A stretch of 64,000 bases of DNA, from the IMG/VR virus record IMGVR_UViG_3300024358_000010; one strand, written 5' to 3'. Position numbers and translations under genes: made by a program. This DNA comes from a virus. This document shows, in pieces, positions 1 through 64,000 of the stretch (the stretch's first letter is position 1; every line of letters starts with the position of its first letter). The notes below the pieces were generated by a model that worked only from the letters and a program-made list of their open reading frames with translations, was not told the origin of the DNA and made no database searches.

Positions 1-3000
1 AGCATACTCAAGAGATGAGGCCGCTTGAGATTCATCAGATGCGGGAGACCAAGATAGATTTAATGAGCCAGATCCGGCAACGACAACGTTAATCTTGCCG
101 CTATTGCCGACGACAGGTGCAACCCACTGAGAGGATGTTTTTGCAAACACTGACGCATACCCGGATCTATTACCAGCAGCGTCGACTGCCATGATGTTGT
201 AGTAAAAACCAGTATTGCCAGGCAGATTAGAATCACGGAACTGGACATAGCGAGTTGAATTGTAAATTAACTCATACGTATACGGATTAATCCACGGGAC
301 TACAACAGCATTGCCGACGTAGGTGCCGTTTGAAATCATCTGAGCAACAGTTGAAATATTGTTACTAGACGAGCGGTATACGCGATAAATTACGTTTTGT
401 ATGGGCGTAACGTTATCAACAGCGACAGTTGCGTTTAAGTTGATGTAATTATAGCCAACGTGAGTAATCTCGATATTGCCGACACCAGGAACAACAGGTG
501 CGGAGGTGTCGTTAAGTGTTAGCGCATTCACTGGTGCATAAACTGATTTATTGCCAGCTTGATCTCGAACAACAACGCCAAAGAAGTAACGAGTGTTTCT
601 ATTCAGTTCGGTTGCCGTATAGCTGCCGGTGTTAACAGTCCAATCGAGAATCTTAGTGCCAGCTTCGACAGACGCAACTGTTTGCGACATTTGACTGGTT
701 GAACGATACACTGCATACTCTAACAGGTTGGAAGCCGTCTTGTTGTCTGTTGCCAATCCCCACGTCAACGATATTGTGGTATCGGTTACGCTACCGGTGC
801 TCAGCGAGAGCGGCGCAATTACCGGCGGAATGTTTTCATTAAGCGTGGACGTAGCCAAACCTGTATACGCAGTTCTGTTTCCAGCCCCGTCGCGTGCGAT
901 TACGTTAATATAATACGGAGTTCCATCTGTTAAACCGGTAATTGTGTAGCCATTTGTCGCAGCTATACCCAATCCACTATAAGTACCAGATATAACTAAT
1001 ATCCCGTTTGCCAATATATTTGACACGCTGCCGATATTGTTAGAAGTGGAGTAATAAAGATCATACTGTACGGTAGATGGGGAATGAATATCCGTTGCTT
1101 GACCCCACGAAACTTTGATACTGTTTGGCGTTCTGTTTACAAGAGTTAATAACGTGGAATTGTTCAGTATTGGTGGGTAAATATCACCCGGCGTAGTAAA
1201 TGTAATTTTAGAATACGCGGTTTTATTGCCCAAAGAGTCTTCTGCGACAATGTTTACAGAATACTGCGTACTCATTGCGGCGGTCGCATCTGGAAATTGA
1301 AATTCAGTTCCATCGGTGCCCATCACAACCCAGCGTCTTACATTGGTGATGCTTTCGATCTCTTGAACGGTCGACATCGAAGGGCTGCCAGGCGCAATGT
1401 ATACGGAATATTTGATATTGCCTTGCGATGTCTGATTGTCCGTTGCGGCATTCCAACTTATCTTTACAGTGGGCGACATAGAAAGTGGAGAAGAAATGGA
1501 ATTTGTTATTAAAGATATGTTTGAATTGCTTACCGAAGGAGCGGTGACATCAACTTGCGATCTGCCTGCTTTCGACACGTATGCGGCCTTATTACCCTCG
1601 GTGTCTCTTACGATAACATTAAAGAAATAAAATTGACCGGGTACAGGCACGATTACGTCGTAAAAACCGCCGTTGGTAAATGTAGCCCAATCGCGTACCA
1701 CAATACCGTTAGCTTCTGCATCCGCAACCGTAGATATGTTGTTTAGCGGAGAAATTACGATCTTGTATTGATTTTGTGAAAAGTGCGAAAAATTATCAAG
1801 AGCCAGTCCATGCTGAATCGTGACAGCGCTATATCCATTAGGCGTTAACGTCAAAATTCCTGAGTTTCCTGGAACTGGAGCCGAAATATCTGACGAGTTT
1901 CTGCTGCTGACAGTTTGATATTTTGCCTTATTCCCACGGGAATCGCGCACAACAACAGTATAGTAACGCGTTAATGACGCGACTAGGCTGATATTTGCGG
2001 TCACCAAATCTTTAGTGAAAGGAATTTCAAATGCCGCGCTAGATCCAGGCGCAGAAATTGCATCTAACGAACCTAAATTAGATTCATCAGAACTATAGTA
2101 TAAGGCATACTCTAGATCAAGCGAGTTGGTTATGTCGTCTGTGGCTCGAGACCACGACATCGTAAAACCAAAAGATGTTACATTGGATTTTGTAATAAAA
2201 CCACTTGCACCCGGCACTGGTGGCACAGCGTCTTGCTGAGTTGTCTTTGAGAAAGACGAGTATAGTGTTTTATTGCCGGCTTCATCTTTTCCAATAAGAG
2301 CAAAATGATACGTAGTGCCGGAGTTTAAATTCGGCACGACGATATCAGAAGTGCTGGCTATATAATCTCTTGCTAAGATCCCGTACTGCTCAATGTAAGC
2401 TATACTAGTTGAGCTGGTGGGCACTCTATATAAGGCATATTGTATGTTTTGAGAAGAAGTGAGATCGTCCTGGGCGGCCGAGTAGGAAACAGTGATTGAA
2501 TTGTAGTCTGCCGTAGCGGTTGGCTGAGAGCTGTAAGTTGGACCAGTTGTATCTGCGAGCGTACTAACAGAGGCAGACGTATATGCAAGCTTGTTTCCTG
2601 CGGCGTCCCTGGCGATTACGTTATAGTATTTGGTGGAGTTTACAGATTTACCTGTAACGCTAAAAAACTGTGAAGCAGTGTCAGCACCAAAGAACTGAGC
2701 TATCGCTGTGCCATTTGATTCTGCGGCTGCAACAGTGCTAATGTTATTAGAACTAGATTCATAAACTAAATAATAGATGCTGGTTCTAGAAGAAAAGTCG
2801 TCAGAAGCAGAGTTCCAAGTTATTTTGTATCCAGTGAAAGAGTGCTCACTGAAAGACAGCGACGCGTTCGATACGGTTGGCGCGATATCATCAGCCTGCG
2901 TGGTTGCGCCAACTGGATTATAAGCTACCTTATTGCCGGACGCATCCTTAGCTATAACGTTGTAGCCATACAAACTACCGGGGAGAAGAGAGGAATCTGT

Positions 3001-4773
3001 GTATGTCGCTATATTTGCTGTGTACGGCATCAATAGCGTACCCATTGATTCCGTTGTGGCAACGCTACCGGTGTAACCTGCCGTAAAAATTGGCACACTA
3101 TAAACTGCATACTGAATTAGCGGCTGCTGGGTGACGTTATCGCTTGCAAGCGGCCATGTAAGAGTTACACTAGTTTTTGTTGATGTGTAAGATATTGGGG
3201 CGCCGTCGGTAACAGGTATGGGCGGCGTCAAGTCGGCCAGGGTGGCGCTTGATATAGTGTCGTATTTAACTTTGTTGTTAGCTAAATCGCGACCGATAAT
3301 TGTGAAATAGTATGTGGAGTTCAGAGCAAGATCGGATACGGTTGCTTCTATTACAGACGAGCTCACACCGGTCACAGTTTGCGAAAGAGTGCCATTTGCC
3401 TCAGCGAGTGCCAGAGTTGACATATTGTTAGAGGAAGAGTAGCGGATATCGTAGCGCATACTTGACGCAGACGAGATGTCGTCTACCGCAGCAGACCATC
3501 TTAAGGTGATAGAAGAGTATGTTTGATCTTTAGCGACAATAGAGGAGTCGGAAATCGTTGGAGAAATAAGATCAGACAGTCCAGAAACTTGGATTAAAGA
3601 AACAGCGCCAGCAGAGCTTGCGGTAAAATTAGGCAAAAAGACGCGCGCTGGTTTAGAAGAATACCCTAAAGAATAGTTAGCGCCATCTAATACTGTGTCG
3701 CTTCCAGTCCACTGAGCGCCATCGTAATCAAAAACGTTGTAATAAAAGTAATCTTTTGCTGTTCGACCGTAAGACGTATAGCTAGCAGAATATATTACTG
3801 CTACAGAGTTTGAATTTACAGACATCTTGACGTCGATTATGTTATAAAAATACACAGAAAGCGACGTCATGAAGGAATTGGAATCAAGAGACCAAACGCC
3901 AGCTGATAACTTATAAACAACGAGCGGTTTGTTTAAGTTTGAACCATAATCCACGCTGGCCGCGACAGAGTATTCCGTGTCGTCTTTTCCAGCTGCACCG
4001 ATTGCGAGTCGCTGGCCGTTTCCTGCCATAGATACAGAACTACCAAAGTAAGTTCCTGCATCGCACTCATCTGCTGTGATTTTCTTAACAAGCGAATTAG
4101 TGCTTAAATTATATATATAAACTGCACCAGTTCTTGTGGCGGATGGGTTGTCTTCGCCAACAGAACCAATTGCCAAAGTAGAACCGTCATTTGAAAGCGA
4201 AACATCGTATCCAAAATAATCTTCCAAACCTTGGTTTGGGTTTGATATCGTGTTGGAGAGGGCCCAAGTGCTGCCAGATCTAGAATAAACAAGAACAGAG
4301 CCAGAATTGTCAACGCTCTGCGACTGATTGTTTGTGATAGTTGCGCCAGGAAAACCGACAGCCAACACGTTTCCGCTGTCGGAAAAAGATAAGGACTCGC
4401 CAAATCCGCGAATCGAACTGGTGAACGTGGCTTGAAGCGTTAGGCTTCCGGTTGTGGCACTCGTCATGTTGAGGGCGTAAATTTTGATAGAATCTTGCGT
4501 TGCGCCCTCAAATTTTGCAGCCACTGTTGAGCCGTCTGGCGACATGGCAACCAAAACATCACCATCGGCTGCGGAGTTATCGCCAAGAACCGTGGCCACA
4601 AGTGAACTCTGCGTAGCGCTATCGCTTTCTCTAACGTATACGCGCATTCCGCTAAAAGATCCCAACACAAAACGTCTTCCGTCTGTCGAAACAGAAATCG
4701 ATGTCGGTTGAGCGTTGGTTAGTAAAGAATCATTTAAAACGAGAGATGACGTTAAAGTATTAAACGAGGGCAT
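1..4773 (-). CDS. Large fibre/adhesin-like virion protein (>1590 aa, runs off the left edge): N-terminal FG-GAP-like beta-propeller plus tandem fibronectin type III repeats
   Basis: ATG at 4773. No stop seen in the stretches I translated, including the last ~400 nt to position 1, which would explain its absence from the ORF track. FGESLSFSDSGNVLAVG-type propeller repeats, then 10 full FN3-like units ending (R/K)DxxGN(K/R)xxY at ~340-nt spacing. Confidence 0.85.
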   Translation of the reverse strand, partial: MPSFNTLTSSLVLNDSLLTNAQPTSISVSTDGRRFVLGSFSGMRVYVRESDSATQSSLVATVLGDNSAADGDVLVAMSPDGSTVAAKFEGATQDSIKIYALNMTSATTGSLTLQATFTSSIRGFGESLSFSDSGNVLAVGFPGATITNNQSQSVDNSGSVLVYSRSGSTWALSNTISNPNQGLEDYFGYDVSLSNDGSTLAIGSVGEDNPSATRTGAVYIYNLSTNSLVKKITADECDAGTYFGSSVSMAGNGQRLAIGAAGKDDTEYSVAASVDYGSNLNKPLVVYKLSAGVWSLDSNSFMTSLSVYFYNIIDVKMSVNSNSVAVIYSASYTSYGRTAKDYFYYNVFDYDGAQWTGSDTVLDGANYSLGYSSKPARVFLPNFTASSAGAVSLIQVSGLSDLISPTISDSSIVAKDQTYSSITLRWSAAVDDISSASSMRYDIRYSSSNNMSTLALAEANGTLSQTVTGVSSSVIEATVSDLALNSTYYFTIIGRDLANNKVKYDTISSATLADLTPPIPVTDGAPISYTSTKTSVTLTWPLASDNVTQQPLIQYAVYSVPIFTAGYTGSVATTESMGTLLMPYTANIATYTDSSLLPGSLYGYNVIAKDASGNKVAYNPVGATTQADDIAPTVSNASLSFSEHSFTGYKITWNSASDDFSSRTSIYYLVYESSSNNISTVAAAESNGTAIAQFFGADTASQFFSVTGKSVNSTKYYNVIARDAAGNKLAYTSASVSTLADTTGPTYSSQPTATADYNSITVSYSAAQDDLTSSQNIQYALYRVPTSSTSIAYIEQYGILARDYIASTSDIVVPNLNSGTTYHFALIGKDEAGNKTLYSSFSKTTQQDAVPPVPGASGFITKSNVTSFGFTMSWSRATDDITNSLDLEYALYYSSDESNLGSLDAISAPGSSAAFEIPFTKDLVTANISLVASLTRYYTVVVRDSRGNKAKYQTVSSRNSSDISAPVPGNSGILTLTPNGYSAVTIQHGLALDNFSHFSQNQYKIVISPLNNISTVADAEANGIVVRDWATFTNGGFYDVIVPVPGQFYFFNVIVRDTEGNKAAYVSKAGRSQVDVTAPSVSNSNISLITNSISSPLSMSPTVKISWNAATDNQTSQGNIKYSVYIAPGSPSMSTVQEIESITNVRRWVVMGTDGTEFQFPDATAAMSTQYSVNIVAEDSLGNKTAYSKITFTTPGDIYPPILNNSTLLTLVNRTPNSIKVSWGQATDIHSPSTVQYDLYYSTSNNIGSVSNILANGILVISGTYSGLGIAATNGYTITGLTDGTPYYINVIARDGAGNRTAYTGLATSTLNENIPPVIAPLSLSTGSVTDTTISLTWGLATDNKTASNLLEYAVYRSTSQMSQTVASVEAGTKILDWTVNTGSYTATELNRNTRYFFGVVVRDQAGNKSVYAPVNALTLNDTSAPVVPGVGNIEITHVGYNYINLNATVAVDNVTPIQNVIYRVYRSSSNNISTVAQMISNGTYVGNAVVVPWINPYTYELIYNSTRYVQFRDSNLPGNTGFYYNIMAVDAAGNRSGYASVFAKTSSQWVAPVVGNSGKINVVVAGSGSLNLSWSPASDESQAASSLEYA

Positions 4774-4828
4774 ATAAAGATTCCTTTTCAGGAAGTAAGA
4801 GTTTAATTTAGATGCAAACCTAGGAAGG

Positions 4829-4891
4829 GGACCGGCCAATTAAGGCCGGTCCATCGCTTAAACTGGCGCGGATGCTCTCTCACACATCCGC
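4829..4891 (-). terminator. Two GC-rich hairpins downstream of the 973-aa gene
   Basis: ggaccggcc-aattaa-ggccggtcc (4829-4852) and gcggatg-N10-catccgc (4868-4891). U-tract is weak. Confidence 0.5.
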
Positions 4892-4906
4892 TAAAATAAC
4901 TTTAAA

Positions 4907-7828
4907 TTAGCCTTGGTAACGATACATTACGCGAACAATGTCACCAATCATTAACTCTTCGTCGCCGTTCTGAGCAAGACTTCCAGCGAAGGTGATTCTG
5001 GTTACACCGCCAACCACGGACAAGGTGTAATCGTCGCCAGCATGAGCAACTAGACGATCAACAGTGACCATGATAGACTTTTCGATTGCCATGTGGGCCA
5101 GATTAATGTAGCCATTAGATACGTCAGCGCTTGCGAGCACAAACTTCTCTTTTTCATGGACAACGGCGTTAATCGTGTCGATCTGATCTTGAAGAGCATT
5201 GTCAGCGGTTGTGCGCTCGGAAGCTTCATTGGCAACTTCGCTGTCGGTGTAATCTTTGGCGTCTTTGAGAGCTTTAGCAACCGAACCAGCAACGCTGTCT
5301 GCGCCCTCAAGGATATCCAAACGAGCGTCAAGGGCGTTATCAGCAGATTCGCGAGCGGATACTTCTGCATCCAAGTTGTCTTGGAGAAGATCGTCGGCAG
5401 CGGCGCGCGTAGATGCTTCAGAGTTAATCGCGGCAATGCGAGCAGACTCTTCGGCATCGATGTTGCTTTGCAGTACACCTTCGGCAGCAAGAGCACGAGT
5501 TTCTTCAGCAGAAACTTCGGAATCAGTATAATCTTTAGCGTCTTTAAGAGCTTTAGCAACAGAACCAGCAACGCTGTCTGCACCTTCAAGCACGTCGAGA
5601 CGGGCATCAAGGGCGTTATCAGCAGCTAGTCTAGTAGCAGCTTCAGTGTTAAGATCGGTTTGAAGCGCAGTGTCACCGGCGATGCGGGCAGCTTCTTCAG
5701 CAGAAACTTCGGAATCAGTATAATCTTTAGCGTCTTTAAGAGCTTTAGCAACCGAACCAACAACGCTATCTGCACCTTCGAGGACATCGAGACGGGCATC
5801 AAGAGCGGAGTCAGCGGATTCACGAGCAGACTGCTCGGCGTCAATGTTACCTTGGAGCACACCTTCGGCAGCCATAGCGCGAGATTCTTCGGCGTCAATG
5901 TTACCTTGGAGCACACCTTCGGCAGCCATAGCGCGAGATTCTTCGGCAGAAACTTCAGCATCGGTGTAATCTTTAGCATCCTTAAGAGCTTTAGCAACCG
6001 AACCAACAACGCTATCTGCACCTTCGATGATGTCCAAGCGAGCATCAAGGGCATCATCTGCAGCAATACGAGCAGCTTCTTCAGCAGAAAGATCGGCCCC
6101 ACTGGAGGATTCGAGGGCATCGATGGCAGCGTTGATAGAAGCCAGTTCTCCAGAAATCGTAGCAGCATAGTTGGCGTCATCGCCAAGAGCGGCAGCGAGT
6201 TCGTTCAAGGTGTCTAGCGCGCCAGGAGCCATGTCGATGATTTCAGCTACGCGGGTGTCCGTGTAGTCTTTAGCATCTTTCAAAGCCTTAGCGACAGAGC
6301 CAGCGGTGTTTTGATCGCCTTCGAGCACGTCCAAGCGAGCGTCAAGGGCGTCATCGCCAGCGATGCGGGCAGCTTCTTCAGCAGAAACTTCAGCATCGGT
6401 GTAATCTTTAGCATCCTTAAGAGCTTTAGCAACCGAACCGGCTACACTGTCGGCGCCTTCAAGGATATCGAGACGAGCGTCAAGAGCAGAGTCAGCAGCT
6501 TCACGAGCAGACTGCTCAGCAGAAACAGCGGCTTGACGTGCAGATTCTTCAGCAGAAACAGCGGCAGCGCGGTCAAGGATCTCTTGATCGAGGTCGCCAC
6601 GCAGGTCAAGGGTGTAGCCGTCAAGCTGGTCAATTTGACTTTGCAGGACTGCTTCGCGGGCGTCGGTGTAATCTTTGGCGTCTTTTTCAGCTTTAGCAAC
6701 CGAACCCTCTACGGTGTCAGCACCTTCAAGGACGTCGAGGCGAGCGTCCATCGCATCATCAGCAGCGATACGAGCAGATTCTTCAGCAGAGACTGCGGCG
6801 ATACGAGCAGATTCTTCAGCAGAGACCTCGCTATCAGTATAGTCTTTAGCGTCCTTAAGAGCCTTAGCGACGGAACCAGCAACGGTGTCAGCTCCCTCGA
6901 GGACATCGAGACGAGCATCCATTGCGTCGTCTGCAGATTGGCGGGCAGCAGCTTCGTCAGCAACTTCAGCGTCAGTGTAGGCTTTGGCGTCGAATAGAGC
7001 CTTAGCAACTGAGCCTTCGACCGCAACGCCACCTTCGATGATGTCAAGACGAGCATCCATTGCGTCGTCTGCAGATTGGCGGGCAGCAGCTTCGTTAGAA
7101 ACTGCAGTCTCGCGAGCGTTTTGCTCAGCAAGAACTTCGGCATCAGTGTAATCTTTAGCATCTTTCAAAGCTTTAGCAACAGAACCTTCAACACTATCAG
7201 CGCCTTCGAGAATATCGAGGCGGGCATCAAGGGCCTCATCGGCTGCCATTCTTGCAGCTTCTTCAGCGGCAAGATCGCCAGAGCTAGCGTTCTCGAGATT
7301 GGTGATGCTAGATTCGATGCTAGCAAGCTGGTTAGCGATCGTGGTTGCGAAATTTTCATCACCGCCAAGAGCGTCGCTTAATTCCTTAAGGGTATCAAGT
7401 ACGCCAGGAGCGCCATTGATAAGGTCGGCGATCTTTTGGTCGGCGTAGTCTTGAGCGTCTTTTTGAGCTTTAGCGATAGAGCCAACGACGGTGTTTCCGC
7501 CTTCGATGACGTCTAGACGAGCGTCCATGGCGGAGTCAGCAGACTCCATTGAGCTTTGAAGACTAGAAATAGCAGAAGCGCGCGCTGAGGCTTCGGCAGA
7601 AATTTCAGCATCAACGTAGTTTTTACGAACGAGGTCGTTAGCGCCTTGAGGGTCGACGGACAGCTTTGGAGTGATACTAAATTGCCACTCGTTACTGCTG
7701 TTAAAGTAGAAAAGATCACGGTCAGCACCGGTTGTATCAACGGCGCGAACTGCTTGACCATTAAGCAGTTGCAGTTTGGATCCGTCGATTGCATTATTCT
7801 CAATAAACTTCTTTTTAATCTGAGACAT
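4907..7828 (-). CDS. Repetitive coiled-coil fibre protein (head/whisker/tail fibre-like), 973 aa
   Basis: 11 copies of (L/M)DARLD(I/V)xEGxxxxxGS(V/I)AKAxxDAxxYxD, two LDTLxELxxALGxDxN(F/Y)A fibre motifs, small C-terminal beta domain. Confidence 0.8.
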   Translation of the reverse strand: MSQIKKKFIENNAIDGSKLQLLNGQAVRAVDTTGADRDLFYFNSSNEWQFSITPKLSVDPQGANDLVRKNYVDAEISAEASARASAISSLQSSMESADSAMDARLDVIEGGNTVVGSIAKAQKDAQDYADQKIADLINGAPGVLDTLKELSDALGGDENFATTIANQLASIESSITNLENASSGDLAAEEAARMAADEALDARLDILEGADSVEGSVAKALKDAKDYTDAEVLAEQNARETAVSNEAAARQSADDAMDARLDIIEGGVAVEGSVAKALFDAKAYTDAEVADEAAARQSADDAMDARLDVLEGADTVAGSVAKALKDAKDYTDSEVSAEESARIAAVSAEESARIAADDAMDARLDVLEGADTVEGSVAKAEKDAKDYTDAREAVLQSQIDQLDGYTLDLRGDLDQEILDRAAAVSAEESARQAAVSAEQSAREAADSALDARLDILEGADSVAGSVAKALKDAKDYTDAEVSAEEAARIAGDDALDARLDVLEGDQNTAGSVAKALKDAKDYTDTRVAEIIDMAPGALDTLNELAAALGDDANYAATISGELASINAAIDALESSSGADLSAEEAARIAADDALDARLDIIEGADSVVGSVAKALKDAKDYTDAEVSAEESRAMAAEGVLQGNIDAEESRAMAAEGVLQGNIDAEQSARESADSALDARLDVLEGADSVVGSVAKALKDAKDYTDSEVSAEEAARIAGDTALQTDLNTEAATRLAADNALDARLDVLEGADSVAGSVAKALKDAKDYTDSEVSAEETRALAAEGVLQSNIDAEESARIAAINSEASTRAAADDLLQDNLDAEVSARESADNALDARLDILEGADSVAGSVAKALKDAKDYTDSEVANEASERTTADNALQDQIDTINAVVHEKEKFVLASADVSNGYINLAHMAIEKSIMVTVDRLVAHAGDDYTLSVVGGVTRITFAGSLAQNGDEELMIGDIVRVMYRYQG
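5835..5942. repeat. Perfect 54-bp tandem duplication inside the fibre gene
   Basis: 5835-5888 is identical to 5889-5942 and encodes AEESRAMAAEGVLQGNID twice. Confidence 0.9.
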
Positions 7829-7854
7829 GCTAGATTCTCCTAGTTGTTAGTGCA

Positions 7855-8256
7855 CTAGGAATATTCTATCACGAGAATGTCTCCGATCTCTAGAAGTCCG
7901 TCTAAGCCCATGTTTCCCCACATAATTATGTTAGGAGACACGACCGTAAAATCTGTAGCATATATCTGCGCTGGGCCACCTTCTGGAAAAATCTTAGTCC
8001 TTGAAGGGTTTTGTACTATTTTTGAAAGTATCAAAGTTTTAGTAAGCAGATTAACGCCGGTTATGACAACCGTCTCGGTGTACGAGGCGTCGTTGAGTTT
8101 TACTATACCGCCAGACTTGGCAACATTAATAGAATTATTGGCTAAATTTAGCCAAAGTTGACCCTCAGATGGCGTAGCGGGATCCGCCGTGCGGATCTGC
8201 AGGCCTTTTTCTTGAATTGTTTCTTCTTGTCTAGCGATGTGAACTTTTTTAGGCAT
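7855..8256 (-). CDS. Putative virion structural protein; C-terminal domain resembles that of the 973-aa fibre
   Basis: DPATPSEGQLWLN fibre motif. ATDFTV...LLEIGDILVIEY parallels GDDYTL...ELMIGDIVRVMY. Confidence 0.6.
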   Translation of the reverse strand: MPKKVHIARQEETIQEKGLQIRTADPATPSEGQLWLNLANNSINVAKSGGIVKLNDASYTETVVITGVNLLTKTLILSKIVQNPSRTKIFPEGGPAQIYATDFTVVSPNIIMWGNMGLDGLLEIGDILVIEYS

Positions 8257-8986
8257 TTCCGTCACCTGACGTTATAACTGGCGCGTCTGTGTTAAAGTAG
8301 CGCCACACCTGACCATCGAAATAGGCTGGCTTTTGAACCTCGCCATCCTTAACGAATATCCACGGCGTCGTATTGTTTATACCAACAGGGGACAGGGGCA
8401 AACTTGCTATATCGTACACGGGCATATAATTTAAAGCAAGATCATTTTGCTGAACAGTGCTAAATAACACTTGATCAGTTTGATTTACAATCTTGAACGA
8501 AGGGAACGGATTGGAAGCGGTGCCGGTGATGAATTCGCCATCATCAGAGACGCTTAAAGCAAATATGTAGCCAGAAGGGCTTTGAAGAAAAATAGTGGCG
8601 ATGTCAACGCCGTTGGTATCTGGCGGATTCACCATAATAACTTCGCCATCTTCATCGATCTCAATAGCTGCTATAGAACCATCTTTTCTTTTAAATCGCC
8701 AGTAAGTTACTACGCCGACTTCTTCATCGGAAAGCAACTCCGATACGATCTCGCCCTCGTCGGTTGCCGTGATTTTCCAGCGTCCAACTGGACTTGGAAG
8801 GACGACAGACGTTGGCGAAGCACCGATGCGCAAGACAATATCGCCGTCTTGGTTGAGGAGATTTGAAGCTTGAGTAAGAAACGCTAATTTGTTCAATGCT
8901 TCTTGCAGGTTTGTCGCGCCAAGACCGTTCAGTATTGATGAAAATGGTATTGATTCTGCTGTCGGGGTGAAGAACGTATTGAACAT
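8249..8986 (-). CDS. Putative virion structural (fibre-associated) protein
   Basis: ATNLQEALNKL motif and repeated LxSPxG...xxDDGE beta units; lies in the structural cluster. Confidence 0.55.
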   Translation of the reverse strand: MFNTFFTPTAESIPFSSILNGLGATNLQEALNKLAFLTQASNLLNQDGDIVLRIGASPTSVVLPSPVGRWKITATDEGEIVSELLSDEEVGVVTYWRFKRKDGSIAAIEIDEDGEVIMVNPPDTNGVDIATIFLQSPSGYIFALSVSDDGEFITGTASNPFPSFKIVNQTDQVLFSTVQQNDLALNYMPVYDIASLPLSPVGINNTTPWIFVKDGEVQKPAYFDGQVWRYFNTDAPVITSGDGNA

Positions 8987-9735
8987 TATCCAACCTCCCA
9001 GACTCTAGCTTCTGCGGTTCCAGCGTTACTATGCATCAACCAAATCTTCATTGAAGCAGTGGCCGGGATGTACACCATCTGGTTGATAAAAATGGGTATC
9101 CCATTGGTCGCGTTTACGGTGTCAGCGAACCCCATGTACAAATTTTTGTCGATAGGCATAATAAACACGCCTTTGCGGTTTGCCAGAGTAGTAGTGCCAC
9201 CCTTAGCTTCTACGGGCGTCGGACCAACTATTACAGCCGCACCCTGCGCAGAACCTTGAAGCGAATCAGATACTCTAGCCTCACTGAACGACGTAAACGA
9301 AAGTTTATCGACTGCAACAGCTAAACTTTTTGCCTCCCCTGGAGCATTTCTGACAAACTTCAACACATTGCCAGTGTCGTCTACAGCTATACTTCTGCGC
9401 GCCACGATTGGCGCTTCTTCGTAGGTGAAGCGCTCAATGTCCTGAGTGGCTATGGTTGGGCGCTGTTGCTCAGGTGCACTGATGGTAGATGAAATGTCAT
9501 AAGTAGATAAATCGATTCGCATATTTGGGTTAGACCCCTGCGGACCTATCGCCATCTGAGTCTCAGAAAATATAGCCTTAATCTCGCCGGCAACCGACGG
9601 CTGGCTGGGATTTAGGATAACTACGAGCTGACCTAGTTTAAACGAGACAGTTGATGCAATAGTAACCACGCCGTTAGATGTACCATTTGCGGTAAACAGC
9701 TGCGACGGGATTTCTTTGTAAAACTTCTCGAGCAT
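8986..9735 (-). CDS. Putative virion structural protein
   Basis: 249-aa beta-rich ORF coupled to its neighbours in the structural operon. Confidence 0.55.
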   Translation of the reverse strand: MLEKFYKEIPSQLFTANGTSNGVVTIASTVSFKLGQLVVILNPSQPSVAGEIKAIFSETQMAIGPQGSNPNMRIDLSTYDISSTISAPEQQRPTIATQDIERFTYEEAPIVARRSIAVDDTGNVLKFVRNAPGEAKSLAVAVDKLSFTSFSEARVSDSLQGSAQGAAVIVGPTPVEAKGGTTTLANRKGVFIMPIDKNLYMGFADTVNATNGIPIFINQMVYIPATASMKIWLMHSNAGTAEARVWEVG

Positions 9736-9739
9736 CCTA

Positions 9740-10780
9740 TCAATACCCTAAATCTTGTTCTTTTTCGTTAACCATAGAATTATCAGCAAGATTCTGCTGA
9801 ATCTTACTATTATAATCCAATAATACCTCAAACTCTGCGTCAGTAGGCTGCCTAACTGATACTTCTTTAAGAAGATTTTGAATGCCATCCGATTTAAACA
9901 TACTAGTGTATTTCATCTTCATGGCGCCAATCCGTTGATCTTCAGACGGTTCAGGTTTTTGAGCGTACTTTTGCTTTATGTCTTTAACTTGCTGGTCAAA
10001 CGATTTTTCCTTAGGTTGTGAATACTTAGCTTTAATGGCTACGATCTTATCGTCAAGATCGGTCTTTGCTGCATATCTGGCCTTTATGGCATTAAGTTCG
10101 GCCTCTGACATCTCAGCCATTGATCTTACAGGATTTTTGGCAGATTTCTTTTTATCACTTTTGGCCTGAGATGTAGCTTGTTGTGCCGCCGTGCCATACT
10201 TTGAAGACGTGTATTGGCGCACGGCTTTATTTTGACCGACGTCTTCTCGAACCTCGCCGGTACGGGTACTTTTGCGCTTTATGTTATCAGTTGGATTGTA
10301 TAGATCCATGCCTTTTGGACCATAATTAGACTTCTCAATATCTTCTTTTCTAATATTCACCGGTCCGCGCTTTGGCGATATAGTCAAATCTTCCACCTGA
10401 TCGTGGTGGACTTGCGTGCCGTCATGCAAGACATACGAGTTGTGCTGCTGAGGCCCCATATCTACTACGTCTTTTACGTCATGATAGCCCGGTTTGTTTT
10501 TAATCTTTATCTGCCAGCCTCTACCCGATGATTCTTCTTTTTTAACGGGTTGACAAGATCCCTTTTCATAAGGTTTCTTTCCAGGCGTCGGCTCGTATCC
10601 TTCCCAACAGCGATCGGCCTTGCCGACCATCTCTTTAAGTTCTTTTAGCTGGCGCTCAGCTTCTTTGATCTGCTCTTTCTTCGAACCACTTCTAAGAACG
10701 TCAACTAAGCGCTTATGCTCTTCGATGAGTTCTGGTTTTGCCTTGTAGAGATTTTTAAGTTCTTCTTTCAGCATTTCCAT
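9740..10780 (-). CDS. Modular, basic internal-head-like protein
   Basis: CWEGY mini-module, four (I/M)KxxY repeats, several (L/I/V)xK(A/S/E) junctions. Confidence 0.55.
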   Translation of the reverse strand: MEMLKEELKNLYKAKPELIEEHKRLVDVLRSGSKKEQIKEAERQLKELKEMVGKADRCWEGYEPTPGKKPYEKGSCQPVKKEESSGRGWQIKIKNKPGYHDVKDVVDMGPQQHNSYVLHDGTQVHHDQVEDLTISPKRGPVNIRKEDIEKSNYGPKGMDLYNPTDNIKRKSTRTGEVREDVGQNKAVRQYTSSKYGTAAQQATSQAKSDKKKSAKNPVRSMAEMSEAELNAIKARYAAKTDLDDKIVAIKAKYSQPKEKSFDQQVKDIKQKYAQKPEPSEDQRIGAMKMKYTSMFKSDGIQNLLKEVSVRQPTDAEFEVLLDYNSKIQQNLADNSMVNEKEQDLGY

Positions 10781-11760
10781 CTCCTTAACGCGAGCGCTTT
10801 TCTAGTGGGTTTTCCGTTCTTATCTTTCATAGGTCCTTTTACACCAGACATCCTAGCACAAAACGAACGGCGACGCTTTGCCCGCTTGCCCGTTGGCTTA
10901 TCTTCAGTTACAGCTGTTTGCAACTTAGAGCCCGGATTTTTGCGACGATAAGCCTTCACACCAGCAGCAGTCATCCCGCCCTTTTTTGATTTATGCTTAG
11001 CCTTAAGACCTTTTTCTAGAACTTCGTCATATCCTTGAGACTGCAAATAAGCAACAACGGTTTTTTCAAGTATGTCAGAAACATCTTCACCAAAGATAAC
11101 GTCGATAGATCCGTCAGAGTACAGTTGTGCGTCGATGTTTGCGTTTGATTTTGTTAAATCAGGTTCTTTAACATACGCGCCACCGCCTGATATGTGGACA
11201 TCATACAATCTTTTGGCCTCGGCGCGCTGCGACGGGTTTTTTGAAAAATGAAGCTGATTTATGTATCCGGCCATAGTTGTGCGATCTTGGTGATTAGCCG
11301 GGATGACGGCCTTGTGACGAGCCATAATATTTTTAATATGATCCGGGTGGTCAGAAAGATCTTCCTTGCCAAAATGTTTTTTAGTTTCTTGTATTGCTAA
11401 TCTTTCTAACTCGGTTAATTTTTCAGGTTTAACTTTAACCTTAGGCCCCGCAAAGCGACTGAGCTCAGCTGCCACATCTTTAAGAGATCCAGCCATAGGG
11501 CGTGGACCGGTAGGTGTAGTATCTGGATTAAGGCGTTTCTTTGAGTTCTCATCTTTTTTAAGAGACTCTTGGCTCTGCGATTTTAAGCAATCATCGCACA
11601 ACCACTGTCTTGGACTTAATTCTTTTTGTTTGTTAGTGTTTCTGTCAAAAACAACGTTGCGAATAGGTGTAGCGGTAAGTTTAGATATTTTCTTCTTACA
11701 GCCCGGCCCAGAGCATTCAACCACGCTAGATTTAACTGCACCTTTGCGCAACGAATTCAT
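10768..11760 (-). CDS. Modular internal-head-like protein with a zinc finger and a C-terminal DUF6321-like basic module
   Basis: CSGPGC...CDDC; GGMTAAGVKAYRRKNPGSKL...RRSFCARMSG...LRRWKC. Start moved to ATG 11760, just after the upstream stop. Confidence 0.6.
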   Translation of the reverse strand: MNSLRKGAVKSSVVECSGPGCKKKISKLTATPIRNVVFDRNTNKQKELSPRQWLCDDCLKSQSQESLKKDENSKKRLNPDTTPTGPRPMAGSLKDVAAELSRFAGPKVKVKPEKLTELERLAIQETKKHFGKEDLSDHPDHIKNIMARHKAVIPANHQDRTTMAGYINQLHFSKNPSQRAEAKRLYDVHISGGGAYVKEPDLTKSNANIDAQLYSDGSIDVIFGEDVSDILEKTVVAYLQSQGYDEVLEKGLKAKHKSKKGGMTAAGVKAYRRKNPGSKLQTAVTEDKPTGKRAKRRRSFCARMSGVKGPMKDKNGKPTRKALALRRWKC

Positions 11761-11761
11761 C

Positions 11762-12082
11762 TTATTTACCTTTCGCTTTTTTGCCCTGAATATAATGCGC
11801 AACGCCGGAAAGATTCTGCGCCGCCTCGGTGACCTGCGCCTTTAGCCAGTCAGGGGAGTCTTCGGAGGCTTTCATATGCTCCCTGATTTCTTGGACGTGG
11901 TGGACAATCTGTTCAAGATCAGAGAACATCATTTCTGACCCTTCTTCTTTGGCCATCTCGTTAACGCCTTCTCCACCTTTAATTGGGTTGGATGGCGATG
12001 GGACGATGGAAACATCTTCTTTAGACATTTCGTTTTTAACTAGCGACCATTGACCATTTTGGGATTTAATTAGCTTTTCCAT
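11762..12082 (-). CDS. Small internal-head-like protein with NGQW motif
   Basis: MEKLIKSQNGQWSLVK; helical module ...SPDWLKAQVTEAAQNLSGVAHY. Confidence 0.6.
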   Translation of the reverse strand: MEKLIKSQNGQWSLVKNEMSKEDVSIVPSPSNPIKGGEGVNEMAKEEGSEMMFSDLEQIVHHVQEIREHMKASEDSPDWLKAQVTEAAQNLSGVAHYIQGKKAKGK

Positions 12083-12938
12083 CGATTTTGCCCTTATTCT
12101 TTAGATGTTCTAGTTTGGTCTTAAGCTCTTCCTCGAGATGCTTGATCCGGAGATCCTTCTCCTTCTTGGCGTGCTCATATTCTAGATCGGCCATACGCTT
12201 AGCGTGATCGGTTTGAATATCAGTCTGATCTTTTATGCGATCCATGTGATGGTCGTGCTTTTCCTGTTGGCGCTGTTGCTCGAGATCCATAGCTCGAGCT
12301 TCGTGGTCGCCACCGCCAGGCGTGTGACCGTGAACGATATAAGCTATTTCAGAGTCAGAGTACCCCTCTTGACGAAGAAGGTCGATTAACTTCTCCTCGT
12401 CGTACTCGTCTGTATCTTGGCTGGGCGCGCCTTGCTCAGGCGCAGCCTCTTGAGCGTCAGCATCAGGACCCTGATCTCCCTGGAGAGATGAAATATCCAC
12501 TGCGTCTGATTGGTCCTCGGCATCTGGGTCCTCTATGGGTTGCTGTGCGCTTTGATCTACCTCTTGACTGCCAGCAGTTTGAGCTGTATCAGCGTCATCA
12601 GGAACCTGACCTCCAGCTGACGCTCCTTGATCGTCTTCATTTTGTTCTCGCATCGGCATGAAGGCCATCTCGTGGCTGATCTGCGCCTTAAGTAGTTCCC
12701 ACCTTTCGATGAGCGATTTTTTGAGCGGTTTGCGTAACGGTTCTTTGCCTGGGCCGCGGGTGATCGAGCCATCAGGGTTGGTGATCTCATGAGTATCTTC
12801 TTTGGAGAAGTCGAGGTCGTCGATCTCGCGGTGGTAAACCTTACCGTCTACGCCGTCGAGCTGGTAAGTAAAGCCATCTTCGCACTTCTCGATGCCCTTG
12901 ATGTCTCGCCATTTGTTTTTATGTAGCGCTTTTGGCAT
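12066..12938 (-). CDS. Acidic/coiled-coil hypothetical head-associated protein
   Basis: 290-aa ORF with low-complexity acidic middle and a His-rich coiled-coil end. Confidence 0.55.
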   Translation of the reverse strand: MPKALHKNKWRDIKGIEKCEDGFTYQLDGVDGKVYHREIDDLDFSKEDTHEITNPDGSITRGPGKEPLRKPLKKSLIERWELLKAQISHEMAFMPMREQNEDDQGASAGGQVPDDADTAQTAGSQEVDQSAQQPIEDPDAEDQSDAVDISSLQGDQGPDADAQEAAPEQGAPSQDTDEYDEEKLIDLLRQEGYSDSEIAYIVHGHTPGGGDHEARAMDLEQQRQQEKHDHHMDRIKDQTDIQTDHAKRMADLEYEHAKKEKDLRIKHLEEELKTKLEHLKNKGKIDGKAN

Positions 12939-12960
12939 TGGTTTACCTTAAGTATTTCTA

Positions 12961-13791
12961 TTAGAAAAAGTCGATCAACAGCTTCTTTTGATAGTAATTG
13001 CGAGCAGCATCTAGTTCTTGTTGTACCTGCTCTTTTAGGTCAGCGATACGACCAGTAAGGAACTGGATACCAGGTGTACCTACACTTTGCGAAGTTCCGT
13101 CGAGTCCGATGCCGATTGAGCTGTATGGAAAAATTAGGTGACCTAAAGCACTGAGCGCCATTAGCGCGGCCATCTTCTCTATCAAGCCAGAAACCATGGC
13201 GGGGACTTTGTCTGGCTCAAAGCCGGCGCGGTATTTAACTAAAACTGCACCCGGAAAATTAAATACGCCCATAGCCATAAGCGCCATGAATTGCGCGCCG
13301 GCGAACGATGACAATACAAAACCAGATGTAGCTGTCCCCAGGACCGGCACTAGACGTATCGCACCCTCTTGACCGTTGACATACACAAATTCTAGCGGAA
13401 ACTCGACCAGCGGCGGTAGCGGAGTTCCATTACCAAAACTTAACTGCACGGATTGACAATTCAGTATGGGTGAGTTGTTAAGTTTAATCCAAGCGTACTG
13501 CTGAGTCCAGATCTCGCGATCATAGTCGTGACGCTCTTCAAATGCCACGGGCGTAATAAAAATGTTGAGCTCGTGCTCTAATCTAGAAATAGCCTTAGTG
13601 ATATAGTCATTAAGCGTGGTGTCGGAGATGGTCTGACCAGTAAGCGCAGACTTCAAAGGGATCCCAAACAAACTTGTCTCTTTTAAGGTTTGCGCAGTCG
13701 GCAGGGGGAGATATCTTGTTACCGACGGCTGTTCCTGCTCACTGTTCATGAACGGGAAGGGCGGATTTAATGGTGAGTTAGATATTCCCAT
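12961..13791 (-). CDS. Putative head-completion / neck (head-tail connector) protein
   Basis: LFGIPL...DYITKAISRLEHELNIFI, VKYRAGF and SIGLDGTSQS are features of connector proteins; lies downstream of the capsid gene. Confidence 0.6.
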   Translation of the reverse strand: MGISNSPLNPPFPFMNSEQEQPSVTRYLPLPTAQTLKETSLFGIPLKSALTGQTISDTTLNDYITKAISRLEHELNIFITPVAFEERHDYDREIWTQQYAWIKLNNSPILNCQSVQLSFGNGTPLPPLVEFPLEFVYVNGQEGAIRLVPVLGTATSGFVLSSFAGAQFMALMAMGVFNFPGAVLVKYRAGFEPDKVPAMVSGLIEKMAALMALSALGHLIFPYSSIGIGLDGTSQSVGTPGIQFLTGRIADLKEQVQQELDAARNYYQKKLLIDFF

Positions 13792-13794
13792 CAC

Positions 13795-15303
13795 TTAGTC
13801 TTTCTTTGTTTGGAGCGACATCTTAGCCGCATCAATGCGCTGCATGCGTTCGTGCTGATCTGGTTTTGCCGCGCGACGAATTACAACTTTTGGTTTTTCT
13901 GGCGCAGGTGCGGGCGCTGCACCGGTTTCAGCCGGTGTCTGCGGCGCAGAAGCTTGAGTTTGAGGTTTTAATTTTGCCTGAGAAGCCTGAACCTCAGGTT
14001 TAAGTACTGATTCAATGTATTTGCCATGTCTCTGTTGAAATAGTGAATATGGATCCCACTCTTCAGAAACGCCAGAACCCTTTTCGTCGTCGTCTTCTTT
14101 AGACTTATATCCCATATGTTGAGCAGCAACCGCTGCAGAACCGGCAAAAGAAGGTTCATCTTCTTTTATTCCCTGTTTCTCGGATTCTTTGATCTGAGAT
14201 TCGCTTTGCTGTATTCCTTCGACTGGTTCTTCGATACCTTCTGATTGCCCTAAGCCTTCAGATTGTGCCTGAGGAGTTTCGCGGACAAAACCTAAAGCTA
14301 GTCTTTGCTTCTCTTCTTTTAGACGCTGCTTTCTTGCTTCGCGACTTTCTTGAAACACCTGACCAGCTTTAGCGGATCCTAGAATTTCTTTGTTTCGATC
14401 TGCGTTCTGTCGGTGCCAGTTTTTCTTCCATTCTGAAATTCGTTTAAGCTTATCTTCGGGGCTCGCATTCTTGAGCTCATCAGAGCCTAAAAAGTTTTCA
14501 TATGCCTTGTTATAATCTGAATAAACTTGACTATGTGCCTGCTGTCGTTTGTGTTGCGCATACAGTTCAGGATTTTCCTCGGGAACGAGCGATTCTGCTT
14601 CTCTAGCCTTTTGCGCTTCAAGCAGTTGAGCTGCCATTGGACGCAATCTTTCTAAGATTTTTGGCGATAATTCTGTTGGGTTTATTTGCGACCTTAAGGC
14701 GTGCTCGTATGTCTCTGCCTCGCCTCGTCCGCGCTTATTAGATCCAACCTTTTTAATCGAGACCATGTGTGCTGCTTCGCGGGGATGGTATCCCGCTTGG
14801 ATAAGCTTTTGCATCTGCTCAAGCTCTTGCGGGGTGTGATCCGGGTGCTGGGCCCAATCCCTACGATAACTTTTCTTTACGTCATCTGCTTTAGACAGAT
14901 CTTCTATTAATTCTGACTTTAAAGCGCTCAATGCAATTTGAAGACTTTGCAAGTATTCAGCTTTAACTAAGTGCATGCCAGCGCGTTTGGTTTTAACTGA
15001 TTGTATGTCTTTGATCTTTTGTTTCTGCTCTGGTGACAGCAGTCGATCTTTGTTAGATTGCCACCAGGCATGTAGAGCTTCGTGAGCTTCTTGCGGAATG
15101 GTGGTCTTTTTCCCCTGGGCAGCTAATGCACGCTCTACTAAAATATTTTGATGATCTTGATCAGCTTTAGACATCCCGCCCATCTGCTTGAAGATGTGCA
15201 TTATTAAAGGCCAACGCTTAGATTTGCCTTGCTCTGCGGCAATCTCTTTGGCCTTTTCCCACTTCTTCTCTTGTGATGGTGTTTCTATGACGCCTTTTGG
15301 CAT
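13795..15303 (-). CDS. Modular internal-head-like protein, 502 aa
   Basis: N-terminal EKKWEKAKEIA...IMHIFKQM module; MSKA, LVKA and LSKA junctions; Pro/Ala-rich tail. Confidence 0.55.
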   Translation of the reverse strand: MPKGVIETPSQEKKWEKAKEIAAEQGKSKRWPLIMHIFKQMGGMSKADQDHQNILVERALAAQGKKTTIPQEAHEALHAWWQSNKDRLLSPEQKQKIKDIQSVKTKRAGMHLVKAEYLQSLQIALSALKSELIEDLSKADDVKKSYRRDWAQHPDHTPQELEQMQKLIQAGYHPREAAHMVSIKKVGSNKRGRGEAETYEHALRSQINPTELSPKILERLRPMAAQLLEAQKAREAESLVPEENPELYAQHKRQQAHSQVYSDYNKAYENFLGSDELKNASPEDKLKRISEWKKNWHRQNADRNKEILGSAKAGQVFQESREARKQRLKEEKQRLALGFVRETPQAQSEGLGQSEGIEEPVEGIQQSESQIKESEKQGIKEDEPSFAGSAAVAAQHMGYKSKEDDDEKGSGVSEEWDPYSLFQQRHGKYIESVLKPEVQASQAKLKPQTQASAPQTPAETGAAPAPAPEKPKVVIRRAAKPDQHERMQRIDAAKMSLQTKKD

Positions 15304-15312
15304 AAGTAAATC

Positions 15313-16515
15313 CTACGATTTTTTTCCTGGCAATAAATCCCAAAGAGCTTGCACATCAGGGGAGCGGGTATATTCTTCTTTTTTAGCCGGCGCAGCAGGT
15401 GTCGCTGACGGAGCGGTAGGCGCTGAAGCAGACGTGCCGTATTTTAATATCTGCTGAGCAGAGCGCATAGGATCGGCGCTCTTGCCAGAAGATTTTTTAG
15501 ACCCTTTGGATTCGTACCATGGATCAACTTTTTTAGATGTAGGGTGGACTGGTTCTCCAACTTGCTGACCACGCGATTCGTGCGCCCCTGATTCTCGCAG
15601 TGAGTTTTGATGAGCAGTGTGAGCAGCAAAATGAGGTGTATCGTAGAAATCCTCGTGATCAATCATGTACTGCATTGCCCGATCGCTACCGTCTGGTATT
15701 TCGCTTTGCTTAAGGTCGCTTAGCTTCATGATTGGATGGTTGTCGAATGCGTGAGATTTGTTTCCGTCAAATAAGTTTTCAACTGGGTCAATAGATATAT
15801 GCTTGCCATTGATTGCGACATGCTCCATTGGATATGCGCCAACGTGACCGTGGGTGCTTACTTCTGCCATTTCTGATTCATGGGGATCGTTCTGTAGGAA
15901 CGACCAATCGTTACCTGCAGGTTCAAATCTAAAAGCACCCTTAGTGTCGTTTATGTATGCGTTTGGCGTTAAAAGACCTTGGTGCATCTTTCCCTTTCCC
16001 TTGCCGCCGGGCAGATGCCAAGTGTTAACTTTTTCCGCATATGCAGGGTCTCTAGCTATTCGCTGGGCGAACGTTTCTAAATTTCTTGGATGTCCTCTTT
16101 CCCACGGTTTTATGTCAACTCGATCAATCTGCAGCGCACCGCCGGTGTGTGGTTCTGCTTGAACACCGAATCTAAGTATCTTAAAAAAATTACCGGCATG
16201 CTCATTGGCTAGCTTTTTATTACCGGTTGCCAAAGCGGCTTTATAGCGCGATGCATGGTGGCTTAAAGCTTCGCGAATCATGTCTGGAAGACGACTGGAT
16301 GTGGCAGGATCTTTGGTGTCGTTTTTGATCTCGTTGGCAAAATGCTTGATTGCGGCATTGGCAGCGCCACCTGAAGCTTTATTTTCCGCCATCTTGCGCA
16401 AAGATTCTATGACCTGATTAGTCAACACCTCGTCTGCGATAACTTGAATAATAGTTCTTAACGACTCATCTTCAGTCTTGCGGAGAAGAAGCTCTTTTAG
16501 AGAAGATAAGCTCAT
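15313..16515 (-). CDS. Hypothetical head-associated protein, 400 aa
   Basis: Long His-rich ORF in the head cluster with an N-terminal amphipathic helix. Confidence 0.55.
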   Translation of the reverse strand: MSLSSLKELLLRKTEDESLRTIIQVIADEVLTNQVIESLRKMAENKASGGAANAAIKHFANEIKNDTKDPATSSRLPDMIREALSHHASRYKAALATGNKKLANEHAGNFFKILRFGVQAEPHTGGALQIDRVDIKPWERGHPRNLETFAQRIARDPAYAEKVNTWHLPGGKGKGKMHQGLLTPNAYINDTKGAFRFEPAGNDWSFLQNDPHESEMAEVSTHGHVGAYPMEHVAINGKHISIDPVENLFDGNKSHAFDNHPIMKLSDLKQSEIPDGSDRAMQYMIDHEDFYDTPHFAAHTAHQNSLRESGAHESRGQQVGEPVHPTSKKVDPWYESKGSKKSSGKSADPMRSAQQILKYGTSASAPTAPSATPAAPAKKEEYTRSPDVQALWDLLPGKKS

Positions 16516-16516
16516 G

Positions 16517-16822
16517 TTAGTCCCTGTCTACTTCTAGACCGATCTGCACGTACGCCGCACCTGAAACAACGAGCGTTACTGTGTCTTTTTTGTCAGAGTT
16601 TGTTCCGCGACCAGCATTGAGATAAAAAATCTCACCCGCAGTAAGCCCTGCCGCAAGTACACCATCTAGAACTACGTTTCCAGCGGCTGTAGCTCGGACT
16701 CGAATTGCGCAGTACTTTGGCACTTCCCAGGTTCCTGAAAAACCAGAACTTATCTCACGCCACACTAGACCGACATCCGCAACTCGGCTGGCACCTGTGG
16801 GTAAATTGATGGCTCTTGACAT
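16517..16822 (-). CDS. Small beta-rich virion (possibly decoration) protein
   Basis: 101 aa, AGGAG RBS, TGGTATAAT element upstream. Confidence 0.55.
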   Translation of the reverse strand: MSRAINLPTGASRVADVGLVWREISSGFSGTWEVPKYCAIRVRATAAGNVVLDGVLAAGLTAGEIFYLNAGRGTNSDKKDTVTLVVSGAAYVQIGLEVDRD

Positions 16823-16848
16823 GCAGTCTCTCCTCGTTAAGCTGAAGT

Positions 16849-16858
16849 AATTATACCA
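16849..16858 (-). promoter_or_regulatory. -10-like element TGGTATAAT
   Basis: About 30 nt upstream of ATG 16822; one of many GTATAA elements in intergenic positions. Confidence 0.5.
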
Positions 16859-16860
16859 GC

Positions 16861-16883
16861 TTCCGAGGTTGACAACTTCGGAA
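16861..16883. terminator. Intergenic hairpin
   Basis: ttccgaggttg-a-caacttcggaa immediately after the 16885 stop; no clear U-tract. Confidence 0.35.
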
Positions 16884-16884
16884 A

Positions 16885-17508
16885 TCAGATCTTATTTCTA
16901 AGTACCGCTTTAAGCTTAAGATCTTGTAATTGTTTAGTAATTTTAACATCGCACTTAAGATCGTTGTCGGTCAACCAATCCGGATTGGCCGACACATACG
17001 CGTGTACTTCGTCAACGTGTACAGATTGGTGATAACCCATATCGGCCACCTCGAGGAAGAGGTGCGCGAGCTTGTCTAGGTTGTCACTGATTATCTTCTG
17101 CGCGGCGGCGCGGTACTCAGGATCCACGTAGAACAGCGCGTGGCAGATCTCGTGCTCTAGAGCGTCTGAACCCTCGTTGGCGCCGATTACGTAGAACGGC
17201 TGGGGCTCGTCCACGAACGCAGCGATCAGTGCTTTCTCCCTATCAGACAGCGGATCAAAGTTACCGCGTTTAAACGGATCAAACATCGACGACGGGATAT
17301 TGAAGCCAGACCAGTCATCGACGTACGAGAACGATCCGTTCTCGGCAGCGTACCATGCTTTAAACTCATCTAATGAGAATGCTTGGCCACGAAATCTCGG
17401 CGATTCGTAGCACTCTTGAAAGCGCAAAAACGAAAGGGCCAGATCTTCCTGGGTATCGAAAGACACGAGCCACACGTTCTTGAGTATTTGAGTCTTCTTC
17501 ATGATCAC
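16885..17508 (-). CDS. HExxH-motif protein (putative zinc metallopeptidase-like)
   Basis: ALEHEICHALFY followed by VDEVHAY. Confidence 0.5.
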   Translation of the reverse strand: MIMKKTQILKNVWLVSFDTQEDLALSFLRFQECYESPRFRGQAFSLDEFKAWYAAENGSFSYVDDWSGFNIPSSMFDPFKRGNFDPLSDREKALIAAFVDEPQPFYVIGANEGSDALEHEICHALFYVDPEYRAAAQKIISDNLDKLAHLFLEVADMGYHQSVHVDEVHAYVSANPDWLTDNDLKCDVKITKQLQDLKLKAVLRNKI

Positions 17509-17879
17509 TCAGGATCTGAGGCGGAGAAATCTAAAGCAGAGATGTTTGGCAGCAAACTAGCCAACGTCTCCCTGGTCAGGGTTAGAGTTCCACCGTCGAA
17601 GTCAACCAGAACTAGCATATCTAAAGAATATACAGATCTCGCACGCAAACTGAGCGAAAGCGATGCTTCCGGTGCCGCCGGCGAATAGTCGAACGTTAGA
17701 ATCTTTCTCTGATTGCCCTCGTCAGAGGAGTAATGTGCGACGACTCTGCTGATGTTGGCGTCAACGGTCCAGTAAAGATCCGTGGCCACTGGCGCAAGCG
17801 CAGATAAGGCAGATTTATCCAGAGTCAATGTTGTTGGCGTACCTTTTACTACAGATCCAGAGAAGTTTAGTAAAGCCAT
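17505..17879 (-). CDS. Small beta-rich hypothetical (possibly virion) protein
   Basis: GAGG RBS before ATG 17879; GTATAA element in the upstream stop codon. Confidence 0.55.
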   Translation of the reverse strand: MALLNFSGSVVKGTPTTLTLDKSALSALAPVATDLYWTVDANISRVVAHYSSDEGNQRKILTFDYSPAAPEASLSLSLRARSVYSLDMLVLVDFDGGTLTLTRETLASLLPNISALDFSASDPE

Positions 17880-17908
17880 GGTGGTCCTCGAATATATGGG
17901 CAATATTG

Positions 17909-19102
17909 TTATACTTTGGGGTAGAGAGAACGTAGATAGTTTAAAACCTCAGCTGATGTTCCAGAAAAATGAGATTTGGCGACCGTAGATCTGTGGCGCT
18001 TTACGGCCTTCGCTATCTCGTCGCGGTCTGGGACCCCGCCGCGACTCGCTATTCTCTCGCAGATCGTGTCTAACGATTCATCTATCGCGATAAGTTCGCA
18101 TGGCCAAACTTGGCTGTATCTAGAGAATATAGTCGACGCCTTTCTAAATGGATCATAAAGTACTGGTTTGTCTGGGCATTGACTCGCGAGCTGCATTACC
18201 TTCAGGAGGTGCTGTTCCTTGGGCACCTTGTCAAAGGACACGTAGGAATAATGGTCTGAGAGCTGATTGCAGACCCATGATTTTCCGCTGCCAGAAGGCC
18301 CGCACACGATAATCAACCTGACTGGTGCGCTGTAGTTCGCGCGCATCCTTGCTATCCATTCATCGAACTGCGCCTCGGTGTTTTCGCGTCGACCGTACTC
18401 GTCATGAAACTCTTTATGATGTGCGTGGCATAGCGTGACGCCATTGCTTACGTCAAATCTACGCTCGACGCACCAGTGGAAGCCGTCTTTATGATGAACG
18501 GTTAAGTTGCTTTTACGCTTAACTATGCAGGCGGGCGCTGTGCACCTATTTTTATCGCGCTGTAAAACAGCGATCTCAAAAGCTTTATATTCTGGTGAGC
18601 TTCGTTCTTTGCGCTGCCCCTCAACAGCCCATCCATCAAAATCTTCAACCTCAATACTACGAACAGTGCACGAAGCCTTTATCGCTCTTCGTAAAACTTC
18701 TTCTTTGGGGGCATTCTGATACCAGACCTTAGTCGCTTGAGATAGTTTTCGTTTGGCGGATTTAGTGTGCTTCCGACCTTTAAAGGGAGACTCCATCCCT
18801 TGTTTAGACCAGTGACTTTCACTCATCTTCCTTTTAGATTCTTCTGAGACAAACTTACTTTGGTTTCGCTTTGCCTTGATCATTTCTGGTCGGTTGTGGT
18901 GACACTTATAGCACAGCGCGTTTTTGCGCGACGCGCGCAATGTGATTACTCGCTCGACGCCGCAGGATGGGCAATTATCGATCACCTTTAGTTTCTTCTT
19001 GGAGATTTTGTTGGCGGATGCAAACTCAGCGTTCGTGCGGCGGCGGACTGACGGATCGATGTCGTATCCGAATACTTCTTTTGTACGTTCACGATTTAGC
19101 AT
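17909..19102 (-). CDS. HNH endonuclease (NUMOD3-like) fused to a C-terminal P-loop kinase domain
   Basis: FKGRKHTKSAKRKLS; RDKNRC...VHHKDG...NGVTLCHAHHKEFH; IIVCGPSGSGKS. Confidence 0.75.
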   Translation of the reverse strand: MLNRERTKEVFGYDIDPSVRRRTNAEFASANKISKKKLKVIDNCPSCGVERVITLRASRKNALCYKCHHNRPEMIKAKRNQSKFVSEESKRKMSESHWSKQGMESPFKGRKHTKSAKRKLSQATKVWYQNAPKEEVLRRAIKASCTVRSIEVEDFDGWAVEGQRKERSSPEYKAFEIAVLQRDKNRCTAPACIVKRKSNLTVHHKDGFHWCVERRFDVSNGVTLCHAHHKEFHDEYGRRENTEAQFDEWIARMRANYSAPVRLIIVCGPSGSGKSWVCNQLSDHYSYVSFDKVPKEQHLLKVMQLASQCPDKPVLYDPFRKASTIFSRYSQVWPCELIAIDESLDTICERIASRGGVPDRDEIAKAVKRHRSTVAKSHFSGTSAEVLNYLRSLYPKV

Positions 19103-19200
19103 ATAAAGAACCCTCTTTGTCTATTATACACGAAGAGCGGTCAGTATATTGTTAAAGTTGAAATCTTTACATAAGGTGCGTTGTTTGTGTAATGATAGAC

Positions 19201-19229
19201 AAAAAGGGCACCCTATAACGGGTGCCCTC
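19201..19229 (-). terminator. Rho-independent terminator after the major capsid gene
   Basis: agggcaccc-gttata-gggtgccct followed by a T-tract on the minus strand. Confidence 0.8.
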
Positions 19230-19259
19230 AGTATCACTTTAATCAGTGATCTTAATAAC

Positions 19260-20714
19260 TTACTTGCCAGCGTTCTTCATAACACCTTGGAAGCGAGGTG
19301 CGTAAACAAATAGCGCTCCGTACATGAGCAAAAGGAACTCTAAAGCCGTAGTCACGACGGCCAGGTTCATTTTTGCGAGAGGGGCAAGTTGCTTGAACTT
19401 CATCGACTCAGAGCTGAGGTCCAGCAAGAAAGCTTCGCCAAGTCCTGGGCGCTTCTTACCGGCGTCGACGATCGCGGAGATCCCGAGGCGGTAGTTGCCG
19501 ATGAACTGAGCGGTCGTAGCTGCTCCACCGTTGGTGGTACGGTACAGCTTGAAGTACTTCACGCTGGAGGGGACGGCGCCCGTGATCGCGATGGTGACGC
19601 TTTGGCCAGCGGTGGCGGTAACAGCGGAAGTGGTGAGAACTGGGGCAGACTCACCAAAGTCATTGCACAGCGTCAAGGCGTAGTGGTACGTACCGGCGGC
19701 GAGGTCGGAGCCTGCGCCAGCGGCAGTTCCAGCGATGCTGAGACCAGCAACGCCAGGAGCATTGGCGTTCACGGCAGAGGCGCGAACCTGCTGACGAGGA
19801 CGGAGGAAGAGGTTTGGCTTGAGGTCGATCGCGCCAGCGGTCGTGGTCACTTTCGACACGTCGTAGCCGACAGTTTGACCGCTGAGACCTGGCTCAGAGC
19901 GGAACTGAGGATAGAACTGACGAACGAAAGCGGAGATCACGATTGGCTCAGCGTGGAACTGAGTAGGCGAACCGAAGTTCTCAAGAGCTTTAACAGCGAG
20001 GGTCTCGATGTCGTCTTGAGCGAGGGTTGCACCGGCGAGGTCAAGAACGATCGAGGAGGACTCAGCGCCCCAACCTTGGAAGTCCTTGGAGATGAATTGG
20101 CTGTCGGTGTCACCTTTGAGGATCTGCTGGAGCAGACCAGACATCGCGATGGTGTTGACCGGAAGGTCAGCAGTCGCGCCGGTTTGTGCACCGGTGGCGT
20201 CGGTGAAGTGCGCGTTACCCCAGTAGAGTTCGCGCTCGACGTTTTTCAGAAGGTCCATAGTTCCTTCTTTTGCTTGCTGAGCAACGACGTCGCCCACAGA
20301 GGTGCGGACGAGGGTCATCTGGTGGCTCACCTTACGACGCTTACTGAAGAAGGCGATCCTTTGACCGTCACGTACGTACGTGGAGTCTTCTTCTTGGCCA
20401 GCGCCACCTTCACCGATGTAAGGCGAAGCGTCAGAGCCGTAACCGACGAGACGGTTGTACTGCTCAAACAGGTTGTAGGCTTTGTCGATGCTGAGGGCAG
20501 GCCACAGCTTCAGGTTTTTCATATCGAAGGTCACGACTTTAAGGGTCGATTCCAGCGATTCCGTTTGGATCACGCCACCGTAGGTGAGGTCGGTCGGGCG
20601 ACCAGCGTAGCCGTAGCCAGCGCTGAGAGCCTTGTTGAGGTTTTCGACTTCAGCCTGGGAGACGAGACCTTGCTCCAGACCTTGCATGATTTGATTAAGT
20701 GCGTCTTGATACAT
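19260..20714 (-). CDS. Major capsid protein, SPO1/Twort (Herelleviridae)-like type
   Basis: K-ALSAGYG...GGVIQTESLE...EQYNRLVGYG...ERELYWGN; C-terminal Ig-like insert; LAPLAKMNLA...MYGALFVYAP; strong codon bias and a terminator. Confidence 0.85.
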   Translation of the reverse strand: MYQDALNQIMQGLEQGLVSQAEVENLNKALSAGYGYAGRPTDLTYGGVIQTESLESTLKVVTFDMKNLKLWPALSIDKAYNLFEQYNRLVGYGSDASPYIGEGGAGQEEDSTYVRDGQRIAFFSKRRKVSHQMTLVRTSVGDVVAQQAKEGTMDLLKNVERELYWGNAHFTDATGAQTGATADLPVNTIAMSGLLQQILKGDTDSQFISKDFQGWGAESSSIVLDLAGATLAQDDIETLAVKALENFGSPTQFHAEPIVISAFVRQFYPQFRSEPGLSGQTVGYDVSKVTTTAGAIDLKPNLFLRPRQQVRASAVNANAPGVAGLSIAGTAAGAGSDLAAGTYHYALTLCNDFGESAPVLTTSAVTATAGQSVTIAITGAVPSSVKYFKLYRTTNGGAATTAQFIGNYRLGISAIVDAGKKRPGLGEAFLLDLSSESMKFKQLAPLAKMNLAVVTTALEFLLLMYGALFVYAPRFQGVMKNAGK

Positions 20715-20732
20715 ATTCTCTTATCTCCCTTA

Positions 20733-21473
20733 TTACTTAATGCCGTATTTGGTTGCGATTTCTTGCAGCTCGGATGCGGATCCGATCTCTGCCTTGAGGA
20801 CATCCTCAGTAGGAACTTCCTTACCTGATTTCTTTAGCGTGATGAGTTCGCCGAGAACTTGAGACTTGTTAAGCGGCTCAGCTTCGACTGATCCTTTTGC
20901 TAGGGGCTGAACGTTTTTATACGTCGCGCCGCGAGCAGGAACCGGAGCATCTGCGAGCTTCTTAACAGCTTCGAGAACTTGGCTGATTTGACTTTCAAGA
21001 GGAGCGACGCGAGCCTCGATTGACTTGGCAAGCTTCTTCTCCATCTTTTTCATCTTCTTCTCTTTATCTTCTTTGGCCATTTCGTTGACGCCTTCGGCTT
21101 TTTCAGCTTCTTCTTCGTCTTCTTCGTCGGCCTTGCCCATGTGTTTATCGTGTTCTGCTTTGCACATCTCACGCTTTTTCATGGCTTCTTTGTAAGCTTT
21201 TTCAGCTTTCTCGCACTCTTCCTCTGCCTTTTTATAAGCGTGTTCTGCTTTTTTGGCTTCGTCTTCGTGCTCTTCTTCTTCGTCTTCTTTATCTTCTTCT
21301 TTCTCATCTTCTTCGTCGGCTTTGCTGACCGCGTGAGTTTCAGTGGATCCGTCTGCGCCGTGATCCAGTTCAATCTCTTCCGCGGAAAAGCGATCGCTCT
21401 TCTTCAGAGCTTCGATCTCAGCAAGCGTCTCGTCGATAAGATCGGTAAGACTTTTAGCGAGATTCTTTTCCAT
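20733..21473 (-). CDS. Putative capsid scaffolding protein
   Basis: Highly charged coiled-coil directly upstream of the capsid gene, with many xK(A/S) sites. Confidence 0.65.
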   Translation of the reverse strand: MEKNLAKSLTDLIDETLAEIEALKKSDRFSAEEIELDHGADGSTETHAVSKADEEDEKEEDKEDEEEEHEDEAKKAEHAYKKAEEECEKAEKAYKEAMKKREMCKAEHDKHMGKADEEDEEEAEKAEGVNEMAKEDKEKKMKKMEKKLAKSIEARVAPLESQISQVLEAVKKLADAPVPARGATYKNVQPLAKGSVEAEPLNKSQVLGELITLKKSGKEVPTEDVLKAEIGSASELQEIATKYGIK

Positions 21474-21492
21474 GGTAGTTGCCTCCTAAGCC

Positions 21493-21876
21493 TTATTGGC
21501 CCATCATCTTAAGGTCAGGGTGGCCAGCAAGACGAGCAAGTTCAGTAGCAGTGTCGCCAGCTTCGACAACGACGTCGTTAGCAAAACGGGCGCAGCAAGC
21601 TAGAACTGCTAGGTCGGAAGCATTCACAAAAATGGCGGCGATAGAGTTTTCACCAGCAGCGCCTTTAACCTTAAGCGTGCCGGGGTTGCCGATGCCGATG
21701 CCGAGGAAAGGCGAAGTGTCGCCGTTCACACCGCCCATCGGGCTTTGGATGGAAGCGTCAACATAGCTGATGGTCAAACCAGCTGCGGTGACTGAGGTTG
21801 CGTTTCGAGTAGCCGCAACGCCAACTGCGTCGAGGTTTCTCTTAATCTTGTCGAGGACTTGCACTGGATTGCTCAT
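21493..21876 (-). CDS. Putative head structural protein
   Basis: Ala/Gly-rich 127 aa, capsid-like codon bias, AGGAG RBS. Confidence 0.55.
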   Translation of the reverse strand: MSNPVQVLDKIKRNLDAVGVAATRNATSVTAAGLTISYVDASIQSPMGGVNGDTSPFLGIGIGNPGTLKVKGAAGENSIAAIFVNASDLAVLACCARFANDVVVEAGDTATELARLAGHPDLKMMGQ

Positions 21877-21988
21877 CTCACTTTTCTCCTTAAAATCGAA
21901 TGCACTAACATTCGTAGTTCAATATATCATGCTGCTATAGTTAAGCAGCAAATAACTCAAAAGTTATACTGTAAAAGTCATATTAAAA

Positions 21989-23626
21989 CTATTTTGCTTT
22001 TTCTTTATTAATCTTTTTTAACTCCCTAAGACGATTAAATGCTTTTTGCGCAACCTCATCGTCTGAGTGACTTAAAAGTCGTTCAATCACAGACTGATTT
22101 CCGTGCTGAAGAAAAGAATCTATGACTTGATTTCTGACCGCCGGATCTGGATGGTTGACCAGTTGATCAAGTGGATCGCCTGGTTGTTCTGCTTCTTTTG
22201 CCGCTTTAACACTCGGTATTTCACTTCTTAATTTCTTAGTTTCTTCAGAAATTTGTTTCTTTTGTTTTTGCGGAGCAGCTGGCGCGGCAGCAGTGCGTTG
22301 ACTCGCTAAAGCTTGCTCGCGACTAAACTCCTTAAGAGGCGCCTTAGGCGTGACATTAGCAGAGGTTGGATCTCTCTCTTTTTGATATTCTTTAATATTT
22401 TCGCGAAGTTCTTTTTGTTCCCGTCTTACTGCTTCGGGATCAGATTCATCTATGGTCGACGTGCGCGATCTTTCTGGTCTTAGTTTTTCAATCTCTTCAA
22501 TTTCTTTAGATGGTTTATCGTAAGCATTCATCTGCTGTCTAAATTCTGGACTCTTCAAATGCTCAGCAATAGCGGTTTTGACTTCGTTTTCTAGATCTTG
22601 TCTTTCGTGCATCTTGACTTTAAAATAAGGCTCTCCACCTGAAGCACCTTTGTGATGCACTTCTATTTCACCCACTGGTTTTCCATCGTAGTGCACGAAG
22701 TGTCTACTTTTAGAAGGGCGCTCGGAGGACTTACCATAAGCTTCCATAATCGGTTTGCCAGCCAGTTGGAAGGAAAGACCTTGCTCTGATGACTCTCCGG
22801 AATAGCTGCGAACATAATCTTTTATTTGCGATTTTTCAGCTTGCTTCGCAGCGACTTGCATCGGTGACATTTCGCCCTGAGAAACATAACGCTTAAGTTT
22901 TTTCTTATCTTTAGGCGTGAGTTCGATCTCGTTGCTTGGTGATCCGCCAATTCGGCGTCTTATATCGGCGAATGGATTAGCTTGCTCAGGGGTCAAACTT
23001 TCGAGGTAGTTAGCACGTTCAACTATTGCGTTTTCTAATCTTTTAGTATCGTTGGTAGTGTGGTCTGAACTGCCAGAACTAAGACTTTTAATGTGCGCCT
23101 GATGCATATCGCGCAAAGCCTGTATTTGAGGATCGTAAGAATGATTCTCCATGGCTGCTGCGGCTTGTTTTGATATCTCGCCGTGCTTTCCCTTTAAATC
23201 CTTTATACGACTATGCATTTTTGATTCTACAGTATCAAACACTTCTTCAGGAATGGCGCCGGGATTGTCCTTGATTCTGTTGTTTGCTTCCTGGTGGAAA
23301 TTGTGCAGATCTTTTAGCTCTGCGTCGTCCGCGTAGTGATTCTGTATCAGGTTTGCCAAATCTTCGGGCAAGGGACGCTGAGCTTTTGGTTGTCTTAGGG
23401 AACTGTATTCTGCTGGTTGTTCTTTCGAAGGGGCGCGGGCGGGCTGTGCTTGAGCTGGAGTGAAAATTCTTGGCTGTGCAGCTTCTTGCGGTGTCGCGCT
23501 CTCAGTTTGCGTGCTCATCTGCCTGAGACGTTGGCCCATGGTTTGAGCCTTAACAAGCAGTTGAAATTCTTGGAGTTGTTTCTCCAAAGCGTTTATTTCT
23601 TGAAGTGCTTTTAGGTTCGAATCCAT
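21989..23626 (-). CDS. Modular internal-head-like protein, 545 aa, with C-terminal HEAT-like pair
   Basis: N-terminal helix ending LLVKA; LVNHPDPAVR and LLSHSDDEVA at the C-terminus. Confidence 0.55.
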   Translation of the reverse strand: MDSNLKALQEINALEKQLQEFQLLVKAQTMGQRLRQMSTQTESATPQEAAQPRIFTPAQAQPARAPSKEQPAEYSSLRQPKAQRPLPEDLANLIQNHYADDAELKDLHNFHQEANNRIKDNPGAIPEEVFDTVESKMHSRIKDLKGKHGEISKQAAAAMENHSYDPQIQALRDMHQAHIKSLSSGSSDHTTNDTKRLENAIVERANYLESLTPEQANPFADIRRRIGGSPSNEIELTPKDKKKLKRYVSQGEMSPMQVAAKQAEKSQIKDYVRSYSGESSEQGLSFQLAGKPIMEAYGKSSERPSKSRHFVHYDGKPVGEIEVHHKGASGGEPYFKVKMHERQDLENEVKTAIAEHLKSPEFRQQMNAYDKPSKEIEEIEKLRPERSRTSTIDESDPEAVRREQKELRENIKEYQKERDPTSANVTPKAPLKEFSREQALASQRTAAAPAAPQKQKKQISEETKKLRSEIPSVKAAKEAEQPGDPLDQLVNHPDPAVRNQVIDSFLQHGNQSVIERLLSHSDDEVAQKAFNRLRELKKINKEKAK

Positions 23627-23664
23627 ACCCTACCGCCCAGTGTTACCAGTATATAATACCAAGA

Positions 23665-24561
23665 TCACTTAGATAAGAAGAACTTAGTCAACGTGTCAAA
23701 TGGAAAGCTCTTGTTGCATGATCGGCACTTTGTCTGGTGCGCCATGTAGACCTGCTCCTTGCCGCAGTTGGGGCAATCTATATATCTGAATGATCGACCT
23801 TGGTCTAAAGATTCAGTCTGAAGCACAGATCCACCGGCTCTAAGATTTGGCGTCTCTGCCCCACCGTAGCCGGCAGTGAGGGCTTTATCTAACGACTCGG
23901 GCGAATTATTGTTTTTTTTTAAAGCGCTGACGGTCTCGTGTATCTTCTCGACGTTCTCGCGGATCTTGGCGATCGAGGTTCTTTGAGAAAGATCGATCAA
24001 GGCCGGAACATTGATCACAGCGTGCGGCGCGTAGGATTTGATGAGGTCGATCTCTTCGGCGGTTGGTGCAGACTTGGCGAGATCAAGGCCTTCGACCAAA
24101 GTATTTGAATTTGCTGGCGTAAATGTGAGCGCTAGCCCCCTAATCTTGGTTCTTGCTAGAACTCTTGGATCTTTCTTTCCTCTTTCTAAGATGCCGCCTT
24201 CTACTGAGCATTTTAGTTTGAGAGGAGAGTCGGTGCGGAATTGGTGCTTCAGGATCGCGGCTGCAGCCTTAGCGGAGCGATGATCTTCGTCGTCATAAAG
24301 CGTACCGGCAACATAAATATAGGGCGATTTAACTTTGTTCCAATAATATCGATGCCTATCATTCTCGCAGTCTTCTGGGCCGAAAATCTTCTTTGCTTCA
24401 GTTATTCGACCAACGACATCTGGCAGTTTGTTGCTATGGTTGTCGTTGACGATTCCGCGACCCGCCAATAGGTCAGAAATATCAGCACCTTGGATGTCTA
24501 ATATCTCTGACTGCGTATCCCGAAGCGCGTTCGTCGCACAGGAATCAAATTTTGTGGCCAT
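23665..24561 (-). CDS. Prohead (capsid maturation) protease with C-terminal zinc ribbon
   Basis: DTQSEILD, NDNHS, CSVEGG, LALTFTPAN motifs; CPNC...CRSC at the C-terminus. Confidence 0.75.
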   Translation of the reverse strand: MATKFDSCATNALRDTQSEILDIQGADISDLLAGRGIVNDNHSNKLPDVVGRITEAKKIFGPEDCENDRHRYYWNKVKSPYIYVAGTLYDDEDHRSAKAAAAILKHQFRTDSPLKLKCSVEGGILERGKKDPRVLARTKIRGLALTFTPANSNTLVEGLDLAKSAPTAEEIDLIKSYAPHAVINVPALIDLSQRTSIAKIRENVEKIHETVSALKKNNNSPESLDKALTAGYGGAETPNLRAGGSVLQTESLDQGRSFRYIDCPNCGKEQVYMAHQTKCRSCNKSFPFDTLTKFFLSK

Positions 24562-24585
24562 AGTAAAATCCTTAATTCATTACTC

Positions 24586-25503
24586 TTATGATTCTACTGC
24601 GTAAGAAAACCTAAATCCTTTATACGGTTTTCCATTCTTAGCATAATATGAAATTACCCCAGGTTTAACGTTCAACCATTTAGCGGCGGCATGAACTGAC
24701 TCAAATCGCATATTGTTATTTAAGCAAACAACAGATTTACGATTTACGGGCGTTAAGTTTATTTTATTTTTATGATTTGGGTTTTGCCACATTTGTTTTG
24801 ACTTTTGAGATAAAAGCAATCTAGTCGATTCTGTTGCCTTTTTACCTGTTGCCGCTTTTCTTAATTTCTCAATGGTTTCTGGTCTGCATTTTAGACCCAG
24901 CGATCCTCGACCACCGCCTGTCGCTATGTTGACAATTGGAATATTTAAAAAACGCATCAGACAGATGGTTGCTATTTCTGCTTGCTCTAGTTCCTGCCTA
25001 GAGTTGAAACATTTTATTATTTTAACGAACCAGCCGCCCGCCTCGTTTACTGTTTTGTGCCAGTTGGTGTTTCTGCCTTTATTTACTAAATACCTCCTAA
25101 ATTGAGGACCGTGTTCTGAAGAGATGCCGACGTAGAAAAGTTTACCATTATCCACGCGATAATGTGCATAAAGATAATGCGTAAGTTTTTTAGATTCAAT
25201 TATTGATATTGCAGTACGATCTCGTAAAGTCTTGGCAATTCTAAAATCTTCCCATCTCTTCGCGTTATAAGCAATAGTTTTTGCTCGACTTTCCGGCGAA
25301 GATCTGGTTTGTTTTATGGCTTTTTGATGCTTTTCTATGTATTCTGGCGAATACCTTACGCAATCCAGACAAAGTTTATAAACTTTATTTTTAGGTTGAT
25401 AGCCTCTATCAAGGCCGCACTTATCGCAAGAACATTTGAATTTCTTTATTACTTGACCAGATCTTTTTGTGTGCTTTATGAAGTCGTTAAAATCAACAGC
25501 CAT
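24586..25503 (-). CDS. Free-standing GIY-YIG-like homing endonuclease with NUMOD3/NUMOD1 DNA-binding modules
   Basis: YLYAHY...FYVGIS...EQAEI...IVNIATGG; PETIEKLRKA; FESVHAAAKWL; AT-rich. Confidence 0.75.
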   Translation of the reverse strand: MAVDFNDFIKHTKRSGQVIKKFKCSCDKCGLDRGYQPKNKVYKLCLDCVRYSPEYIEKHQKAIKQTRSSPESRAKTIAYNAKRWEDFRIAKTLRDRTAISIIESKKLTHYLYAHYRVDNGKLFYVGISSEHGPQFRRYLVNKGRNTNWHKTVNEAGGWFVKIIKCFNSRQELEQAEIATICLMRFLNIPIVNIATGGGRGSLGLKCRPETIEKLRKAATGKKATESTRLLLSQKSKQMWQNPNHKNKINLTPVNRKSVVCLNNNMRFESVHAAAKWLNVKPGVISYYAKNGKPYKGFRFSYAVES

Positions 25504-25577
25504 CTCACCCTCCAAATAGCTAAACAGCCAGATTTATTATACAAAATCCGACAGTTAACCGTTGTAGAGCGACACTG

Positions 25578-25994
25578 CTAGTCGCAATAGACCGTCTCAT
25601 CATCTAGCGAAAATGAGGACTCGACGACGGGTTCGTCTTTGTGCGACTCGCGTATTTCCTTGATGGCTTGGCAGGCTTGCAACTTATTGATGGCACGTTC
25701 AGCGGTCTTCTTGACGGTGTCAGTGGAGACGTGCAGCATGGCTGCGATGTCGACATCTGACGATGGGGTTTCCGGCATGTGGTTGGCCTCGTACGAGAAC
25801 CAGCAATATCCCGAAAGTTGATCATCTATAGCCCACGGACAACCTGGCAGAACTGCCTCTTCAGCCTCAGTGAGTTCTTTCTTAGAGGCTCGCAAGGTTT
25901 TAAGTCTGAGCACCGCCAGTGGACACCACTCGTTTGTTGGTTTGTCCAGCTTCCTGGGGCATCTAGATTTGAATCTTTCCTTTAGATCGCTCAT
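25578..25994 (-). CDS. Cys-containing protein with a sigma70 region-4-like HTH
   Basis: SDVDIAAMLHVSTDTVKKTAERAINKL. Start moved to ATG 25994 because the longer ORF start overlaps a terminator. Confidence 0.55.
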   Translation of the reverse strand: MSDLKERFKSRCPRKLDKPTNEWCPLAVLRLKTLRASKKELTEAEEAVLPGCPWAIDDQLSGYCWFSYEANHMPETPSSDVDIAAMLHVSTDTVKKTAERAINKLQACQAIKEIRESHKDEPVVESSFSLDDETVYCD

Positions 25995-26044
25995 CTTTGA
26001 CTCGCAGCTGTTTGCTCTAGACGTTATACTCCGCAAGTCAATAT

Positions 26045-26074
26045 AAAAAACCAACCCCGATGTTGGGGGTTGGT
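26045..26074 (-). terminator. Rho-independent terminator
   Basis: accaacccc...ggggttggt followed by a T-tract. Confidence 0.75.
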
Positions 26075-26095
26075 CTCAACTAGGTTTCGCTAGTG

Positions 26096-26653
26096 TTATG
26101 CCTTTGGCGTGGTTCTTACGCCAAGAAGTTCTACTACGTGTCGCGAGCCGTTGATGGTGGTTTCTACAGTCGCCCCCACAGATTTGCTTAGGAGACCGGA
26201 AACAATATCTTGGTTCGCGATGTCTTTAAGCAAAGACTTAGACCGGAAGATCCCCTTATCTTCTGCTTCATCTGGCGTCGTAGAAGCGATGATAACGATG
26301 TCTTCGTCTGAAGACACGGTGTCTGCAGGAACGAGACCTCGGGTTTGATCATCTTTGTCAGATGACTCTTGCCAGTCTGCTAGTTTGAGCTTGTCTGCTA
26401 GGGTTGCGATCTGCTCTCTAGAGACGCCAGGCACAGAGTCCAGGAGGGCACTTGTTTTGTATTGGGTGTCGTTGAGGGCAGCATAGAAGCGCGTCAGATC
26501 TTCCTGCATGGGGCGAATCTGCTCCATGAACTGCTTAAGCAGTGCTTGAGAAACTCTCACCGCCATTGTTAAGTTTGCAACTTCGCGCTCAAGTTCTGCG
26601 ACGCGGTTGACGGTGGGTTTGCTGCGCTTCTTTTGCGAATCTACGATTTTCAT
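26096..26653 (-). CDS. Coiled-coil protein with a GreA-C/FKBP-like C-terminal domain
   Basis: N-terminal heptads; IVSGLLSKSVGATVETTINGSRHVVELLGVR. Confidence 0.45.
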   Translation of the reverse strand: MKIVDSQKKRSKPTVNRVAELEREVANLTMAVRVSQALLKQFMEQIRPMQEDLTRFYAALNDTQYKTSALLDSVPGVSREQIATLADKLKLADWQESSDKDDQTRGLVPADTVSSDEDIVIIASTTPDEAEDKGIFRSKSLLKDIANQDIVSGLLSKSVGATVETTINGSRHVVELLGVRTTPKA

Positions 26654-26668
26654 GCGTTACTCCGTATT

Positions 26669-27502
26669 TTACGCTCGTTTATCTTTTACACGATTTGCGA
26701 GAGCTTTAAGTAGCGTGATCTCTTCGCTTGTGAATGGGAGGGAGACTTGGGGCTTATCTGTCCCTAGAAGTTTTGCCAATTCTTGGTTGAGAAATTCCCG
26801 AACGCGGATCTCAATCGAGTCGTATTCTGACCCTTTTTTCTTCACGATCCTGGAGGAAAGGATATCGTTGATAGCGTTGGCTTGCTGAAGCTTTTGCTGC
26901 TCTGGCGTAAGCTTGGTTGGCGTATCCATCTTGACGACATTTGTGGTTTCGCTGGTTGAAACTGACGCAGCGAAAACTTTAGATTCTAATTTTGGTTCTG
27001 GGCTCATCTCTTTGACCTCTGGTTCTTGAGGGACAAAATCGTGTTTGGTCTTTATACTGAAACCATAACGATCCGCCATTGCGGCATAAAGTTGATATGC
27101 AGATTTAAACTGCGACAAAGATAGAGGCTCTTTGTTGTCTAAACATCTCTGCCAGTGTGCCTCAACATTAGTGTCAACCATTAGAATACGAGTGGTACTA
27201 TTCTGGTCTTCAATGTCGCGCAGAACATCGATATCTTCGTCGCTAAGGAGCGGATTTCGACTATAGATAAACGGCCAAATTGTTTCACCGTACCAAGATC
27301 TATCGAAGACGATATCTTGACCTGATAGACCGACAAGCATCTCCACAAGATCATCTAGGTAGGATGGGCCGGTGTAACCGGTCCGAGAGTATTTCTTATC
27401 AGGTGCAGAGAAGTGGATGGATTTGTATCCCTGAGACTCGTAAAGCTTGGCGAGTGACGACTTAAAGCTTCTATCTACACCCTCGAGTATCACGAATGCC
27501 AT
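26669..27502 (-). CDS. Thymidylate/dNMP kinase-like protein with a C-terminal extension
   Basis: VILEGVDRSFKSS P-loop variant and IVFDRSWYGE. Confidence 0.7.
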   Translation of the reverse strand: MAFVILEGVDRSFKSSLAKLYESQGYKSIHFSAPDKKYSRTGYTGPSYLDDLVEMLVGLSGQDIVFDRSWYGETIWPFIYSRNPLLSDEDIDVLRDIEDQNSTTRILMVDTNVEAHWQRCLDNKEPLSLSQFKSAYQLYAAMADRYGFSIKTKHDFVPQEPEVKEMSPEPKLESKVFAASVSTSETTNVVKMDTPTKLTPEQQKLQQANAINDILSSRIVKKKGSEYDSIEIRVREFLNQELAKLLGTDKPQVSLPFTSEEITLLKALANRVKDKRA

Positions 27503-27552
27503 AACATATCCCCCAATAGAGATATTTATACAAATTGTTTAATTTAATAAAG

Positions 27553-29490
27553 TTATTCTTTTTCGGTATCTGCGGCAACGTTGATTGGGTTTCTTGTCAT
27601 CTTGCCTTCAACGTTTGAGGCGCGAGTCGCGCCAAATTCTTTGGCAGTCTCTTGCAATTGCTGCACGGGCGATTGGCCTGCCTTTACTGCGGCCTCAGCT
27701 GCTGCTTGTTTTCTACCTTCGGTATCGTGATCAACCTGCTGGCGCTGAAGATCTTGCTCGTGTTCCATTTGCTGCTGCTGCATTGCCATCTGTTGTTGCT
27801 GCTGATCTTTTGCTTCTTTCTGAGCCTGTTTAGTCATAAGCATATTTTGCCACTGCAGGAACATTGGATCGCCAGGAAGATATTGGAGTTCTTGTCGTTG
27901 AGTCGCGCCTGCATCGCCTAAGAAGACTTCTCGCTGCTCGCCTTTGGTCATCATCTTGTCGACCAGTCCCCAAAATGCTTGATTAAGCGGCAAATTCGCA
28001 ATCGGATGGTCAATAGGTTTACGATCTTCATTCTTAAGCAGATCGTTCATAGAAGAAAACACGGTCATCTGCGCTTGACGAAGCGAGATATCGGTTTGCG
28101 CCGTGTCGTCTGTGTACCCTACGAACTTAAATTTATATTTAGATGCGAGCTCTTTATCTAAAGCAGGGACTACGTCTTGGTTGATCAGATCTTCAATAAA
28201 GTAAAGAATTGGCAGCAAACCTCTCTCGCGAGAGTACGTGATCTTGAATTGTCCAGATTCTTTAGCTTGAGATGCGGCACGACCGTTGGCGGTTGTAAGA
28301 TAATCTAAACCTACTTCGATGGGGTCGATCTGAAACTGAGCACAGATGGATCGCATGACGTGCGAATTGAAGTTGATGTACTCCATCTCGCGTGCAGACC
28401 CTGACATTGGTATCCACTGGACATCATCCAGCCCTGATACAATCGGTGTGCGCCAAGCGTTATTCGAGCCCGAAATAGTATTGTAGAACTGACGACGGAA
28501 AGACGCCAGAGTGTTTTGAGTAACTGTTCCTTTGAGATGCAGGATCCCTCTAGCCGCATATCCGTGCGTAAAGTAGTTTGCATTGTAGGATTCAACGTTG
28601 AGATGGTTTGTGATCATGATCACGGCTTGCTCGACCATCGAGATCGCGTAGCCGTTGGAGTCGGCAAAGTTCTTTGGGTTGAAGAGTTTGAAGACCATGT
28701 CTTCATCGCCAAACACGTTTACGACGCGCATGTCCATGGTCTGCTGAACGTACTTTAGGTACTCCATGTCAGGAGTATTGATCTGACCGTCACCCCTTGG
28801 GTCATTGTCAGAGCGCTTTTTGTGGTAAAGCTCCAGCGCGACTTTTGCCTGATTCTCAACCGCATCCTTGGAGACGTTTGGGTTGACACGGTAAACAGTC
28901 TCTGCGGGAAGAGGGCGAAAGCGATGGAGAGAACCTTTGCGAGTAAGCACCTTCTCTACGGCGATATGGCCAAAGGTTAGTGCGTCCCAGGTGATCAACT
29001 TTACGAACTCACCGAACAGCATCTCCTCGCCGCGGGGCGTTGCGTCGGTACGACCACAGTGATAAATATAGTCTTCTAGCATCCGGATGTTATCGATATC
29101 TTCTTGGGTAACTGGTTCATTTTGGTTGGCCTTAACAAACCGGTACCCCATGTCATACTTCTTCTCCTGAGGACGAGAGAAGCGCAGAACTGTATCGCAA
29201 CGAATCTGCAAAATTGCATTTACTAGCCAATCTCGCATAGAGATTTCTCTAAGGGTGCGGTTGGCTATTCTAGAGATTTTTGATTTAGAAAGAAAGTAAT
29301 TATGAGCAGCGTGATCGTAATACGGATCGGTAAGTATAGCTTTGCTGCCAACGAGCTGACCCTGATCTTGAGCTTCATTTTTAGGCTGAGAAGAGTCGGA
29401 TAGACGGTCGGCTTCAGACTTAGTTAAGTCCTCGATATCTTTACGAAGAGAATCAGTAACTGCTTTTTTAATATCTTCAATCCAAGACAT
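27553..29490 (-). CDS. Portal protein
   Basis: FRPLPAETV, YNANYFTHG...GILHL, AWRTPIV, ICAQFQIDPIEVG, GLLPILYFIEDLIN; follows TerL. Confidence 0.85.
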   Translation of the reverse strand: MSWIEDIKKAVTDSLRKDIEDLTKSEADRLSDSSQPKNEAQDQGQLVGSKAILTDPYYDHAAHNYFLSKSKISRIANRTLREISMRDWLVNAILQIRCDTVLRFSRPQEKKYDMGYRFVKANQNEPVTQEDIDNIRMLEDYIYHCGRTDATPRGEEMLFGEFVKLITWDALTFGHIAVEKVLTRKGSLHRFRPLPAETVYRVNPNVSKDAVENQAKVALELYHKKRSDNDPRGDGQINTPDMEYLKYVQQTMDMRVVNVFGDEDMVFKLFNPKNFADSNGYAISMVEQAVIMITNHLNVESYNANYFTHGYAARGILHLKGTVTQNTLASFRRQFYNTISGSNNAWRTPIVSGLDDVQWIPMSGSAREMEYINFNSHVMRSICAQFQIDPIEVGLDYLTTANGRAASQAKESGQFKITYSRERGLLPILYFIEDLINQDVVPALDKELASKYKFKFVGYTDDTAQTDISLRQAQMTVFSSMNDLLKNEDRKPIDHPIANLPLNQAFWGLVDKMMTKGEQREVFLGDAGATQRQELQYLPGDPMFLQWQNMLMTKQAQKEAKDQQQQQMAMQQQQMEHEQDLQRQQVDHDTEGRKQAAAEAAVKAGQSPVQQLQETAKEFGATRASNVEGKMTRNPINVAADTEKE

Positions 29491-29531
29491 CTTGGTCTCC
29501 AAGCTGACGGTAAGACAACCATATTATACGA

Positions 29532-31058
29532 TCAAAAGGTCCATATAAAACCGCCGTCCGACCCTTGATCTTCGTTATCCTCTATATCAGACAGCCTTCC
29601 TATTTTACCCATCTTATCCAGGTTAACTTCCGGATTAAACGGAATGTTGTTTACCTTAGCGTACTCTTCAGGTGTGGGCGGTTTAAAGAAGCTGCCGGTA
29701 GAATCAACTAATTTAGCCATGTCTACGTCTAAGCCAGCCGAAGAAAGGATGACAGCTGACTTGCTGAATAAATTAGTCATCGCATAGCGCAAAGCGTCAA
29801 TCCAGTGATCGTGCTCTGTATCAGGATCATCCGTGATTTGACCTGATGCATCTACTTTGTAATGGTAGAGCTGGAACTCCCTTATCAAGGGCTGACAAGT
29901 TTCTTGTGCAAAAAATATCTTTGGCTCCCCGGTTCCTGGGACTTTTAACCATTTCTTTATGACCTGGATGCCAGTGTTTACTTGGCCCTTGTCAGTGTTA
30001 GTTGATGTGGGAAGACCGAGCTTTCTCATCTCGACTGCGTCACCCGGATCGGCTTGATCTGGGAAGTAGAGCTGAACCCGATAAGCCTGGTGCCACTTAT
30101 TCTTGACGTGGTGCATCCAGGCAGGTCGAGATATGTACGTCATACCGTCGCATCTGACGACGTAGATGTTTTCCTTAGAGTCTACGAAAAAAGTTACCAA
30201 AGTATGAGGGTTAGACCATCCCCAGTCGATACCCGAGTATGCTGGCAAACCCATTGCTAAACATTTCTTAACAAAGATATCGTGATTGCACTCGCCAGGA
30301 AATTCCTTGCCGGTAAGAGTGAGCCACATCTGATTCCATGTCCTGACGTGCGTACGCTCATCAAATTCCTTAAACACAATTCCCTCAACTGATGGTTTAA
30401 GATTCATCAGCTGTGACATTGCCCAATCAGGACCTTCGGAAAGTATCTTCTGGGCAAGTTCGTCAATCGACTTGAGCATCGGCGATGTGGATGTTTGATT
30501 TTTGGCGTCACCTAAGCAGATTGGCGCAAGAGGGCACTTGTGGCAACCAGAATACATCTCGTACGGCGCGTAGTCTTTTTTCTTCTGCTCGCTGAGTTTA
30601 TTGTATTCAGACGGAAGACGCATGTCGAATGAATTTTGGTCGATATAGTATTCTTGCTTAGTCGTACCGGATCTAGAGTCTGGGCAGCGCTCAGTAAACT
30701 CGAACGCGGTCCAGCGGCGAACATGTCTCCCCTGCTTCTCGGCATTCTCGATGGCTTGATTCATTAGCCCGTATCGAGATTTTCTAGTTGAGATACCCAC
30801 TCTTAGCGGCTTCTTGCCCCGCTTGGAGTCGAGCATACCAGATATCTCTTTGTATGCCTTTAATCCTTCGCCAGAAACTGTGTCGATTTCATCGACCACA
30901 ACCAGCGGTACGTGAGGTCCGTTGCAGTTGTGATTTATAGTGCCATCGATCGTAACAAATGAATTAGACATCGGATTTGTCGGATCCGAATTAGAACGAA
31001 CCTCAAGTTTCGCTATTTGTTTGACACCGGTTCGCTCGAGCTTTTTAATTTTAGCCAT
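29532..31058 (-). CDS. terL: Terminase large subunit, C-terminal part, preceded by split-intein C fragment (IntC)
   Basis: Residues 1-44 end ...GTINHN, then C. Extein has Walker B VVVDE, ISTR motif, GIDWG nuclease motif and DHWIDALRYA. Confidence 0.9.
   Translation of the reverse strand: MAKIKKLERTGVKQIAKLEVRSNSDPTNPMSNSFVTIDGTINHNCNGPHVPLVVVDEIDTVSGEGLKAYKEISGMLDSKRGKKPLRVGISTRKSRYGLMNQAIENAEKQGRHVRRWTAFEFTERCPDSRSGTTKQEYYIDQNSFDMRLPSEYNKLSEQKKKDYAPYEMYSGCHKCPLAPICLGDAKNQTSTSPMLKSIDELAQKILSEGPDWAMSQLMNLKPSVEGIVFKEFDERTHVRTWNQMWLTLTGKEFPGECNHDIFVKKCLAMGLPAYSGIDWGWSNPHTLVTFFVDSKENIYVVRCDGMTYISRPAWMHHVKNKWHQAYRVQLYFPDQADPGDAVEMRKLGLPTSTNTDKGQVNTGIQVIKKWLKVPGTGEPKIFFAQETCQPLIREFQLYHYKVDASGQITDDPDTEHDHWIDALRYAMTNLFSKSAVILSSAGLDVDMAKLVDSTGSFFKPPTPEEYAKVNNIPFNPEVNLDKMGKIGRLSDIEDNEDQGSDGGFIWTF
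30927..31058 (-). other. Split intein C-terminal fragment (IntC, 44 aa)
   Basis: MAKIKKLERTGVKQIAKLEV...SFVTIDGTINHN followed by Cys+1. Confidence 0.85.
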
Positions 31059-31125
31059 ATATCACCTGGGTATATAGATCCCATGTCTAGTATCTATATA
31101 CTCAAAATGATAAGTATTTATAGTT

Positions 31126-32025
31126 TTATAGACCGTGATGATGTTTAAAATGTGCAACACCGCGATCTACGACCGCGTCTTCGTGTGCTTTCAATTTACG
31201 TAGATCGCCACTCAGAGCATCTTCATACGTACTAGAAACCTTGTCGTTAAGCGCCTCGTGGCGAGCTGTTGTCGCGTCGTCTTTAGGTTTAGCGTTGCTA
31301 TTATCGTACTCGTAATAAAGAATATCACCGGGGGATGTAGCAGAAACAGTCTTGTGATGACCGTATGCGCCCAGATTCAAAGCTTGAACATCGCCAACTA
31401 GATGGGGTTTTAGTGCCAAATTGTCGTGATCGTGAAAAACAGTAGGACCATGTTTGCCCTCATGATAAGGATCGATATTTGCTCCTATTGCTCTACTTAA
31501 ACCCTTTACAGCCTCAATGCCGTGATGATCATGCACATCTTTTAAATTTTTAACAGAATCATCCAGATGACGATCAAAGGCATTGCGTAGATCTTCATGA
31601 CTAAATCTTAGTCCACCATGATGGGGCATATCTGAGGCTTTAAAAGCATCTGCAGCCTTATTTTGCAAGTAACTAAGGTGCCCTAAATCAATGGATCCAG
31701 GGCTAGCATTGTTTACTAAATCTCTTATAGCACCAGAATGCTGCTGCAACGCCCGCGGAGACTTAGCATCAAGAGCGTCGTGATAATCAGCAAACATTTT
31801 ATTAAGTTTAGCATTGTATTGAGTTTTGTTAGGTGCAGAATTCGCATCCACACAGGTGTAGTGGTGCATTTTGTCGTTTCTCATAGAGCCACCGCATATA
31901 CATGCGTTTTGAGAAATATGAGGTGCTTTTTCCCATATGGCTTTACTTAAAAGCTGCCATTGACCGTTTGATTTTACGAGCAATTCTTCTTTGTGCGTTT
32001 TTAACGACTTGATTAAATTATTCAT
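31126..32025 (-). CDS. His-rich hypothetical protein with NGQW / LxKA head-type leader, located inside the split terL locus
   Basis: MNNLIKSLKTHKEELLVKSNGQWQLLSKA. Confidence 0.65.
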   Translation of the reverse strand: MNNLIKSLKTHKEELLVKSNGQWQLLSKAIWEKAPHISQNACICGGSMRNDKMHHYTCVDANSAPNKTQYNAKLNKMFADYHDALDAKSPRALQQHSGAIRDLVNNASPGSIDLGHLSYLQNKAADAFKASDMPHHGGLRFSHEDLRNAFDRHLDDSVKNLKDVHDHHGIEAVKGLSRAIGANIDPYHEGKHGPTVFHDHDNLALKPHLVGDVQALNLGAYGHHKTVSATSPGDILYYEYDNSNAKPKDDATTARHEALNDKVSSTYEDALSGDLRKLKAHEDAVVDRGVAHFKHHHGL

Positions 32026-32557
32026 ATCGATCTCTTGGTGGCTTTGTTTTCAAATTTAAAAAATTAAAGAAATCGTTTTCGCTTTTAAATGTCAACTTTT
32101 CATTGGTTGATTTAATCAATATAAAAGCTGGATTTTTCCACGACATTCCTTGACTTTCAAGGCTGTTTCTAATTCTACCATTATGGGCAGCCGACCCGGT
32201 TGCAAAAACTAAAACATTTCCAAGGTTTTCATCAGTGTACGGAAATATATCTAATACTATTATCTTTCTTATATTAAAAAATTTAATCTTTTTAAGATAC
32301 TGTCTGCTAAGAGTTGCATTGTGATTTCTCATAGGGTTCAGGAACCAGCCCATGCTTTTCATTTTAGAATCAAGATCTTGCATAAGATGTGCTGGAATTA
32401 CGAGATCGATATCGCCGCAAATAAATTTAGATCTCCTATACGAACCTGCGATTAGGTATCCGTTTATGTTAAGTTTAAAAGTTATAAACTTTACAATAAG
32501 ATATACGATAAATCTTGGTAATTTTAATTGCAAATTATTTGGCACCGATATAGCCAT
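32018..32557 (-). CDS. Minimal DNA polymerase X-family nucleotidyltransferase (palm and thumb only)
   Basis: IAGSYRR...GDIDLVI, third Asp in LDIF, FATGSAAHN, ENDFFNFLNL..KPPRDR; 179 aa. Confidence 0.8.
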   Translation of the reverse strand: MAISVPNNLQLKLPRFIVYLIVKFITFKLNINGYLIAGSYRRSKFICGDIDLVIPAHLMQDLDSKMKSMGWFLNPMRNHNATLSRQYLKKIKFFNIRKIIVLDIFPYTDENLGNVLVFATGSAAHNGRIRNSLESQGMSWKNPAFILIKSTNEKLTFKSENDFFNFLNLKTKPPRDRYE

Positions 32558-32582
32558 AATGCACTCTCTAATATTAATAATA

Positions 32583-33530
32583 TTAAATCGTTATAACGTC
32601 ATCGATATCAGTAAGATGCTGCAATTCTACCCAACCTCGTTGAGTCCAAACCTTATGGTCAAGCGTTCCTTCGATTATTCTTCCATCTTCTAACTCTACT
32701 CTGACACATTCCGCATCTTCAAGTTGATTGTCTATTACTTCAACAAAACCAATAGTATTTTTAATTAAATCCCCTGGTTTAAAATCCGCTAATATTTTTG
32801 GCACACCATTGCCATCGATTGACATAGTACAAGAAGTTAAACAGGCTTTTAATGTGCATGGAATCACTTCAAGTGTGACCTTCTCACCCGTAACATTAAA
32901 TACCGATTTTTCCATCGTAAATTTTTCAAGAATACGGTCGGCTTCTTGTGTTTTAGGTGGCAAAATTAACGGTTTAATTCTGTCGGACATCAGAAACTTT
33001 TGCTGATACTCGTAGCATCGTTTTGCCTGTGATAGAATCGCACCCACATGAACAACATCGCGCTGATCGTGCAAAAGTATTAGAAGTTCGGCGATAGCCA
33101 TGCCAAGTGTTTTTCCAGAGCCCCTACCGGCAACGTATAGCAACTCTTGCACATTTTGCGGATTATCGTTGTTAACGCAAATATTATAAGCTTCCCATAT
33201 CGCGTGAAAAGGCGTCGTATCCGCATAGCGGGAAACCTTGCAATCTGGCAGCTGGAGGTTAAAAAAGTATTTAATATAGTTCTTTAGATCTTTCTCTGTT
33301 CGGCACGGCGTAAGAAAGATCTTTTCGAGCTGCGCCATTGTCAGGTGTGCGGCTCTCTCAGACATTCTCTGAGAAGCTTGCTGCTGCTTTGCGACCTTAG
33401 TTAAGGCCGTCTGCTCGGCGCGCTTCTTAGGAAGCTCGATAAACTTCTTATAATGGTTGCCGCAGTAACCTTTTGCCTTGATCGGCTTACCGCACCCGGT
33501 GACTGAGCAAAACTTAGACTCGTCACTCAT
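32583..33530 (-). CDS. terL: Terminase large subunit, N-terminal part, fused to split-intein N fragment (IntN)
   Basis: Walker A AGRGSGKT and ILSQA motif; residues 230-315 are IntN. Confidence 0.9.
   Translation of the reverse strand: MSDESKFCSVTGCGKPIKAKGYCGNHYKKFIELPKKRAEQTALTKVAKQQQASQRMSERAAHLTMAQLEKIFLTPCRTEKDLKNYIKYFFNLQLPDCKVSRYADTTPFHAIWEAYNICVNNDNPQNVQELLYVAGRGSGKTLGMAIAELLILLHDQRDVVHVGAILSQAKRCYEYQQKFLMSDRIKPLILPPKTQEADRILEKFTMEKSVFNVTGEKVTLEVIPCTLKACLTSCTMSIDGNGVPKILADFKPGDLIKNTIGFVEVIDNQLEDAECVRVELEDGRIIEGTLDHKVWTQRGWVELQHLTDIDDVITI
32586..32843 (-). other. Split intein N-terminal fragment (IntN, 86 aa)
   Basis: Block A CLTSCTMS, FKPGD, block B IEGTLDHKVWTQRGWVELQHL; acidic C-terminus. 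Confidence 0.88.
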
Positions 33531-34140
33531 CTTCTGGGTCCTGGACTAATTGGGCCAAGAGAACAGACTCGTCGGCTGGTTCTGGTTTGGGTAGGGCTTT
33601 AGGTTTGCTTGATTTAGACAAAAGTTTAGGTTGATCAGTCTCTGCAGGAGCAGAAAGGGCTCTAACTGAGTCTGCGACTTTCGCCAGCATCTCTATTACC
33701 TGCTGGTATTCTTTTAAACTTTTGATTCTCATCTGAGGAGGAGGCGCTTTAGAAGGATCTTGGAGATACTTGCGCATCTCCTCCATGTTCTCTGTGGTAG
33801 AGACAGACACCATGTCTGTAAGAAACTCAACCTGCTCGACGGTGGATTTAACTATGCGGGCCCGAATCCTGTCATATATTGAGTTGGCTAACTTTTCACG
33901 ATCTTTAACCCACCCGTTTAAGGCAGCCGTCAGCGAGATTTTTCCCAAAGAATATTGGGGAAATTTCCTGCTTAGATCTTCTAACGAATAGCCAAGCAGG
34001 AAAAGTTCGTAAACGGGCATAGCCTCTTGCTTGCCCATGGCGCCTGCGGTCTTATGCTGACGAAGATACTTTTCGGCCTCGCGGACCTGATCGAAACTAA
34101 GTCCGTAGCGTTCTTCAGCGTTCAGTCTCTTTTTTAGCAA
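33523..34140 (-). CDS. Putative terminase small subunit
   Basis: HTH-like ELFLLGYSLEDLSRKF...GWVKDR then helical body; overlaps the terL start; TTG start with GGAG RBS. Confidence 0.55.
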   Translation of the reverse strand: MLKKRLNAEERYGLSFDQVREAEKYLRQHKTAGAMGKQEAMPVYELFLLGYSLEDLSRKFPQYSLGKISLTAALNGWVKDREKLANSIYDRIRARIVKSTVEQVEFLTDMVSVSTTENMEEMRKYLQDPSKAPPPQMRIKSLKEYQQVIEMLAKVADSVRALSAPAETDQPKLLSKSSKPKALPKPEPADESVLLAQLVQDPEDE

Positions 34141-34522
34141 GCGCTTTCTCCCATATAGGATGGGTAGAGATGTTGTTTATCATCTGCTGCAGACGTAACA
34201 TCTCGATCATCTTATACTTGGAAACTTGCTCTTTTGTAAACCCTATAACAAGCAAGATCATAACTGATCTTTCCAGTTCGGTAAAATTATCTAATAATTC
34301 CAACATCTCGGACGTTGGTGGTGACTGTAAGTAATTAATAAGATTACTTATTATGATGTCGTTGGCGTCATTCCTGCTCTTAATCTCGATGAATCTAGAC
34401 GACAGGTCGAAGTAGGGATCTTCCAAATAGGCTACCCACAGATCTTGTCTCTCGTCCTCATCTTGGGACAGAGTCTCGATCTTTCTTTGAATCATCATTA
34501 AATGTGGGTCCTTGATCCTCAT
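34115..34522 (-). CDS. Small sigma-factor-like protein
   Basis: DERQDLWVAYLE (region 2-like) and LDNFTELERSVMILLVIGFTKEQVS (region 4-like). Confidence 0.45.
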   Translation of the reverse strand: MRIKDPHLMMIQRKIETLSQDEDERQDLWVAYLEDPYFDLSSRFIEIKSRNDANDIIISNLINYLQSPPTSEMLELLDNFTELERSVMILLVIGFTKEQVSKYKMIEMLRLQQMINNISTHPIWEKALAKKETER

Positions 34523-34904
34523 ACTCCGAGCTTTCTTTTAACTCAAGATCGACACTCCAAGTCGGTCCGCAGTAGGTTTTTACAAAACCGTTCAATATCT
34601 TTAAAAATTCTAAATTACCATGGCGCTTAAGAAGTCGCTTAAGCTTCCACATACCGAGTATGGAGTCGGTGTTTTTAAGCGCAATATATCTATTATAATC
34701 TTTTAGTAAAGAAAGATCAGCATAGAGTGTGTATTTTATGAGCTTAGTGTTTGAATCTACAGACAATTCTACTGCTGTAATACCTTTATTTATTATGGCC
34801 CCATAAAGGTACAAACTGTCTTTAGTTTGATCAGTAAACAGACCGTTATTGAGGAGCCACCTGTGCTGATCTAGCAGCTCGTGTACGTTGGCGTTGGTGT
34901 TCAT
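34458..34904 (-). CDS. Hypothetical protein
   Basis: 148 aa, ATGA-coupled to the upstream gene. Confidence 0.6.
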   Translation of the reverse strand: MNTNANVHELLDQHRWLLNNGLFTDQTKDSLYLYGAIINKGITAVELSVDSNTKLIKYTLYADLSLLKDYNRYIALKNTDSILGMWKLKRLLKRHGNLEFLKILNGFVKTYCGPTWSVDLELKESSEYEDQGPTFNDDSKKDRDSVPR

Positions 34905-35878
34905 TGCTGCTCCGTGTACCTTTTAAGTATACTCTTAAGTTCATATTTATCAATCGCGCCTGAGTAAATTTTGTCTACGTACTGTTCAGCCATACTGTAA
35001 ATAGTAGGCGCAGATATTTGCGTGCGATTTGACTTAATCGTGTCTGTGAATTCAGTTTTAAAGACAACTTGAGTTCTTCGTTTTAAATCTAAAATCTTAT
35101 CGGACTCCAGTAGAGCTTTGATCTCAGCGCGTGGACCTATTAGTTTTACTACCCAACGATCTGTTTCATTTAGCTCTAAAGAAGTAGATTCAGCTAAATC
35201 AAAATCTAAGGTACGCCACATAGGGAACGGTGACTCAATAAACGTCCAGGACATAGAATCTGTATCTAAGAAGGAGATTCCTTTGACCTGGTTTGCATCA
35301 GAAGCCGTGAGACTCGTCGGAGTTCCGGGATATACAACATGTCCCTCATTGAGCGACTGTTTCTTGTGGATATGTCCAGAGACCACAGTGTATCCCTGAA
35401 CCTGAACAAGTGGTATACCATCGTCTGCAAATTTGAACCCATAGTCAGCGCCTATAAATGTGTTGTGAGTTACAGCTATATCCGTTTTAATATCTGGCCA
35501 ATCTAGAGGATTGGGTAGATAAGGGATGTAGGTAGCACCGTCTAATTGAATTATTGAATCAACTACTGTTACGCCCTTAACATCCCTAAAAACCTCTAAA
35601 GCGTGATATTTGCTGCAGTTAGGCTTCCACATATCGTGGTTACCGAGCAACATAACCATCGGTATCTTCATATCAACCACACGAAGGATATGAGAGTTAA
35701 CCAGAGACAAGACTTCAGCACGTATAACGGCGTGATCGTCAAAGGTGTCGCCGAGATTGACGATCAGATCTGGCTTATGCTCCTCTGCCGCACTTTCAAT
35801 CCAAGAAAGAAGCTTCTCACCCTCGGAGAGATGGGTATGACGGATATGTGGGTCACCTATGAACATAATCTTAGACAC
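34901..35878 (-). CDS. sbcD: SbcD/Mre11-like nuclease (metallophosphoesterase)
   Basis: GDPH, LGDTFD, GNHD, THN, SGHIH, YPGT motifs. Confidence 0.8.
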   Translation of the reverse strand: MSKIMFIGDPHIRHTHLSEGEKLLSWIESAAEEHKPDLIVNLGDTFDDHAVIRAEVLSLVNSHILRVVDMKIPMVMLLGNHDMWKPNCSKYHALEVFRDVKGVTVVDSIIQLDGATYIPYLPNPLDWPDIKTDIAVTHNTFIGADYGFKFADDGIPLVQVQGYTVVSGHIHKKQSLNEGHVVYPGTPTSLTASDANQVKGISFLDTDSMSWTFIESPFPMWRTLDFDLAESTSLELNETDRWVVKLIGPRAEIKALLESDKILDLKRRTQVVFKTEFTDTIKSNRTQISAPTIYSMAEQYVDKIYSGAIDKYELKSILKRYTEQQ

Positions 35879-36023
35879 GGTATTTCTCCATGCGCTCTGC
35901 CCAGCGTATCAATCTTGGATCTAATAACTTTGGCGGAACAGTCAACTTTAACTTGAAGAACACAGTTATGCCGCGCAGGACAACTAGCCTTATCGAGGGT
36001 CTGCTATGTTGAATCTGATCCAC
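35871..36023 (-). CDS. Possible small hypothetical protein (50 aa)
   Basis: GTG-start frame MDQIQHSRPSIR...RWAERMEKYRV that fills the gap and overlaps the sbcD start. Confidence 0.3.
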   Translation of the reverse strand: MDQIQHSRPSIRLVVLRGITVFFKLKLTVPPKLLDPRLIRWAERMEKYRV

Positions 36024-36189
36024 GATCCGTCGCCTTTCTAGTTGCGGCTATAATAACAGCATCATATATGCCGCTATTAATCTGGCGCGGATTGCCAACA
36101 GATAAGCGCAACTTACACGCCACGTCCATAACATTCATTATGAGCGCAGCGTTCAGCCAAAACAAGGTTTCCCTGTCGTGAGGGCTCAC
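36004..36189 (-). CDS. Small hypothetical protein
   Basis: GTGA-coupled to the recA stop. Confidence 0.4.
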   Translation of the reverse strand: MSPHDRETLFWLNAALIMNVMDVACKLRLSVGNPRQINSGIYDAVIIAATRKATDRGSDST

Positions 36190-37286
36190 AGAGCTTCCTC
36201 AAGCCCGTCATCAACAAAACCAAGAGAATCTGTCTCCACTTTTACGTCCTGATACTCATAACAGGCACTAAGGATGCGGTTTTGGAGATCTTTGTCTGCC
36301 ACAACCATGTTCTTGATATTCTGCTCGCCGCGTACTGGTGCGTCATTGCCGAAACACCACATTTGTGGATTTTCGCGACCGGTTTCAGGATTAACTGGAT
36401 GCCTGATTACGCCTAGCGCTTTTGCCAGTTCGAATATCTCGCCGCCGGTGTCGATGACGCCAAGATCATAGTGAAAAGTAAACTCGGCCTGGCGGGCGGG
36501 TGCGCCCATGCGATTCTTCTTGACCTTAACACGAACTTTATGGCCAACCTGTGCAGCAGCGCCGGTAATTGTCTCACCGTGCTCAATCACGCCTTTCTTT
36601 GAGTCGACGCGGGTGATCTCAAGCATCAAATCCGCAGCATGCTTGAGGGCGTGACCCTCAGAGATAACGTATGGGTTGCGGAGAGCCTTCATTGGATCCA
36701 TTTGCGCAGTTACCTGCTGTATAAAGAAAGTCAACAACTTATGCTCTGCGATTACAGGTATGACGAGTTTAAGAGCGCTGCCGAGATACTGGGAACCGCT
36801 GCCGCCCATAATCTGATCAGTGGTTTGCTTGCGGACGTCTTTTGGATATCTGATTGCCTTGATTGAATCAATCACAATGGCCTTAATTGGTGCGCCATCT
36901 TGAATCAATTCAAGCATCTCGCCGCCAATATAATCAAAGATTTTGATCGGATCATTTGATTTTCTGACTACGAGACGATCCGGATCACCGCCCAACTTGG
37001 TGAACATCTGCGCATTAAACGAGTATTCGGCGTCAAACCAGATAGCAAGCGCCTCTGGGTCTCGTCTCTGCATCTCAATTAGACCCATCATAGCAAGCAT
37101 AGACTTACCGGATGACTCTGGTCCGTAAAGAATATTCACCTTGCTAGGAAGAAAGCCTCCCTGGCAGGTTGCCCAGTTTAAAGATGGGCTCCAAGATGGT
37201 ATTGGATCAGGTCTTTGCATCTTTAGTTTAGATGCGGCGACTCCAAGATCTGATGTTAATTTAGACATCCATTTATTAGTACTCAT
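36186..37286 (-). CDS. recA: RecA/UvsX-like recombinase
   Basis: GPESSGKS, FDAEYS, IVIDSI, GHALKH, VKVKKNR. Confidence 0.9.
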   Translation of the reverse strand: MSTNKWMSKLTSDLGVAASKLKMQRPDPIPSWSPSLNWATCQGGFLPSKVNILYGPESSGKSMLAMMGLIEMQRRDPEALAIWFDAEYSFNAQMFTKLGGDPDRLVVRKSNDPIKIFDYIGGEMLELIQDGAPIKAIVIDSIKAIRYPKDVRKQTTDQIMGGSGSQYLGSALKLVIPVIAEHKLLTFFIQQVTAQMDPMKALRNPYVISEGHALKHAADLMLEITRVDSKKGVIEHGETITGAAAQVGHKVRVKVKKNRMGAPARQAEFTFHYDLGVIDTGGEIFELAKALGVIRHPVNPETGRENPQMWCFGNDAPVRGEQNIKNMVVADKDLQNRILSACYEYQDVKVETDSLGFVDDGLEEAL

Positions 37287-37297
37287 ACCAATTTCCT

Positions 37298-37768
37298 TTA
37301 TTTCATCCCTTCCCAGGGCGTCATGTAACCGTCTTCTGACAACTTTTTGACGGCATCGATTGCGAATCTAAACTCTTGAACCTTGTTTCTCAACAGCAAA
37401 GATAGAGCTTGAGCTCTCGCGTATATATCTTTAGCTCTCTGAACATCAGGGTCTAAGGCAACATAGGCCTTACGCGACTCAACCGTGGGCTTTTCCCCTT
37501 TAACCTTAAAATAATCCGGTGCTCGGTCAAGATACGCGATAGCCTCTGCCGTATCCAAAGCTGCCTTAGCGTTGAGTTCGGCTTGGACTGCTTTCGCGTG
37601 CATCACGGATGACACATCGTAGGCGATGATGAAGTCCCGCAGATACACGGGAGCCATCATCTTGTTAAAGCCTTGGCCAATATCGCTCAGCTTGCGAGAA
37701 AAAGCTGCTATATGCTTTAGGTCGATCGAGTCCAGATTAGACTCGATGACCTGAAGATCGTGACTCAC
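37298..37768 (-). CDS. UvsY-like recombination mediator
   Basis: Helical protein with KPTVESRKAYVALDPDV motif, between SSB and RecA. Confidence 0.55.
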   Translation of the reverse strand: MSHDLQVIESNLDSIDLKHIAAFSRKLSDIGQGFNKMMAPVYLRDFIIAYDVSSVMHAKAVQAELNAKAALDTAEAIAYLDRAPDYFKVKGEKPTVESRKAYVALDPDVQRAKDIYARAQALSLLLRNKVQEFRFAIDAVKKLSEDGYMTPWEGMK

Positions 37769-37776
37769 GATTCACC

Positions 37777-38826
37777 TCAATTGTCGAGGAGTGACTCTGC
37801 GAATGCGAAAATTTCGTCGTCAGATGACGGCTGCTTAACACTCTTCGCTGGCGCTGCGACTTTTTTAGTCTTGGCGACTGCAGGGACTTCCTGCTCATCA
37901 TCCTCATCGTCAAAGCGAATATTCAGGGGCTTCTTGACTGGCGCCTTATATTCTTCAACTTCCTCGTCTTCAACCCTTGCGGTCTTTACCGCTTTAACAG
38001 GCTTAGGCGCCTCAACTTCAACCTCGAAACCTTCGACTTGGAGCTCGGGGTATTGAGCGTAAAGGTTTGCAAGATTAGCCATGAGGACTTCTTTGAGTTC
38101 CTCATATGAATGAGGCTTGTAAAGAGTCGTAAGATCGTATCCCAGGCTGTCGTAGTTGTCTACGACGTTGGTTGGAAGAGGATCTCTATCGTCAACCCAG
38201 ACGATACCTTCAGATGTTTTCTTCTTGGTTTGGTTTTTAGCCACGGAATATTCGGTGTTCGTACCCTCGCCATCGCGACGGATTTTAAACCAGATACCAG
38301 CGTCATCTGGCTCAGAAGCTAGCGAGGTTGGATCTTGGCCGTAATCCGTAACGTACTGCATCATCTGCTTCTTCATTGCATCATGGGCAGTCTTTTTCAA
38401 CTCAAGCAGTCCTACTTCACCTGCTTTGTTGCAGGCGTTGTAGATGTACGTAGCTTTGGGTTTGATAGTCCAAAGAACATCCGCGTAAGGTTTTAGAGCC
38501 TCTTTCAGCTCATCGCGTGATGCGCCGCGGTTCTTGAGGGATGCCTCAAGCGCTTCCCTTTTCTTCTCGACCAGGGAGACATACTCAGAAACCGGACACG
38601 CAGAATCTGTCGCGAATGAGCGCGGAGATGCGTATGGGCGACGTCGGCCGGTCTGCGGATCTGCGAGCCAGGCGATAACCCAACGACGGTAAGCATAACC
38701 GTCTGAATTTTCACCAAAAGGTGGAAGAACGCGGTAGATATTTTCACCCTGGTTGATCGGGTGGCGTTTCCACTCTTTGCGCTCTTTAAGAGAATCGAGA
38801 TTGAGTCTTAGATTAGACTTTGCCAT
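37777..38826 (-). CDS. Single-stranded DNA-binding protein (gp32-like)
   Basis: GENIYRVLPP, CPVSE, GIWFKIRRDGEGTNTEY; acidic C-terminal tail. Confidence 0.7.
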   Translation of the reverse strand: MAKSNLRLNLDSLKERKEWKRHPINQGENIYRVLPPFGENSDGYAYRRWVIAWLADPQTGRRRPYASPRSFATDSACPVSEYVSLVEKKREALEASLKNRGASRDELKEALKPYADVLWTIKPKATYIYNACNKAGEVGLLELKKTAHDAMKKQMMQYVTDYGQDPTSLASEPDDAGIWFKIRRDGEGTNTEYSVAKNQTKKKTSEGIVWVDDRDPLPTNVVDNYDSLGYDLTTLYKPHSYEELKEVLMANLANLYAQYPELQVEGFEVEVEAPKPVKAVKTARVEDEEVEEYKAPVKKPLNIRFDDEDDEQEVPAVAKTKKVAAPAKSVKQPSSDDEIFAFAESLLDN

Positions 38827-38879
38827 AATTTACTCCTTTGCCTAAATAGGCGGTCAATACCCTATATTGGGTGTCGATA

Positions 38880-39641
38880 TTATACATCAGATGTTTTGAT
38901 GGGCTGAGAAGGCCTAGCTTGATGGCGGTTTTGATTTTTATGTTGATGCTTGTGGTTATGCTTAACGGATGCGGTCTGCTGCTGTGGTTTTGCTTCTGGC
39001 TCGGAGACGGGTGCGACTTCTACTGGTTCTGTTAAAGCAGCCAATTCTGCTAGAGTTTCTGAATTAGGCGACACGGGTTCTGCCTCAACTTCCGGCTCGG
39101 GCGCTGGTGTGGCTTTAACTTCTGGTTGAAGTGTGGTCTCTTTTACTTGAACTGGTTTAACTTCATGCTTGATTTCAATAGGGCGAGGCTCTCCTAGGTG
39201 ATCTGGAACCTCTTTAAGAGGTATCTCTCTAATGCCTAGTTTTTGAAAAACTGCAGCATCTTCTTGGGATCCAGAGAAATAAATAACCTTGGTTGTAAAC
39301 GGTCGTGATCTCAGAATCGACTCGTAATATCGCTGATAGATAGTCGGGTATCGAGCCTGAAACATCTCATGGACCGTCTGAGCTACATCTTCATCAGATT
39401 CGCAGATCCTGCCTGCAAAGTCATGAGGCACAACATTGCGATAGGGATTAAATAGTCGATCATATCGGCGACCGATCTCCTCTGCGATTGCTCGCAGATA
39501 ATTTGGTCCAATTGTTGCAGCGCCGCCTCGCCTGTGAGCGCAGGTTTTAACTTCATCGAGGAATGAAGGTCGCGACAACACCATCTCTTTATCAGAGAGG
39601 TTTTGAGGCGGATTTTGCGTTATTACAAATACGCTATCCAT
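38880..39641 (-). CDS. Hypothetical protein with low-complexity C-terminus
   Basis: 253 aa, AGGAG RBS. Confidence 0.6.
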   Translation of the reverse strand: MDSVFVITQNPPQNLSDKEMVLSRPSFLDEVKTCAHRRGGAATIGPNYLRAIAEEIGRRYDRLFNPYRNVVPHDFAGRICESDEDVAQTVHEMFQARYPTIYQRYYESILRSRPFTTKVIYFSGSQEDAAVFQKLGIREIPLKEVPDHLGEPRPIEIKHEVKPVQVKETTLQPEVKATPAPEPEVEAEPVSPNSETLAELAALTEPVEVAPVSEPEAKPQQQTASVKHNHKHQHKNQNRHQARPSQPIKTSDV

Positions 39642-39670
39642 CGTGTCTCCTTTTCTTTAAAACAAATATC

Positions 39671-42600
39671 TTATACCTTTGAAGATTTTTTATCAACTTT
39701 TACAAGGCGCTCAACCTCTAGAACCTCAATGGAGGGTGAACCTTTCCAACCTCTTTTTACATACCCCATGACGTAAACTAAGGAGTTGGTAGGATACCTG
39801 AGTGCTCGCTTTTGATCCCACTGTGCGCACTCTATTGTGGACAGACCGTCTGAAAGTACGATGTCTACTTTTGACCACGGTTTTCCCTTTTTAGAAATAC
39901 CGCTTCGGTGCGTAGACGACTGAAATAGTCCGACCATGGCAACCTTAATCTTGTCGTTGGACTCCGAGCGCTCCTGCGCGTCGATGAGTTTCGACGCGAC
40001 AGCAATAGAGGAAATCACTGGTATTGTCGGCGCAGAACCGAATGCAAGAGGAATATCCTTCCTGCGAGTTTCGCGCATAGACGGCCACGTGATCGATATC
40101 TCCTGCCTTATCAGCGGGTCTGCAAGCAATACTTTATTAAAACATTTATAGATATCTCGCTGGTTAAGAAACATATCTAACGGTGAATTCTGATTAACCT
40201 CGGGTGGAATAGTCTTTACCTTCTTTAATGTCTTGAAGAGTTTAATAAATCCCTGCCGCGCCTCTGGGGTCGAGATGTCGGTTGGAGCCATCTCATCAAA
40301 CACGCCGGCTTTAAGTAAAGCCCAGAAATGAGAAGAATTAACGCCAGTTGACATCTTTGATATAAAGTCTTCTACAGAAGAATAGGGGCCTCGTTTTATT
40401 ATCGCCTTAATGCTAGATGGGCCAAGACCTTTCACCGCTGAAAGTGGAGCAGCAATACGGTCACCGACGATAGTAAACTTATCATCCGGGGCATGGAGAG
40501 ACGGCGGTGTAATCTTATCGCCCAGGATGGTGACGTAATGGCGGATTTTGTTCTCTTCTGAATTGTTGAGTTCTGCGGCCCACCATTCAAGTGGATAATG
40601 ATGCTTTAGATACATGGTAATGTATCCAAGTTCAGAATAGGCTCGAGAGTGACTGCGGTTGAAAGAGTAATTAGAATAAGCAGTTACCACATCACACAGT
40701 TTGTTTGCCTGCTCAATAGTCCAACCTTTGCTCATGGTCTCTGACCTAATGCGATCAAATGTCTTAAGCATTACGTCGCGTTTCTTCTTAGCGATCGCAG
40801 ATCGTATTTGATCGGATTCTTCCAAAGAGTAACCGCAAAATTGAACTAAGATCGACATCAGCTGTTCTTGGTACACAACCACACCATTTGTCTCAGCCAG
40901 AACATCAGCTAGGTCAGGGTGGATATATTCTGGCTCCTTATCCCCATTCCTCACATCAATATAAAACTGAGTTGCAGAAACGCCCGGCGTAAACTCGACG
41001 TCTAGCGCACCTGGTCTGCAGAGCGCCGTGAGGTCAGACAAATCTTGGCGCCTAATTGGCGCAAACTTCTGAATATACCCCTTGATAAGGTCAGTGTTAA
41101 ATTGGAATGATGAGTCCGTTTTGCGCTTATAGAAGTCTTCATAGACTTTATTGTCTTCGGGAAGACGGTAAAGGAGCTGAACACCCTTATCGTCTTCCTC
41201 TAAGAGATCTATATCTCTGCGCGTCTTGATGAGAGACACGACGCTCTCTAGCGTCTTTACAGTTGTCAGTCCTAGCACGTCTGCTTTAACTAGACCAGAT
41301 TTTTCTACCATGGGTGCTTCAAACTGAGTAACCGCGACCTTGCCGATGTCTGGGTCATCAAAAAGCATTGTGGGCACGCGCTGACTAGAAAGGTCTAGGG
41401 TTGATATCACGAAGGCAGATGCGTGTCTACCCATACCCTTAGGTAGCCCAATGAGCTTCTTAGTGATTTGCTCGATCTCTGGGTACTGCTTAAAGAATAT
41501 CTGCAGTGTCTCATTTTGTTCCAAATGGCCTTTGTGGGTGACACCCTCAGAATCTGTATAGCCATATAGGAATTTGTCTTCATCCAACCCCTGCGGAGAA
41601 TCAGGTATTGTGTCGCACACATCCATGATCTCTTTGTCAGCGCGATTGCGACCAAACACAGCAAACATGGCGTCTTTGATAGCATTCTTGGTTTTAAACC
41701 GCTGAAAGGTTCCAATCTGCGCGAAACCGGCTTTATATTTATCTGCCAAATACTTAAGAACTGGACCGCGCTGCCCAAGGTCAAGGTCTATATCTGGAAA
41801 TGATCCAGCATTGATACGAGCGTGGCTAAGAAAGCGCTCGAATGGTAGGTGCTCTTTGATTGGATCAATGTGGATGATCTTTAGGTAGTAGGAGATTAGG
41901 CAGCCGCCAGCAGATCCACGAGCAAGGTTCTGCAGGATGCCTTGAGATCTAGCGTACGCGCAAATATCCTCGTACATCAAGAAGTACGGGATAAAATTGA
42001 GCTTGGAATTCTTCCAGATTACGTCTAATTCTTTCTTAAAGCGGGCTACATATTCCGGATCATTTGACCACCTGCCGTACTCTTTGATTTTAGCCATCAG
42101 TAACAAATACAGCTGCTTGTCGTAGTCAGAAGTATTTTCAACAATAGAATCCGGTATTTGGATTTTTGGCAAATGGTAGTCGTGCTTTACCACTACGGCG
42201 GTCGATGCTTCAACCATGTCTTCTGCGGTTGCTCGGGCGATATCAATGTGGTCTACGGAAAACCTGTCACCAAGATGTCTCTTGAGGATCGCAAAACACT
42301 CATTGAGTGATCTTTGGTACCGTGTGTCGTAGAAGAACCGCTTATCTTTAAATGATGATTTGGAGACGACATCCTGAAAGACTTTGTCGTCGGGGTCTAT
42401 AAAGTGCGCTGCTGTCGAAATTATGAATTTGCAGCCGTAAGAATCAACTGCATCCATAATCAAGGAGTTGATTGCTTTGGTTAGGTTTCCGTCTGGGATG
42501 GATTTGCTTTTTTGAAAGTTCCTAAAGCCAATGCCTTTGTCGAAGTACTTAACGACGTCGAAAGGCAGTAATTCCAATACGACTCTATCAAGGTGTCCGA

Positions 42601-43714
42601 TAATCTTAGCGAGCTTTGAAGCTTCAACTTTCTTGTCGTTCGCACAAAGAAGTAGAGTGCCAACCAGCCCTTTTTCGCATCCTGTGCCAAACACTACCCC
42701 TTCCTGGTGATCAATGACGTCTTCAATTTTGATTATTGACGTGGTCACGCCCGAATCATCAATCGCCGAATCCCAGCCCATTGACGCCAGTTTAAGTAAA
42801 CTGCGATAACCGGTGTTAGATATTGCCCAAGCATTCAACCTAAATGGTTGCTCTAAACCATTAGTGGGGTCTATGACATTTAGACTTATGGCAGGAACGA
42901 TCTTTATGTCATTTTCAGTAAGCGAAAGTTTATGCGCCTTATTAACTTTCTCTAATACTGATTTAATATTGGTCGCTTTATATAGCGAAGCTGCCCAGTT
43001 GTGGTCTGGAAAAGCAACGGCCTTTACTCCTTTAGATGCGGCCCAGTAAACCCATTCCTCAACTGAGGTTACAGAATCGGTATTGCTGTATTCAGAATGA
43101 ATATGAAGCTGAGGCAGCTCAGGCAGCTGGAGATCAAACCTATCGTCTTTTATAGACACTTCTTCAAAGTCTTCGCCAATTATGGCGGAAAGCCGCCGAT
43201 CGACTTCTATTGTCGCCTGGATATCGCTTAAAGCGTCGTGGGCCTTGATCTCAATACCAAATTCTTCAGCAAGGTTGACCAGCTTCAATTTATTAGATTG
43301 AAGTTTGTCCTTGACAGCTTTTGCGCGGGCGTGGACATCGCGGACTTCATTTAAGAACAGTCGCGAATACTCTTTTGATCTCCCGTTGCGGGCAAAAAGT
43401 GCACCTATGAAAGCTTTATCGAAGTTAGAGTTGTAACCGGCGATGACGAACTTTACGCCGAACTGGCTAACGTAGGCAATAAACTTATCCAGCATCTCGT
43501 GCGGAGATTGAAACGTCTTCATCTGATCGATGGCGATACCGTGAATCTCGATAGACTTTTGATCGATAGAGTTCCAGTTCGTCGGCTGGCAGAACTCATT
43601 AAAATGAGGGCCAGGTTTACCGTCAATCAGCGGCACGCAAGCCAACTGAATAATTTCATTAGTCGACGAACTAAGACCTGTTGTCTCGGTGTCTAGATAG
43701 AGATATGCTTTCAT
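39671..43714 (-). CDS. dnaE: DNA polymerase III alpha (family C) with N-terminal DEDDh 3'-5' exonuclease
   Basis: LDTETTG / YNSNFD / HDALSD exonuclease motifs; PHP HIHSEYS; RGSAGG, FPDIDLD, GRHAS, YSFNRSHSRAY. Confidence 0.92.
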   Translation of the reverse strand: MKAYLYLDTETTGLSSSTNEIIQLACVPLIDGKPGPHFNEFCQPTNWNSIDQKSIEIHGIAIDQMKTFQSPHEMLDKFIAYVSQFGVKFVIAGYNSNFDKAFIGALFARNGRSKEYSRLFLNEVRDVHARAKAVKDKLQSNKLKLVNLAEEFGIEIKAHDALSDIQATIEVDRRLSAIIGEDFEEVSIKDDRFDLQLPELPQLHIHSEYSNTDSVTSVEEWVYWAASKGVKAVAFPDHNWAASLYKATNIKSVLEKVNKAHKLSLTENDIKIVPAISLNVIDPTNGLEQPFRLNAWAISNTGYRSLLKLASMGWDSAIDDSGVTTSIIKIEDVIDHQEGVVFGTGCEKGLVGTLLLCANDKKVEASKLAKIIGHLDRVVLELLPFDVVKYFDKGIGFRNFQKSKSIPDGNLTKAINSLIMDAVDSYGCKFIISTAAHFIDPDDKVFQDVVSKSSFKDKRFFYDTRYQRSLNECFAILKRHLGDRFSVDHIDIARATAEDMVEASTAVVVKHDYHLPKIQIPDSIVENTSDYDKQLYLLLMAKIKEYGRWSNDPEYVARFKKELDVIWKNSKLNFIPYFLMYEDICAYARSQGILQNLARGSAGGCLISYYLKIIHIDPIKEHLPFERFLSHARINAGSFPDIDLDLGQRGPVLKYLADKYKAGFAQIGTFQRFKTKNAIKDAMFAVFGRNRADKEIMDVCDTIPDSPQGLDEDKFLYGYTDSEGVTHKGHLEQNETLQIFFKQYPEIEQITKKLIGLPKGMGRHASAFVISTLDLSSQRVPTMLFDDPDIGKVAVTQFEAPMVEKSGLVKADVLGLTTVKTLESVVSLIKTRRDIDLLEEDDKGVQLLYRLPEDNKVYEDFYKRKTDSSFQFNTDLIKGYIQKFAPIRRQDLSDLTALCRPGALDVEFTPGVSATQFYIDVRNGDKEPEYIHPDLADVLAETNGVVVYQEQLMSILVQFCGYSLEESDQIRSAIAKKKRDVMLKTFDRIRSETMSKGWTIEQANKLCDVVTAYSNYSFNRSHSRAYSELGYITMYLKHHYPLEWWAAELNNSEENKIRHYVTILGDKITPPSLHAPDDKFTIVGDRIAAPLSAVKGLGPSSIKAIIKRGPYSSVEDFISKMSTGVNSSHFWALLKAGVFDEMAPTDISTPEARQGFIKLFKTLKKVKTIPPEVNQNSPLDMFLNQRDIYKCFNKVLLADPLIRQEISITWPSMRETRRKDIPLAFGSAPTIPVISSIAVASKLIDAQERSESNDKIKVAMVGLFQSSTHRSGISKKGKPWSKVDIVLSDGLSTIECAQWDQKRALRYPTNSLVYVMGYVKRGWKGSPSIEVLEVERLVKVDKKSSKV

Positions 43715-43779
43715 CCAGCCCTCATGTATCTGATTGCCAGATTATACAAATATTTATTATATCAATAGCGTAGAAGCTA

Positions 43780-45396
43780 TTACAGCTTCCATTTGCCGTC
43801 AATACAATTAATAAGCTGGCGAGCGCCGCCGGGATATATCAGACAGGACGAGTGGAGCCAAGACGATGCGCCGCGGTTATATTCTAGTTTAAGAAGTGAC
43901 GACGTACCTACGCACCACGCACCTCTAAGGATCTGAGGTGTATGGGAGTGACCCGATACAGAATTGCCATACGCGGTTTCCATGGCCTCCAGACTCCCCC
44001 TGGAACCGTTAGCACCTAGATGACCATGGGCTCCGCATTGTATACCCTCGACGCGGTAATCGTCGTCGATTGAGAGCCACTTAACCTTATCGATTACTTT
44101 TTTGTCATCTTTCAGGCACAAAGAGTTAACCGCGTACTTAAGCGGATCCTTCTTATCTAGAAGTTGAAGCGCTAGAACAAGAGATATCCTGTGGTTCTGC
44201 GGATCGTCGACGTATTTGCCTTCTTGCAAATATCGCTCAAGAAATTGATCGTGGTTAGATTTAACGATCACAACCTCATCCGTGAGAGACGTAAGGTCCT
44301 TAACATCCTTTGCAAGGATATTGAGCTCTGATGAGAGGCACAGTTGACCATTCTCAGCTCTTTGAGCCTTTAACAGTTTCGCGTGCTTTTCGTGGTGGTT
44401 GATAGAAATGCCGTCAAAAGCATCGTGAAGAAGTATTCTCTTAGGTTTGGTTAGCTTGGCGATATCTTCCCAGGCTTTACGCGCCAAAGGATCGGTAGAT
44501 CCTGCATGCCAGTCTCCAAGTACGAAAGCTTCTGGCCTTACAGCTTGTTTTGAACTTGGCATATATTTGATGCCGAGATCATAAAAGCATCCTTTAGAAT
44601 CAGCCTGTACCTGACGGAAATGGTATTGCTTATCGTCGACGATCTCAACTATCACGGCGCCGAGCACGTGATCGTTCTTTGCGATATACGCAGTACGCTG
44701 CGACATGTAAAGGTCTGTATCGTAGTTGTTCACAGTAATCGCGCCCGTGGTCATCATAAAATGCGGCAATGAACTATTCGACACGGGTACCGCCTTCAAT
44801 CTTTGCTTCGGCGAAGCGTATATGAAGGTGCCATTTCTTTGGCCAATGCGACCAAGACCGGTTGTCGGGTCGATGTGTTTTGCGGAAAGCTTGATAGTGG
44901 AAATAAAAACGTTTGAATTTAGGCTGGTGTCTTCGAGAACAATAGCCTCATTTTGAAGTCTGGCGGATATCGTTCCCCACTGCTTGTCGCGATTATGCGC
45001 AGGATCTGAAGCAATTAGGATCAAAAGTTGGGCATCGTTCTCTTTGCAAAAATTCTTAATTGAAGCGTAGAATTTATCGTGAACTTCGCAACCGTTCACC
45101 GCGGTAGTGATAACAAACCTTTTAGAAGATGAGATATCTGATCTCAGCTTTTTAAGAGCTGTCTGCGAATAAAGATTCTCTACGGCAACGTCAAAAAAGC
45201 TATTTGCGTGCGACTCGCGCGCGCTTTTTTCTAGGGCGGCTAAAGACCCAAAGTGATGCGCAACCATGTCTTTGGTTATGCCTAGACTCTTTAGATCTTC
45301 CATGCGTATTTCGCGCTTAAGCTTTTTGGCTAGAGCGGCAAAAGATTTGATGATGGAGACTTTTTTGTCCGTTTTGTTTACTTGCTTTTTTTGCAT
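43780..45396 (-). CDS. Large-phage calcineurin-like metallophosphoesterase
   Basis: LGDWH, LHDAFDG, SNHD, HGH, GHSH. Confidence 0.7.
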   Translation of the reverse strand: MQKKQVNKTDKKVSIIKSFAALAKKLKREIRMEDLKSLGITKDMVAHHFGSLAALEKSARESHANSFFDVAVENLYSQTALKKLRSDISSSKRFVITTAVNGCEVHDKFYASIKNFCKENDAQLLILIASDPAHNRDKQWGTISARLQNEAIVLEDTSLNSNVFISTIKLSAKHIDPTTGLGRIGQRNGTFIYASPKQRLKAVPVSNSSLPHFMMTTGAITVNNYDTDLYMSQRTAYIAKNDHVLGAVIVEIVDDKQYHFRQVQADSKGCFYDLGIKYMPSSKQAVRPEAFVLGDWHAGSTDPLARKAWEDIAKLTKPKRILLHDAFDGISINHHEKHAKLLKAQRAENGQLCLSSELNILAKDVKDLTSLTDEVVIVKSNHDQFLERYLQEGKYVDDPQNHRISLVLALQLLDKKDPLKYAVNSLCLKDDKKVIDKVKWLSIDDDYRVEGIQCGAHGHLGANGSRGSLEAMETAYGNSVSGHSHTPQILRGAWCVGTSSLLKLEYNRGASSWLHSSCLIYPGGARQLINCIDGKWKL

Positions 45397-45719
45397 TGAC
45401 AAACCTTAACTGGCTCAGTCTTTTCTTCCTGAATCAACATATATAGTAACGCGAGGTAGTTCCTAGCATCAGCTATTCGGCTTTCTATGGACTCGTTTGA
45501 GAACTCTTGACCGTTCTTTATGTATGAAGCTATAGATGACATATGCTTTGATAAGTACACCCATAGTTTTTGCTTAGGGCTTAAGCCGATGCAATCGGCA
45601 TCCTTAAAATTAGCGAGGCAATCCTTATCGCCGGCATATTCTTTGCCCTTGCTCAGTAGCAGCTCTCTTTCTGCTTCTATCATCTTCTCGAAGAGATCTT
45701 TCTGTTCTGACCAAAGCAT
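45378..45719 (-). CDS. Nucleotide-modification-associated helical protein (DUF1599/Nmad1-like)
   Basis: KGKEYA...LANF...KH...ESIESRIADARNYLAL. Confidence 0.55.
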   Translation of the reverse strand: MLWSEQKDLFEKMIEAERELLLSKGKEYAGDKDCLANFKDADCIGLSPKQKLWVYLSKHMSSIASYIKNGQEFSNESIESRIADARNYLALLYMLIQEEKTEPVKVCQCKKSK

Positions 45720-45769
45720 AAATCCCCCGTATGTACGGGGGATTTTACACAAATCTTCTGTTTTTATCG

Positions 45770-46372
45770 TTAGCTATAAGTAAAAGAGAAGTTAAATGTC
45801 ACTTTTGTAGTAGTCGTATCCGAAGTATCTAGCGCCAGATTAACTTCATAGGTATTAAAGATGCCTTCTTGATCTAGGGCGTAATAAATACCGGCAAAAT
45901 AAGCGTTAAGATAGTTACCCTTAAGGCGCAAATACGTTGGATTGTCGGTCGTAATGATTGACACCGAAAAGACAGATTTACCAGCCGCTGCGGCAGCCTG
46001 CAATCCTTGCAGGAGAGTTGTGTATGACCCTGGTCGCGGGCTAGAGTAACGCAGTGATTTGGCCGTAGCTGCCTGCGATGGGGCTACAGTGGTATCAAAC
46101 GTAGATCCTGGCGTAACAGGGGTTTCAACTGTAAGTTCAACTTCTTCGCCGCTGTCTAGGTAGCGGACTGTGTATCCCGCCAAAATAGGCGCGTTAGAAC
46201 CTGAGTTCGCGATGGTGAACATCGGGCTAGTAGTGGCGACATCGACGGCGTCTTCTAGAACTACATTATCATATTGCGGCAGGATGAATCTGCGACCCAG
46301 ATCGAATGCGTCTGCTAGCTTTTTATTGAGCCCGTTGGCGCCATCAAGATACAGTGTTTTTAAAGTGGTCAT
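45770..46372 (-). CDS. Hypothetical protein
   Basis: 200-aa Thr/Ala-rich ORF, possibly structural. Confidence 0.6.
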   Translation of the reverse strand: MTTLKTLYLDGANGLNKKLADAFDLGRRFILPQYDNVVLEDAVDVATTSPMFTIANSGSNAPILAGYTVRYLDSGEEVELTVETPVTPGSTFDTTVAPSQAATAKSLRYSSPRPGSYTTLLQGLQAAAAAGKSVFSVSIITTDNPTYLRLKGNYLNAYFAGIYYALDQEGIFNTYEVNLALDTSDTTTTKVTFNFSFTYS

Positions 46373-46389
46373 GTTTTATCTCAGCAATA

Positions 46390-46701
46390 TTATTGGTTTA
46401 GACCTGACGTGGGATTGACTTCTCCATCTTCAATCTCTTGAATTTTGCCAAGCAAGAAGTCGATCTTGGCGCGCTCTAGCTTTACGACGGAAGAGTAACC
46501 ACTTTTAAGATCTTTAACGATCTGTTGAGCAGCGATAAGCTTCTCATCATTTGCCTGCTCTTCTTTTAGAGCCTTGATCTTTTGCTCAGACTTTGCGATC
46601 AGATGCTCTGCTTCGTCTTGAGAAATGGACGCGTGGTTCTCCACGAAAGCTTTTGAAAGAATGCTGCTTGCTTTGCCGTAGTTGATCTTGCCCTTAGCCA
46701 T
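46390..46701 (-). CDS. Hypothetical coiled-coil protein
   Basis: 103 aa, AGGAG RBS. Confidence 0.6.
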   Translation of the reverse strand: MAKGKINYGKASSILSKAFVENHASISQDEAEHLIAKSEQKIKALKEEQANDEKLIAAQQIVKDLKSGYSSVVKLERAKIDFLLGKIQEIEDGEVNPTSGLNQ

Positions 46702-46737
46702 GGTAGACTCCTTTTATTTGATCGTGTGTTATTTTAC

Positions 46738-47373
46738 TCAATCATATAAAAATTGCTTTTTATTGACCTTTTTAAAAGTCACGTCTGGCGGTACTGAAAC
46801 CGTGCATTTAAATGTTTTACAATTAAATCTAAGATACGAAGCGTACATCGCTTGCGCAACAGCGTCCACAACGTCAAAGCGAAAGTGTATGGGTTTGCCG
46901 GTGTTTTCTGAGATGCTGTGATTAGGGAACCGCACGCCAAAACGTTCCCAGAGGGCTTGAACGATCATGAGCTTTTTAGCTGGACCAGATCCCCACTTTT
47001 GTTTTTGCAATTTAGTCGGGGTCGATCTGCCAGCGGCAAAAACCTTCCAGTTAGAGATATTCAAAACCTCATAGTGCAGATTTTGCTCTCTGGCCCACAT
47101 ATGGATAACGGTTCGGTACGCAGGATTGACATTAGAACCTGATGCAAATCTAGACCCGAAGAAGTAGTCTTCGACGGCGATCTCATCAGCCTGAACGCGA
47201 TTCTGAAGCTCTGAGATGCGCCTCTTGAGATCGAGACACCAATCCCCTATGTATTGAGATGAAGTGTCGACGTCGATGAAACCGTATTCCACGATTTCAC
47301 AGCAATCGCCTACAATGCGAGCTACCGCGTACCCGGAAGAGCCTCCGGGATCTAGAGCAAGAATAGTTTTCAA
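46738..47373 (-). CDS. ruvC: RuvC-like Holliday junction resolvase
   Basis: ILALDPG, IAVEDY, NWKVFAAG, DVVDAVAQA. Confidence 0.75.
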   Translation of the reverse strand: MKTILALDPGGSSGYAVARIVGDCCEIVEYGFIDVDTSSQYIGDWCLDLKRRISELQNRVQADEIAVEDYFFGSRFASGSNVNPAYRTVIHMWAREQNLHYEVLNISNWKVFAAGRSTPTKLQKQKWGSGPAKKLMIVQALWERFGVRFPNHSISENTGKPIHFRFDVVDAVAQAMYASYLRFNCKTFKCTVSVPPDVTFKKVNKKQFLYD

Positions 47374-47383
47374 AGTGGCCTCG

Positions 47384-47833
47384 TTATTCTTTAACTATCG
47401 ACCACTGGCCATTCTTCTCGAGTTTTAACTTTTCTTTAACCACGGGGACAAGATGAAAGCCAGCGCCTTCTAATCTTTTTACCCCGCCGTGCTTGACGTT
47501 AATCTCTTCCATGCTCACCGGCTTATCGGTGATCCGGTAGCCGTTTTGAACGATGTGGTAGTGGTAAGATTCACCCTCAGATTTCGTGGTGAAAGCGAGA
47601 GGATTAGATGACGCTTTGACCTGCAGGGTTGCCTGTCCCATAGCAAAATCTTTTGCATCTGGGGTTTTGACCTGCTGCGCAACCTTGATAGGGTTCTTTT
47701 TGGACTTCGGCGCCAAGGACGGAGCTTTCGGGGGTTTTGGCGGCTCAATGGACGGCATCCTCAGGCTTGGCATCAAGTTGGCCTTCAGCAGATCTTTGAT
47801 ATCATTTAGTTTTTTAACAAAACTTTCCATCAT
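47384..47833 (-). CDS. Basic Pro-rich protein with head-type LLKA leader and C-terminal NGQW motif
   Basis: KLNDIKDLLKA at the start; EKLKLEKNGQWSIVKE at the end. Confidence 0.6.
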   Translation of the reverse strand: MMESFVKKLNDIKDLLKANLMPSLRMPSIEPPKPPKAPSLAPKSKKNPIKVAQQVKTPDAKDFAMGQATLQVKASSNPLAFTTKSEGESYHYHIVQNGYRITDKPVSMEEINVKHGGVKRLEGAGFHLVPVVKEKLKLEKNGQWSIVKE

Positions 47834-49584
47834 GAAACTACTGATACGCCGTTCTTCTTGGTGACTGTAATGGACTGATCAAATAAAGCTTTTGCTTCGG
47901 ACGCATGGTCTATTACTACTATACACCGTTTTACAGCCATCTCACGTAAGAAGTCGATAACCCTGGTGCGATTAGAGGCGTCTAGGTGATCAAAAGGTTC
48001 ATCTAATATCAACGGGTTAAGTTGCGCCCCCGTGTATCTGGCCACGACATCTGCTATGGCGAAATCTATGGCCAAAGATAAACATCTCCTTTCGCCACCA
48101 GATAGCGAACCTACTGGCCGTTTGACACCGTCTACCGTAAGCGAATCAGACATCTTAGATGTTACCGTGCCAGACTTATTCTCCTTGAAGGAGAGAAGTT
48201 CGTAAGACGAGTTTGGCCAGACAAACTGGACAATTTCTTGAATCTTATCGTTGAGCGCCTGGATAACAGAGTCCATAACATAAGCTGGTGCACCGGTTGG
48301 TGAAAGTATTGCAGATGCGGCCTCAAGACGAACAATCTCATCTATAATCGAATCTAAATTTGACTTATTTTCAGATAGTTGATCTTGTAACTGTTTGATT
48401 TTGATTAATAAATCACTTTGCTGATCGCGCGTTTTAAGCAGATTTTTGTGCTCTATTTCTTTCTCCCTGCGGAAAGCTTTTAACTCCAACAGGCGAGATT
48501 GGGCGGTCTCATAGTCAAACATGGATTCGCGCATCTTGTTTTTAAGAGCAGAAATGGCATCTAATACGGATCTCTCTTTTGAGACCTCTGTCTCCAAGGC
48601 GATTATTGATGATGTTAGGGCGTCGATCTTGGCGGACATCGATTCGCGGTGCGCTTTTATCTTGAGAGCGAAAGATTGCCTATCGTGCTTGACAAAGCCA
48701 GATGGCAGAATATTTAATTCAGTTGAGCAATTTGGGCACTCGCCATCGCACGAGTCTTCCGGTTCTTTAGTATTCTTCAGCTCAGACAGTTGTTGTCGAT
48801 AAGCTTTCAGTTTGCCATTATTAAGCGATATGTCTCTGAGTTTAGAATTTAATTTTTCTATTAATTCAGATAGTTTATCTGTGTCGTCTGGCGGTTGTAT
48901 GTTAGACAGTTTTTGTATCTTGACGTCGACGTCGCCGATGGCTCGTTCAAGAGCAGATATCTCTTTGTGGAGAGATTTTGAATCGACAAGCGAATCTTGA
49001 TAAGCAGATAACTTACCCGCAAAAGTAGATATCGTGCTTGAGATGGTTGCTTTATCTGACAGCAACCGTTTCATATCTAGTTCGATCTTTTTTCTTGATT
49101 CAGCAAAACCATCAGCTCGCATAAGCTTCAGGATGAGGTCCTTCCTACCGGAGTCATTAAGATCGATAAACCTTATCCCAAGCCCTTGGGCAAAGTACTG
49201 AGCCAGTATGAACTGATCATAGTCCAACGGGATCAGTCTTTCATATTCAGACTCAGTAATCTCAACGTCGTTGACAGCAGCATAGAAGGATTTCGGACGG
49301 TTGCGCTCAACTCTGAGAATTCGGTTTGCTGAGAGTTCAATGTCCACTGTAACTTTAGTAGTTCTAGCGTTCTGACGAACAAAATCAGTGATAGACACTC
49401 CGCGGGGATATTGTCCGTAGAGCCCCCACGATAAGGCATGAAATATTGCCGATTTACCGGCCCCATTGGCCGATTCTGTGTCATAGTTCCACCCATCAAC
49501 TAACAAAAGACCAGTTTCTGAAAATGAGACAGATGCGCTCTCTATCGAGAGAACGTTCTCGATGGTCACTGATTTAATATACAT
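47830..49584 (-). CDS. sbcC: SbcC/Rad50-like ATPase
   Basis: NGAGKS Walker A, CPNC zinc hook, LSGGE signature, LILDEPFD, VIDH. Confidence 0.85.
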   Translation of the reverse strand: MYIKSVTIENVLSIESASVSFSETGLLLVDGWNYDTESANGAGKSAIFHALSWGLYGQYPRGVSITDFVRQNARTTKVTVDIELSANRILRVERNRPKSFYAAVNDVEITESEYERLIPLDYDQFILAQYFAQGLGIRFIDLNDSGRKDLILKLMRADGFAESRKKIELDMKRLLSDKATISSTISTFAGKLSAYQDSLVDSKSLHKEISALERAIGDVDVKIQKLSNIQPPDDTDKLSELIEKLNSKLRDISLNNGKLKAYRQQLSELKNTKEPEDSCDGECPNCSTELNILPSGFVKHDRQSFALKIKAHRESMSAKIDALTSSIIALETEVSKERSVLDAISALKNKMRESMFDYETAQSRLLELKAFRREKEIEHKNLLKTRDQQSDLLIKIKQLQDQLSENKSNLDSIIDEIVRLEAASAILSPTGAPAYVMDSVIQALNDKIQEIVQFVWPNSSYELLSFKENKSGTVTSKMSDSLTVDGVKRPVGSLSGGERRCLSLAIDFAIADVVARYTGAQLNPLILDEPFDHLDASNRTRVIDFLREMAVKRCIVVIDHASEAKALFDQSITVTKKNGVSVVS

Positions 49585-49586
49585 TG

Positions 49587-49937
49587 CTACCTCTTATGCG
49601 GAGGTTTTGTGTGTACTTGAAGTTTACCCTGTTCATCAACATACATCCAGCCCTCTTGGAGGGAGTGCTCAACTGGATACTCCGTTACTAAACGAGGGAC
49701 TTCGACACTCCAGAAATGCTCAGATCTTCTGGCGTCCAGGATTTCTTTATTATCTGGCGGCAGATGCACACCGGTGTAAGAGTCTACAAGCTCTTTAACT
49801 GTAGACTGCTCTACCGTTAGAGGAATTTGACGGTTCATGGTGCTGTTGCAGGCGGAACAGATTAAAGAAAAGGTAGATGCCGAGGTGTACTTGATAACCT
49901 CGGCGCCGCAGCTGCATATAAACCGATACTTCGGCAT
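49587..49937 (-). CDS. FmdB-like zinc-ribbon protein
   Basis: MPKYRFICSCG...CSACNSTMNR. Confidence 0.6.
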   Translation of the reverse strand: MPKYRFICSCGAEVIKYTSASTFSLICSACNSTMNRQIPLTVEQSTVKELVDSYTGVHLPPDNKEILDARRSEHFWSVEVPRLVTEYPVEHSLQEGWMYVDEQGKLQVHTKPPHKR

Positions 49938-50689
49938 CAGAATCTAACCCCTACAGATAATCCCATCGCATCATAAGATGTACCCTTGAAATCTAATATC
50001 GAGCCGGCGTAAAGCGGACCGTAGAAGTCATATTCAGCCGTTACAAAATTATTAAAATTTGTCTTCTTACCCACGCCCAGACTAAACTTACGAGGATTCA
50101 TGGACACCGTCGTGTTCTTCTGCTGCTCTTCTTTAAGTTTTTCTTGGGTCTGAGAAAGTTCAAGGGTAAGTTTCTGTTTCTCAGTCTCATGAACCGAGTT
50201 AATCTCGGTTAGACGGACTTCAAACTCTTTTTGAAGAAGCTCTTTTGTTTCTTTTAGTTTTTGCTCTGCTTCGAGTTTAACTTGGGTGACTTTTTGAGAC
50301 TCTTTCTCAACTGTCTCGCGGGAGACAATTTTCTTCTCTACGCGGCCATCTGGATAAGATGTAATAATCGTTACTTTTTCAGTAGATTTTTTGAGAGAAG
50401 TATTTTCAGAAACAAGTGAATCAATTTTTTGTCTGTACTCAAATTCAAGTGCCAACCTTTCTTGCTTAAGGTTAGTAATCTCTTCCTGCTGCTTGGATTT
50501 GAGTTGCTGAAACTCACTTTCTTTCTCTGAAATCTTTTTCTCATAAGATTCAGTAATCTCTTTCTCTCTTTTGAGATATTCCTCTTTAGAGGAGGAGTAG
50601 GACGGGAGAACGAGAAAGGTGATCGCCGCACCAGCGGCAAAAACCATAACATATTTACCTGCTTGAGTATTTAAAAATTTGGCAATCAT
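49937..50689 (-). CDS. Membrane-anchored coiled-coil protein with C-terminal beta-strands ending in Phe
   Basis: N-terminal hydrophobic helix, ~170-aa coiled-coil, C-terminus ...MGLSVGVRF. Confidence 0.6.
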   Translation of the reverse strand: MIAKFLNTQAGKYVMVFAAGAAITFLVLPSYSSSKEEYLKREKEITESYEKKISEKESEFQQLKSKQQEEITNLKQERLALEFEYRQKIDSLVSENTSLKKSTEKVTIITSYPDGRVEKKIVSRETVEKESQKVTQVKLEAEQKLKETKELLQKEFEVRLTEINSVHETEKQKLTLELSQTQEKLKEEQQKNTTVSMNPRKFSLGVGKKTNFNNFVTAEYDFYGPLYAGSILDFKGTSYDAMGLSVGVRF

Positions 50690-52392
50690 TCTTGTCCTGC
50701 CTCGTTCATCATGTCTTTAAGAGCAGCTTTGCTGAGTTCCATTTGAGTTTCAAGGTTGTAATCGCGAGGCGCAACAACGATACCGCCAAGAGTTACCATG
50801 AGAGACGCAACAGAGATCGCGTTGCCGATAGCTACACGATGAACTTTAGCAGGCTCAACGATGCCGGCTTCAAATGGATTCATAAAATCGTGTCTCTCGG
50901 CGTCAAAGATAACACGAGGAATACCATTGCTATCGATGGATGATTTGATTGTCTCTTTAATGTCTGTTGTTCTATCGTCTTCGCCGCAGTTAAACAACAA
51001 CACTTCAAATGGTCTTTCAAGCGCGATAGCGAGTATGTGCCACGCAGGATCAAGACCCGCGACAGCACGAATACGCTGAGATAGTGCTAGGTGAGTAGCT
51101 GCACCACCTGCAACGATACCCTCTGCGACGGCCGATCTGACCGCCTCAACCGCGTCTTGCACGCGATCTCTTCTCTCCCTAACTTCAGCATCCGTCATGC
51201 CGCCAACCCACACGGTAGAGATACCACCAGTAAGCTTAGCGATAGCAGCTCTAAGATGTGCCCGATCATGCTCAGAATGAGCAGATGCCATTACCGCTTT
51301 AAGCTCAGCTACGCGGGTGTCGATAAGATCAGCGTCCGATTCGCTCTGAACAAATGTCTCATACGTGTTGATCTTAGCCGACGTGAATGATCCAAAATCT
51401 TCGCCAGTAAAACTAGGGGCACTTGCCGGATCCATGACGGTGGCACCGGTGTAAGCAGCCATATCCTGCAAGAACATGGTCTTTGAGTTGGCCAGGGTAG
51501 ATTTAGGCACTTTCACGGGAAGAACCGTAACTCCGCCCTTGGAAGTCTTCAGAAACTTCTCAATCACAGGATCGGCGAATCCGTGTGCCATCACCAAAAT
51601 AGGCTTTCCAAAGTATGCCTCATCGGATTCAAAGGCTGCCTGGATAGCAGCAGGAAGCACAAGGTCGTTTAGTGTACCGTCGAACAAAACTACCAGTCCA
51701 GCATCCATGCGAACCTGCTGATTAGCGCGGTCGTTAATAAACGCAGATCCAATAGCGCCAATATCTCGCAGACCAGACGTGACGATATAACCGTCTACCG
51801 TTTCAACTCTCATCCCTCCGCCTTGATCTTCTTGAATCAAGATGTGACCATCTTCACCGGCAGCCATGAAAGCTTTAACAACTACGCTGGCAACGTCTTC
51901 GTCCCCGTTAGCTGAGATGAGCGCGACCCTTTTAAGATCCTCGTCAGATTTAACTTCCTGCGCAACCTCTTTGAGGTACGGAAGGACTACGGTTTCATAG
52001 CACTTACGGATCTGATTTACCAATCTTTGCGGGTTGTATCGTTTGTTGTTGGCCATGAAATCTGAGCCAACTTTAACGAGTGCGTCAGCTAACACGATGG
52101 CTGTGGTAGTTCCGTCACCGGCGTCGCGAGCGGTATTGAGGGAGATTTCCTTGCATGTATCAAGCACGGTATTTGCAGCAGCGTTAGGAAGACCTAACGA
52201 TTTAATCACCGTGACGCCGTCTTTGGTCAGGAGCGGCGGCATTCCTTCTCGTTCAATTAAGGTTACTGCACCACCTGGGCCAAGGGTTCGACCAGCAACA
52301 GCAGCCATCCTAGAAAGAGTAGAGGTAACAATCTCTCTAAGTTCTTGAGGATTATCGACGATATCTTTAGTCTTAGACTTAACGTACATCAT
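50686..52392 (-). CDS. groL: GroEL-like chaperonin
   Basis: TLGPGG, TKDGVTV, AGDGTTTA, ISANGD, EGIVAGG. Confidence 0.92.
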   Translation of the reverse strand: MMYVKSKTKDIVDNPQELREIVTSTLSRMAAVAGRTLGPGGAVTLIEREGMPPLLTKDGVTVIKSLGLPNAAANTVLDTCKEISLNTARDAGDGTTTAIVLADALVKVGSDFMANNKRYNPQRLVNQIRKCYETVVLPYLKEVAQEVKSDEDLKRVALISANGDEDVASVVVKAFMAAGEDGHILIQEDQGGGMRVETVDGYIVTSGLRDIGAIGSAFINDRANQQVRMDAGLVVLFDGTLNDLVLPAAIQAAFESDEAYFGKPILVMAHGFADPVIEKFLKTSKGGVTVLPVKVPKSTLANSKTMFLQDMAAYTGATVMDPASAPSFTGEDFGSFTSAKINTYETFVQSESDADLIDTRVAELKAVMASAHSEHDRAHLRAAIAKLTGGISTVWVGGMTDAEVRERRDRVQDAVEAVRSAVAEGIVAGGAATHLALSQRIRAVAGLDPAWHILAIALERPFEVLLFNCGEDDRTTDIKETIKSSIDSNGIPRVIFDAERHDFMNPFEAGIVEPAKVHRVAIGNAISVASLMVTLGGIVVAPRDYNLETQMELSKAALKDMMNEAGQE

Positions 52393-53096
52393 GCCAAAGC
52401 ATCCTTCTTGCGATGATCTTCGATTACCTTTTTATACTGGGAGATCTTTCTCTGATCTGTCTCAAAACCAGTCAATGAATGCCCTAATTTCAAGCAAGCT
52501 TTTAGAGAAGCTGAATTGCCCATAAAAGGATCGAACACTGAACTGCCAGGAAGACAGGAAGCCATCCTCAAAAGAAGTTCGGCTAGATCGTCAGAATATG
52601 CCTCGTCCAGAGATCCTGTTTCAACTAGCCACGTATTACCGATGCAGGGAGCTGAATCCTCGAGCATCAGATACTTTTTGACTGGCTGACGATCGATCTT
52701 CCAGACATCGCCGTTACAGAAGAACAGCACGTACTCATGGGAGTTAACGAGCATATTTTCAGCTCTTTTACCTGGCAGCCAGGTCTTCTCAATGACGATG
52801 TTGTCGACGTGGTTAAAGCCCGCGTCCATCATGGTCTTCGCAACTTCAAACGGTCTAAATTTAGCTTCAGTGGGAGCGTAACACACTAAAAACACAAGAC
52901 CATTCTGAGCCATGGATGACTTAAGTTTTTCAGCGAAGTTCTTCATAAACGTCTCTGAGTAACCGTCGCGCTTGCGAATTGGAACGCGCGTGATGCACAC
53001 CTCAACATTTTGAGGCCACACAGCGTCGCGGTCAAAAAGCTCATTTTGATTTATCTTCACGGACGTGCCGAAAACTGAATGTAGATTGTTTGGCAT
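52389..53096 (-). CDS. N6/N4 DNA methyltransferase-like protein with degenerate motifs
   Basis: HEYVLFF and VFDPFMG present; no (D/N/S)PPY motif (TRVPI instead). Confidence 0.6.
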   Translation of the reverse strand: MPNNLHSVFGTSVKINQNELFDRDAVWPQNVEVCITRVPIRKRDGYSETFMKNFAEKLKSSMAQNGLVFLVCYAPTEAKFRPFEVAKTMMDAGFNHVDNIVIEKTWLPGKRAENMLVNSHEYVLFFCNGDVWKIDRQPVKKYLMLEDSAPCIGNTWLVETGSLDEAYSDDLAELLLRMASCLPGSSVFDPFMGNSASLKACLKLGHSLTGFETDQRKISQYKKVIEDHRKKDALA

Positions 53097-53119
53097 AGTT
53101 TCTCTCCAGCTTGTATGGT

Positions 53120-53611
53120 TTATACCAGAGAGGACCCAGAAGAACCAAATCCACCAGCGCCGCGAGACGTATTCTCATCTAGTTGATCTACCAGTTCAAG
53201 CTCATAATCGCTAGAGTAAGGATGCAGAATCATCTGCGCAATCTTCTGGCCTTTTTTAAAGTGCAGAGTTTCTCCGGCCAGAAGAATATTGCGCTGAAAA
53301 CCATCGACCCAGGTAGTGTGGGGCGTATGGTTGAGATTCGTCATCACGACGTGAATTATTCCGCGATATCCTTGGTCGATTATCCCGGCATAAACTAGAA
53401 GCCCTTTTGATCCGTTACCGGACTTGGAAGTAATCTCGGCGTATGTTGACTCTGGCAGTTGAAGTCTGACATTGATAGCGTGCTTTGCGATCTGCCCCGG
53501 GTGGATGGAGAAATCGTGCGTAGCAAATAAATCAAATCCTGCGTCGGATTTGTGGGCTTTAACTGGCATCTGGCCGTTTTCTTCTAGTTTAACTTTAACG
53601 GTTTTGCTCAT
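53120..53611 (-). CDS. dut: dUTPase
   Basis: AGFDL, KSG, GIIDQGYRG, IAQM, RGAGGFGSSG. Confidence 0.92.
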   Translation of the reverse strand: MSKTVKVKLEENGQMPVKAHKSDAGFDLFATHDFSIHPGQIAKHAINVRLQLPESTYAEITSKSGNGSKGLLVYAGIIDQGYRGIIHVVMTNLNHTPHTTWVDGFQRNILLAGETLHFKKGQKIAQMILHPYSSDYELELVDQLDENTSRGAGGFGSSGSSLV

Positions 53612-53639
53612 ATTAAACTCCTTTTTAGATTAAAAAGGC

Positions 53640-53840
53640 CTTTTCTCAACTTGCCGAGGTTGCTCCTCGGTAACGAAGAGTCACGTTCTTACCGCGGAGA
53701 CCTGTATATACAGAATGTTTTAAAAGCCTACGTGACACAGTAGCTTTTTCACTGTACTTTCCCTAACAGGTCAGGGCACACCATCCACATGATTATTCAG
53801 GAAGCGGCGGTGCCAACGCTCCCGCCCTTTCGGGCAGGCG
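53640..53840 (-). ncRNA. Candidate structured RNA / leader between helicase and dUTPase
   Basis: 229-nt gap with several stems, including GAAA- and GCAA-capped hairpins; no known family recognised. Confidence 0.4.
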
Positions 53841-55232
53841 TTATTGTACCTTCACGTTGTGCGTGATTTCTTTATAGTAAGAGATGCGTTGATTTGCGTG
53901 TCGCGTCAACATGGTTGAAGACGCAGGAATATAATCGAGCACTATACATTTGTCTTTGGTTTCTGTCTTTCTAAGTCCTCTTCCCACTGCTTGTAGGACA
54001 GCAGACTTACTCGCCGTAAAGTTAGCAAGAAGCAGAACCTCAACGCTTCTGGTGTCGACTCCCTCACCGACAAGGCCGTCAGTCGCGACGAGTCCACGAA
54101 TTTTGCCGTCGTTGAATTCATCAATCAGCTTCTCAGAACCTTTATCTCTTCCGTTGGCGAAAGCGATTCCAATAGCTGATGATATCATGTCGCCATGCTC
54201 TATCTGATCGACAAGGATCAAAGTATTTTTGTTAGCAGAAATAAACGCTTTTGCGTCTGAAATTATGCGATCGTTCATCTCTTTTGAATTTAAAACGTGA
54301 GCTCTGTAGGCCTTTAACTTATCGTCTTTAAAGTCATAACCAGTTGTATTTACTGATCTAACAATAAAATATGGCTGCGATAACCAACCGTTAGACACAC
54401 CCCACGCAACGTCGCGCTCTACTAGAATATCGCCGCACGATGCATGGATAAACAGATCTTTTCCGTCTGACCTAAAGGCGGTCGCCGTGAGGCCGTAAAT
54501 CCGGCCCACGGCTCCTAGTCCTTCGGCAATAGCGTAGAAGGTATTTGCGGGTGTGTGGTGGGTCTCGTCGAAGATTATGACCCCAAGCTCGAGCTTCTTA
54601 AGGTCTTCTATTCGGTTTGATACTGAGGCGGCTATGCCTACGGTGACTGCAGAAGGTTTATACTTGCCATCTCCGACAAACCCAACTTTACCAGGTCCAA
54701 AGGAGTTTGAAAGCTCCTTATAAAACTGGTAAGCAATAGATTTGCTAGGACAAACGACGAGAGTTTTGCGCTTTAGTTGACGTATGAGATATATAGCAGT
54801 TTTTGATTTACCGAGTCCAGTCGCTAAGTTAATGATTCCGCGATAGTTTTTAGCGGCAATTTCTACTGCTTCTTCTTGATACGGTCTAAGCGTAAAAGAG
54901 CTGGAGGAAGAAGCCCAAGGTAGGGCGATAGTAGGACCGGTATCTTTGCGGTGATCCGTAACATTATCAACTAGAGAAGTTACTAAAGAAGCAAAACCCG
55001 ACGGAACGATTAGAGATTGTCCGTCTTTTGAGCAGAGTGTGCCTTCAGATTCCGCCTCTAACTGCTTTAGAAGCGGCGAGTTAGCTTGAAACGGATTCTT
55101 GCGCATCCTGCGGATCTGGTACTGTTTTGACTTATCCACGTACGAAAGTTGGCGTTTTATTTCCGATTCGATCGATGGATCGATATGATCGATGCGGATA
55201 ATATCATTATAGATGTGAGCAACCATTTTCAT
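53841..55232 (-). CDS. SF2 DExH helicase (UvsW/XPB-like)
   Basis: LRPYQ, ATGLGKS, DETH, LTAT, GEGVD, QAVGRGLR. Confidence 0.88.
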   Translation of the reverse strand: MKMVAHIYNDIIRIDHIDPSIESEIKRQLSYVDKSKQYQIRRMRKNPFQANSPLLKQLEAESEGTLCSKDGQSLIVPSGFASLVTSLVDNVTDHRKDTGPTIALPWASSSSSFTLRPYQEEAVEIAAKNYRGIINLATGLGKSKTAIYLIRQLKRKTLVVCPSKSIAYQFYKELSNSFGPGKVGFVGDGKYKPSAVTVGIAASVSNRIEDLKKLELGVIIFDETHHTPANTFYAIAEGLGAVGRIYGLTATAFRSDGKDLFIHASCGDILVERDVAWGVSNGWLSQPYFIVRSVNTTGYDFKDDKLKAYRAHVLNSKEMNDRIISDAKAFISANKNTLILVDQIEHGDMISSAIGIAFANGRDKGSEKLIDEFNDGKIRGLVATDGLVGEGVDTRSVEVLLLANFTASKSAVLQAVGRGLRKTETKDKCIVLDYIPASSTMLTRHANQRISYYKEITHNVKVQ

Positions 55233-55283
55233 ATTGATTTTCGTATAATTTGATAAACCCATACGTGTTGGAAGGGATTTTAC

Positions 55284-55562
55284 ATGAACAGAGATATTTC
55301 TGAAATCAATAAGTTTATTGAAGAGAAACAAGCCGCCCGCAAGAAGCCTATCGAAACTGAGATGTACTGGTGGTTAAACATGAATCGCCATTTTTACATC
55401 GGCGACGAATACAAGATCGTTCTTGAAAAGATTGACTCGGGAAACAAGTCAGTAAGAATTAAGGTCATCAACCTTAAAACAAACAAAGAGCAAGAACAAT
55501 CTCAACCAGACCTCAGTTTGCAAGAACTTATTGTGCTCCATAATTCTTCTGACGGAGAGTGA
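55284..55562 (+). CDS. Hypothetical protein
   Basis: First gene of the plus-strand block; CGTATAAT at ~55242. Confidence 0.6.
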   Translation: MNRDISEINKFIEEKQAARKKPIETEMYWWLNMNRHFYIGDEYKIVLEKIDSGNKSVRIKVINLKTNKEQEQSQPDLSLQELIVLHNSSDGE

Positions 55563-55563
55563 T

Positions 55564-56433
55564 ATGGAACTCAATTCTAAAAAATGCCTCATTTGCAAGG
55601 GCGGCAAGAAAAACGATTGCATTTACGCGCACAGAGATGCCGATACGGGTGAGATATGGTTCTGGTGTGCAGGTAAATGTCAAAGAGCATACTCACTTTA
55701 TGAGTACTGCTTTTTGGCGGGTATATCGCTTCGTGATTTTTTAAAATCAAATATCTCGTTTGAAGAAGCTAGACCTTTAGAAGTAAACGCCATGGCATGG
55801 CCAAGATCGTTTCATCCGCTATCCGACCCGATCTCTAAGCCGGCTTTAGCGTACCTAAAATCTAGGGGATTAGAGAATCCGGGCGAGATGTACTATGATT
55901 CCTCTCGTGAGGGGATCGTATTTCCCTATTATCTCAACAACACGTTTGTCGGCGCACAGATTCGGTTTATCGAGCCTCGACTTGACGAGGACGGAAGTCC
56001 GTGGAAGATTACCACGATGCCGGGTACAAGACTTGGATATCTATTCTGGGGCTGGTCTCAGCAGCCTTTTGGAACTAACGTTAAATATATAGTGGTCGCA
56101 GAAGGTGCCATAAACGCAGCAAGCCTACAGCAGGCATTCAACATAAAATACGGTAACCTTCTAAAGAACCCATACCGGTGCATCTCGACATCTGGTGCCA
56201 GCATAACTAAATACCACGCTGAAAAGCTCAGAGAGCTTATTGATTCTGGTCTTAAAGTAATCTCCGCCTTTGATAATGATGAGGCAGGGATAAAGGCATT
56301 CGAGAGGATGGCTAAAGAAGGTGCATGTACGCACTACTCCTTCGTTGAAGAGGACGGCAAGGACTGGAACGACATCCTGAAAGCGGGCGAAGACCCTGCT
56401 TCTAGGTTGCTTAAGAGACTTAAGAAAGCGTGA
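55564..56433 (+). CDS. dnaG: DNA primase (zinc-binding domain plus TOPRIM)
   Basis: CLIC...C...C, YLKSRG, VAEG, FDNDEAG, KDWND. Confidence 0.8.
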   Translation: MELNSKKCLICKGGKKNDCIYAHRDADTGEIWFWCAGKCQRAYSLYEYCFLAGISLRDFLKSNISFEEARPLEVNAMAWPRSFHPLSDPISKPALAYLKSRGLENPGEMYYDSSREGIVFPYYLNNTFVGAQIRFIEPRLDEDGSPWKITTMPGTRLGYLFWGWSQQPFGTNVKYIVVAEGAINAASLQQAFNIKYGNLLKNPYRCISTSGASITKYHAEKLRELIDSGLKVISAFDNDEAGIKAFERMAKEGACTHYSFVEEDGKDWNDILKAGEDPASRLLKRLKKA

Positions 56434-56434
56434 G

Positions 56435-57337
56435 ATGAGCAACATAATTAACAGCACTATCAGCCAAAATGCGTTTTGGATGGTGAATAAAAAACTAGCT
56501 CGATATCTTCAAAGCAACGATGCCGCGCTGCTTCTGGCAGATCTGATTGCCAGAAGAGAATTCTTTAGCGGGCGAAACGATCTTGATGAAGAGGGCGGTT
56601 TTTTTGCTCTATCAGAGACGCTTGAAGAAGAACTTAACCTTACCAAAGAAGCGCGCCAGAAGCTTACTAAGCAACTTGAAATAGTTGGTTTCTTAGTTGT
56701 CAAGAAAAAGGGACTGCCCTCTAAGAACTACTATTACGTGCAGGATAATGAGATCGTTAAGGTTCTTGGAGAAGATGTTAAAAAGTCTAATGATTATCAG
56801 TGGGCTGAAAAATCAGCCCAGTACAAGGCTGAAACCTCACCCGACTACAGGGCTGAAAACAACGCCGCTAATAAGAATAAAGAGAATAAGAAGAGAGAAG
56901 AGAAGACGAAATTTTCGCAGGATGACATTTACCGGAAGTGGCTAAGCGAAGTTCCTGAAAGACCAGATTTCAAGGCTTGCTACGAAGAGCTCCTGGTGCT
57001 CTTTGAGTCCCTAAAGACATCTGGCTACTCAGGCGGAGATATCGCGCCTTCCTTCAAGAAAAAGGTTCTTCGCCGCTGGGAAAGATCTAAGTTTCCGCAG
57101 CGCCACGAGGACTGGTGGGAAAAGGCTGTCGGTGCCACTTTTGGCTCTGATATCGAGCTCGCTGTTCCTGAAGTTAAAGAGGAAAAGGGTGTAAAAGTAA
57201 CACGAATAGACGGACAAATATCCATAGACGCGGCGCTCAAGATGGCCACGGATGATTCTGTGATAGAAGAGATGATGCGCGAGTACGAGAGGATCCGCTC
57301 AAGCGGGCCTCGAGAAGGAGTGTTAGATGACGAGTGA
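56435..57337 (+). CDS. Replication initiator-like protein (N-terminal winged helix)
   Basis: AALLLADL...GGFF...LEEELNLT...QLEIVGFLVVKKKGLPSKNYY; between primase and helicase; internal repeats. Confidence 0.65.
   Translation: MSNIINSTISQNAFWMVNKKLARYLQSNDAALLLADLIARREFFSGRNDLDEEGGFFALSETLEEELNLTKEARQKLTKQLEIVGFLVVKKKGLPSKNYYYVQDNEIVKVLGEDVKKSNDYQWAEKSAQYKAETSPDYRAENNAANKNKENKKREEKTKFSQDDIYRKWLSEVPERPDFKACYEELLVLFESLKTSGYSGGDIAPSFKKKVLRRWERSKFPQRHEDWWEKAVGATFGSDIELAVPEVKEEKGVKVTRIDGQISIDAALKMATDDSVIEEMMREYERIRSSGPREGVLDDE
56802..56906. repeat. Iteron-like repeats plus A-rich tract (candidate origin)
   Basis: ggctgaaa at 56803, 56827 and 56851 (24-bp period), then a purine/A-rich run. Confidence 0.55.
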
Positions 57338-58391
57338 GCTCAAGATAAACTCAAGGGTCGATTTATTCGAGGCCAAGCAAGAGCTCGAGAAAGCTCGAGT
57401 TCAAGAAGGTCTGGCAAAACTCAACCAGAAGAAGGTTCTGCAGGAAAGATTAGAGAACTACTCGCTGAGTGAGATTGAGGCTAGAAAAGGTCTCAATAAC
57501 GCCAAAAGATTGGTTGGCGTTCTAGAGAGGGATGCCGATTTGATAAGGAAGGCGGTTCCGTTCATCAACGGTGCCTTGAGCACTATTTGTCCACTATGCC
57601 CTGGTGGTATTTATTTGATGGGTGCTGCTTCTGGTACTGGTAAGTCAACTACTACAGCAGCTATTGCGCACGCTTTATATGCGCAGGGGTTGAAGACCTT
57701 CATCGTCTCTAACGAGGAGACGGAAGCTAAGATAATGGCCAGGATCGCATGCGTAGAGCTGGATATTGACTTTAACCTCTACGTGCAAGATAAATTACCT
57801 GCGTCATACCGCAAACAGGTCGCGCACAAGATCCTAGAGATTGAGCCGTACGTCACCGTTATGGACGACCCGATCGCGAGTACGACTCTTGAGAAGATTG
57901 AGTCTGTCCTTAAAGAGGTTAATGACTCTGGAAATTATAGCTGCGTGATTGTCGATTTTTTGCAGAGGATCAATAAGTCTATAGTAGTGCCGAGTATTGA
58001 AAGAACTGACGCACTTTATAGGTTTAAAGATATCGCAACCGATTATGCCCAGCACGCCAAAGTTCCAGTAATCGTGATGACTCAGTTAGTCCCACTATCA
58101 TCTGACGAGACCGAGCGTAATTTTGAGAGCCGCATCAAATGGGCAAAAGGCTGGATTGAAGCCGCCGCAGCAGCCATAGAGATCATCAAAATCAAAGGCA
58201 TACCAGTCTCCACATTCTATGTTGCCAAAGGGCGATTCTCTAAAGCAGAAGTGTCTGTGTCGTGCAAATACGAAAATGGAAAGTTTACTTACGTCTCTAA
58301 GTCTGAGCTTCAGGATATCAAAGATCAGTCTCAGCTAGACGCGATAAACGACCTTACATCTAGGATGGATAAGAACGATGAAGATGCTTAA
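57327..58391 (+). CDS. dnaB: DnaB-like replicative helicase
   Basis: AASGTGKS, SNEE, VIVDFLQ, MTQL, KGRF. Confidence 0.7.
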   Translation: MTSELKINSRVDLFEAKQELEKARVQEGLAKLNQKKVLQERLENYSLSEIEARKGLNNAKRLVGVLERDADLIRKAVPFINGALSTICPLCPGGIYLMGAASGTGKSTTTAAIAHALYAQGLKTFIVSNEETEAKIMARIACVELDIDFNLYVQDKLPASYRKQVAHKILEIEPYVTVMDDPIASTTLEKIESVLKEVNDSGNYSCVIVDFLQRINKSIVVPSIERTDALYRFKDIATDYAQHAKVPVIVMTQLVPLSSDETERNFESRIKWAKGWIEAAAAAIEIIKIKGIPVSTFYVAKGRFSKAEVSVSCKYENGKFTYVSKSELQDIKDQSQLDAINDLTSRMDKNDEDA

Positions 58392-58695
58392 GATTTTAGT
58401 ATTTAGTTTTATGATGTCCGGGTGCGTCACAATCGTCAGGAATGAGTGCGCGGAAGATGCTTTCTTAGATGATGAAGTTCTATTCCGCAAAGGCGATAGA
58501 GTTTCTATATCTTATGAAGATAAATACTCTTTCTATAAAGAGAGCTGCTTAACCAGAGGTAAAGTCCTGGATATCGCGGGCTGGGAAAAAGGCATTCTTT
58601 ATTACCAGGTTGAGACCGCATGCTCAGATCTTGAGGGTACAAATTACGTACGCAGATCATTCAAGATTCCGCAGAATCTATTGCATAAGGTTTGA
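58378..58695 (+). CDS. Putative lipoprotein
   Basis: MKMLKILVFSFMMSG-C lipobox. Confidence 0.55.
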   Translation: MKMLKILVFSFMMSGCVTIVRNECAEDAFLDDEVLFRKGDRVSISYEDKYSFYKESCLTRGKVLDIAGWEKGILYYQVETACSDLEGTNYVRRSFKIPQNLLHKV

Positions 58696-58699
58696 CATC

Positions 58700-58912
58700 A
58701 TGAAGTTCTTCGTAACGGTTTTATTCTTGGCCACGCTCACAGCAATGCTGATATCGCTCGGCGGATGTGCGACTAGAGAGTACACGATGCTGACCAAGCA
58801 AGTTGGCGAGTATGGGATTCAGCGCTTCGAAGATAAAGATAAGAATGTGGTCTGCTACGTCTACCGCGATGCCGATAACGGCGCGATGTCTTGCCTGAAG
58901 AGTGTAAAATGA
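58700..58912 (+). CDS. Putative small lipoprotein
   Basis: MKFFVTVLFLATLTAMLISLGG-C lipobox. Confidence 0.55.
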   Translation: MKFFVTVLFLATLTAMLISLGGCATREYTMLTKQVGEYGIQRFEDKDKNVVCYVYRDADNGAMSCLKSVK

Positions 58913-59241
58913 GTCCGATGTGGATGCTTATTTTAGGTACGATAGTGTACTCCGCGTACGCTTGGCTGACCTTTAAGCCAGAGCTGAAGGTATCGGCTTA
59001 TTTGATCCCGATCGGACTTTTTTTAGCAATTTTTGGTAATTTACTATGGATCTTGCTGGCCCGTAGTACGCAAGATCCAGCTAAATTGATCGTTTACGGG
59101 ATGCTCTGGGACACGATGATCACGCTGACTTTCCTGTTGGTTCCTATGGTGTTCTTTGGCGTAAGATTTACTGCGGTTGGTGGAGTAGGGTGTGGTTTGG
59201 TTGTGGTTGGGCTTTTAATGATGAAGTTGGGGACGGTCTGA
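58909..59241 (+). CDS. Four-TM small membrane protein (SMR/DMT-like)
   Basis: Four hydrophobic helices; GxGxxxxG in the last helix. Confidence 0.6.
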   Translation: MSPMWMLILGTIVYSAYAWLTFKPELKVSAYLIPIGLFLAIFGNLLWILLARSTQDPAKLIVYGMLWDTMITLTFLLVPMVFFGVRFTAVGGVGCGLVVVGLLMMKLGTV

Positions 59242-59354
59242 TGCCTAGCGACAGTAAATACGATTATTTGTTCGAGTGGGCGATGCTGATGACTGTTAGA
59301 AAGCTGAAAGTCTGCACGCGGCGAACGACCAACAACGCGAGATACGTGAAATGA
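59241..59354 (+). CDS. Small hypothetical protein (37 aa)
   Basis: Stop/start overlaps on both sides. Confidence 0.4.
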   Translation: MPSDSKYDYLFEWAMLMTVRKLKVCTRRTTNNARYVK

Positions 59355-59515
59355 GCTCTTACCGTTATGAGCATCCAGTATTTGGCATAATGAACTTCTT
59401 CTTGAAGGCTAGAATTATTCCGCTTCGGTCTCGAGTAAAATTCATGCGGACAGCGATTGAGTTATTGATTGATGAAGACGCGACGAATTGGTGGATAAAT
59501 AAGGGCAAGAGATGA
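59351..59515 (+). CDS. Small hypothetical protein (54 aa)
   Basis: ATGA-coupled on both sides. Confidence 0.45.
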   Translation: MSSYRYEHPVFGIMNFFLKARIIPLRSRVKFMRTAIELLIDEDATNWWINKGKR

Positions 59516-59652
59516 GAGAGTTGGATCTCAAGATCTTCAAGGACCGTATCGAAGTGATGGGTTTTTCTTTTATTCTTCGCAAGTTGCGCGTGTCTGGTGA
59601 ATTTAACTTTGGTAAGTTACAGGCTCTTTACGTAAAGAGTGAATGGGGTTAA
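59512..59652 (+). CDS. Small hypothetical protein (46 aa)
   Basis: ATGA-coupled; ends 1 nt before the next ATG. Confidence 0.45.
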   Translation: MRELDLKIFKDRIEVMGFSFILRKLRVSGEFNFGKLQALYVKSEWG

Positions 59653-59653
59653 T

Positions 59654-60640
59654 ATGAAATTTAATAAAATTAAGGTTCTTTATAAGAAGAAACTTGAAGA
59701 AGGGCTTGAATTACCGATGACAGGTAATTCGTACTTTTTTGCAGGCGATGAGCTTATCATCTACAACATAGAGTCAGACAAGATAGATCTGGAATCTTCT
59801 TCAGAAGATCCGATGCTAGAAGTTTTAAAAGAACAAATTAATAAGCAATTAAGAGAAGAGCAAGAGTTTCTATATAAATTTCAAATACGAACCGGTCAGC
59901 ATCTTTTTCATGCTGAAGACGGTATGACAGTTCTTCCGGTTGCAGATGAAGCATTTTTTGAGACTTCGACATCTAAAAAAATGGAAGTTTTATTTAAAAA
60001 CTTCTTTGATAAATCTCACGATGTAAACGAAAAATATAAAAAGAATAAAAGGGCTTATTTGCTTTACTCTGAGCCAGGTATGGGTAAATCTGCTCTAATA
60101 AGACATTTTTGTAAAAAAGCACTAAATGAGACTGGAACCGCGGTTATTCATACTAGTGGTGAGGTTGATTTTCAGAAAATTACTAATATTTTTCTTAAAC
60201 CGTATGCAGAAGACGTCAAGAAGATTATTTTAGTTATTGAGGATTTTGGTAAGAAAGATTACGGTTCAAATACTAATGTTTTCAACCCGTCCTGCCTTAA
60301 CTTCTTAGATGGTGTATCTGGCCTTTTTAGGGTTCCTACGCTAATTTTGTGCACAACTAACTTCATAAAAGAACTTGGACCCCAGTTAACCAATCGTCCT
60401 GGCCGCTTCAGCAAACTTATTCAAGTTCTTCCACCGTCAGATGACGAGGTGTTTGCTCTGATAGAAGGCATTTCTGATGTAAAGCTAACAGACAAGCAAA
60501 AATCTGCTTTTCGTGGACTTAAAATGAGCCCAGACCACATCGTCGAGGCATTGGTTAGACATGAACTTGAAGGTGTGCCATTAGAGCATGCAGCTCAAGA
60601 GGTGATGCAAGAGCGCGCTGGTCTTACGCAGTGGAATTAA
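59654..60640 (+). CDS. AAA+ ATPase
   Basis: YSEPGMGKS, LVIEDF, LNFLDG, TTN, NRPGRF. Confidence 0.85.
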   Translation: MKFNKIKVLYKKKLEEGLELPMTGNSYFFAGDELIIYNIESDKIDLESSSEDPMLEVLKEQINKQLREEQEFLYKFQIRTGQHLFHAEDGMTVLPVADEAFFETSTSKKMEVLFKNFFDKSHDVNEKYKKNKRAYLLYSEPGMGKSALIRHFCKKALNETGTAVIHTSGEVDFQKITNIFLKPYAEDVKKIILVIEDFGKKDYGSNTNVFNPSCLNFLDGVSGLFRVPTLILCTTNFIKELGPQLTNRPGRFSKLIQVLPPSDDEVFALIEGISDVKLTDKQKSAFRGLKMSPDHIVEALVRHELEGVPLEHAAQEVMQERAGLTQWN

Positions 60641-60671
60641 TTTAAATAAAATAACATTATTGGGATCGTTG

Positions 60672-60938
60672 ATGAGTACTTACCTCAAGGCACAAGAAGA
60701 CGGCAGAAGAAAACGCGCGAAGACGAAAGAGGATCTGCGGATTAAGTTTGCGGGTGACGCTTTGGTTGGGCTTTTAAGCACGCAAGGCTATACCGCCAAC
60801 AATGAAGAAGATCTGGCTCGGGATTGCGTGGTAATCGCGGAGGCGATGGTTCGCGCTCTAGGTTATTCGTATGAGGTTAAGCCGTCTCCTTTAAGTGACG
60901 AGGAGAAGGTTGCGCTTGCTGAGGATGGTGAGGTATGA
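60672..60938 (+). CDS. Hypothetical protein
   Basis: LRIKFAGDALVGLL...IAEAM phage-type helical module. Confidence 0.55.
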   Translation: MSTYLKAQEDGRRKRAKTKEDLRIKFAGDALVGLLSTQGYTANNEEDLARDCVVIAEAMVRALGYSYEVKPSPLSDEEKVALAEDGEV

Positions 60939-61309
60939 GTTCTCAGCGAGAACTAGTACAGGCGATGATCCGCAGAAGAGTCTCGCGGGCTAAAAAGATG
61001 AAAGAAGAAAAGATCGGTCTCACTGCTCGTGAGATCGTTTTTAAGTTTTTAGAAGAGTTTGACGAGCAACTTCAGGCAAGCCGCTCAGTTGTTGAAAAGT
61101 ATTGGTTAATAGAATCGGAGGCTCACAAACTCTTAGCTTCAATTAGAAGGATTGATCCTGACGTTGAGATTGAGCTCGTATGGTTTGGAGATGATATCCA
61201 AAACATGCGTCTAGAAGGCGTTAGGATACACTGGGGCGACGAATATAGAGTTCGCACCCAAACTGATGCTGAAGAGTTGATAGATCTAACTTCTATATTA
61301 TTTGGTTGA
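60935..61309 (+). CDS. Hypothetical protein
   Basis: 124 aa, ATGA-coupled. Confidence 0.6.
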   Translation: MSSQRELVQAMIRRRVSRAKKMKEEKIGLTAREIVFKFLEEFDEQLQASRSVVEKYWLIESEAHKLLASIRRIDPDVEIELVWFGDDIQNMRLEGVRIHWGDEYRVRTQTDAEELIDLTSILFG

Positions 61310-61314
61310 GTTTA

Positions 61315-61356
61315 AAATAAAGCACGACATAGATAAAACTGTGTCGTGCTTTATTT
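61315..61356. terminator. Bidirectional terminator between convergent blocks
   Basis: aaataaagcacgaca...tgtcgtgctttattt inverted repeat. Confidence 0.8.
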
Positions 61357-61370
61357 ACCGTAAATAGTGA

Positions 61371-61997
61371 TTATATCTTAATAACGTATTTTACACCTTT
61401 ATTCATTGGACGAGTTTCATTGTCGCCTGTGATAGTTTGAGCAGCAGCTGTACCTGCAGCAGTTACTGAGTGTGTGTGTGTACCGCCAAAAGATCCAAGA
61501 TTCATTGGCGTACCACCTGCGCCCGATGCACTTCGACCGCCTGCAAAGCCAGTTTTAGATCCTACACCTTCCCATGCGTAGTCTTGCCAATCAAAGTTAG
61601 TATAGGTTGAGTTATTGCCAGATGTAACAGCACTTCCAGTTAGGGCTGAAGAAGTATTGCTTAACCCGTTTTTAGCAGTTTTTTCAGCTTGATGACCGCC
61701 TAGCGTTACCGGATCTTTTCCAGTGGGTGTTCCGATACCTCGCAGAAATGAGCCGCGGTAGTCTGGCAGACGAAATTTTCCAGCCGCGGGTGTCCCGTAT
61801 GCTACTCCAGTTATAGGATTGATTTGCGTATTGTAAGTGTTTTGAATTGTTGCATAAAGAAGCGGATAATCTGCTTGATTAACTTCTGATCCATCGCACT
61901 CAAGAAATCCAGCAGGCACCGCATTGCCTGCGTATGGAAATATTAGGCCGCTTGGAAGAAAGTTAGTACTATTAAATGTTAATGCACTATTTGACAT
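61371..61997 (-). CDS. Phage tail-collar domain protein
   Basis: GLIFPYAG..VPAGFLECDGS...FRLPDYRGSFLRG...ETRPMN. Confidence 0.85.
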   Translation of the reverse strand: MSNSALTFNSTNFLPSGLIFPYAGNAVPAGFLECDGSEVNQADYPLLYATIQNTYNTQINPITGVAYGTPAAGKFRLPDYRGSFLRGIGTPTGKDPVTLGGHQAEKTAKNGLSNTSSALTGSAVTSGNNSTYTNFDWQDYAWEGVGSKTGFAGGRSASGAGGTPMNLGSFGGTHTHSVTAAGTAAAQTITGDNETRPMNKGVKYVIKI

Positions 61998-62027
61998 AAA
62001 TTACTCCAATTAAATGTCTAATGAGTT

Positions 62028-62276
62028 TTACTCAGAAACTTCTTCTGTTAAAGGAGCCTCTACCGGAGGTATAGCTTCTGGTGCCGGTGACCATATTGAC
62101 ATTGGTGCATTTTCAGCACGCTGTGCCATGACCATCTCTAAAACGCGCTCGAAGTGCTCATCGTCAATCTCAACCTCCATGTCTTCTTCTGCGCGCACGG
62201 CGAAACCGTGCTCTCCGCAGACATGGGTGCCCTCTTTAGACCAAAGATATTCATTTTTATAAAGCTGAAGTTTCAT
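62028..62276 (-). CDS. Small acidic protein (possible fibre assembly chaperone)
   Basis: AGGAG RBS; lies between two collar genes. Confidence 0.5.
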   Translation of the reverse strand: MKLQLYKNEYLWSKEGTHVCGEHGFAVRAEEDMEVEIDDEHFERVLEMVMAQRAENAPMSIWSPAPEAIPPVEAPLTEEVSE

Positions 62277-62286
62277 TCTGATCTCC

Positions 62287-62928
62287 TTAGATCTTGATGA
62301 TAGCATTTACAGATATATTGATTGGGCGAGTTTCAGCGTCACCCGACACGGTCAGTGTGTGACCATGTCCAGATCCTACGTTATCCGTGGTTCTAGATTG
62401 CGTTCCGTTAGTGCCAATATTTGAACTGTCAACGCTTTGATATGCACCGCCGGACGCTGTTACGTTATATTTCCAACGGTCAGCGGGTATTCCGTGTGTG
62501 TGTGTGCCATCTGAACCTGATGTAGTAGCTCCCAACCCATTTTTTGCTGTGGCTTGTGCTTGCGTGCTTCCAAATAATCGTCCAGTATCTCGGTTTGCTG
62601 CACCAGCAGCTGGAGTACCAGAAACGCCTTGAGTTCCCATGCTATCATTGAAGCGCGGAAAACGACCGCGAAGATCTGGAAGGTTGAAGGTGGTGGAACC
62701 ATCACCCGAGCCGTAGGGAAATGTCGTTCCATTGGCAGTTAAGACGGCAAACAGACTTGCAAAAGTAGTGCGCGAAACCGCAGAGCCGTCGCACAAGAGC
62801 CATCCATTGGGCGCGTTGCTTGCACCGTACGGAAGAATTACACCTGTCGGCATGATAGATGCAGTACCGCCAGCTTGCTGAGAAGCTGCCTGGTCTGCGA
62901 CTGTTGCTAATAGTGATACGTTAGCCAT
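62287..62928 (-). CDS. Phage tail-collar domain protein
   Basis: PNGWLLCDGSAVSRTTFASLF...GDGSTTFNLPDLRGRF...ETRPIN. Confidence 0.88.
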   Translation of the reverse strand: MANVSLLATVADQAASQQAGGTASIMPTGVILPYGASNAPNGWLLCDGSAVSRTTFASLFAVLTANGTTFPYGSGDGSTTFNLPDLRGRFPRFNDSMGTQGVSGTPAAGAANRDTGRLFGSTQAQATAKNGLGATTSGSDGTHTHGIPADRWKYNVTASGGAYQSVDSSNIGTNGTQSRTTDNVGSGHGHTLTVSGDAETRPINISVNAIIKI

Positions 62929-62967
62929 ATGCTTTTATCCTTTTAGTTAAGTGAATTAATATAAAAA

Positions 62968-64000
62968 TTATGCAATGCGAGTTGCTACAATTTTGCCCCT
63001 AGCTGCGGCTGTCCCAGAAGAGAGGGTTATGGCTTGCCTCAAAAATACTGATTTTGTTCCATCTGTAGCAACAACGTACCCAGGAATAGAGCTATATGCT
63101 CCACCTCTGATTGCTGCGCCTTGTGTTACAAACGCCAACACTCCAGAATTGTCTCCGTTTGTTGCAATTGTTGGAGTAAATGTGCTGTCATTATATTTTG
63201 CGTTTGCCATAAATATCGCGCCAGCATTTACGCCAGAAGCTTCGATGTTCCAAACGTAAAACTCAACTTTCCAAACCCCTGCGCTTGTAATTGGCAATGT
63301 GGCGAGTGTTAAAGTCACACCGCCAGTTGTGCTTGTGGTTAATTCAGAACCTAAAACTGAAAGCTGTTCACCAATATATCCAGCTGGAATAATTCCGCTC
63401 GTATCGCCCTTAATTAGAGCCCCACCGTCGAGCGTCTTTTTCCCCGCAAACGTCTGCGCACCCGTAGTTACAGTACCTTGCGCTGTTGCAGATGCTGCGG
63501 TAACATTTGCGCCATCTACGCTTAATGGGAAATTCGTACCAACCGCTGGAGCATTTAGTGCATAGTTGAAAGATGCCGAAACATAACCGGCAATACTGGG
63601 AAGCGTCATTCTTACGTAGTTGCTTGCATAGCTTACCGAGAAACCCGATGGCGGTGTGTCGCCTGAGGTTTGATACGATACGTTGTAGTCGGTGCCTGCG
63701 CCGTTTTTAGAGAACTGGATCGAGATATAAAACCGCAAGTCAGTCGTGCCGTCGATGTACACCCAACCAACCATTTCTCCTGCGTCGTATGCTGGAGCCA
63801 CCAGTTGAACGTTCGTGGTTGCGTTGTTTGGCAAGCTGATTTGTGTTCTCGCGTTTGCTCCACCAACGACTACGCCGCGGTAGTTAAGCACATATGCGCT
63901 TGTTGCAGAATCAGCAATAAGCATTGGTTTGGAAATACTGCCAATCGTTGTTGGTTCATTTACCGTCAGTCCGCCGGCTACAGAATCAGACAAGAAATAA
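62968..64000 (-). CDS. Tail fibre protein, C-terminal part (starts beyond the right edge)
   Basis: Frame open to the edge; YFLSDSVAGGLT..EP...SKP and GAQTFAGKKT fibre motifs. Confidence 0.75.
   Translation of the reverse strand, partial: YFLSDSVAGGLTVNEPTTIGSISKPMLIADSATSAYVLNYRGVVVGGANARTQISLPNNATTNVQLVAPAYDAGEMVGWVYIDGTTDLRFYISIQFSKNGAGTDYNVSYQTSGDTPPSGFSVSYASNYVRMTLPSIAGYVSASFNYALNAPAVGTNFPLSVDGANVTAASATAQGTVTTGAQTFAGKKTLDGGALIKGDTSGIIPAGYIGEQLSVLGSELTTSTTGGVTLTLATLPITSAGVWKVEFYVWNIEASGVNAGAIFMANAKYNDSTFTPTIATNGDNSGVLAFVTQGAAIRGGAYSSIPGYVVATDGTKSVFLRQAITLSSGTAAARGKIVATRIA

Follow-up and report, generated by a model that had tools for sequence, protein, structure and literature searches.

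The DNA-packaging motor of a large, uncultured, Mx1-like phage with a genome of roughly 150 kb, i.e. its large terminase subunit (TerL), is encoded by two minus-strand ORFs that the ORF list places 1524 nt apart. Sequence comparisons and structural models indicate that a functional, naturally split class-1 intein very probably fractures TerL into these two genes, the two exteins being joined by trans-splicing. The locus is a canonical 'fractured gene' of the type described by Dassa, London, Stoddard, Schueler-Furman & Pietrokovski in 2009 (PMC2677866).

According to the proposed mechanism, the TerL-N and TerL-C halves would be translated separately, after which the acidic IntN (86 aa) carried by the first and the basic IntC (44 aa) carried by the second would associate into one HINT domain. 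Cys1 would then carry out an N-S acyl shift, Cys+1 would attack, leading to transesterification, the terminal Asn would cyclise and the exteins would be ligated at Ala229-Cys230, yielding a TerL of 693 aa. As splicing would bring Walker A and Walker B into one ATPase domain, packaging would presumably require trans-splicing.

Organization of the split terminase locus

The features of the locus are collected in Table 1, with positions given for the window, i.e. the whole 64,000-nt stretch of viral DNA that was analysed. The first-pass annotation, made from the sequence alone, had placed TerL in two genes, with the Walker A and Walker B motifs in different genes 1.5 kb apart. Both minus-strand ORFs, their lengths and their junctions are confirmed, and AGRGSGKT is indeed found in the N gene and LVVVDE in the C gene.

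Table 1. Features of the split TerL locus, from the TerL-N gene to the end of the TerL-C gene
Feature	Position	Strand	Basis
TerL-N gene, 315 aa (N-extein + IntN, own stop codon)	32583..33530	-	ORF and translation
N-extein, TerL residues 1-229 (N-terminal ATPase part)	32844..33530	-	Alignment with Mx1 TerL 13-200
Walker A/P-loop AGRGSGKT, residues 134-141	33108..33131	-	Read from sequence
IntN, 86 aa; Cys1 = residue 230; block B T289-L-D-H292; net charge -10	32586..32843	-	A1 alignment, profiles, AF2
Gap cargo 1, 179 aa, resembling a minimal family-X DNA polymerase (palm + thumb only)	32018..32557	-	Pfam, NCBIfam
Gap cargo 2, 299 aa, without any family assignment	31126..32025	-	ORF; homologue in relatives
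Intergenic hairpin; 3' arm covers AGGTGAT (31067-31061) and the IntC-TerL start codon	31055..31123	-	RNA fold
TerL-C gene, 508 aa (IntC + C-extein)	29532..31058	-	ORF and translation
IntC, 44 aa; His43-Asn44 end, basic N-terminus	30927..31058	-	A2 alignment, profile, complex model
C-extein, TerL residues 230-693 (Cys+1, Walker B, ATPase remainder, RNaseH-like nuclease)	29535..30926	-	Colinearity with Mx1
Walker B LVVVDE, C-gene residues 52-57	30888..30905	-	Read from sequence; aligned to Mx1 FMVLDE

In the N gene, the junction (...TLKA|C) lies at residue 229/230, and the remaining 86 residues lead to the stop codon; the C gene begins with 44 residues ending in HN, followed by Cys45. The joined exteins (229 + 464) give a protein of 693 aa in which the intein site lies 7 residues upstream of Walker B. 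The stop codon after IntN, together with an AGGTGAT Shine-Dalgarno followed by an ATG for the gene carrying IntC, makes the two halves separate ORFs, each with its own translation signals, as in other fractured genes.

The assignment to TerL relies on the Walker A/B ATPase, the RNaseH-like nuclease, a full-length homology with the Mx1 TerL and an adjoining portal gene located directly downstream of the TerL-C gene. The latter gene also matches PHROG terminase large subunit families (E 2e-22) and Pfam Terminase_3C. The split TerL genes follow small upstream genes and precede the portal gene, as TerL does in Mx1. For annotation, this means that the 'terminase' of these phages corresponds to two or more ORFs and is at risk of being missed or miscalled.

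Colinearity of the exteins with intein-free terminases

The protein spliced in silico aligns with the Mx1 TerL from end to end (28% identity, E 1e-63), and its C-extein is colinear with Mx1 TerL down to the last residue. The N-extein also aligns with the N-terminal part of the contiguous TerLs of loci L008 and L020-L036, and the C-extein shares 92% identity with that of L008. Colinearity with intein-free TerLs across TLKA|CNGP, a check that the first-pass annotation had itself proposed, holds both against Mx1, the alignment being gap-free at the junction, and among relatives, since the junction peptide PCTLKACNGPH is found in 90 contiguous intein-free relatives. The DNA flanks of the intein site match the intein-free loci as well. 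As in other inteins, the insertion is in frame, is missing from orthologues and is bordered by exteins that are colinear across the site.

The two-gene arrangement was found in 14 related viral loci (55-96% identity). Both IntN and IntC are present in all the loci that cover both regions (14/14) and both are missing from all the intein-free loci (25/25). Cys+1 was considered as an intein-specific signal and dropped, since the intein-free relatives mostly carry a Cys there too; the other residues found at this site are Val (four intein-free proteins), Leu (L008 group) and Ala (Mx1).

Characteristics of the two intein halves

The intein hallmarks listed in the first-pass annotation (C1, TxxH and HN|C) are all present in this phage, and no substitution of Cys1, the block B His, the terminal Asn or Cys+1 is seen in the family alignments. 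For IntN, Cys1 and the block B His are each found in 46 of the 46 clusters of alignment A1 and the Thr in at least 90% of them; the protein of this phage thus displays the Cys nucleophile (Cys230) and the block B TxxH of class-1 inteins. For IntC, the 31 clusters of alignment A2 show no variation at E19, the terminal Asn or Cys+1, and Cys+1 is also found in all of the 32 IntC-bearing genes located by pattern. The C-terminal end, H43-N44|C45, is that of a class-1 intein; the penultimate residue is His in this phage, some IntC relatives having A, K, L or R instead. In block F, the Asp found in DnaE and gp41-1 is apparently a Lys or Gln here, as judged from the alignments only.

The A1 profile matches gp41-1 (E 1.2e-6), the DnaE inteins (3e-3) and then the NrdJ-1, DnaB and RecA inteins. 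It also matches 3255 proteins in a library of 1.84 billion proteins, and the 10 matches that were sampled all carry Pfam Intein_splicing/Hint domains, mostly at the matched stretch. The alignment of the A2 profile with the 36-aa Npu DnaE IntC chain (4lx3_B, E 0.0028) begins at the first residue of that chain. In single-sequence searches of the PDB, IntN alone gave weak intein matches (E 0.15-1) and IntC alone gave no match; therefore, the intein homology of both halves is significant only with profiles. A Pfam search of both TerL genes did not find any intein domain.

The AF2 model of IntN (pLDDT 90.6) agrees with the HINT fold that had been named as a check on the first reading. Indeed, the PDB matches listed by Foldseek for this model are all HINT domains (inteins, hedgehog or BIL domains), the best being gp41-1 (E 3e-3, probability 1.00). 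The TMq of this match (0.47) is as expected when the query covers about two thirds of the HINT domain, the fold search having used IntN alone.

Association of the halves and position of the split

IntN has a net charge of -10 (family mean -7.4) and IntC of +3 (family mean +2.1), and the first 18 residues of IntC have a mean charge of +3.9 across the family. The acidic/basic complementarity put forward in the first-pass annotation, which is a property of fractured genes, is therefore borne out. IntN and IntC are modelled together as one interlocked domain, with an ipSAE of 0.62 vs 0.00 for the best of three controls, the mark applied to this score being one that 58 of 80 solved complexes and 2 of 110 mismatched pairs attain. 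The pLDDT of the partner does not fall below 69, and at least 94% of contacts are shared between runs. As solved split-intein complexes exist, this result may partly reflect memorised likeness. According to the model, IntC would complete the HINT domain begun by IntN.

In P0098, a cis homologue, one stretch is recognised by the IntN profile (7.7e-15) and another by the IntC profile (3.4e-9), with a LAGLIDADG_2 domain between these stretches, at the same TerL site. Sequence comparison thus places the split at the endonuclease insertion point, which is the canonical position and the one at which fractured genes are broken. In the family, IntN ranges from 83 to 93 aa and IntC from 39 to 46 aa; the 86/44 split of this phage is not of the GOS-TerL/AceL-TerL type (IntN 25-37 aa, IntC 104-122 aa).

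Split-intein halves bind tightly, and the confident complex model as well as the variability of the penultimate His in the family could also be explained if TerL were a non-covalent two-subunit enzyme, the intein halves having lost splicing and serving as a dimerisation handle. This is improbable, because a mere handle would have no need for four kept catalytic positions, whereas Cys1, TxxH, the terminal Asn and Cys+1 are all kept across clusters that are only 40-50% identical. Furthermore, a HINT domain of 130 aa located so close to Walker B would occupy the ATPase core, and mycobacteriophage TerL inteins at such sites have been judged incompatible with pentamer assembly (PMC5050341). A splicing-competent split intein is the preferred reading.

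Maintenance of the split arrangement

It is highly improbable that the split TerL is a decaying relic and that packaging is carried out by an intact terminase encoded elsewhere in the genome. The search for a second TerL covered the 64-kb window, and within it neither a further IntN or IntC nor another TerL-like ORF was seen. Moreover, strong purifying selection acts on the exteins (pN/pS 0.03-0.3), the position before the portal gene is conserved and the split arrangement is kept in lineages with identities as low as 55%. Both intein halves are likewise under purifying selection (pN/pS 0.19-0.44 in IntN, 0.13-0.42 in IntC), their synonymous sites being close to saturation.

The identical N-gene protein is encoded by at least 24 of the contigs examined and indexed in 98 blocks of independent JGI/ENA assemblies, which display the same gene order. 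Despite the metagenomic origin of the sequence, it is scarcely credible that the two-gene look results from an assembly or frameshift artefact of a normal cis intein, since the identical locus is found in these contigs from separate JGI and ENA samples, the halves are separated by 1.5 kb containing two complete unrelated genes and the IntN stop falls within about 10 residues of one position in more than 45 clusters. Misassembly, named at the outset as a possible refutation, is excluded by the many independent assemblies of the locus.

Genes and signals located between the two halves

The first gap protein matches Pfam DNA_pol_B_palm and DNA_pol_B_thumb and NCBIfam PolX; it aligns to the palm and thumb of Pol lambda, with the GDxD motif and the third Asp kept, and loci L015 and L016 carry it in the same place. 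The second has no match in Pfam, PHROGs, NCBIfam or PDB sequences and no usable Atlas neighbour; a homologue, 35% identical, is found in the same gap of L015 and L016. No free-standing endonuclease, which is a feature of fractured genes, is recognisable between the halves in this phage by Pfam, PHROGs, NCBIfam, PDB or Atlas. The gaps of five relatives (L002, L003, L006, L017 and L037) encode proteins matching HNH/homing endonuclease PHROGs, down to E 2e-38, and that of L019 a trypsin-like protease.

Split inteins are known selfish elements. As its gap is devoid of any recognisable endonuclease, the split intein of this phage is probably no longer mobile by itself.

The hairpin that precedes the TerL-C gene is stable (-20.5 kcal/mol, z -3.5, none of 200 shuffles folding as well). 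It is not conserved in relatives with other gap cargo and therefore does not belong to the intein system proper. The number of sigma-70 promoters in the locus equals the shuffle expectation, and eight terminator-like sites were found vs 4.4 +/- 2.1 expected.

It is rather doubtful, on present evidence, that the intein gap acts as a landing pad for accessory genes and that trans-splicing is regulatory, i.e. a timing switch for the terminase, instead of being merely tolerated. If this were true, a protected gap would have taken the PolX-like and unknown genes in this phage, a protease in L019 and endonucleases elsewhere, and the separately translated IntC with its hairpin-buried ribosome-binding site would constitute a post-translational timing switch for terminase assembly.

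Relationships with known inteins

The novelty implied by the first-pass annotation has to be lowered, as fractured phage genes, including a terminase, have been known since 2009 (PMC2677866) and TerL split inteins have been characterised (PMC11766414). Like the fractured genes of Dassa et al., the locus is a phage enzyme gene broken at the endonuclease-insertion point, with at least one free-standing gene between the halves, an acidic IntN and a basic IntC. With respect to the ranges that they reported (IntN 88-105 aa, IntC 33-54 aa; PMC2677866), the IntN of this phage is just below and its IntC within. Their single terminase locus is gp17-like, with an unusual split point and a 122-aa IntC (PMC2677866). 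The relatives that have free-standing HNH-type homing endonucleases in the gap are Dassa-like in this respect, whereas the phage studied here has a PolX-like gene and an unknown gene instead. The locus bears on their model of gene breakage and split-intein origin.

GOS-TerL and AceL-TerL are also naturally split class-1 inteins from large terminase genes of metagenomic phages, with a Cys at +1; however, they are atypically split (IntN of 37 or 25 aa, IntC of 115 or 104 aa; PMC11766414), unlike the canonical 86/44 intein described here. Three features are new here: the split at the canonical position, a host TerL of the Mx1-like type and gap cargo other than an endonuclease (minimal PolX and unknown gene). 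The open literature was searched for the Mx1 terminase and for naturally split inteins associated with terminase in metagenomes, and no paper was found on either subject.

The closest solved relative by profile and fold is gp41-1 (PDB 6qaz, 6riz), which is also of phage origin but is only about 25% identical and has a DNA helicase as host protein. Its trans-splicing has been used and measured experimentally, whereas the evidence for the present intein comes from sequence and models. The initial description of this intein as compact does not distinguish it, since its 86 + 44 = 130 aa compare with 128 residues for the gp41-1 chain. With its diverged clusters, which number more than 45 for IntN and more than 30 for IntC, this canonical split intein family related to gp41-1 provides candidate trans-splicing tools. 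The Npu and Ssp DnaE inteins share the split point and the Cys1 + Cys+1 chemistry, but they belong to a cyanobacterial chromosomal gene whose halves are far apart, whereas here 1.5 kb separates the halves, within a single late-gene block of the phage.

TerL proteins of mycobacteriophages harbour cis inteins, five tested representatives of which spliced (Kelley et al. 2016, PMC5050341). Like the present intein, they cluster in the ATPase domain, at or beside the P-loop and Walker B, but they are contiguous and found in actinophage terminase_1/terminase_6 proteins, the word 'split' being absent from that study (PMC5050341). Relatives of the phage studied here also include TerLs with a classic P-loop cis intein, inserted between the K and T of Walker A (GK|T).

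A terminase gene fractured by a split intein

The first-pass annotation had proposed that the terminase large subunit (TerL) of this phage is encoded by two genes, each carrying one of the Walker motifs, whose products are joined by a split intein. Six-frame ORF listing and translation bear out the two-gene arrangement: two TerL genes are present on the minus strand, 1524 nt apart, and the genes, their extein-intein junctions and the placement of the Walker motifs are exactly as had been described (see table; a slash marks an extein-intein or spliced junction). In-silico splicing of the two exteins gives a protein of 693 aa, in which the intein site lies 7 residues upstream of Walker B. The portal gene is found directly downstream of the TerL-C gene, and a metallophosphoesterase gene and three small genes lie upstream of the TerL-N gene. 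This gene order around TerL is the same in the Myxococcus phage Mx1, the sole isolate phage matching TerL over its full length. The window itself comes from a large phage that is uncultured; an identical protein occurs on contigs of up to 153,984 bp.

Features of the split terminase region
Feature	Position	Strand	Description
TerL-N gene	33530-32583	-	315 aa; ...TLKA/C at residues 229/230, then 86 residues (IntN) up to the stop
Zinc-ribbon-like segment	33417-33518	-	Cys-x4-Cys ... Cys-x2-His; TerL-N residues 5-38
Walker A	residues 134-141 of TerL-N gene	-	AGRGSGKT (translation)
PolX-like protein	32018-32557	-	179 aa; family-X polymerase-like, palm and thumb only
Hairpin	31055-31123	-	-20.5 kcal/mol, z -3.5; covers Shine-Dalgarno and start codon of IntC-TerL gene
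TerL-C gene	31058-29532	-	508 aa; 44 residues (IntC) ending HN, then Cys45
Walker B	residues 52-57 of TerL-C gene	-	LVVVDE (translation)

The exteins had also been expected to be colinear with intein-free homologues across TLKA/CNGP. Indeed, the spliced TerL aligns with the contiguous 667-aa TerL of Mx1 over 669 columns (E 1e-63) without any gap at the junction. Of 45 related viral contigs, 25 encode TerL as one uninterrupted reading frame in which the two extein parts abut directly. The more distant intein-free loci display LEV[LI]PCTLKA/CNGPHVPLVV, identical to the predicted spliced junction, and a protein search retrieved PCTLKACNGPH in 90 contiguous proteins. The nearest intein-free relatives (92% identity over the C part) carry TMRA/L at the site; this motif replaces TLKA/C at the empty site of loci L008, L009, L010 and L012-L014, whose flanks show several nucleotide changes, and may be, judging from sequence, a homing-resistant target allele.

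Evidence for a HINT fold

The alignments of related intein halves retain the catalytic positions: none of the 46 IntN clusters deviates at Cys1 or at the block B His, the block B Thr is nearly invariant, and the terminal Asn and Cys+1 do not vary among 31 IntC clusters. Searches with single sequences gave weak matches, yet nearly all of these were inteins. The IntN profile matches gp41-1 (E 1.2e-6), followed by the DnaE, NrdJ-1, DnaB and RecA inteins, and the IntC profile aligns from its own first residue to the 36-aa IntC chain of Npu DnaE (E 0.0028). Against 1.84 billion representatives, the IntN profile matched 3255 proteins; Pfam Intein_splicing/Hint domains occur in all 10 matches sampled, in most of them where the profile aligns. 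Several of these sampled matches suggest other split IntN halves, because they sit at the extreme C-terminus of the protein.

The PDB matches listed for the AlphaFold2 model of IntN (pLDDT 90.6) are all HINT domains, including gp41-1, MchDnaB, Msm DnaB, hedgehog, NrdJ-1, Npu DnaE and RecA, with modest E-values (3e-3) and a TMq of about 0.47, as expected for a partial domain. The modelled IntN/IntC complex reaches an ipSAE of 0.62, the highest value among three controls being 0.00. Of 80 solved complexes 58 attain this mark, as do 2 of 110 mismatched pairs; partner pLDDT is at least 69 and contact agreement between runs at least 94%. Since split-intein complexes have already been solved, resemblance to known structures may account for part of this result. 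Both halves evolve under purifying selection (pN/pS of 0.19-0.44 for IntN and 0.13-0.42 for IntC, with synonymous sites near saturation). All 14 loci that span both regions carry the two together, and the 25 intein-free loci have neither. Globally, the split-intein interpretation, including the HINT fold, withstood all the computational tests run, and we infer that the split TerL is spliced and that DNA packaging depends on this trans-splicing.

Split point and genes between the two halves

P0098, an unsplit allele at this TerL position, has an N part matching the IntN profile (7.7e-15), a C part matching the IntC profile (3.4e-9) and a LAGLIDADG_2 endonuclease domain between them. In P0097, a LAGLIDADG domain is still fused upstream of IntC, and in P0053 IntN runs in frame into an HNH-type motif, as it appears to do, on weaker evidence, in P0062. 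These forms place the break where endonucleases are canonically inserted; the split inteins described by Dassa et al. 2009 (PMC2677866) break there too, with one exception.

Among relatives, the gap between the two genes is between 761 and 2555 nt long and does not always hold the same genes. It harbours a 306-aa HNH/EndoVII-like ORF overlapping the end of the IntN gene (L002, L017, L037), a 550-567-aa HNH/homing endonuclease (L003, L006, L037; PHROG E 2e-38), a trypsin-like peptidase (L019) or, in the window and L015/L016, the PolX-like protein and a 299-aa unknown protein. In L002, the HNH/EndoVII-like ORF (1485-2405) begins, in another frame, before the IntN gene (641-1621) has ended; the 136-nt overlap looks like a halfway stage from an in-frame endonuclease domain to a gene of its own. 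As the gap of the window contains no recognisable endonuclease, its split-intein copy probably cannot move by itself. Aligned with Pol lambda, the PolX-like protein retains GDxD as well as the third catalytic Asp (three Asp in total), and is predicted to be a minimal phage PolX, comparable in size to the 174-aa ASFV Pol X.

The IntC-TerL gene carries an AGGTGAT Shine-Dalgarno sequence 2 nt upstream of its ATG. Relatives whose gap genes differ do not conserve the stable hairpin over this region.

Relation to known terminase inteins

Fractured phage genes with split inteins, one terminase among them, were described in 2009 (PMC2677866). The characterised TerL split inteins, GOS-TerL (37/115 aa) and AceL-TerL (25/104 aa), are both atypically split (PMC11766414), unlike the canonical 86/44 split found here, and in mycobacteriophage TerL, cis inteins crowd the ATPase motifs, the tested ones being able to splice (PMC5050341). 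The novelty is modest: a canonical split in a TerL, an Mx1-like TerL as intein host, insertion 7 residues short of Walker B, a large and divergent intein family and gap cargo other than endonucleases.

Within this TerL family, inteins occupy three more sites (L006, L010, L011, L017, L037-L044; P0014, P0054, P0068, P0085, P0091, P0108), all of them empty in the window. The first is the classic P-loop insertion GRGSGK/C...SHN/T, with full-length (about 423 aa) and mini (131-139 aa) forms; the second (VPL/C, P0108) lies just 8 residues downstream of the split-intein site; the third, after spliced residue ~453 in the nuclease half of TerL, holds a 372-378-aa LAGLIDADG_3 intein. In L037-type phages, one TerL would take two cis splices and one trans splice.

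The zinc-ribbon-like segment of TerL-N gives a match (phrog_5351, E 2.9e-6) to the N-terminal region of HNH endonuclease families from phages and lacks an HNH catalytic motif. It is found only in the clade of about 80% identity, the more distant TerLs and that of Mx1 beginning after it.

Follow-up and report, generated by a model that had tools for sequence, protein, structure and literature searches.

The gene for the large terminase subunit (terL) in the window, which is the whole 64,000-nucleotide stretch of DNA from an uncultured large phage analyzed here, is a fractured gene broken at a split intein, and the gap between the intein halves holds a minimal family X DNA polymerase (PolX) and a 299-aa protein (p299). 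We consider it likely that this gap is a cargo slot in which a pre-existing accessory PolX-p299 module, composed of a gap-filling polymerase and its partner, was probably swapped in for one or more endonuclease genes. Fractured genes have been described as combining a split intein with a homing endonuclease; here the slot carries cargo with no recognizable nuclease and its contents turn over between near-identical terminases; therefore, a break in an essential gene can be a site of accessory-gene exchange and not only the scar of an endonuclease invasion.

Organization of the fractured terL locus

The locus comprises the following features:

33523..34140, minus strand: putative small terminase gene (205 aa), named from its position only, directly upstream of and overlapping terL, and kept beside terL in all related loci
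32583-33530, minus strand: open reading frame of TerL-N plus IntN, with the stop codon at 32583-32585
32844..33530, minus strand: TerL N-extein, aa 1-229, aligned over its full length with TerL of relative L007, which is unsplit; phrog_5351 matches aa 5-38
32586..32843, minus strand: IntN (86 aa; Cys1, block B TLDH), missing in the empty-site allele, with weak but coherent intein matches in the PDB
32018..32557, minus strand: PolX, a minimal family X DNA polymerase (179 aa), palm and thumb only
31126..32025, minus strand: p299, a PolX-associated helical protein (299 aa) with an NGQW tag, an LSKA motif, a CxC...HHxxC knuckle, and a conserved core
31070..31101, minus strand: hairpin with a 10-bp core stem (GUAUAUAGAU/AUCUAUAUAC), immediately 5' of the ribosome-binding site (AGGTGA) that serves the IntC-terL gene
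29532-31058, minus strand: open reading frame of IntC plus TerL-C
30927..31058, minus strand: IntC (44 aa, ending in ...TINHN), missing in the empty-site allele and present in all split alleles, with the +1 Cys codon at 30924-30926
29532..30926, minus strand: TerL C-extein with Walker B (LVVVDE) and an RNaseH-like nuclease domain, matching Pfam Terminase_3C and the PHROG terminase large subunit
27553..29502, minus strand: portal protein gene, given as context (Pfam Phage_portal, E 7e-17)

The N-extein has an N-terminal Cys/His zinc-ribbon-like motif and a Walker A motif (GRGSGKT), and the C-extein is 27% identical to the terminase of Myxococcus phage Mx1. The small-terminase candidate had no family match in Pfam or PHROGs, and no match was obtained when GenBank phage DNA was searched with positions 29000-34200.

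An exact empty site is provided by the intein-less relative L007, in which ...PCTMRA is followed by LNGPHVPLVVVDE; its TerL is continuous across the junction (...RA|LNGPH), with the 130 intein residues absent and Leu as the +1 residue. At the same junction the window has ...PCTLKA, then the intein halves (CLTSC...DVITI and a stop codon, later MAKIK...TINHN), and then CNGPH. The insertion point immediately precedes the Walker B motif. The splicing residues are all present, i.e., Cys1 (CLTSC...), TLDH of block B, the C-terminal ...TINHN, and the +1 Cys. A Pfam search of the window detected no Hint domain; in a phmmer search of the intein against the PDB, 11 of 16 matches were intein chains, all of them weak (E 0.1-1.1), and those of IntN included Pab PolC, gp41-1, NrdJ-1, and RecA. 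Because TerL is essential and both halves are conserved in 14 related split loci, we infer that trans-splicing must rebuild the protein.

The hairpin upstream of the IntC-terL gene has a predicted RNA folding energy of -20.5 kcal/mol (z -3.5). A non-homologous and stronger hairpin (z -6.4) stands at the equivalent place in L014, and none was found there in the endonuclease-bearing relatives L001 or L002. Matches in a promoter and terminator scan were no commoner than in shuffled sequences.

Fractured genes with split inteins, including one terminase locus, were described in 2009 with GIY-YIG or Vsr-like endonucleases in the gap, or with an empty gap (PMC2677866). Like them, the window has a conserved enzyme gene that is broken at a split intein, with the two halves still arranged in order within one locus; in its relatives, endonuclease genes stand free in the gap, and a hairpin comes before the downstream gene. 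It differs in that its gap holds PolX and p299 without a recognizable endonuclease, in that relative L018 has a trypsin-like protease there, and in that the endonucleases of its relatives are of the HNH/EndoVII-like and phrog_559/3339 types.

Probable exchange of cargo in the intein gap

The terL loci of the 14 split relatives were tabulated for the genes in their gaps:

L001: HNH/EndoVII-like gene, 306 aa
L002, L004, L005, L006: homing endonuclease, 550-567 aa, phrog_559/3339, E 1e-33 to 1e-45
L016, L036-43: both endonucleases
L018: trypsin-like protease
L014/15: PolX and p292

The original prediction had presented the split intein as a neutral landing site for cargo inside an essential gene and proposed this tabulation as a check; the gap gene indeed differs among the relatives (HNH, homing endonuclease, both, protease, or the PolX pair), which upholds the part of the claim that concerns exchangeable cargo. 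The closest relative, L001, has 97% TerL extein identity, yet an HNH gene in its gap. The 88% nucleotide homology between the two stops at 32586 (the IntN stop) and restarts at 31057 (the start of IntC); since the intein halves diverge from those of L001 more than the exteins do, the exact end points of recombination are uncertain. In the TerL extein tree the window is sister to the HNH-bearing L001 (support 100/99) and the PolX-pair loci L014/15 are sister to loci with both HNH and homing endonuclease genes, L036-43 (95/96), so that two separate TerL lineages have the PolX pair in the gap.

The composition of the cassette is foreign to the surrounding genome in the window. GC content is 0.29-0.38 over positions 32000-33050 vs. 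0.42-0.50 in the flanks, and GC3 is 0.289 in PolX, 0.330 in p299, and 0.244 in IntN vs. 0.49-0.52 in the exteins; both profiles agree with the earlier remark that the PolX and IntN DNA is more AT-rich than its flanks.

Taken together, the varying gap contents, the presence of the PolX pair in two TerL lineages, and the foreign GC3 support the reading of the split-intein gap as a cargo slot. Free-standing homing endonuclease genes, found there in relatives, are its canonical occupants; in this phage it is occupied by PolX followed by a translationally coupled p299, and the pair fills it independently in a second lineage. Most likely, the cassette was imported by recombination between co-infecting relatives and displaced the endonuclease gene or genes; whether an endonuclease gave way to the PolX pair, or the other way round, is deduced from the tree and the composition.

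In the reverse order of events, PolX-p299 would have been there first, either in the gap or at the site when the intein had not yet split, and homing endonucleases would have displaced it in most relatives; this seems improbable to us. It would fit the pair being found in the gap of two TerL lineages, and in one contig (L072) the immediate upstream neighbor of an unsplit terL is a p299 homolog, which would allow for a long-standing link with terL. However, GC3 values of 0.29-0.33 vs. ~0.5 in the exteins argue that the cassette came into the window recently from a foreign source, and the nearest relative by TerL has the HNH gene. Moreover, identity between the two PolX-bearing gap lineages is only 55% for PolX and 83% for TerL-C, and the window PolX is about as close to that of L057 (54%), where the pair lies elsewhere, as to that of L014; PolX being equally far from both although TerL is much closer to L014, the cassette does not track terL.

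A minimal family X polymerase

Comparisons at the level of sequence and predicted structure confirmed that PolX is a genuine, conserved, and intact minimal family X polymerase. Two Pfam domains scored above their gathering cut-offs of 25 bits, DNA_pol_B_thumb (PF14791, 34.7 bits) and DNA_pol_B_palm (PF14792, 25.5 bits), and no further Pfam domain was found in the 179 residues, the 8-kDa lyase, helix-hairpin-helix fingers, PHP, and BRCT domains all being absent. The protein aligns to Pol lambda through GSYRR, CGDIDLVI, and LDIF, with GSYRRSK, D49-I-D51, and D103 facing GSYRRGK, GDVDVLI, and RLDII of Pol lambda, and residues G38, S39, Y40, R42, K44, D49, D51, and D103 are invariant in seven PolX homologs (34-55% identity). 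The lengths of PolX homologs range from 153 to 182 aa (by gene call or first ATG). The AF2 model (pLDDT 91.7, pTM 0.87) had Pol lambda and Pol beta as its best Foldseek matches in the PDB (E 4e-12, TM 0.64-0.76), and the family profile (A6) matched Pol lambda (E 8e-13), Pol beta (E 4e-10), and African swine fever virus (ASFV) polymerase X (5hrk, E 2e-9). The catalytic residues first noticed by eye (GSYRR, DxD, and a third Asp) thus hold up in the alignment, as does the comparison in size and domain content with ASFV Pol X, since PolX consists of palm and thumb only and is collinear with the 178-aa chain 5hrk.

Decay of PolX, which had been named as a possible objection, finds no sign in its sequence: the reading frame is intact, the catalytic residues are invariant, and pN (0.30-0.32) is lower than pS (0.71-0.88). 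Synonymous sites were saturated in most PolX pairs, hence only pN and pS were compared instead of dN/dS.

Phage PolX and ASFV Pol X (PDB 5hrk) are alike in size (~175-180 aa), in consisting of no more than the catalytic palm and a C-terminal subdomain, in the alignment of profile positions 32-179 to residues 36-177 of 5hrk, and in the three Asp and the GS-x-RR motif. They differ in that sequence identity is low and Pol lambda scores higher against the phage PolX; furthermore, the phage enzyme is always encoded with a p299-family partner, and ASFV has none. ASFV Pol X is a gap-filling repair polymerase (PMC5330486), and PolX may likewise be an active gap-filling polymerase of this type, made late together with TerL.

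A very unlikely alternative is that the small PolX is a nucleotidyltransferase with another use (for example, adding untemplated tails to DNA or RNA ends, or counter-defence) and that p299 gives it specificity. The family does include template-independent transferases (TdT), which counts for this idea, as do the absence of the 8-kDa and fingers DNA-binding domains and the abundance of minimal PolX forms in uncultured phages without a described role. Against it, the Pfam thumb and palm, GSYRR, and the three Asp match the templated enzymes Pol beta and lambda, and the architecture is the same as that of the ASFV repair enzyme.

Judging by clusters in the ESM Atlas, minimal PolX seems to be common among uncultured phages. 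No match was found by tblastn of PolX against GenBank phages, and a related-locus search with the single PolX query found none. A literature search on phage PolX returned no description; as the search was incomplete, novelty is not proven thereby.

p299 and the PolX-p299 module

Word-indexed searches retrieved only two PolX and one p299 matches, and an exhaustive profile search was needed for the p299 family, which comprises at least 43 sequence clusters (43 cluster representatives were aligned). The patterns for the locus searches were built on alignment subsets A4 and A5, with A3 too divergent. In at least 13 further contexts from metagenomic phages, a minimal PolX gene is the immediate upstream neighbor of a p299 homolog, the adjacency being seen in contigs L047, L048, L049, L050/51, L052-54, L057, L071, L073, L074, P0008, and P0012. 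Its position differs between related phages, at several places in the genome. In the window, both reading frames are intact and overlap by 8 nt. Exceptions to the simple pair are L046, where a non-PolX gene lies upstream of the p299 homolog, and L054, where one PolX is followed by three tandem p299 paralogs.

The module is accessory, because it is found in one complete relative (G006) and missing in another (G002, 176.5 kb). Since PolX and p299 are paired at several other genome positions, the gap appears to have captured a pre-existing two-gene unit and not two separate genes. What is new is a conserved module made of an ASFV-sized polymerase X and an obligate-looking partner without a fold match, and such small polymerases with a partner are of interest for repair biology, phage genome-end biology, and compact enzymes. 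The original prediction had overlooked that the two genes form a conserved module.

The AF2 model of p299 is an all-alpha bundle (pLDDT 79.6), and the only near-invariant polar residues in the family alignment are D113, H153, and R288. No family or fold match was found in Pfam, PHROGs, PDB sequences, Foldseek against PDB and BFVD, VIA-wide, or the Atlas, residues 205-299 being barely covered by the fold searches; the ESM Atlas held no usable relative, and its own model of the protein is poor. Inspection by eye had raised a divergent PHP, HD, or helix-hairpin-helix domain for p299, a reading that no tool supported. A predicted complex of PolX and p299 scored 0.22, below the mark of 0.32, a value that speaks neither for nor against a complex. 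We regard p299 as a candidate accessory or targeting subunit of PolX.

Neither PolX nor p299 matched a homing endonuclease family, in line with the earlier observation that the gap holds a polymerase and a tagged protein in place of a recognizable homing endonuclease, and a Foldseek search for a cryptic nuclease in p299, suggested at the outset, matched no nuclease fold, again with residues 205-299 barely covered. These results count against the view that PolX-p299 is a selfish homing element, in which p299 would be a nuclease of unrecognized fold cutting cassette-free sites and PolX a repair helper or passenger. Like free-standing endonuclease genes, the cassette occurs sporadically and at several different intergenic positions, it is found repeatedly in a slot otherwise filled by such genes, and its composition is foreign; the conserved residues of p299 also include His, Asp, and Arg, and some members have a Cys/His knuckle. 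We nevertheless hold this view to be unlikely, as p299 matches no HNH, GIY-YIG, LAGLIDADG, PD-(D/E)xK, Vsr-like, or EDxHD family or fold in the databases searched, is modeled as an all-alpha bundle with few invariant polar residues, and occurs in L054 as three paralogs after a single PolX, which is unusual for a homing nuclease.

The NGQW/LxKA peptide

The N-terminal NGQW tag of p299 lies at positions 31957-31968 (pattern hxxS-x-NGQW-x-L-x-K), and both the tag and the LxKA that follows it are conserved across the p299 family. The motif, pointed out from the start, is real and non-random: NGQW-x-L-x-K has three coding matches in the window, in three open reading frames, vs. 0.05 expected. In the relatives the tag is enriched compared with a control pattern and is present in many of their small open reading frames; it recurs at the N- or C-termini, and also internally, of many unrelated small proteins, and is a candidate address tag common to many proteins of this phage group. 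LxKA also precedes an L[ST]AGYG segment shared by the N-arm of the capsid protein and the C-terminus of the protease. A PHROG search of ten NGQW-tagged proteins found no function, and a literature search on the motif, which was incomplete and by which novelty is not proven, found no description.

In phage T4, internal proteins have a capsid targeting sequence that is cut by the prohead protease. The likeness lies in a short conserved terminal peptide common to several otherwise unrelated small proteins, and in the succession of the NGQW tag and LxKA, a motif found also before L[ST]AGYG of the major capsid protein and the protease. In contrast to T4, the NGQW sequence is unrelated, occurs also C-terminally or internally, and in one case belongs to a gene beside a RuvC-like gene; it is a putative tag. 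Because NGQW followed by LxKA resembles an address tag with a prohead-protease site, the pair might be loaded into heads.

An extended version of this idea, to which we give a modest chance, is that PolX-p299 is a head-loaded repair unit. NGQW would dock p299 and PolX into the prohead, the prohead protease would trim at LxKA, and the pair would be ejected with the DNA, filling gaps in the incoming genome or processing its ends; the cassette would also vie with homing endonucleases for the gaps of split inteins and for further endonuclease hot spots. If this were true, intein gaps would be general exchange sites for useful cargo in essential genes. A C-terminally NGQW-tagged open reading frame adjoins the RuvC-like gene, and for this reason the tag may belong to a hub of DNA metabolism and not to the head.

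A split intein in terL with a polymerase-partner gene pair in its gap

The large-subunit terminase gene (terL) lies in a stretch (27.5-37 kb of the window) where every gene is on the minus strand. As a side observation, recombination and repair genes (Mre11/SbcD-like, RecA-family, RuvC-like) are found near this packaging module.

Genes of the terL region and its neighbourhood
27553-29502, minus, portal gene (Pfam Phage_portal)
29532-31058, minus, 508-aa ORF, terminase RNaseH-like nuclease domain (Pfam Terminase_3C, PHROG large terminase)
31126-32025, minus, 299-aa ORF (p299), 8-nt overlap with the 179-aa ORF
32018-32557, minus, 179-aa ORF (PolX)
32583-33530, minus, 315-aa ORF, Walker A motif GRGSGKT
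33523-34140, minus, putative small terminase gene
34901-35878, minus, calcineurin-like phosphoesterase (Mre11/SbcD-like)
36186-37286, minus, RecA-family protein
46741-47394, minus, RuvC-like resolvase

With the TerL C-half as query, related IMG/VR loci were collected (n = 45) and mapped using all six window proteins; in 24 of them TerL is unbroken at the window's intein site. Aligned with the 693-aa TerL of one relative (L007), the window ORFs carry 130 extra residues immediately ahead of Walker B: the window reads ...PCTLKA, the insert CLTSC...DVITI-stop ... MAKIK...TINHN, then CNGPHVPLVVVDE, and L007 reads ...PCTMRA followed directly by LNGPHVPLVVVDE. Splicing residues of the insert are Cys1, TLDH in block B, His-Asn at the end and Cys at +1. 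Pfam found no Hint domain, and most PDB chains that phmmer matched to the N-terminal half (IntN) were inteins (Pab PolC, gp41-1, NrdJ-1, RecA), with weak E-values. Judged by these sequence features, the split intein is real, and the arrangement is that of the "fractured genes" of Dassa et al. 2009 (PMC2677866), among which was one terminase locus.

Relatives also carry LAGLIDADG-containing in-frame inteins at two more terL sites, one beside Walker A, near aa 140, and the other near aa 268 of the C-half (L009:676-1902, L036:8805-9929; also L005, L010, L016, L037-43), so in some of these genes the split intein is joined by two contiguous ones, three in all. Separately, the TerL N-terminus (33417-33530, minus) has a Cys/His motif, CSVTGCGKPIKAKGYCGNHY, which matches PHROG HNH endonucleases (phrog_5351, E 3e-6) in their N-terminal zinc-binding part. 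Close relatives, at about 80% identity or more, keep the motif; a ~60%-identity clade, where TerL matches start at aa 31-63, lacks it.

The polymerase and its partner

The original prediction that the gap between the intein halves holds a minimal family X polymerase and an NGQW-tagged protein was correct. The only Pfam domains that score above the gathering cut-offs in the 179 aa of PolX are DNA_pol_B_thumb and DNA_pol_B_palm. The protein aligns with Pol lambda at GSYRR(G)K, at DxD, at the third Asp and at the thumb motif TGS...N...R. Its AF2 model (pLDDT 91.7) matches Pol lambda and Pol beta (E 4e-12, TM 0.64-0.76), and a profile built from seven homologs finds Pol lambda at E 8e-13 and Pol beta at 4e-10; it also finds ASFV Pol X (chain 5hrk, 178 aa) at 2e-9, collinear over positions 32-179. 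G38, S39, Y40, R42, K44, D49, D51 and D103 are invariant in homologs of 34-55% identity, and non-synonymous differences are far rarer (pN about 0.3 vs pS 0.7-0.9); together with the family matches, this means that PolX is intact and under selection, excluding the decay that had been named as refuting the prediction. A 2022 review of phage polymerases named ASFV as the only viral family X example (PMC8775771). The ESM Atlas holds many clusters of 164-193-aa palm+thumb proteins, most from tailed phages, and minimal PolX is therefore common in uncultured phages.

For p299 there was no match in Pfam, PHROG or PDB sequence, and a word-indexed homolog search returned only itself. When the window protein and the L014 homolog were used to seed an exhaustive profile search, it yielded a family of 43 cluster representatives (115-402 aa) with three conserved regions: the N-terminus (MEKLIKSxLGQWKLxK...LxKA), the core (APKGSIDLGHL, INHHxGD, SLKDIHDxHGG...GANG) and the C-terminus (HExAVVxRGxDxFKRHHKL). 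A CxC...HHxxC knuckle is additional in p299 and some other members. The AF2 model (pLDDT 79.6, pTM 0.74) is all-alpha plus a small hairpin, and Foldseek (PDB, BFVD), VIA-wide and Atlas searches gave generic helical matches only. As predicted, no homing endonuclease was recognised in the gap, although p299 may still be a cryptic nuclease, since the fold searches, which showed no nuclease fold, sampled its C-terminal third poorly. A complex prediction for PolX and p299 scored 0.22, under the 0.32 mark, and favours neither outcome.

An accessory module at varying positions

The p299 homolog directly follows a minimal PolX gene in L014/15, L047, L048, L050/51, L052-54, L057, L071 and L074, in the contigs of P0008 and P0012, and in the truncated contigs L073 and L049; among loci with an intact upstream gene, L046 is the sole exception. 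PolX and p299 thus form one module, whose position varies among related phages.

Positions of the module
Window and L014/15: in the gap of terL
L057: following the counterpart of window ORF 25578-26054
L050/51: following the capsid gene and, next to it, a 417-aa ORF without annotation
L054: following the counterpart of window ORF 53844-55373, with two extra p299 paralogs behind the module
L072: p299 homolog directly upstream of unsplit terL

Whole-record searches found one PolX in a complete 165.8-kb relative (G006) and none in a complete 176.5-kb relative (G002) or four partial relatives; positive controls were detected. The module is accessory. In L054 (7017-9872) three p299 paralogs stand in tandem behind a single PolX gene; they are 261, 247 and 252 aa long and share the leader MSFKII..LLKT..NGQW. 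The 417-aa ORF between capsid gene and PolX pair (L050:3728-4981) is GIY-YIG-like by eye at its N-terminus (YKITNKLNNKVYIGQT) and shares homology at its C-terminus with window ORF 17909-19102, in the kinase-like part of the latter.

The terL gap as a cargo slot

Gap contents were tabulated in 14 split relatives.

Gap contents
L001: 306-aa HNH/EndoVII-like gene
L002, L004, L005, L006: 550-559-aa homing endonuclease (phrog_559/3339)
L016, L036-43: both endonucleases
L018 (7251-7994): 247-aa trypsin-like protease (Pfam Trypsin_2)
L014/15: PolX and p292, a p299 homolog

The earlier proposal of the split-intein gap as a cargo slot is thereby well supported, as is repeated occupation of this homing-endonuclease slot by a conserved PolX-partner module. 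The protease, another non-endonuclease cargo, comes from a distant relative and has a lipoprotein-like hydrophobic leader ending LVVGC.

Between the window and its nearest relative, L001 (88% nucleotide identity), homology ends at 32586 and restarts at 31057, at the IntN stop and the start of the C-terminal half (IntC). In 60-nt windows the intein halves (32586-32843, 30927-31058) are 58-77% identical and the exteins 85-98%, so the true cross-over points may lie within intein DNA; this sequence pattern suggests that cassettes are exchanged together with some of that DNA. In a maximum-likelihood extein tree the window pairs with L001 (100/99), and L014/15 with the HNH plus homing endonuclease loci L036-43 (95/96). 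PolX identity between the two gap lineages is 55%, no closer than to L057 (54%), where the pair lies elsewhere. GC3 of PolX (0.289), p299 (0.330) and IntN (0.244) is far under that of the exteins (0.49-0.52), bearing out the AT-richness first noted for PolX and IntN; cassettes of low-GC relatives match their own genomes. Endonucleases could instead have displaced a PolX pair ancestral in the gap, but this is less likely: taken together, swap boundaries, tree, PolX identities and GC3 point to a pre-existing module that was captured at least twice, the capture in the window being recent.

Expression signals

PolX starts 25 nt past the IntN stop, and both PolX-pair lineages have a strong hairpin between the end of the p299 gene and the start of IntC-terL. 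In the window (31070-31101, minus; z -3.5) it lies just 5' of the IntC ribosome-binding site; the L014 hairpin (7922-7995), at the same place, is unrelated and stronger (z -6.4), and pairs with the GGAGAAG ribosome-binding site. None was found at this start in the endonuclease-carrying L001 and L002. Matches in a consensus promoter and terminator scan were no commoner than in shuffles. We infer that PolX-p299 is co-transcribed with the late terL operon. Hypothetically, PolX might act in repair at packaging, or the module might help with mobility or involve head tagging.

The NGQW tag

The NGQW coding pattern occurs three times in the window (0.05 expected).

NGQW sites
p299
12047-12058, minus, N-terminus of 106-aa ORF 11762-12082
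47402-47413, minus, extreme C-terminus of 164-aa ORF 47387-47878

GQWxL is commoner in relatives than a reversed-pattern control, and many small proteins of the phage group that lack annotation (including in L061-L070) carry NGQW-x-L-x-K at one terminus, N or C. The peptide resembles a docking or address tag common to these proteins, and may be a beta-hairpin. In the p299 family the tag is followed by LxKA. The major capsid protein has ...NLNKA-LSAGYG near its N-terminus (N-arm NLNKALSAGYGYAGRPTDLTYGGVIQTESLE) and the prohead protease ...SLDKA-LTAGYG near its C-terminus, in a segment (SLDKALTAGYGGAETPNLRAGGSVLQTESLD) echoing that arm (genes 19260-20714 and 23665-24561, minus). This resemblance suggests a shared maturation site, and LxKA, standing ahead of L[ST]AGYG in both, is plausibly that site. 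By analogy, the tag would fit a T4-like capsid-targeting scheme; it could equally well serve for docking to another hub, and the C-terminally tagged 164-aa ORF adjoins the RuvC-like gene. The 106-aa tagged ORF and the scaffold protein have the peptide EGVNEMAKE in common.
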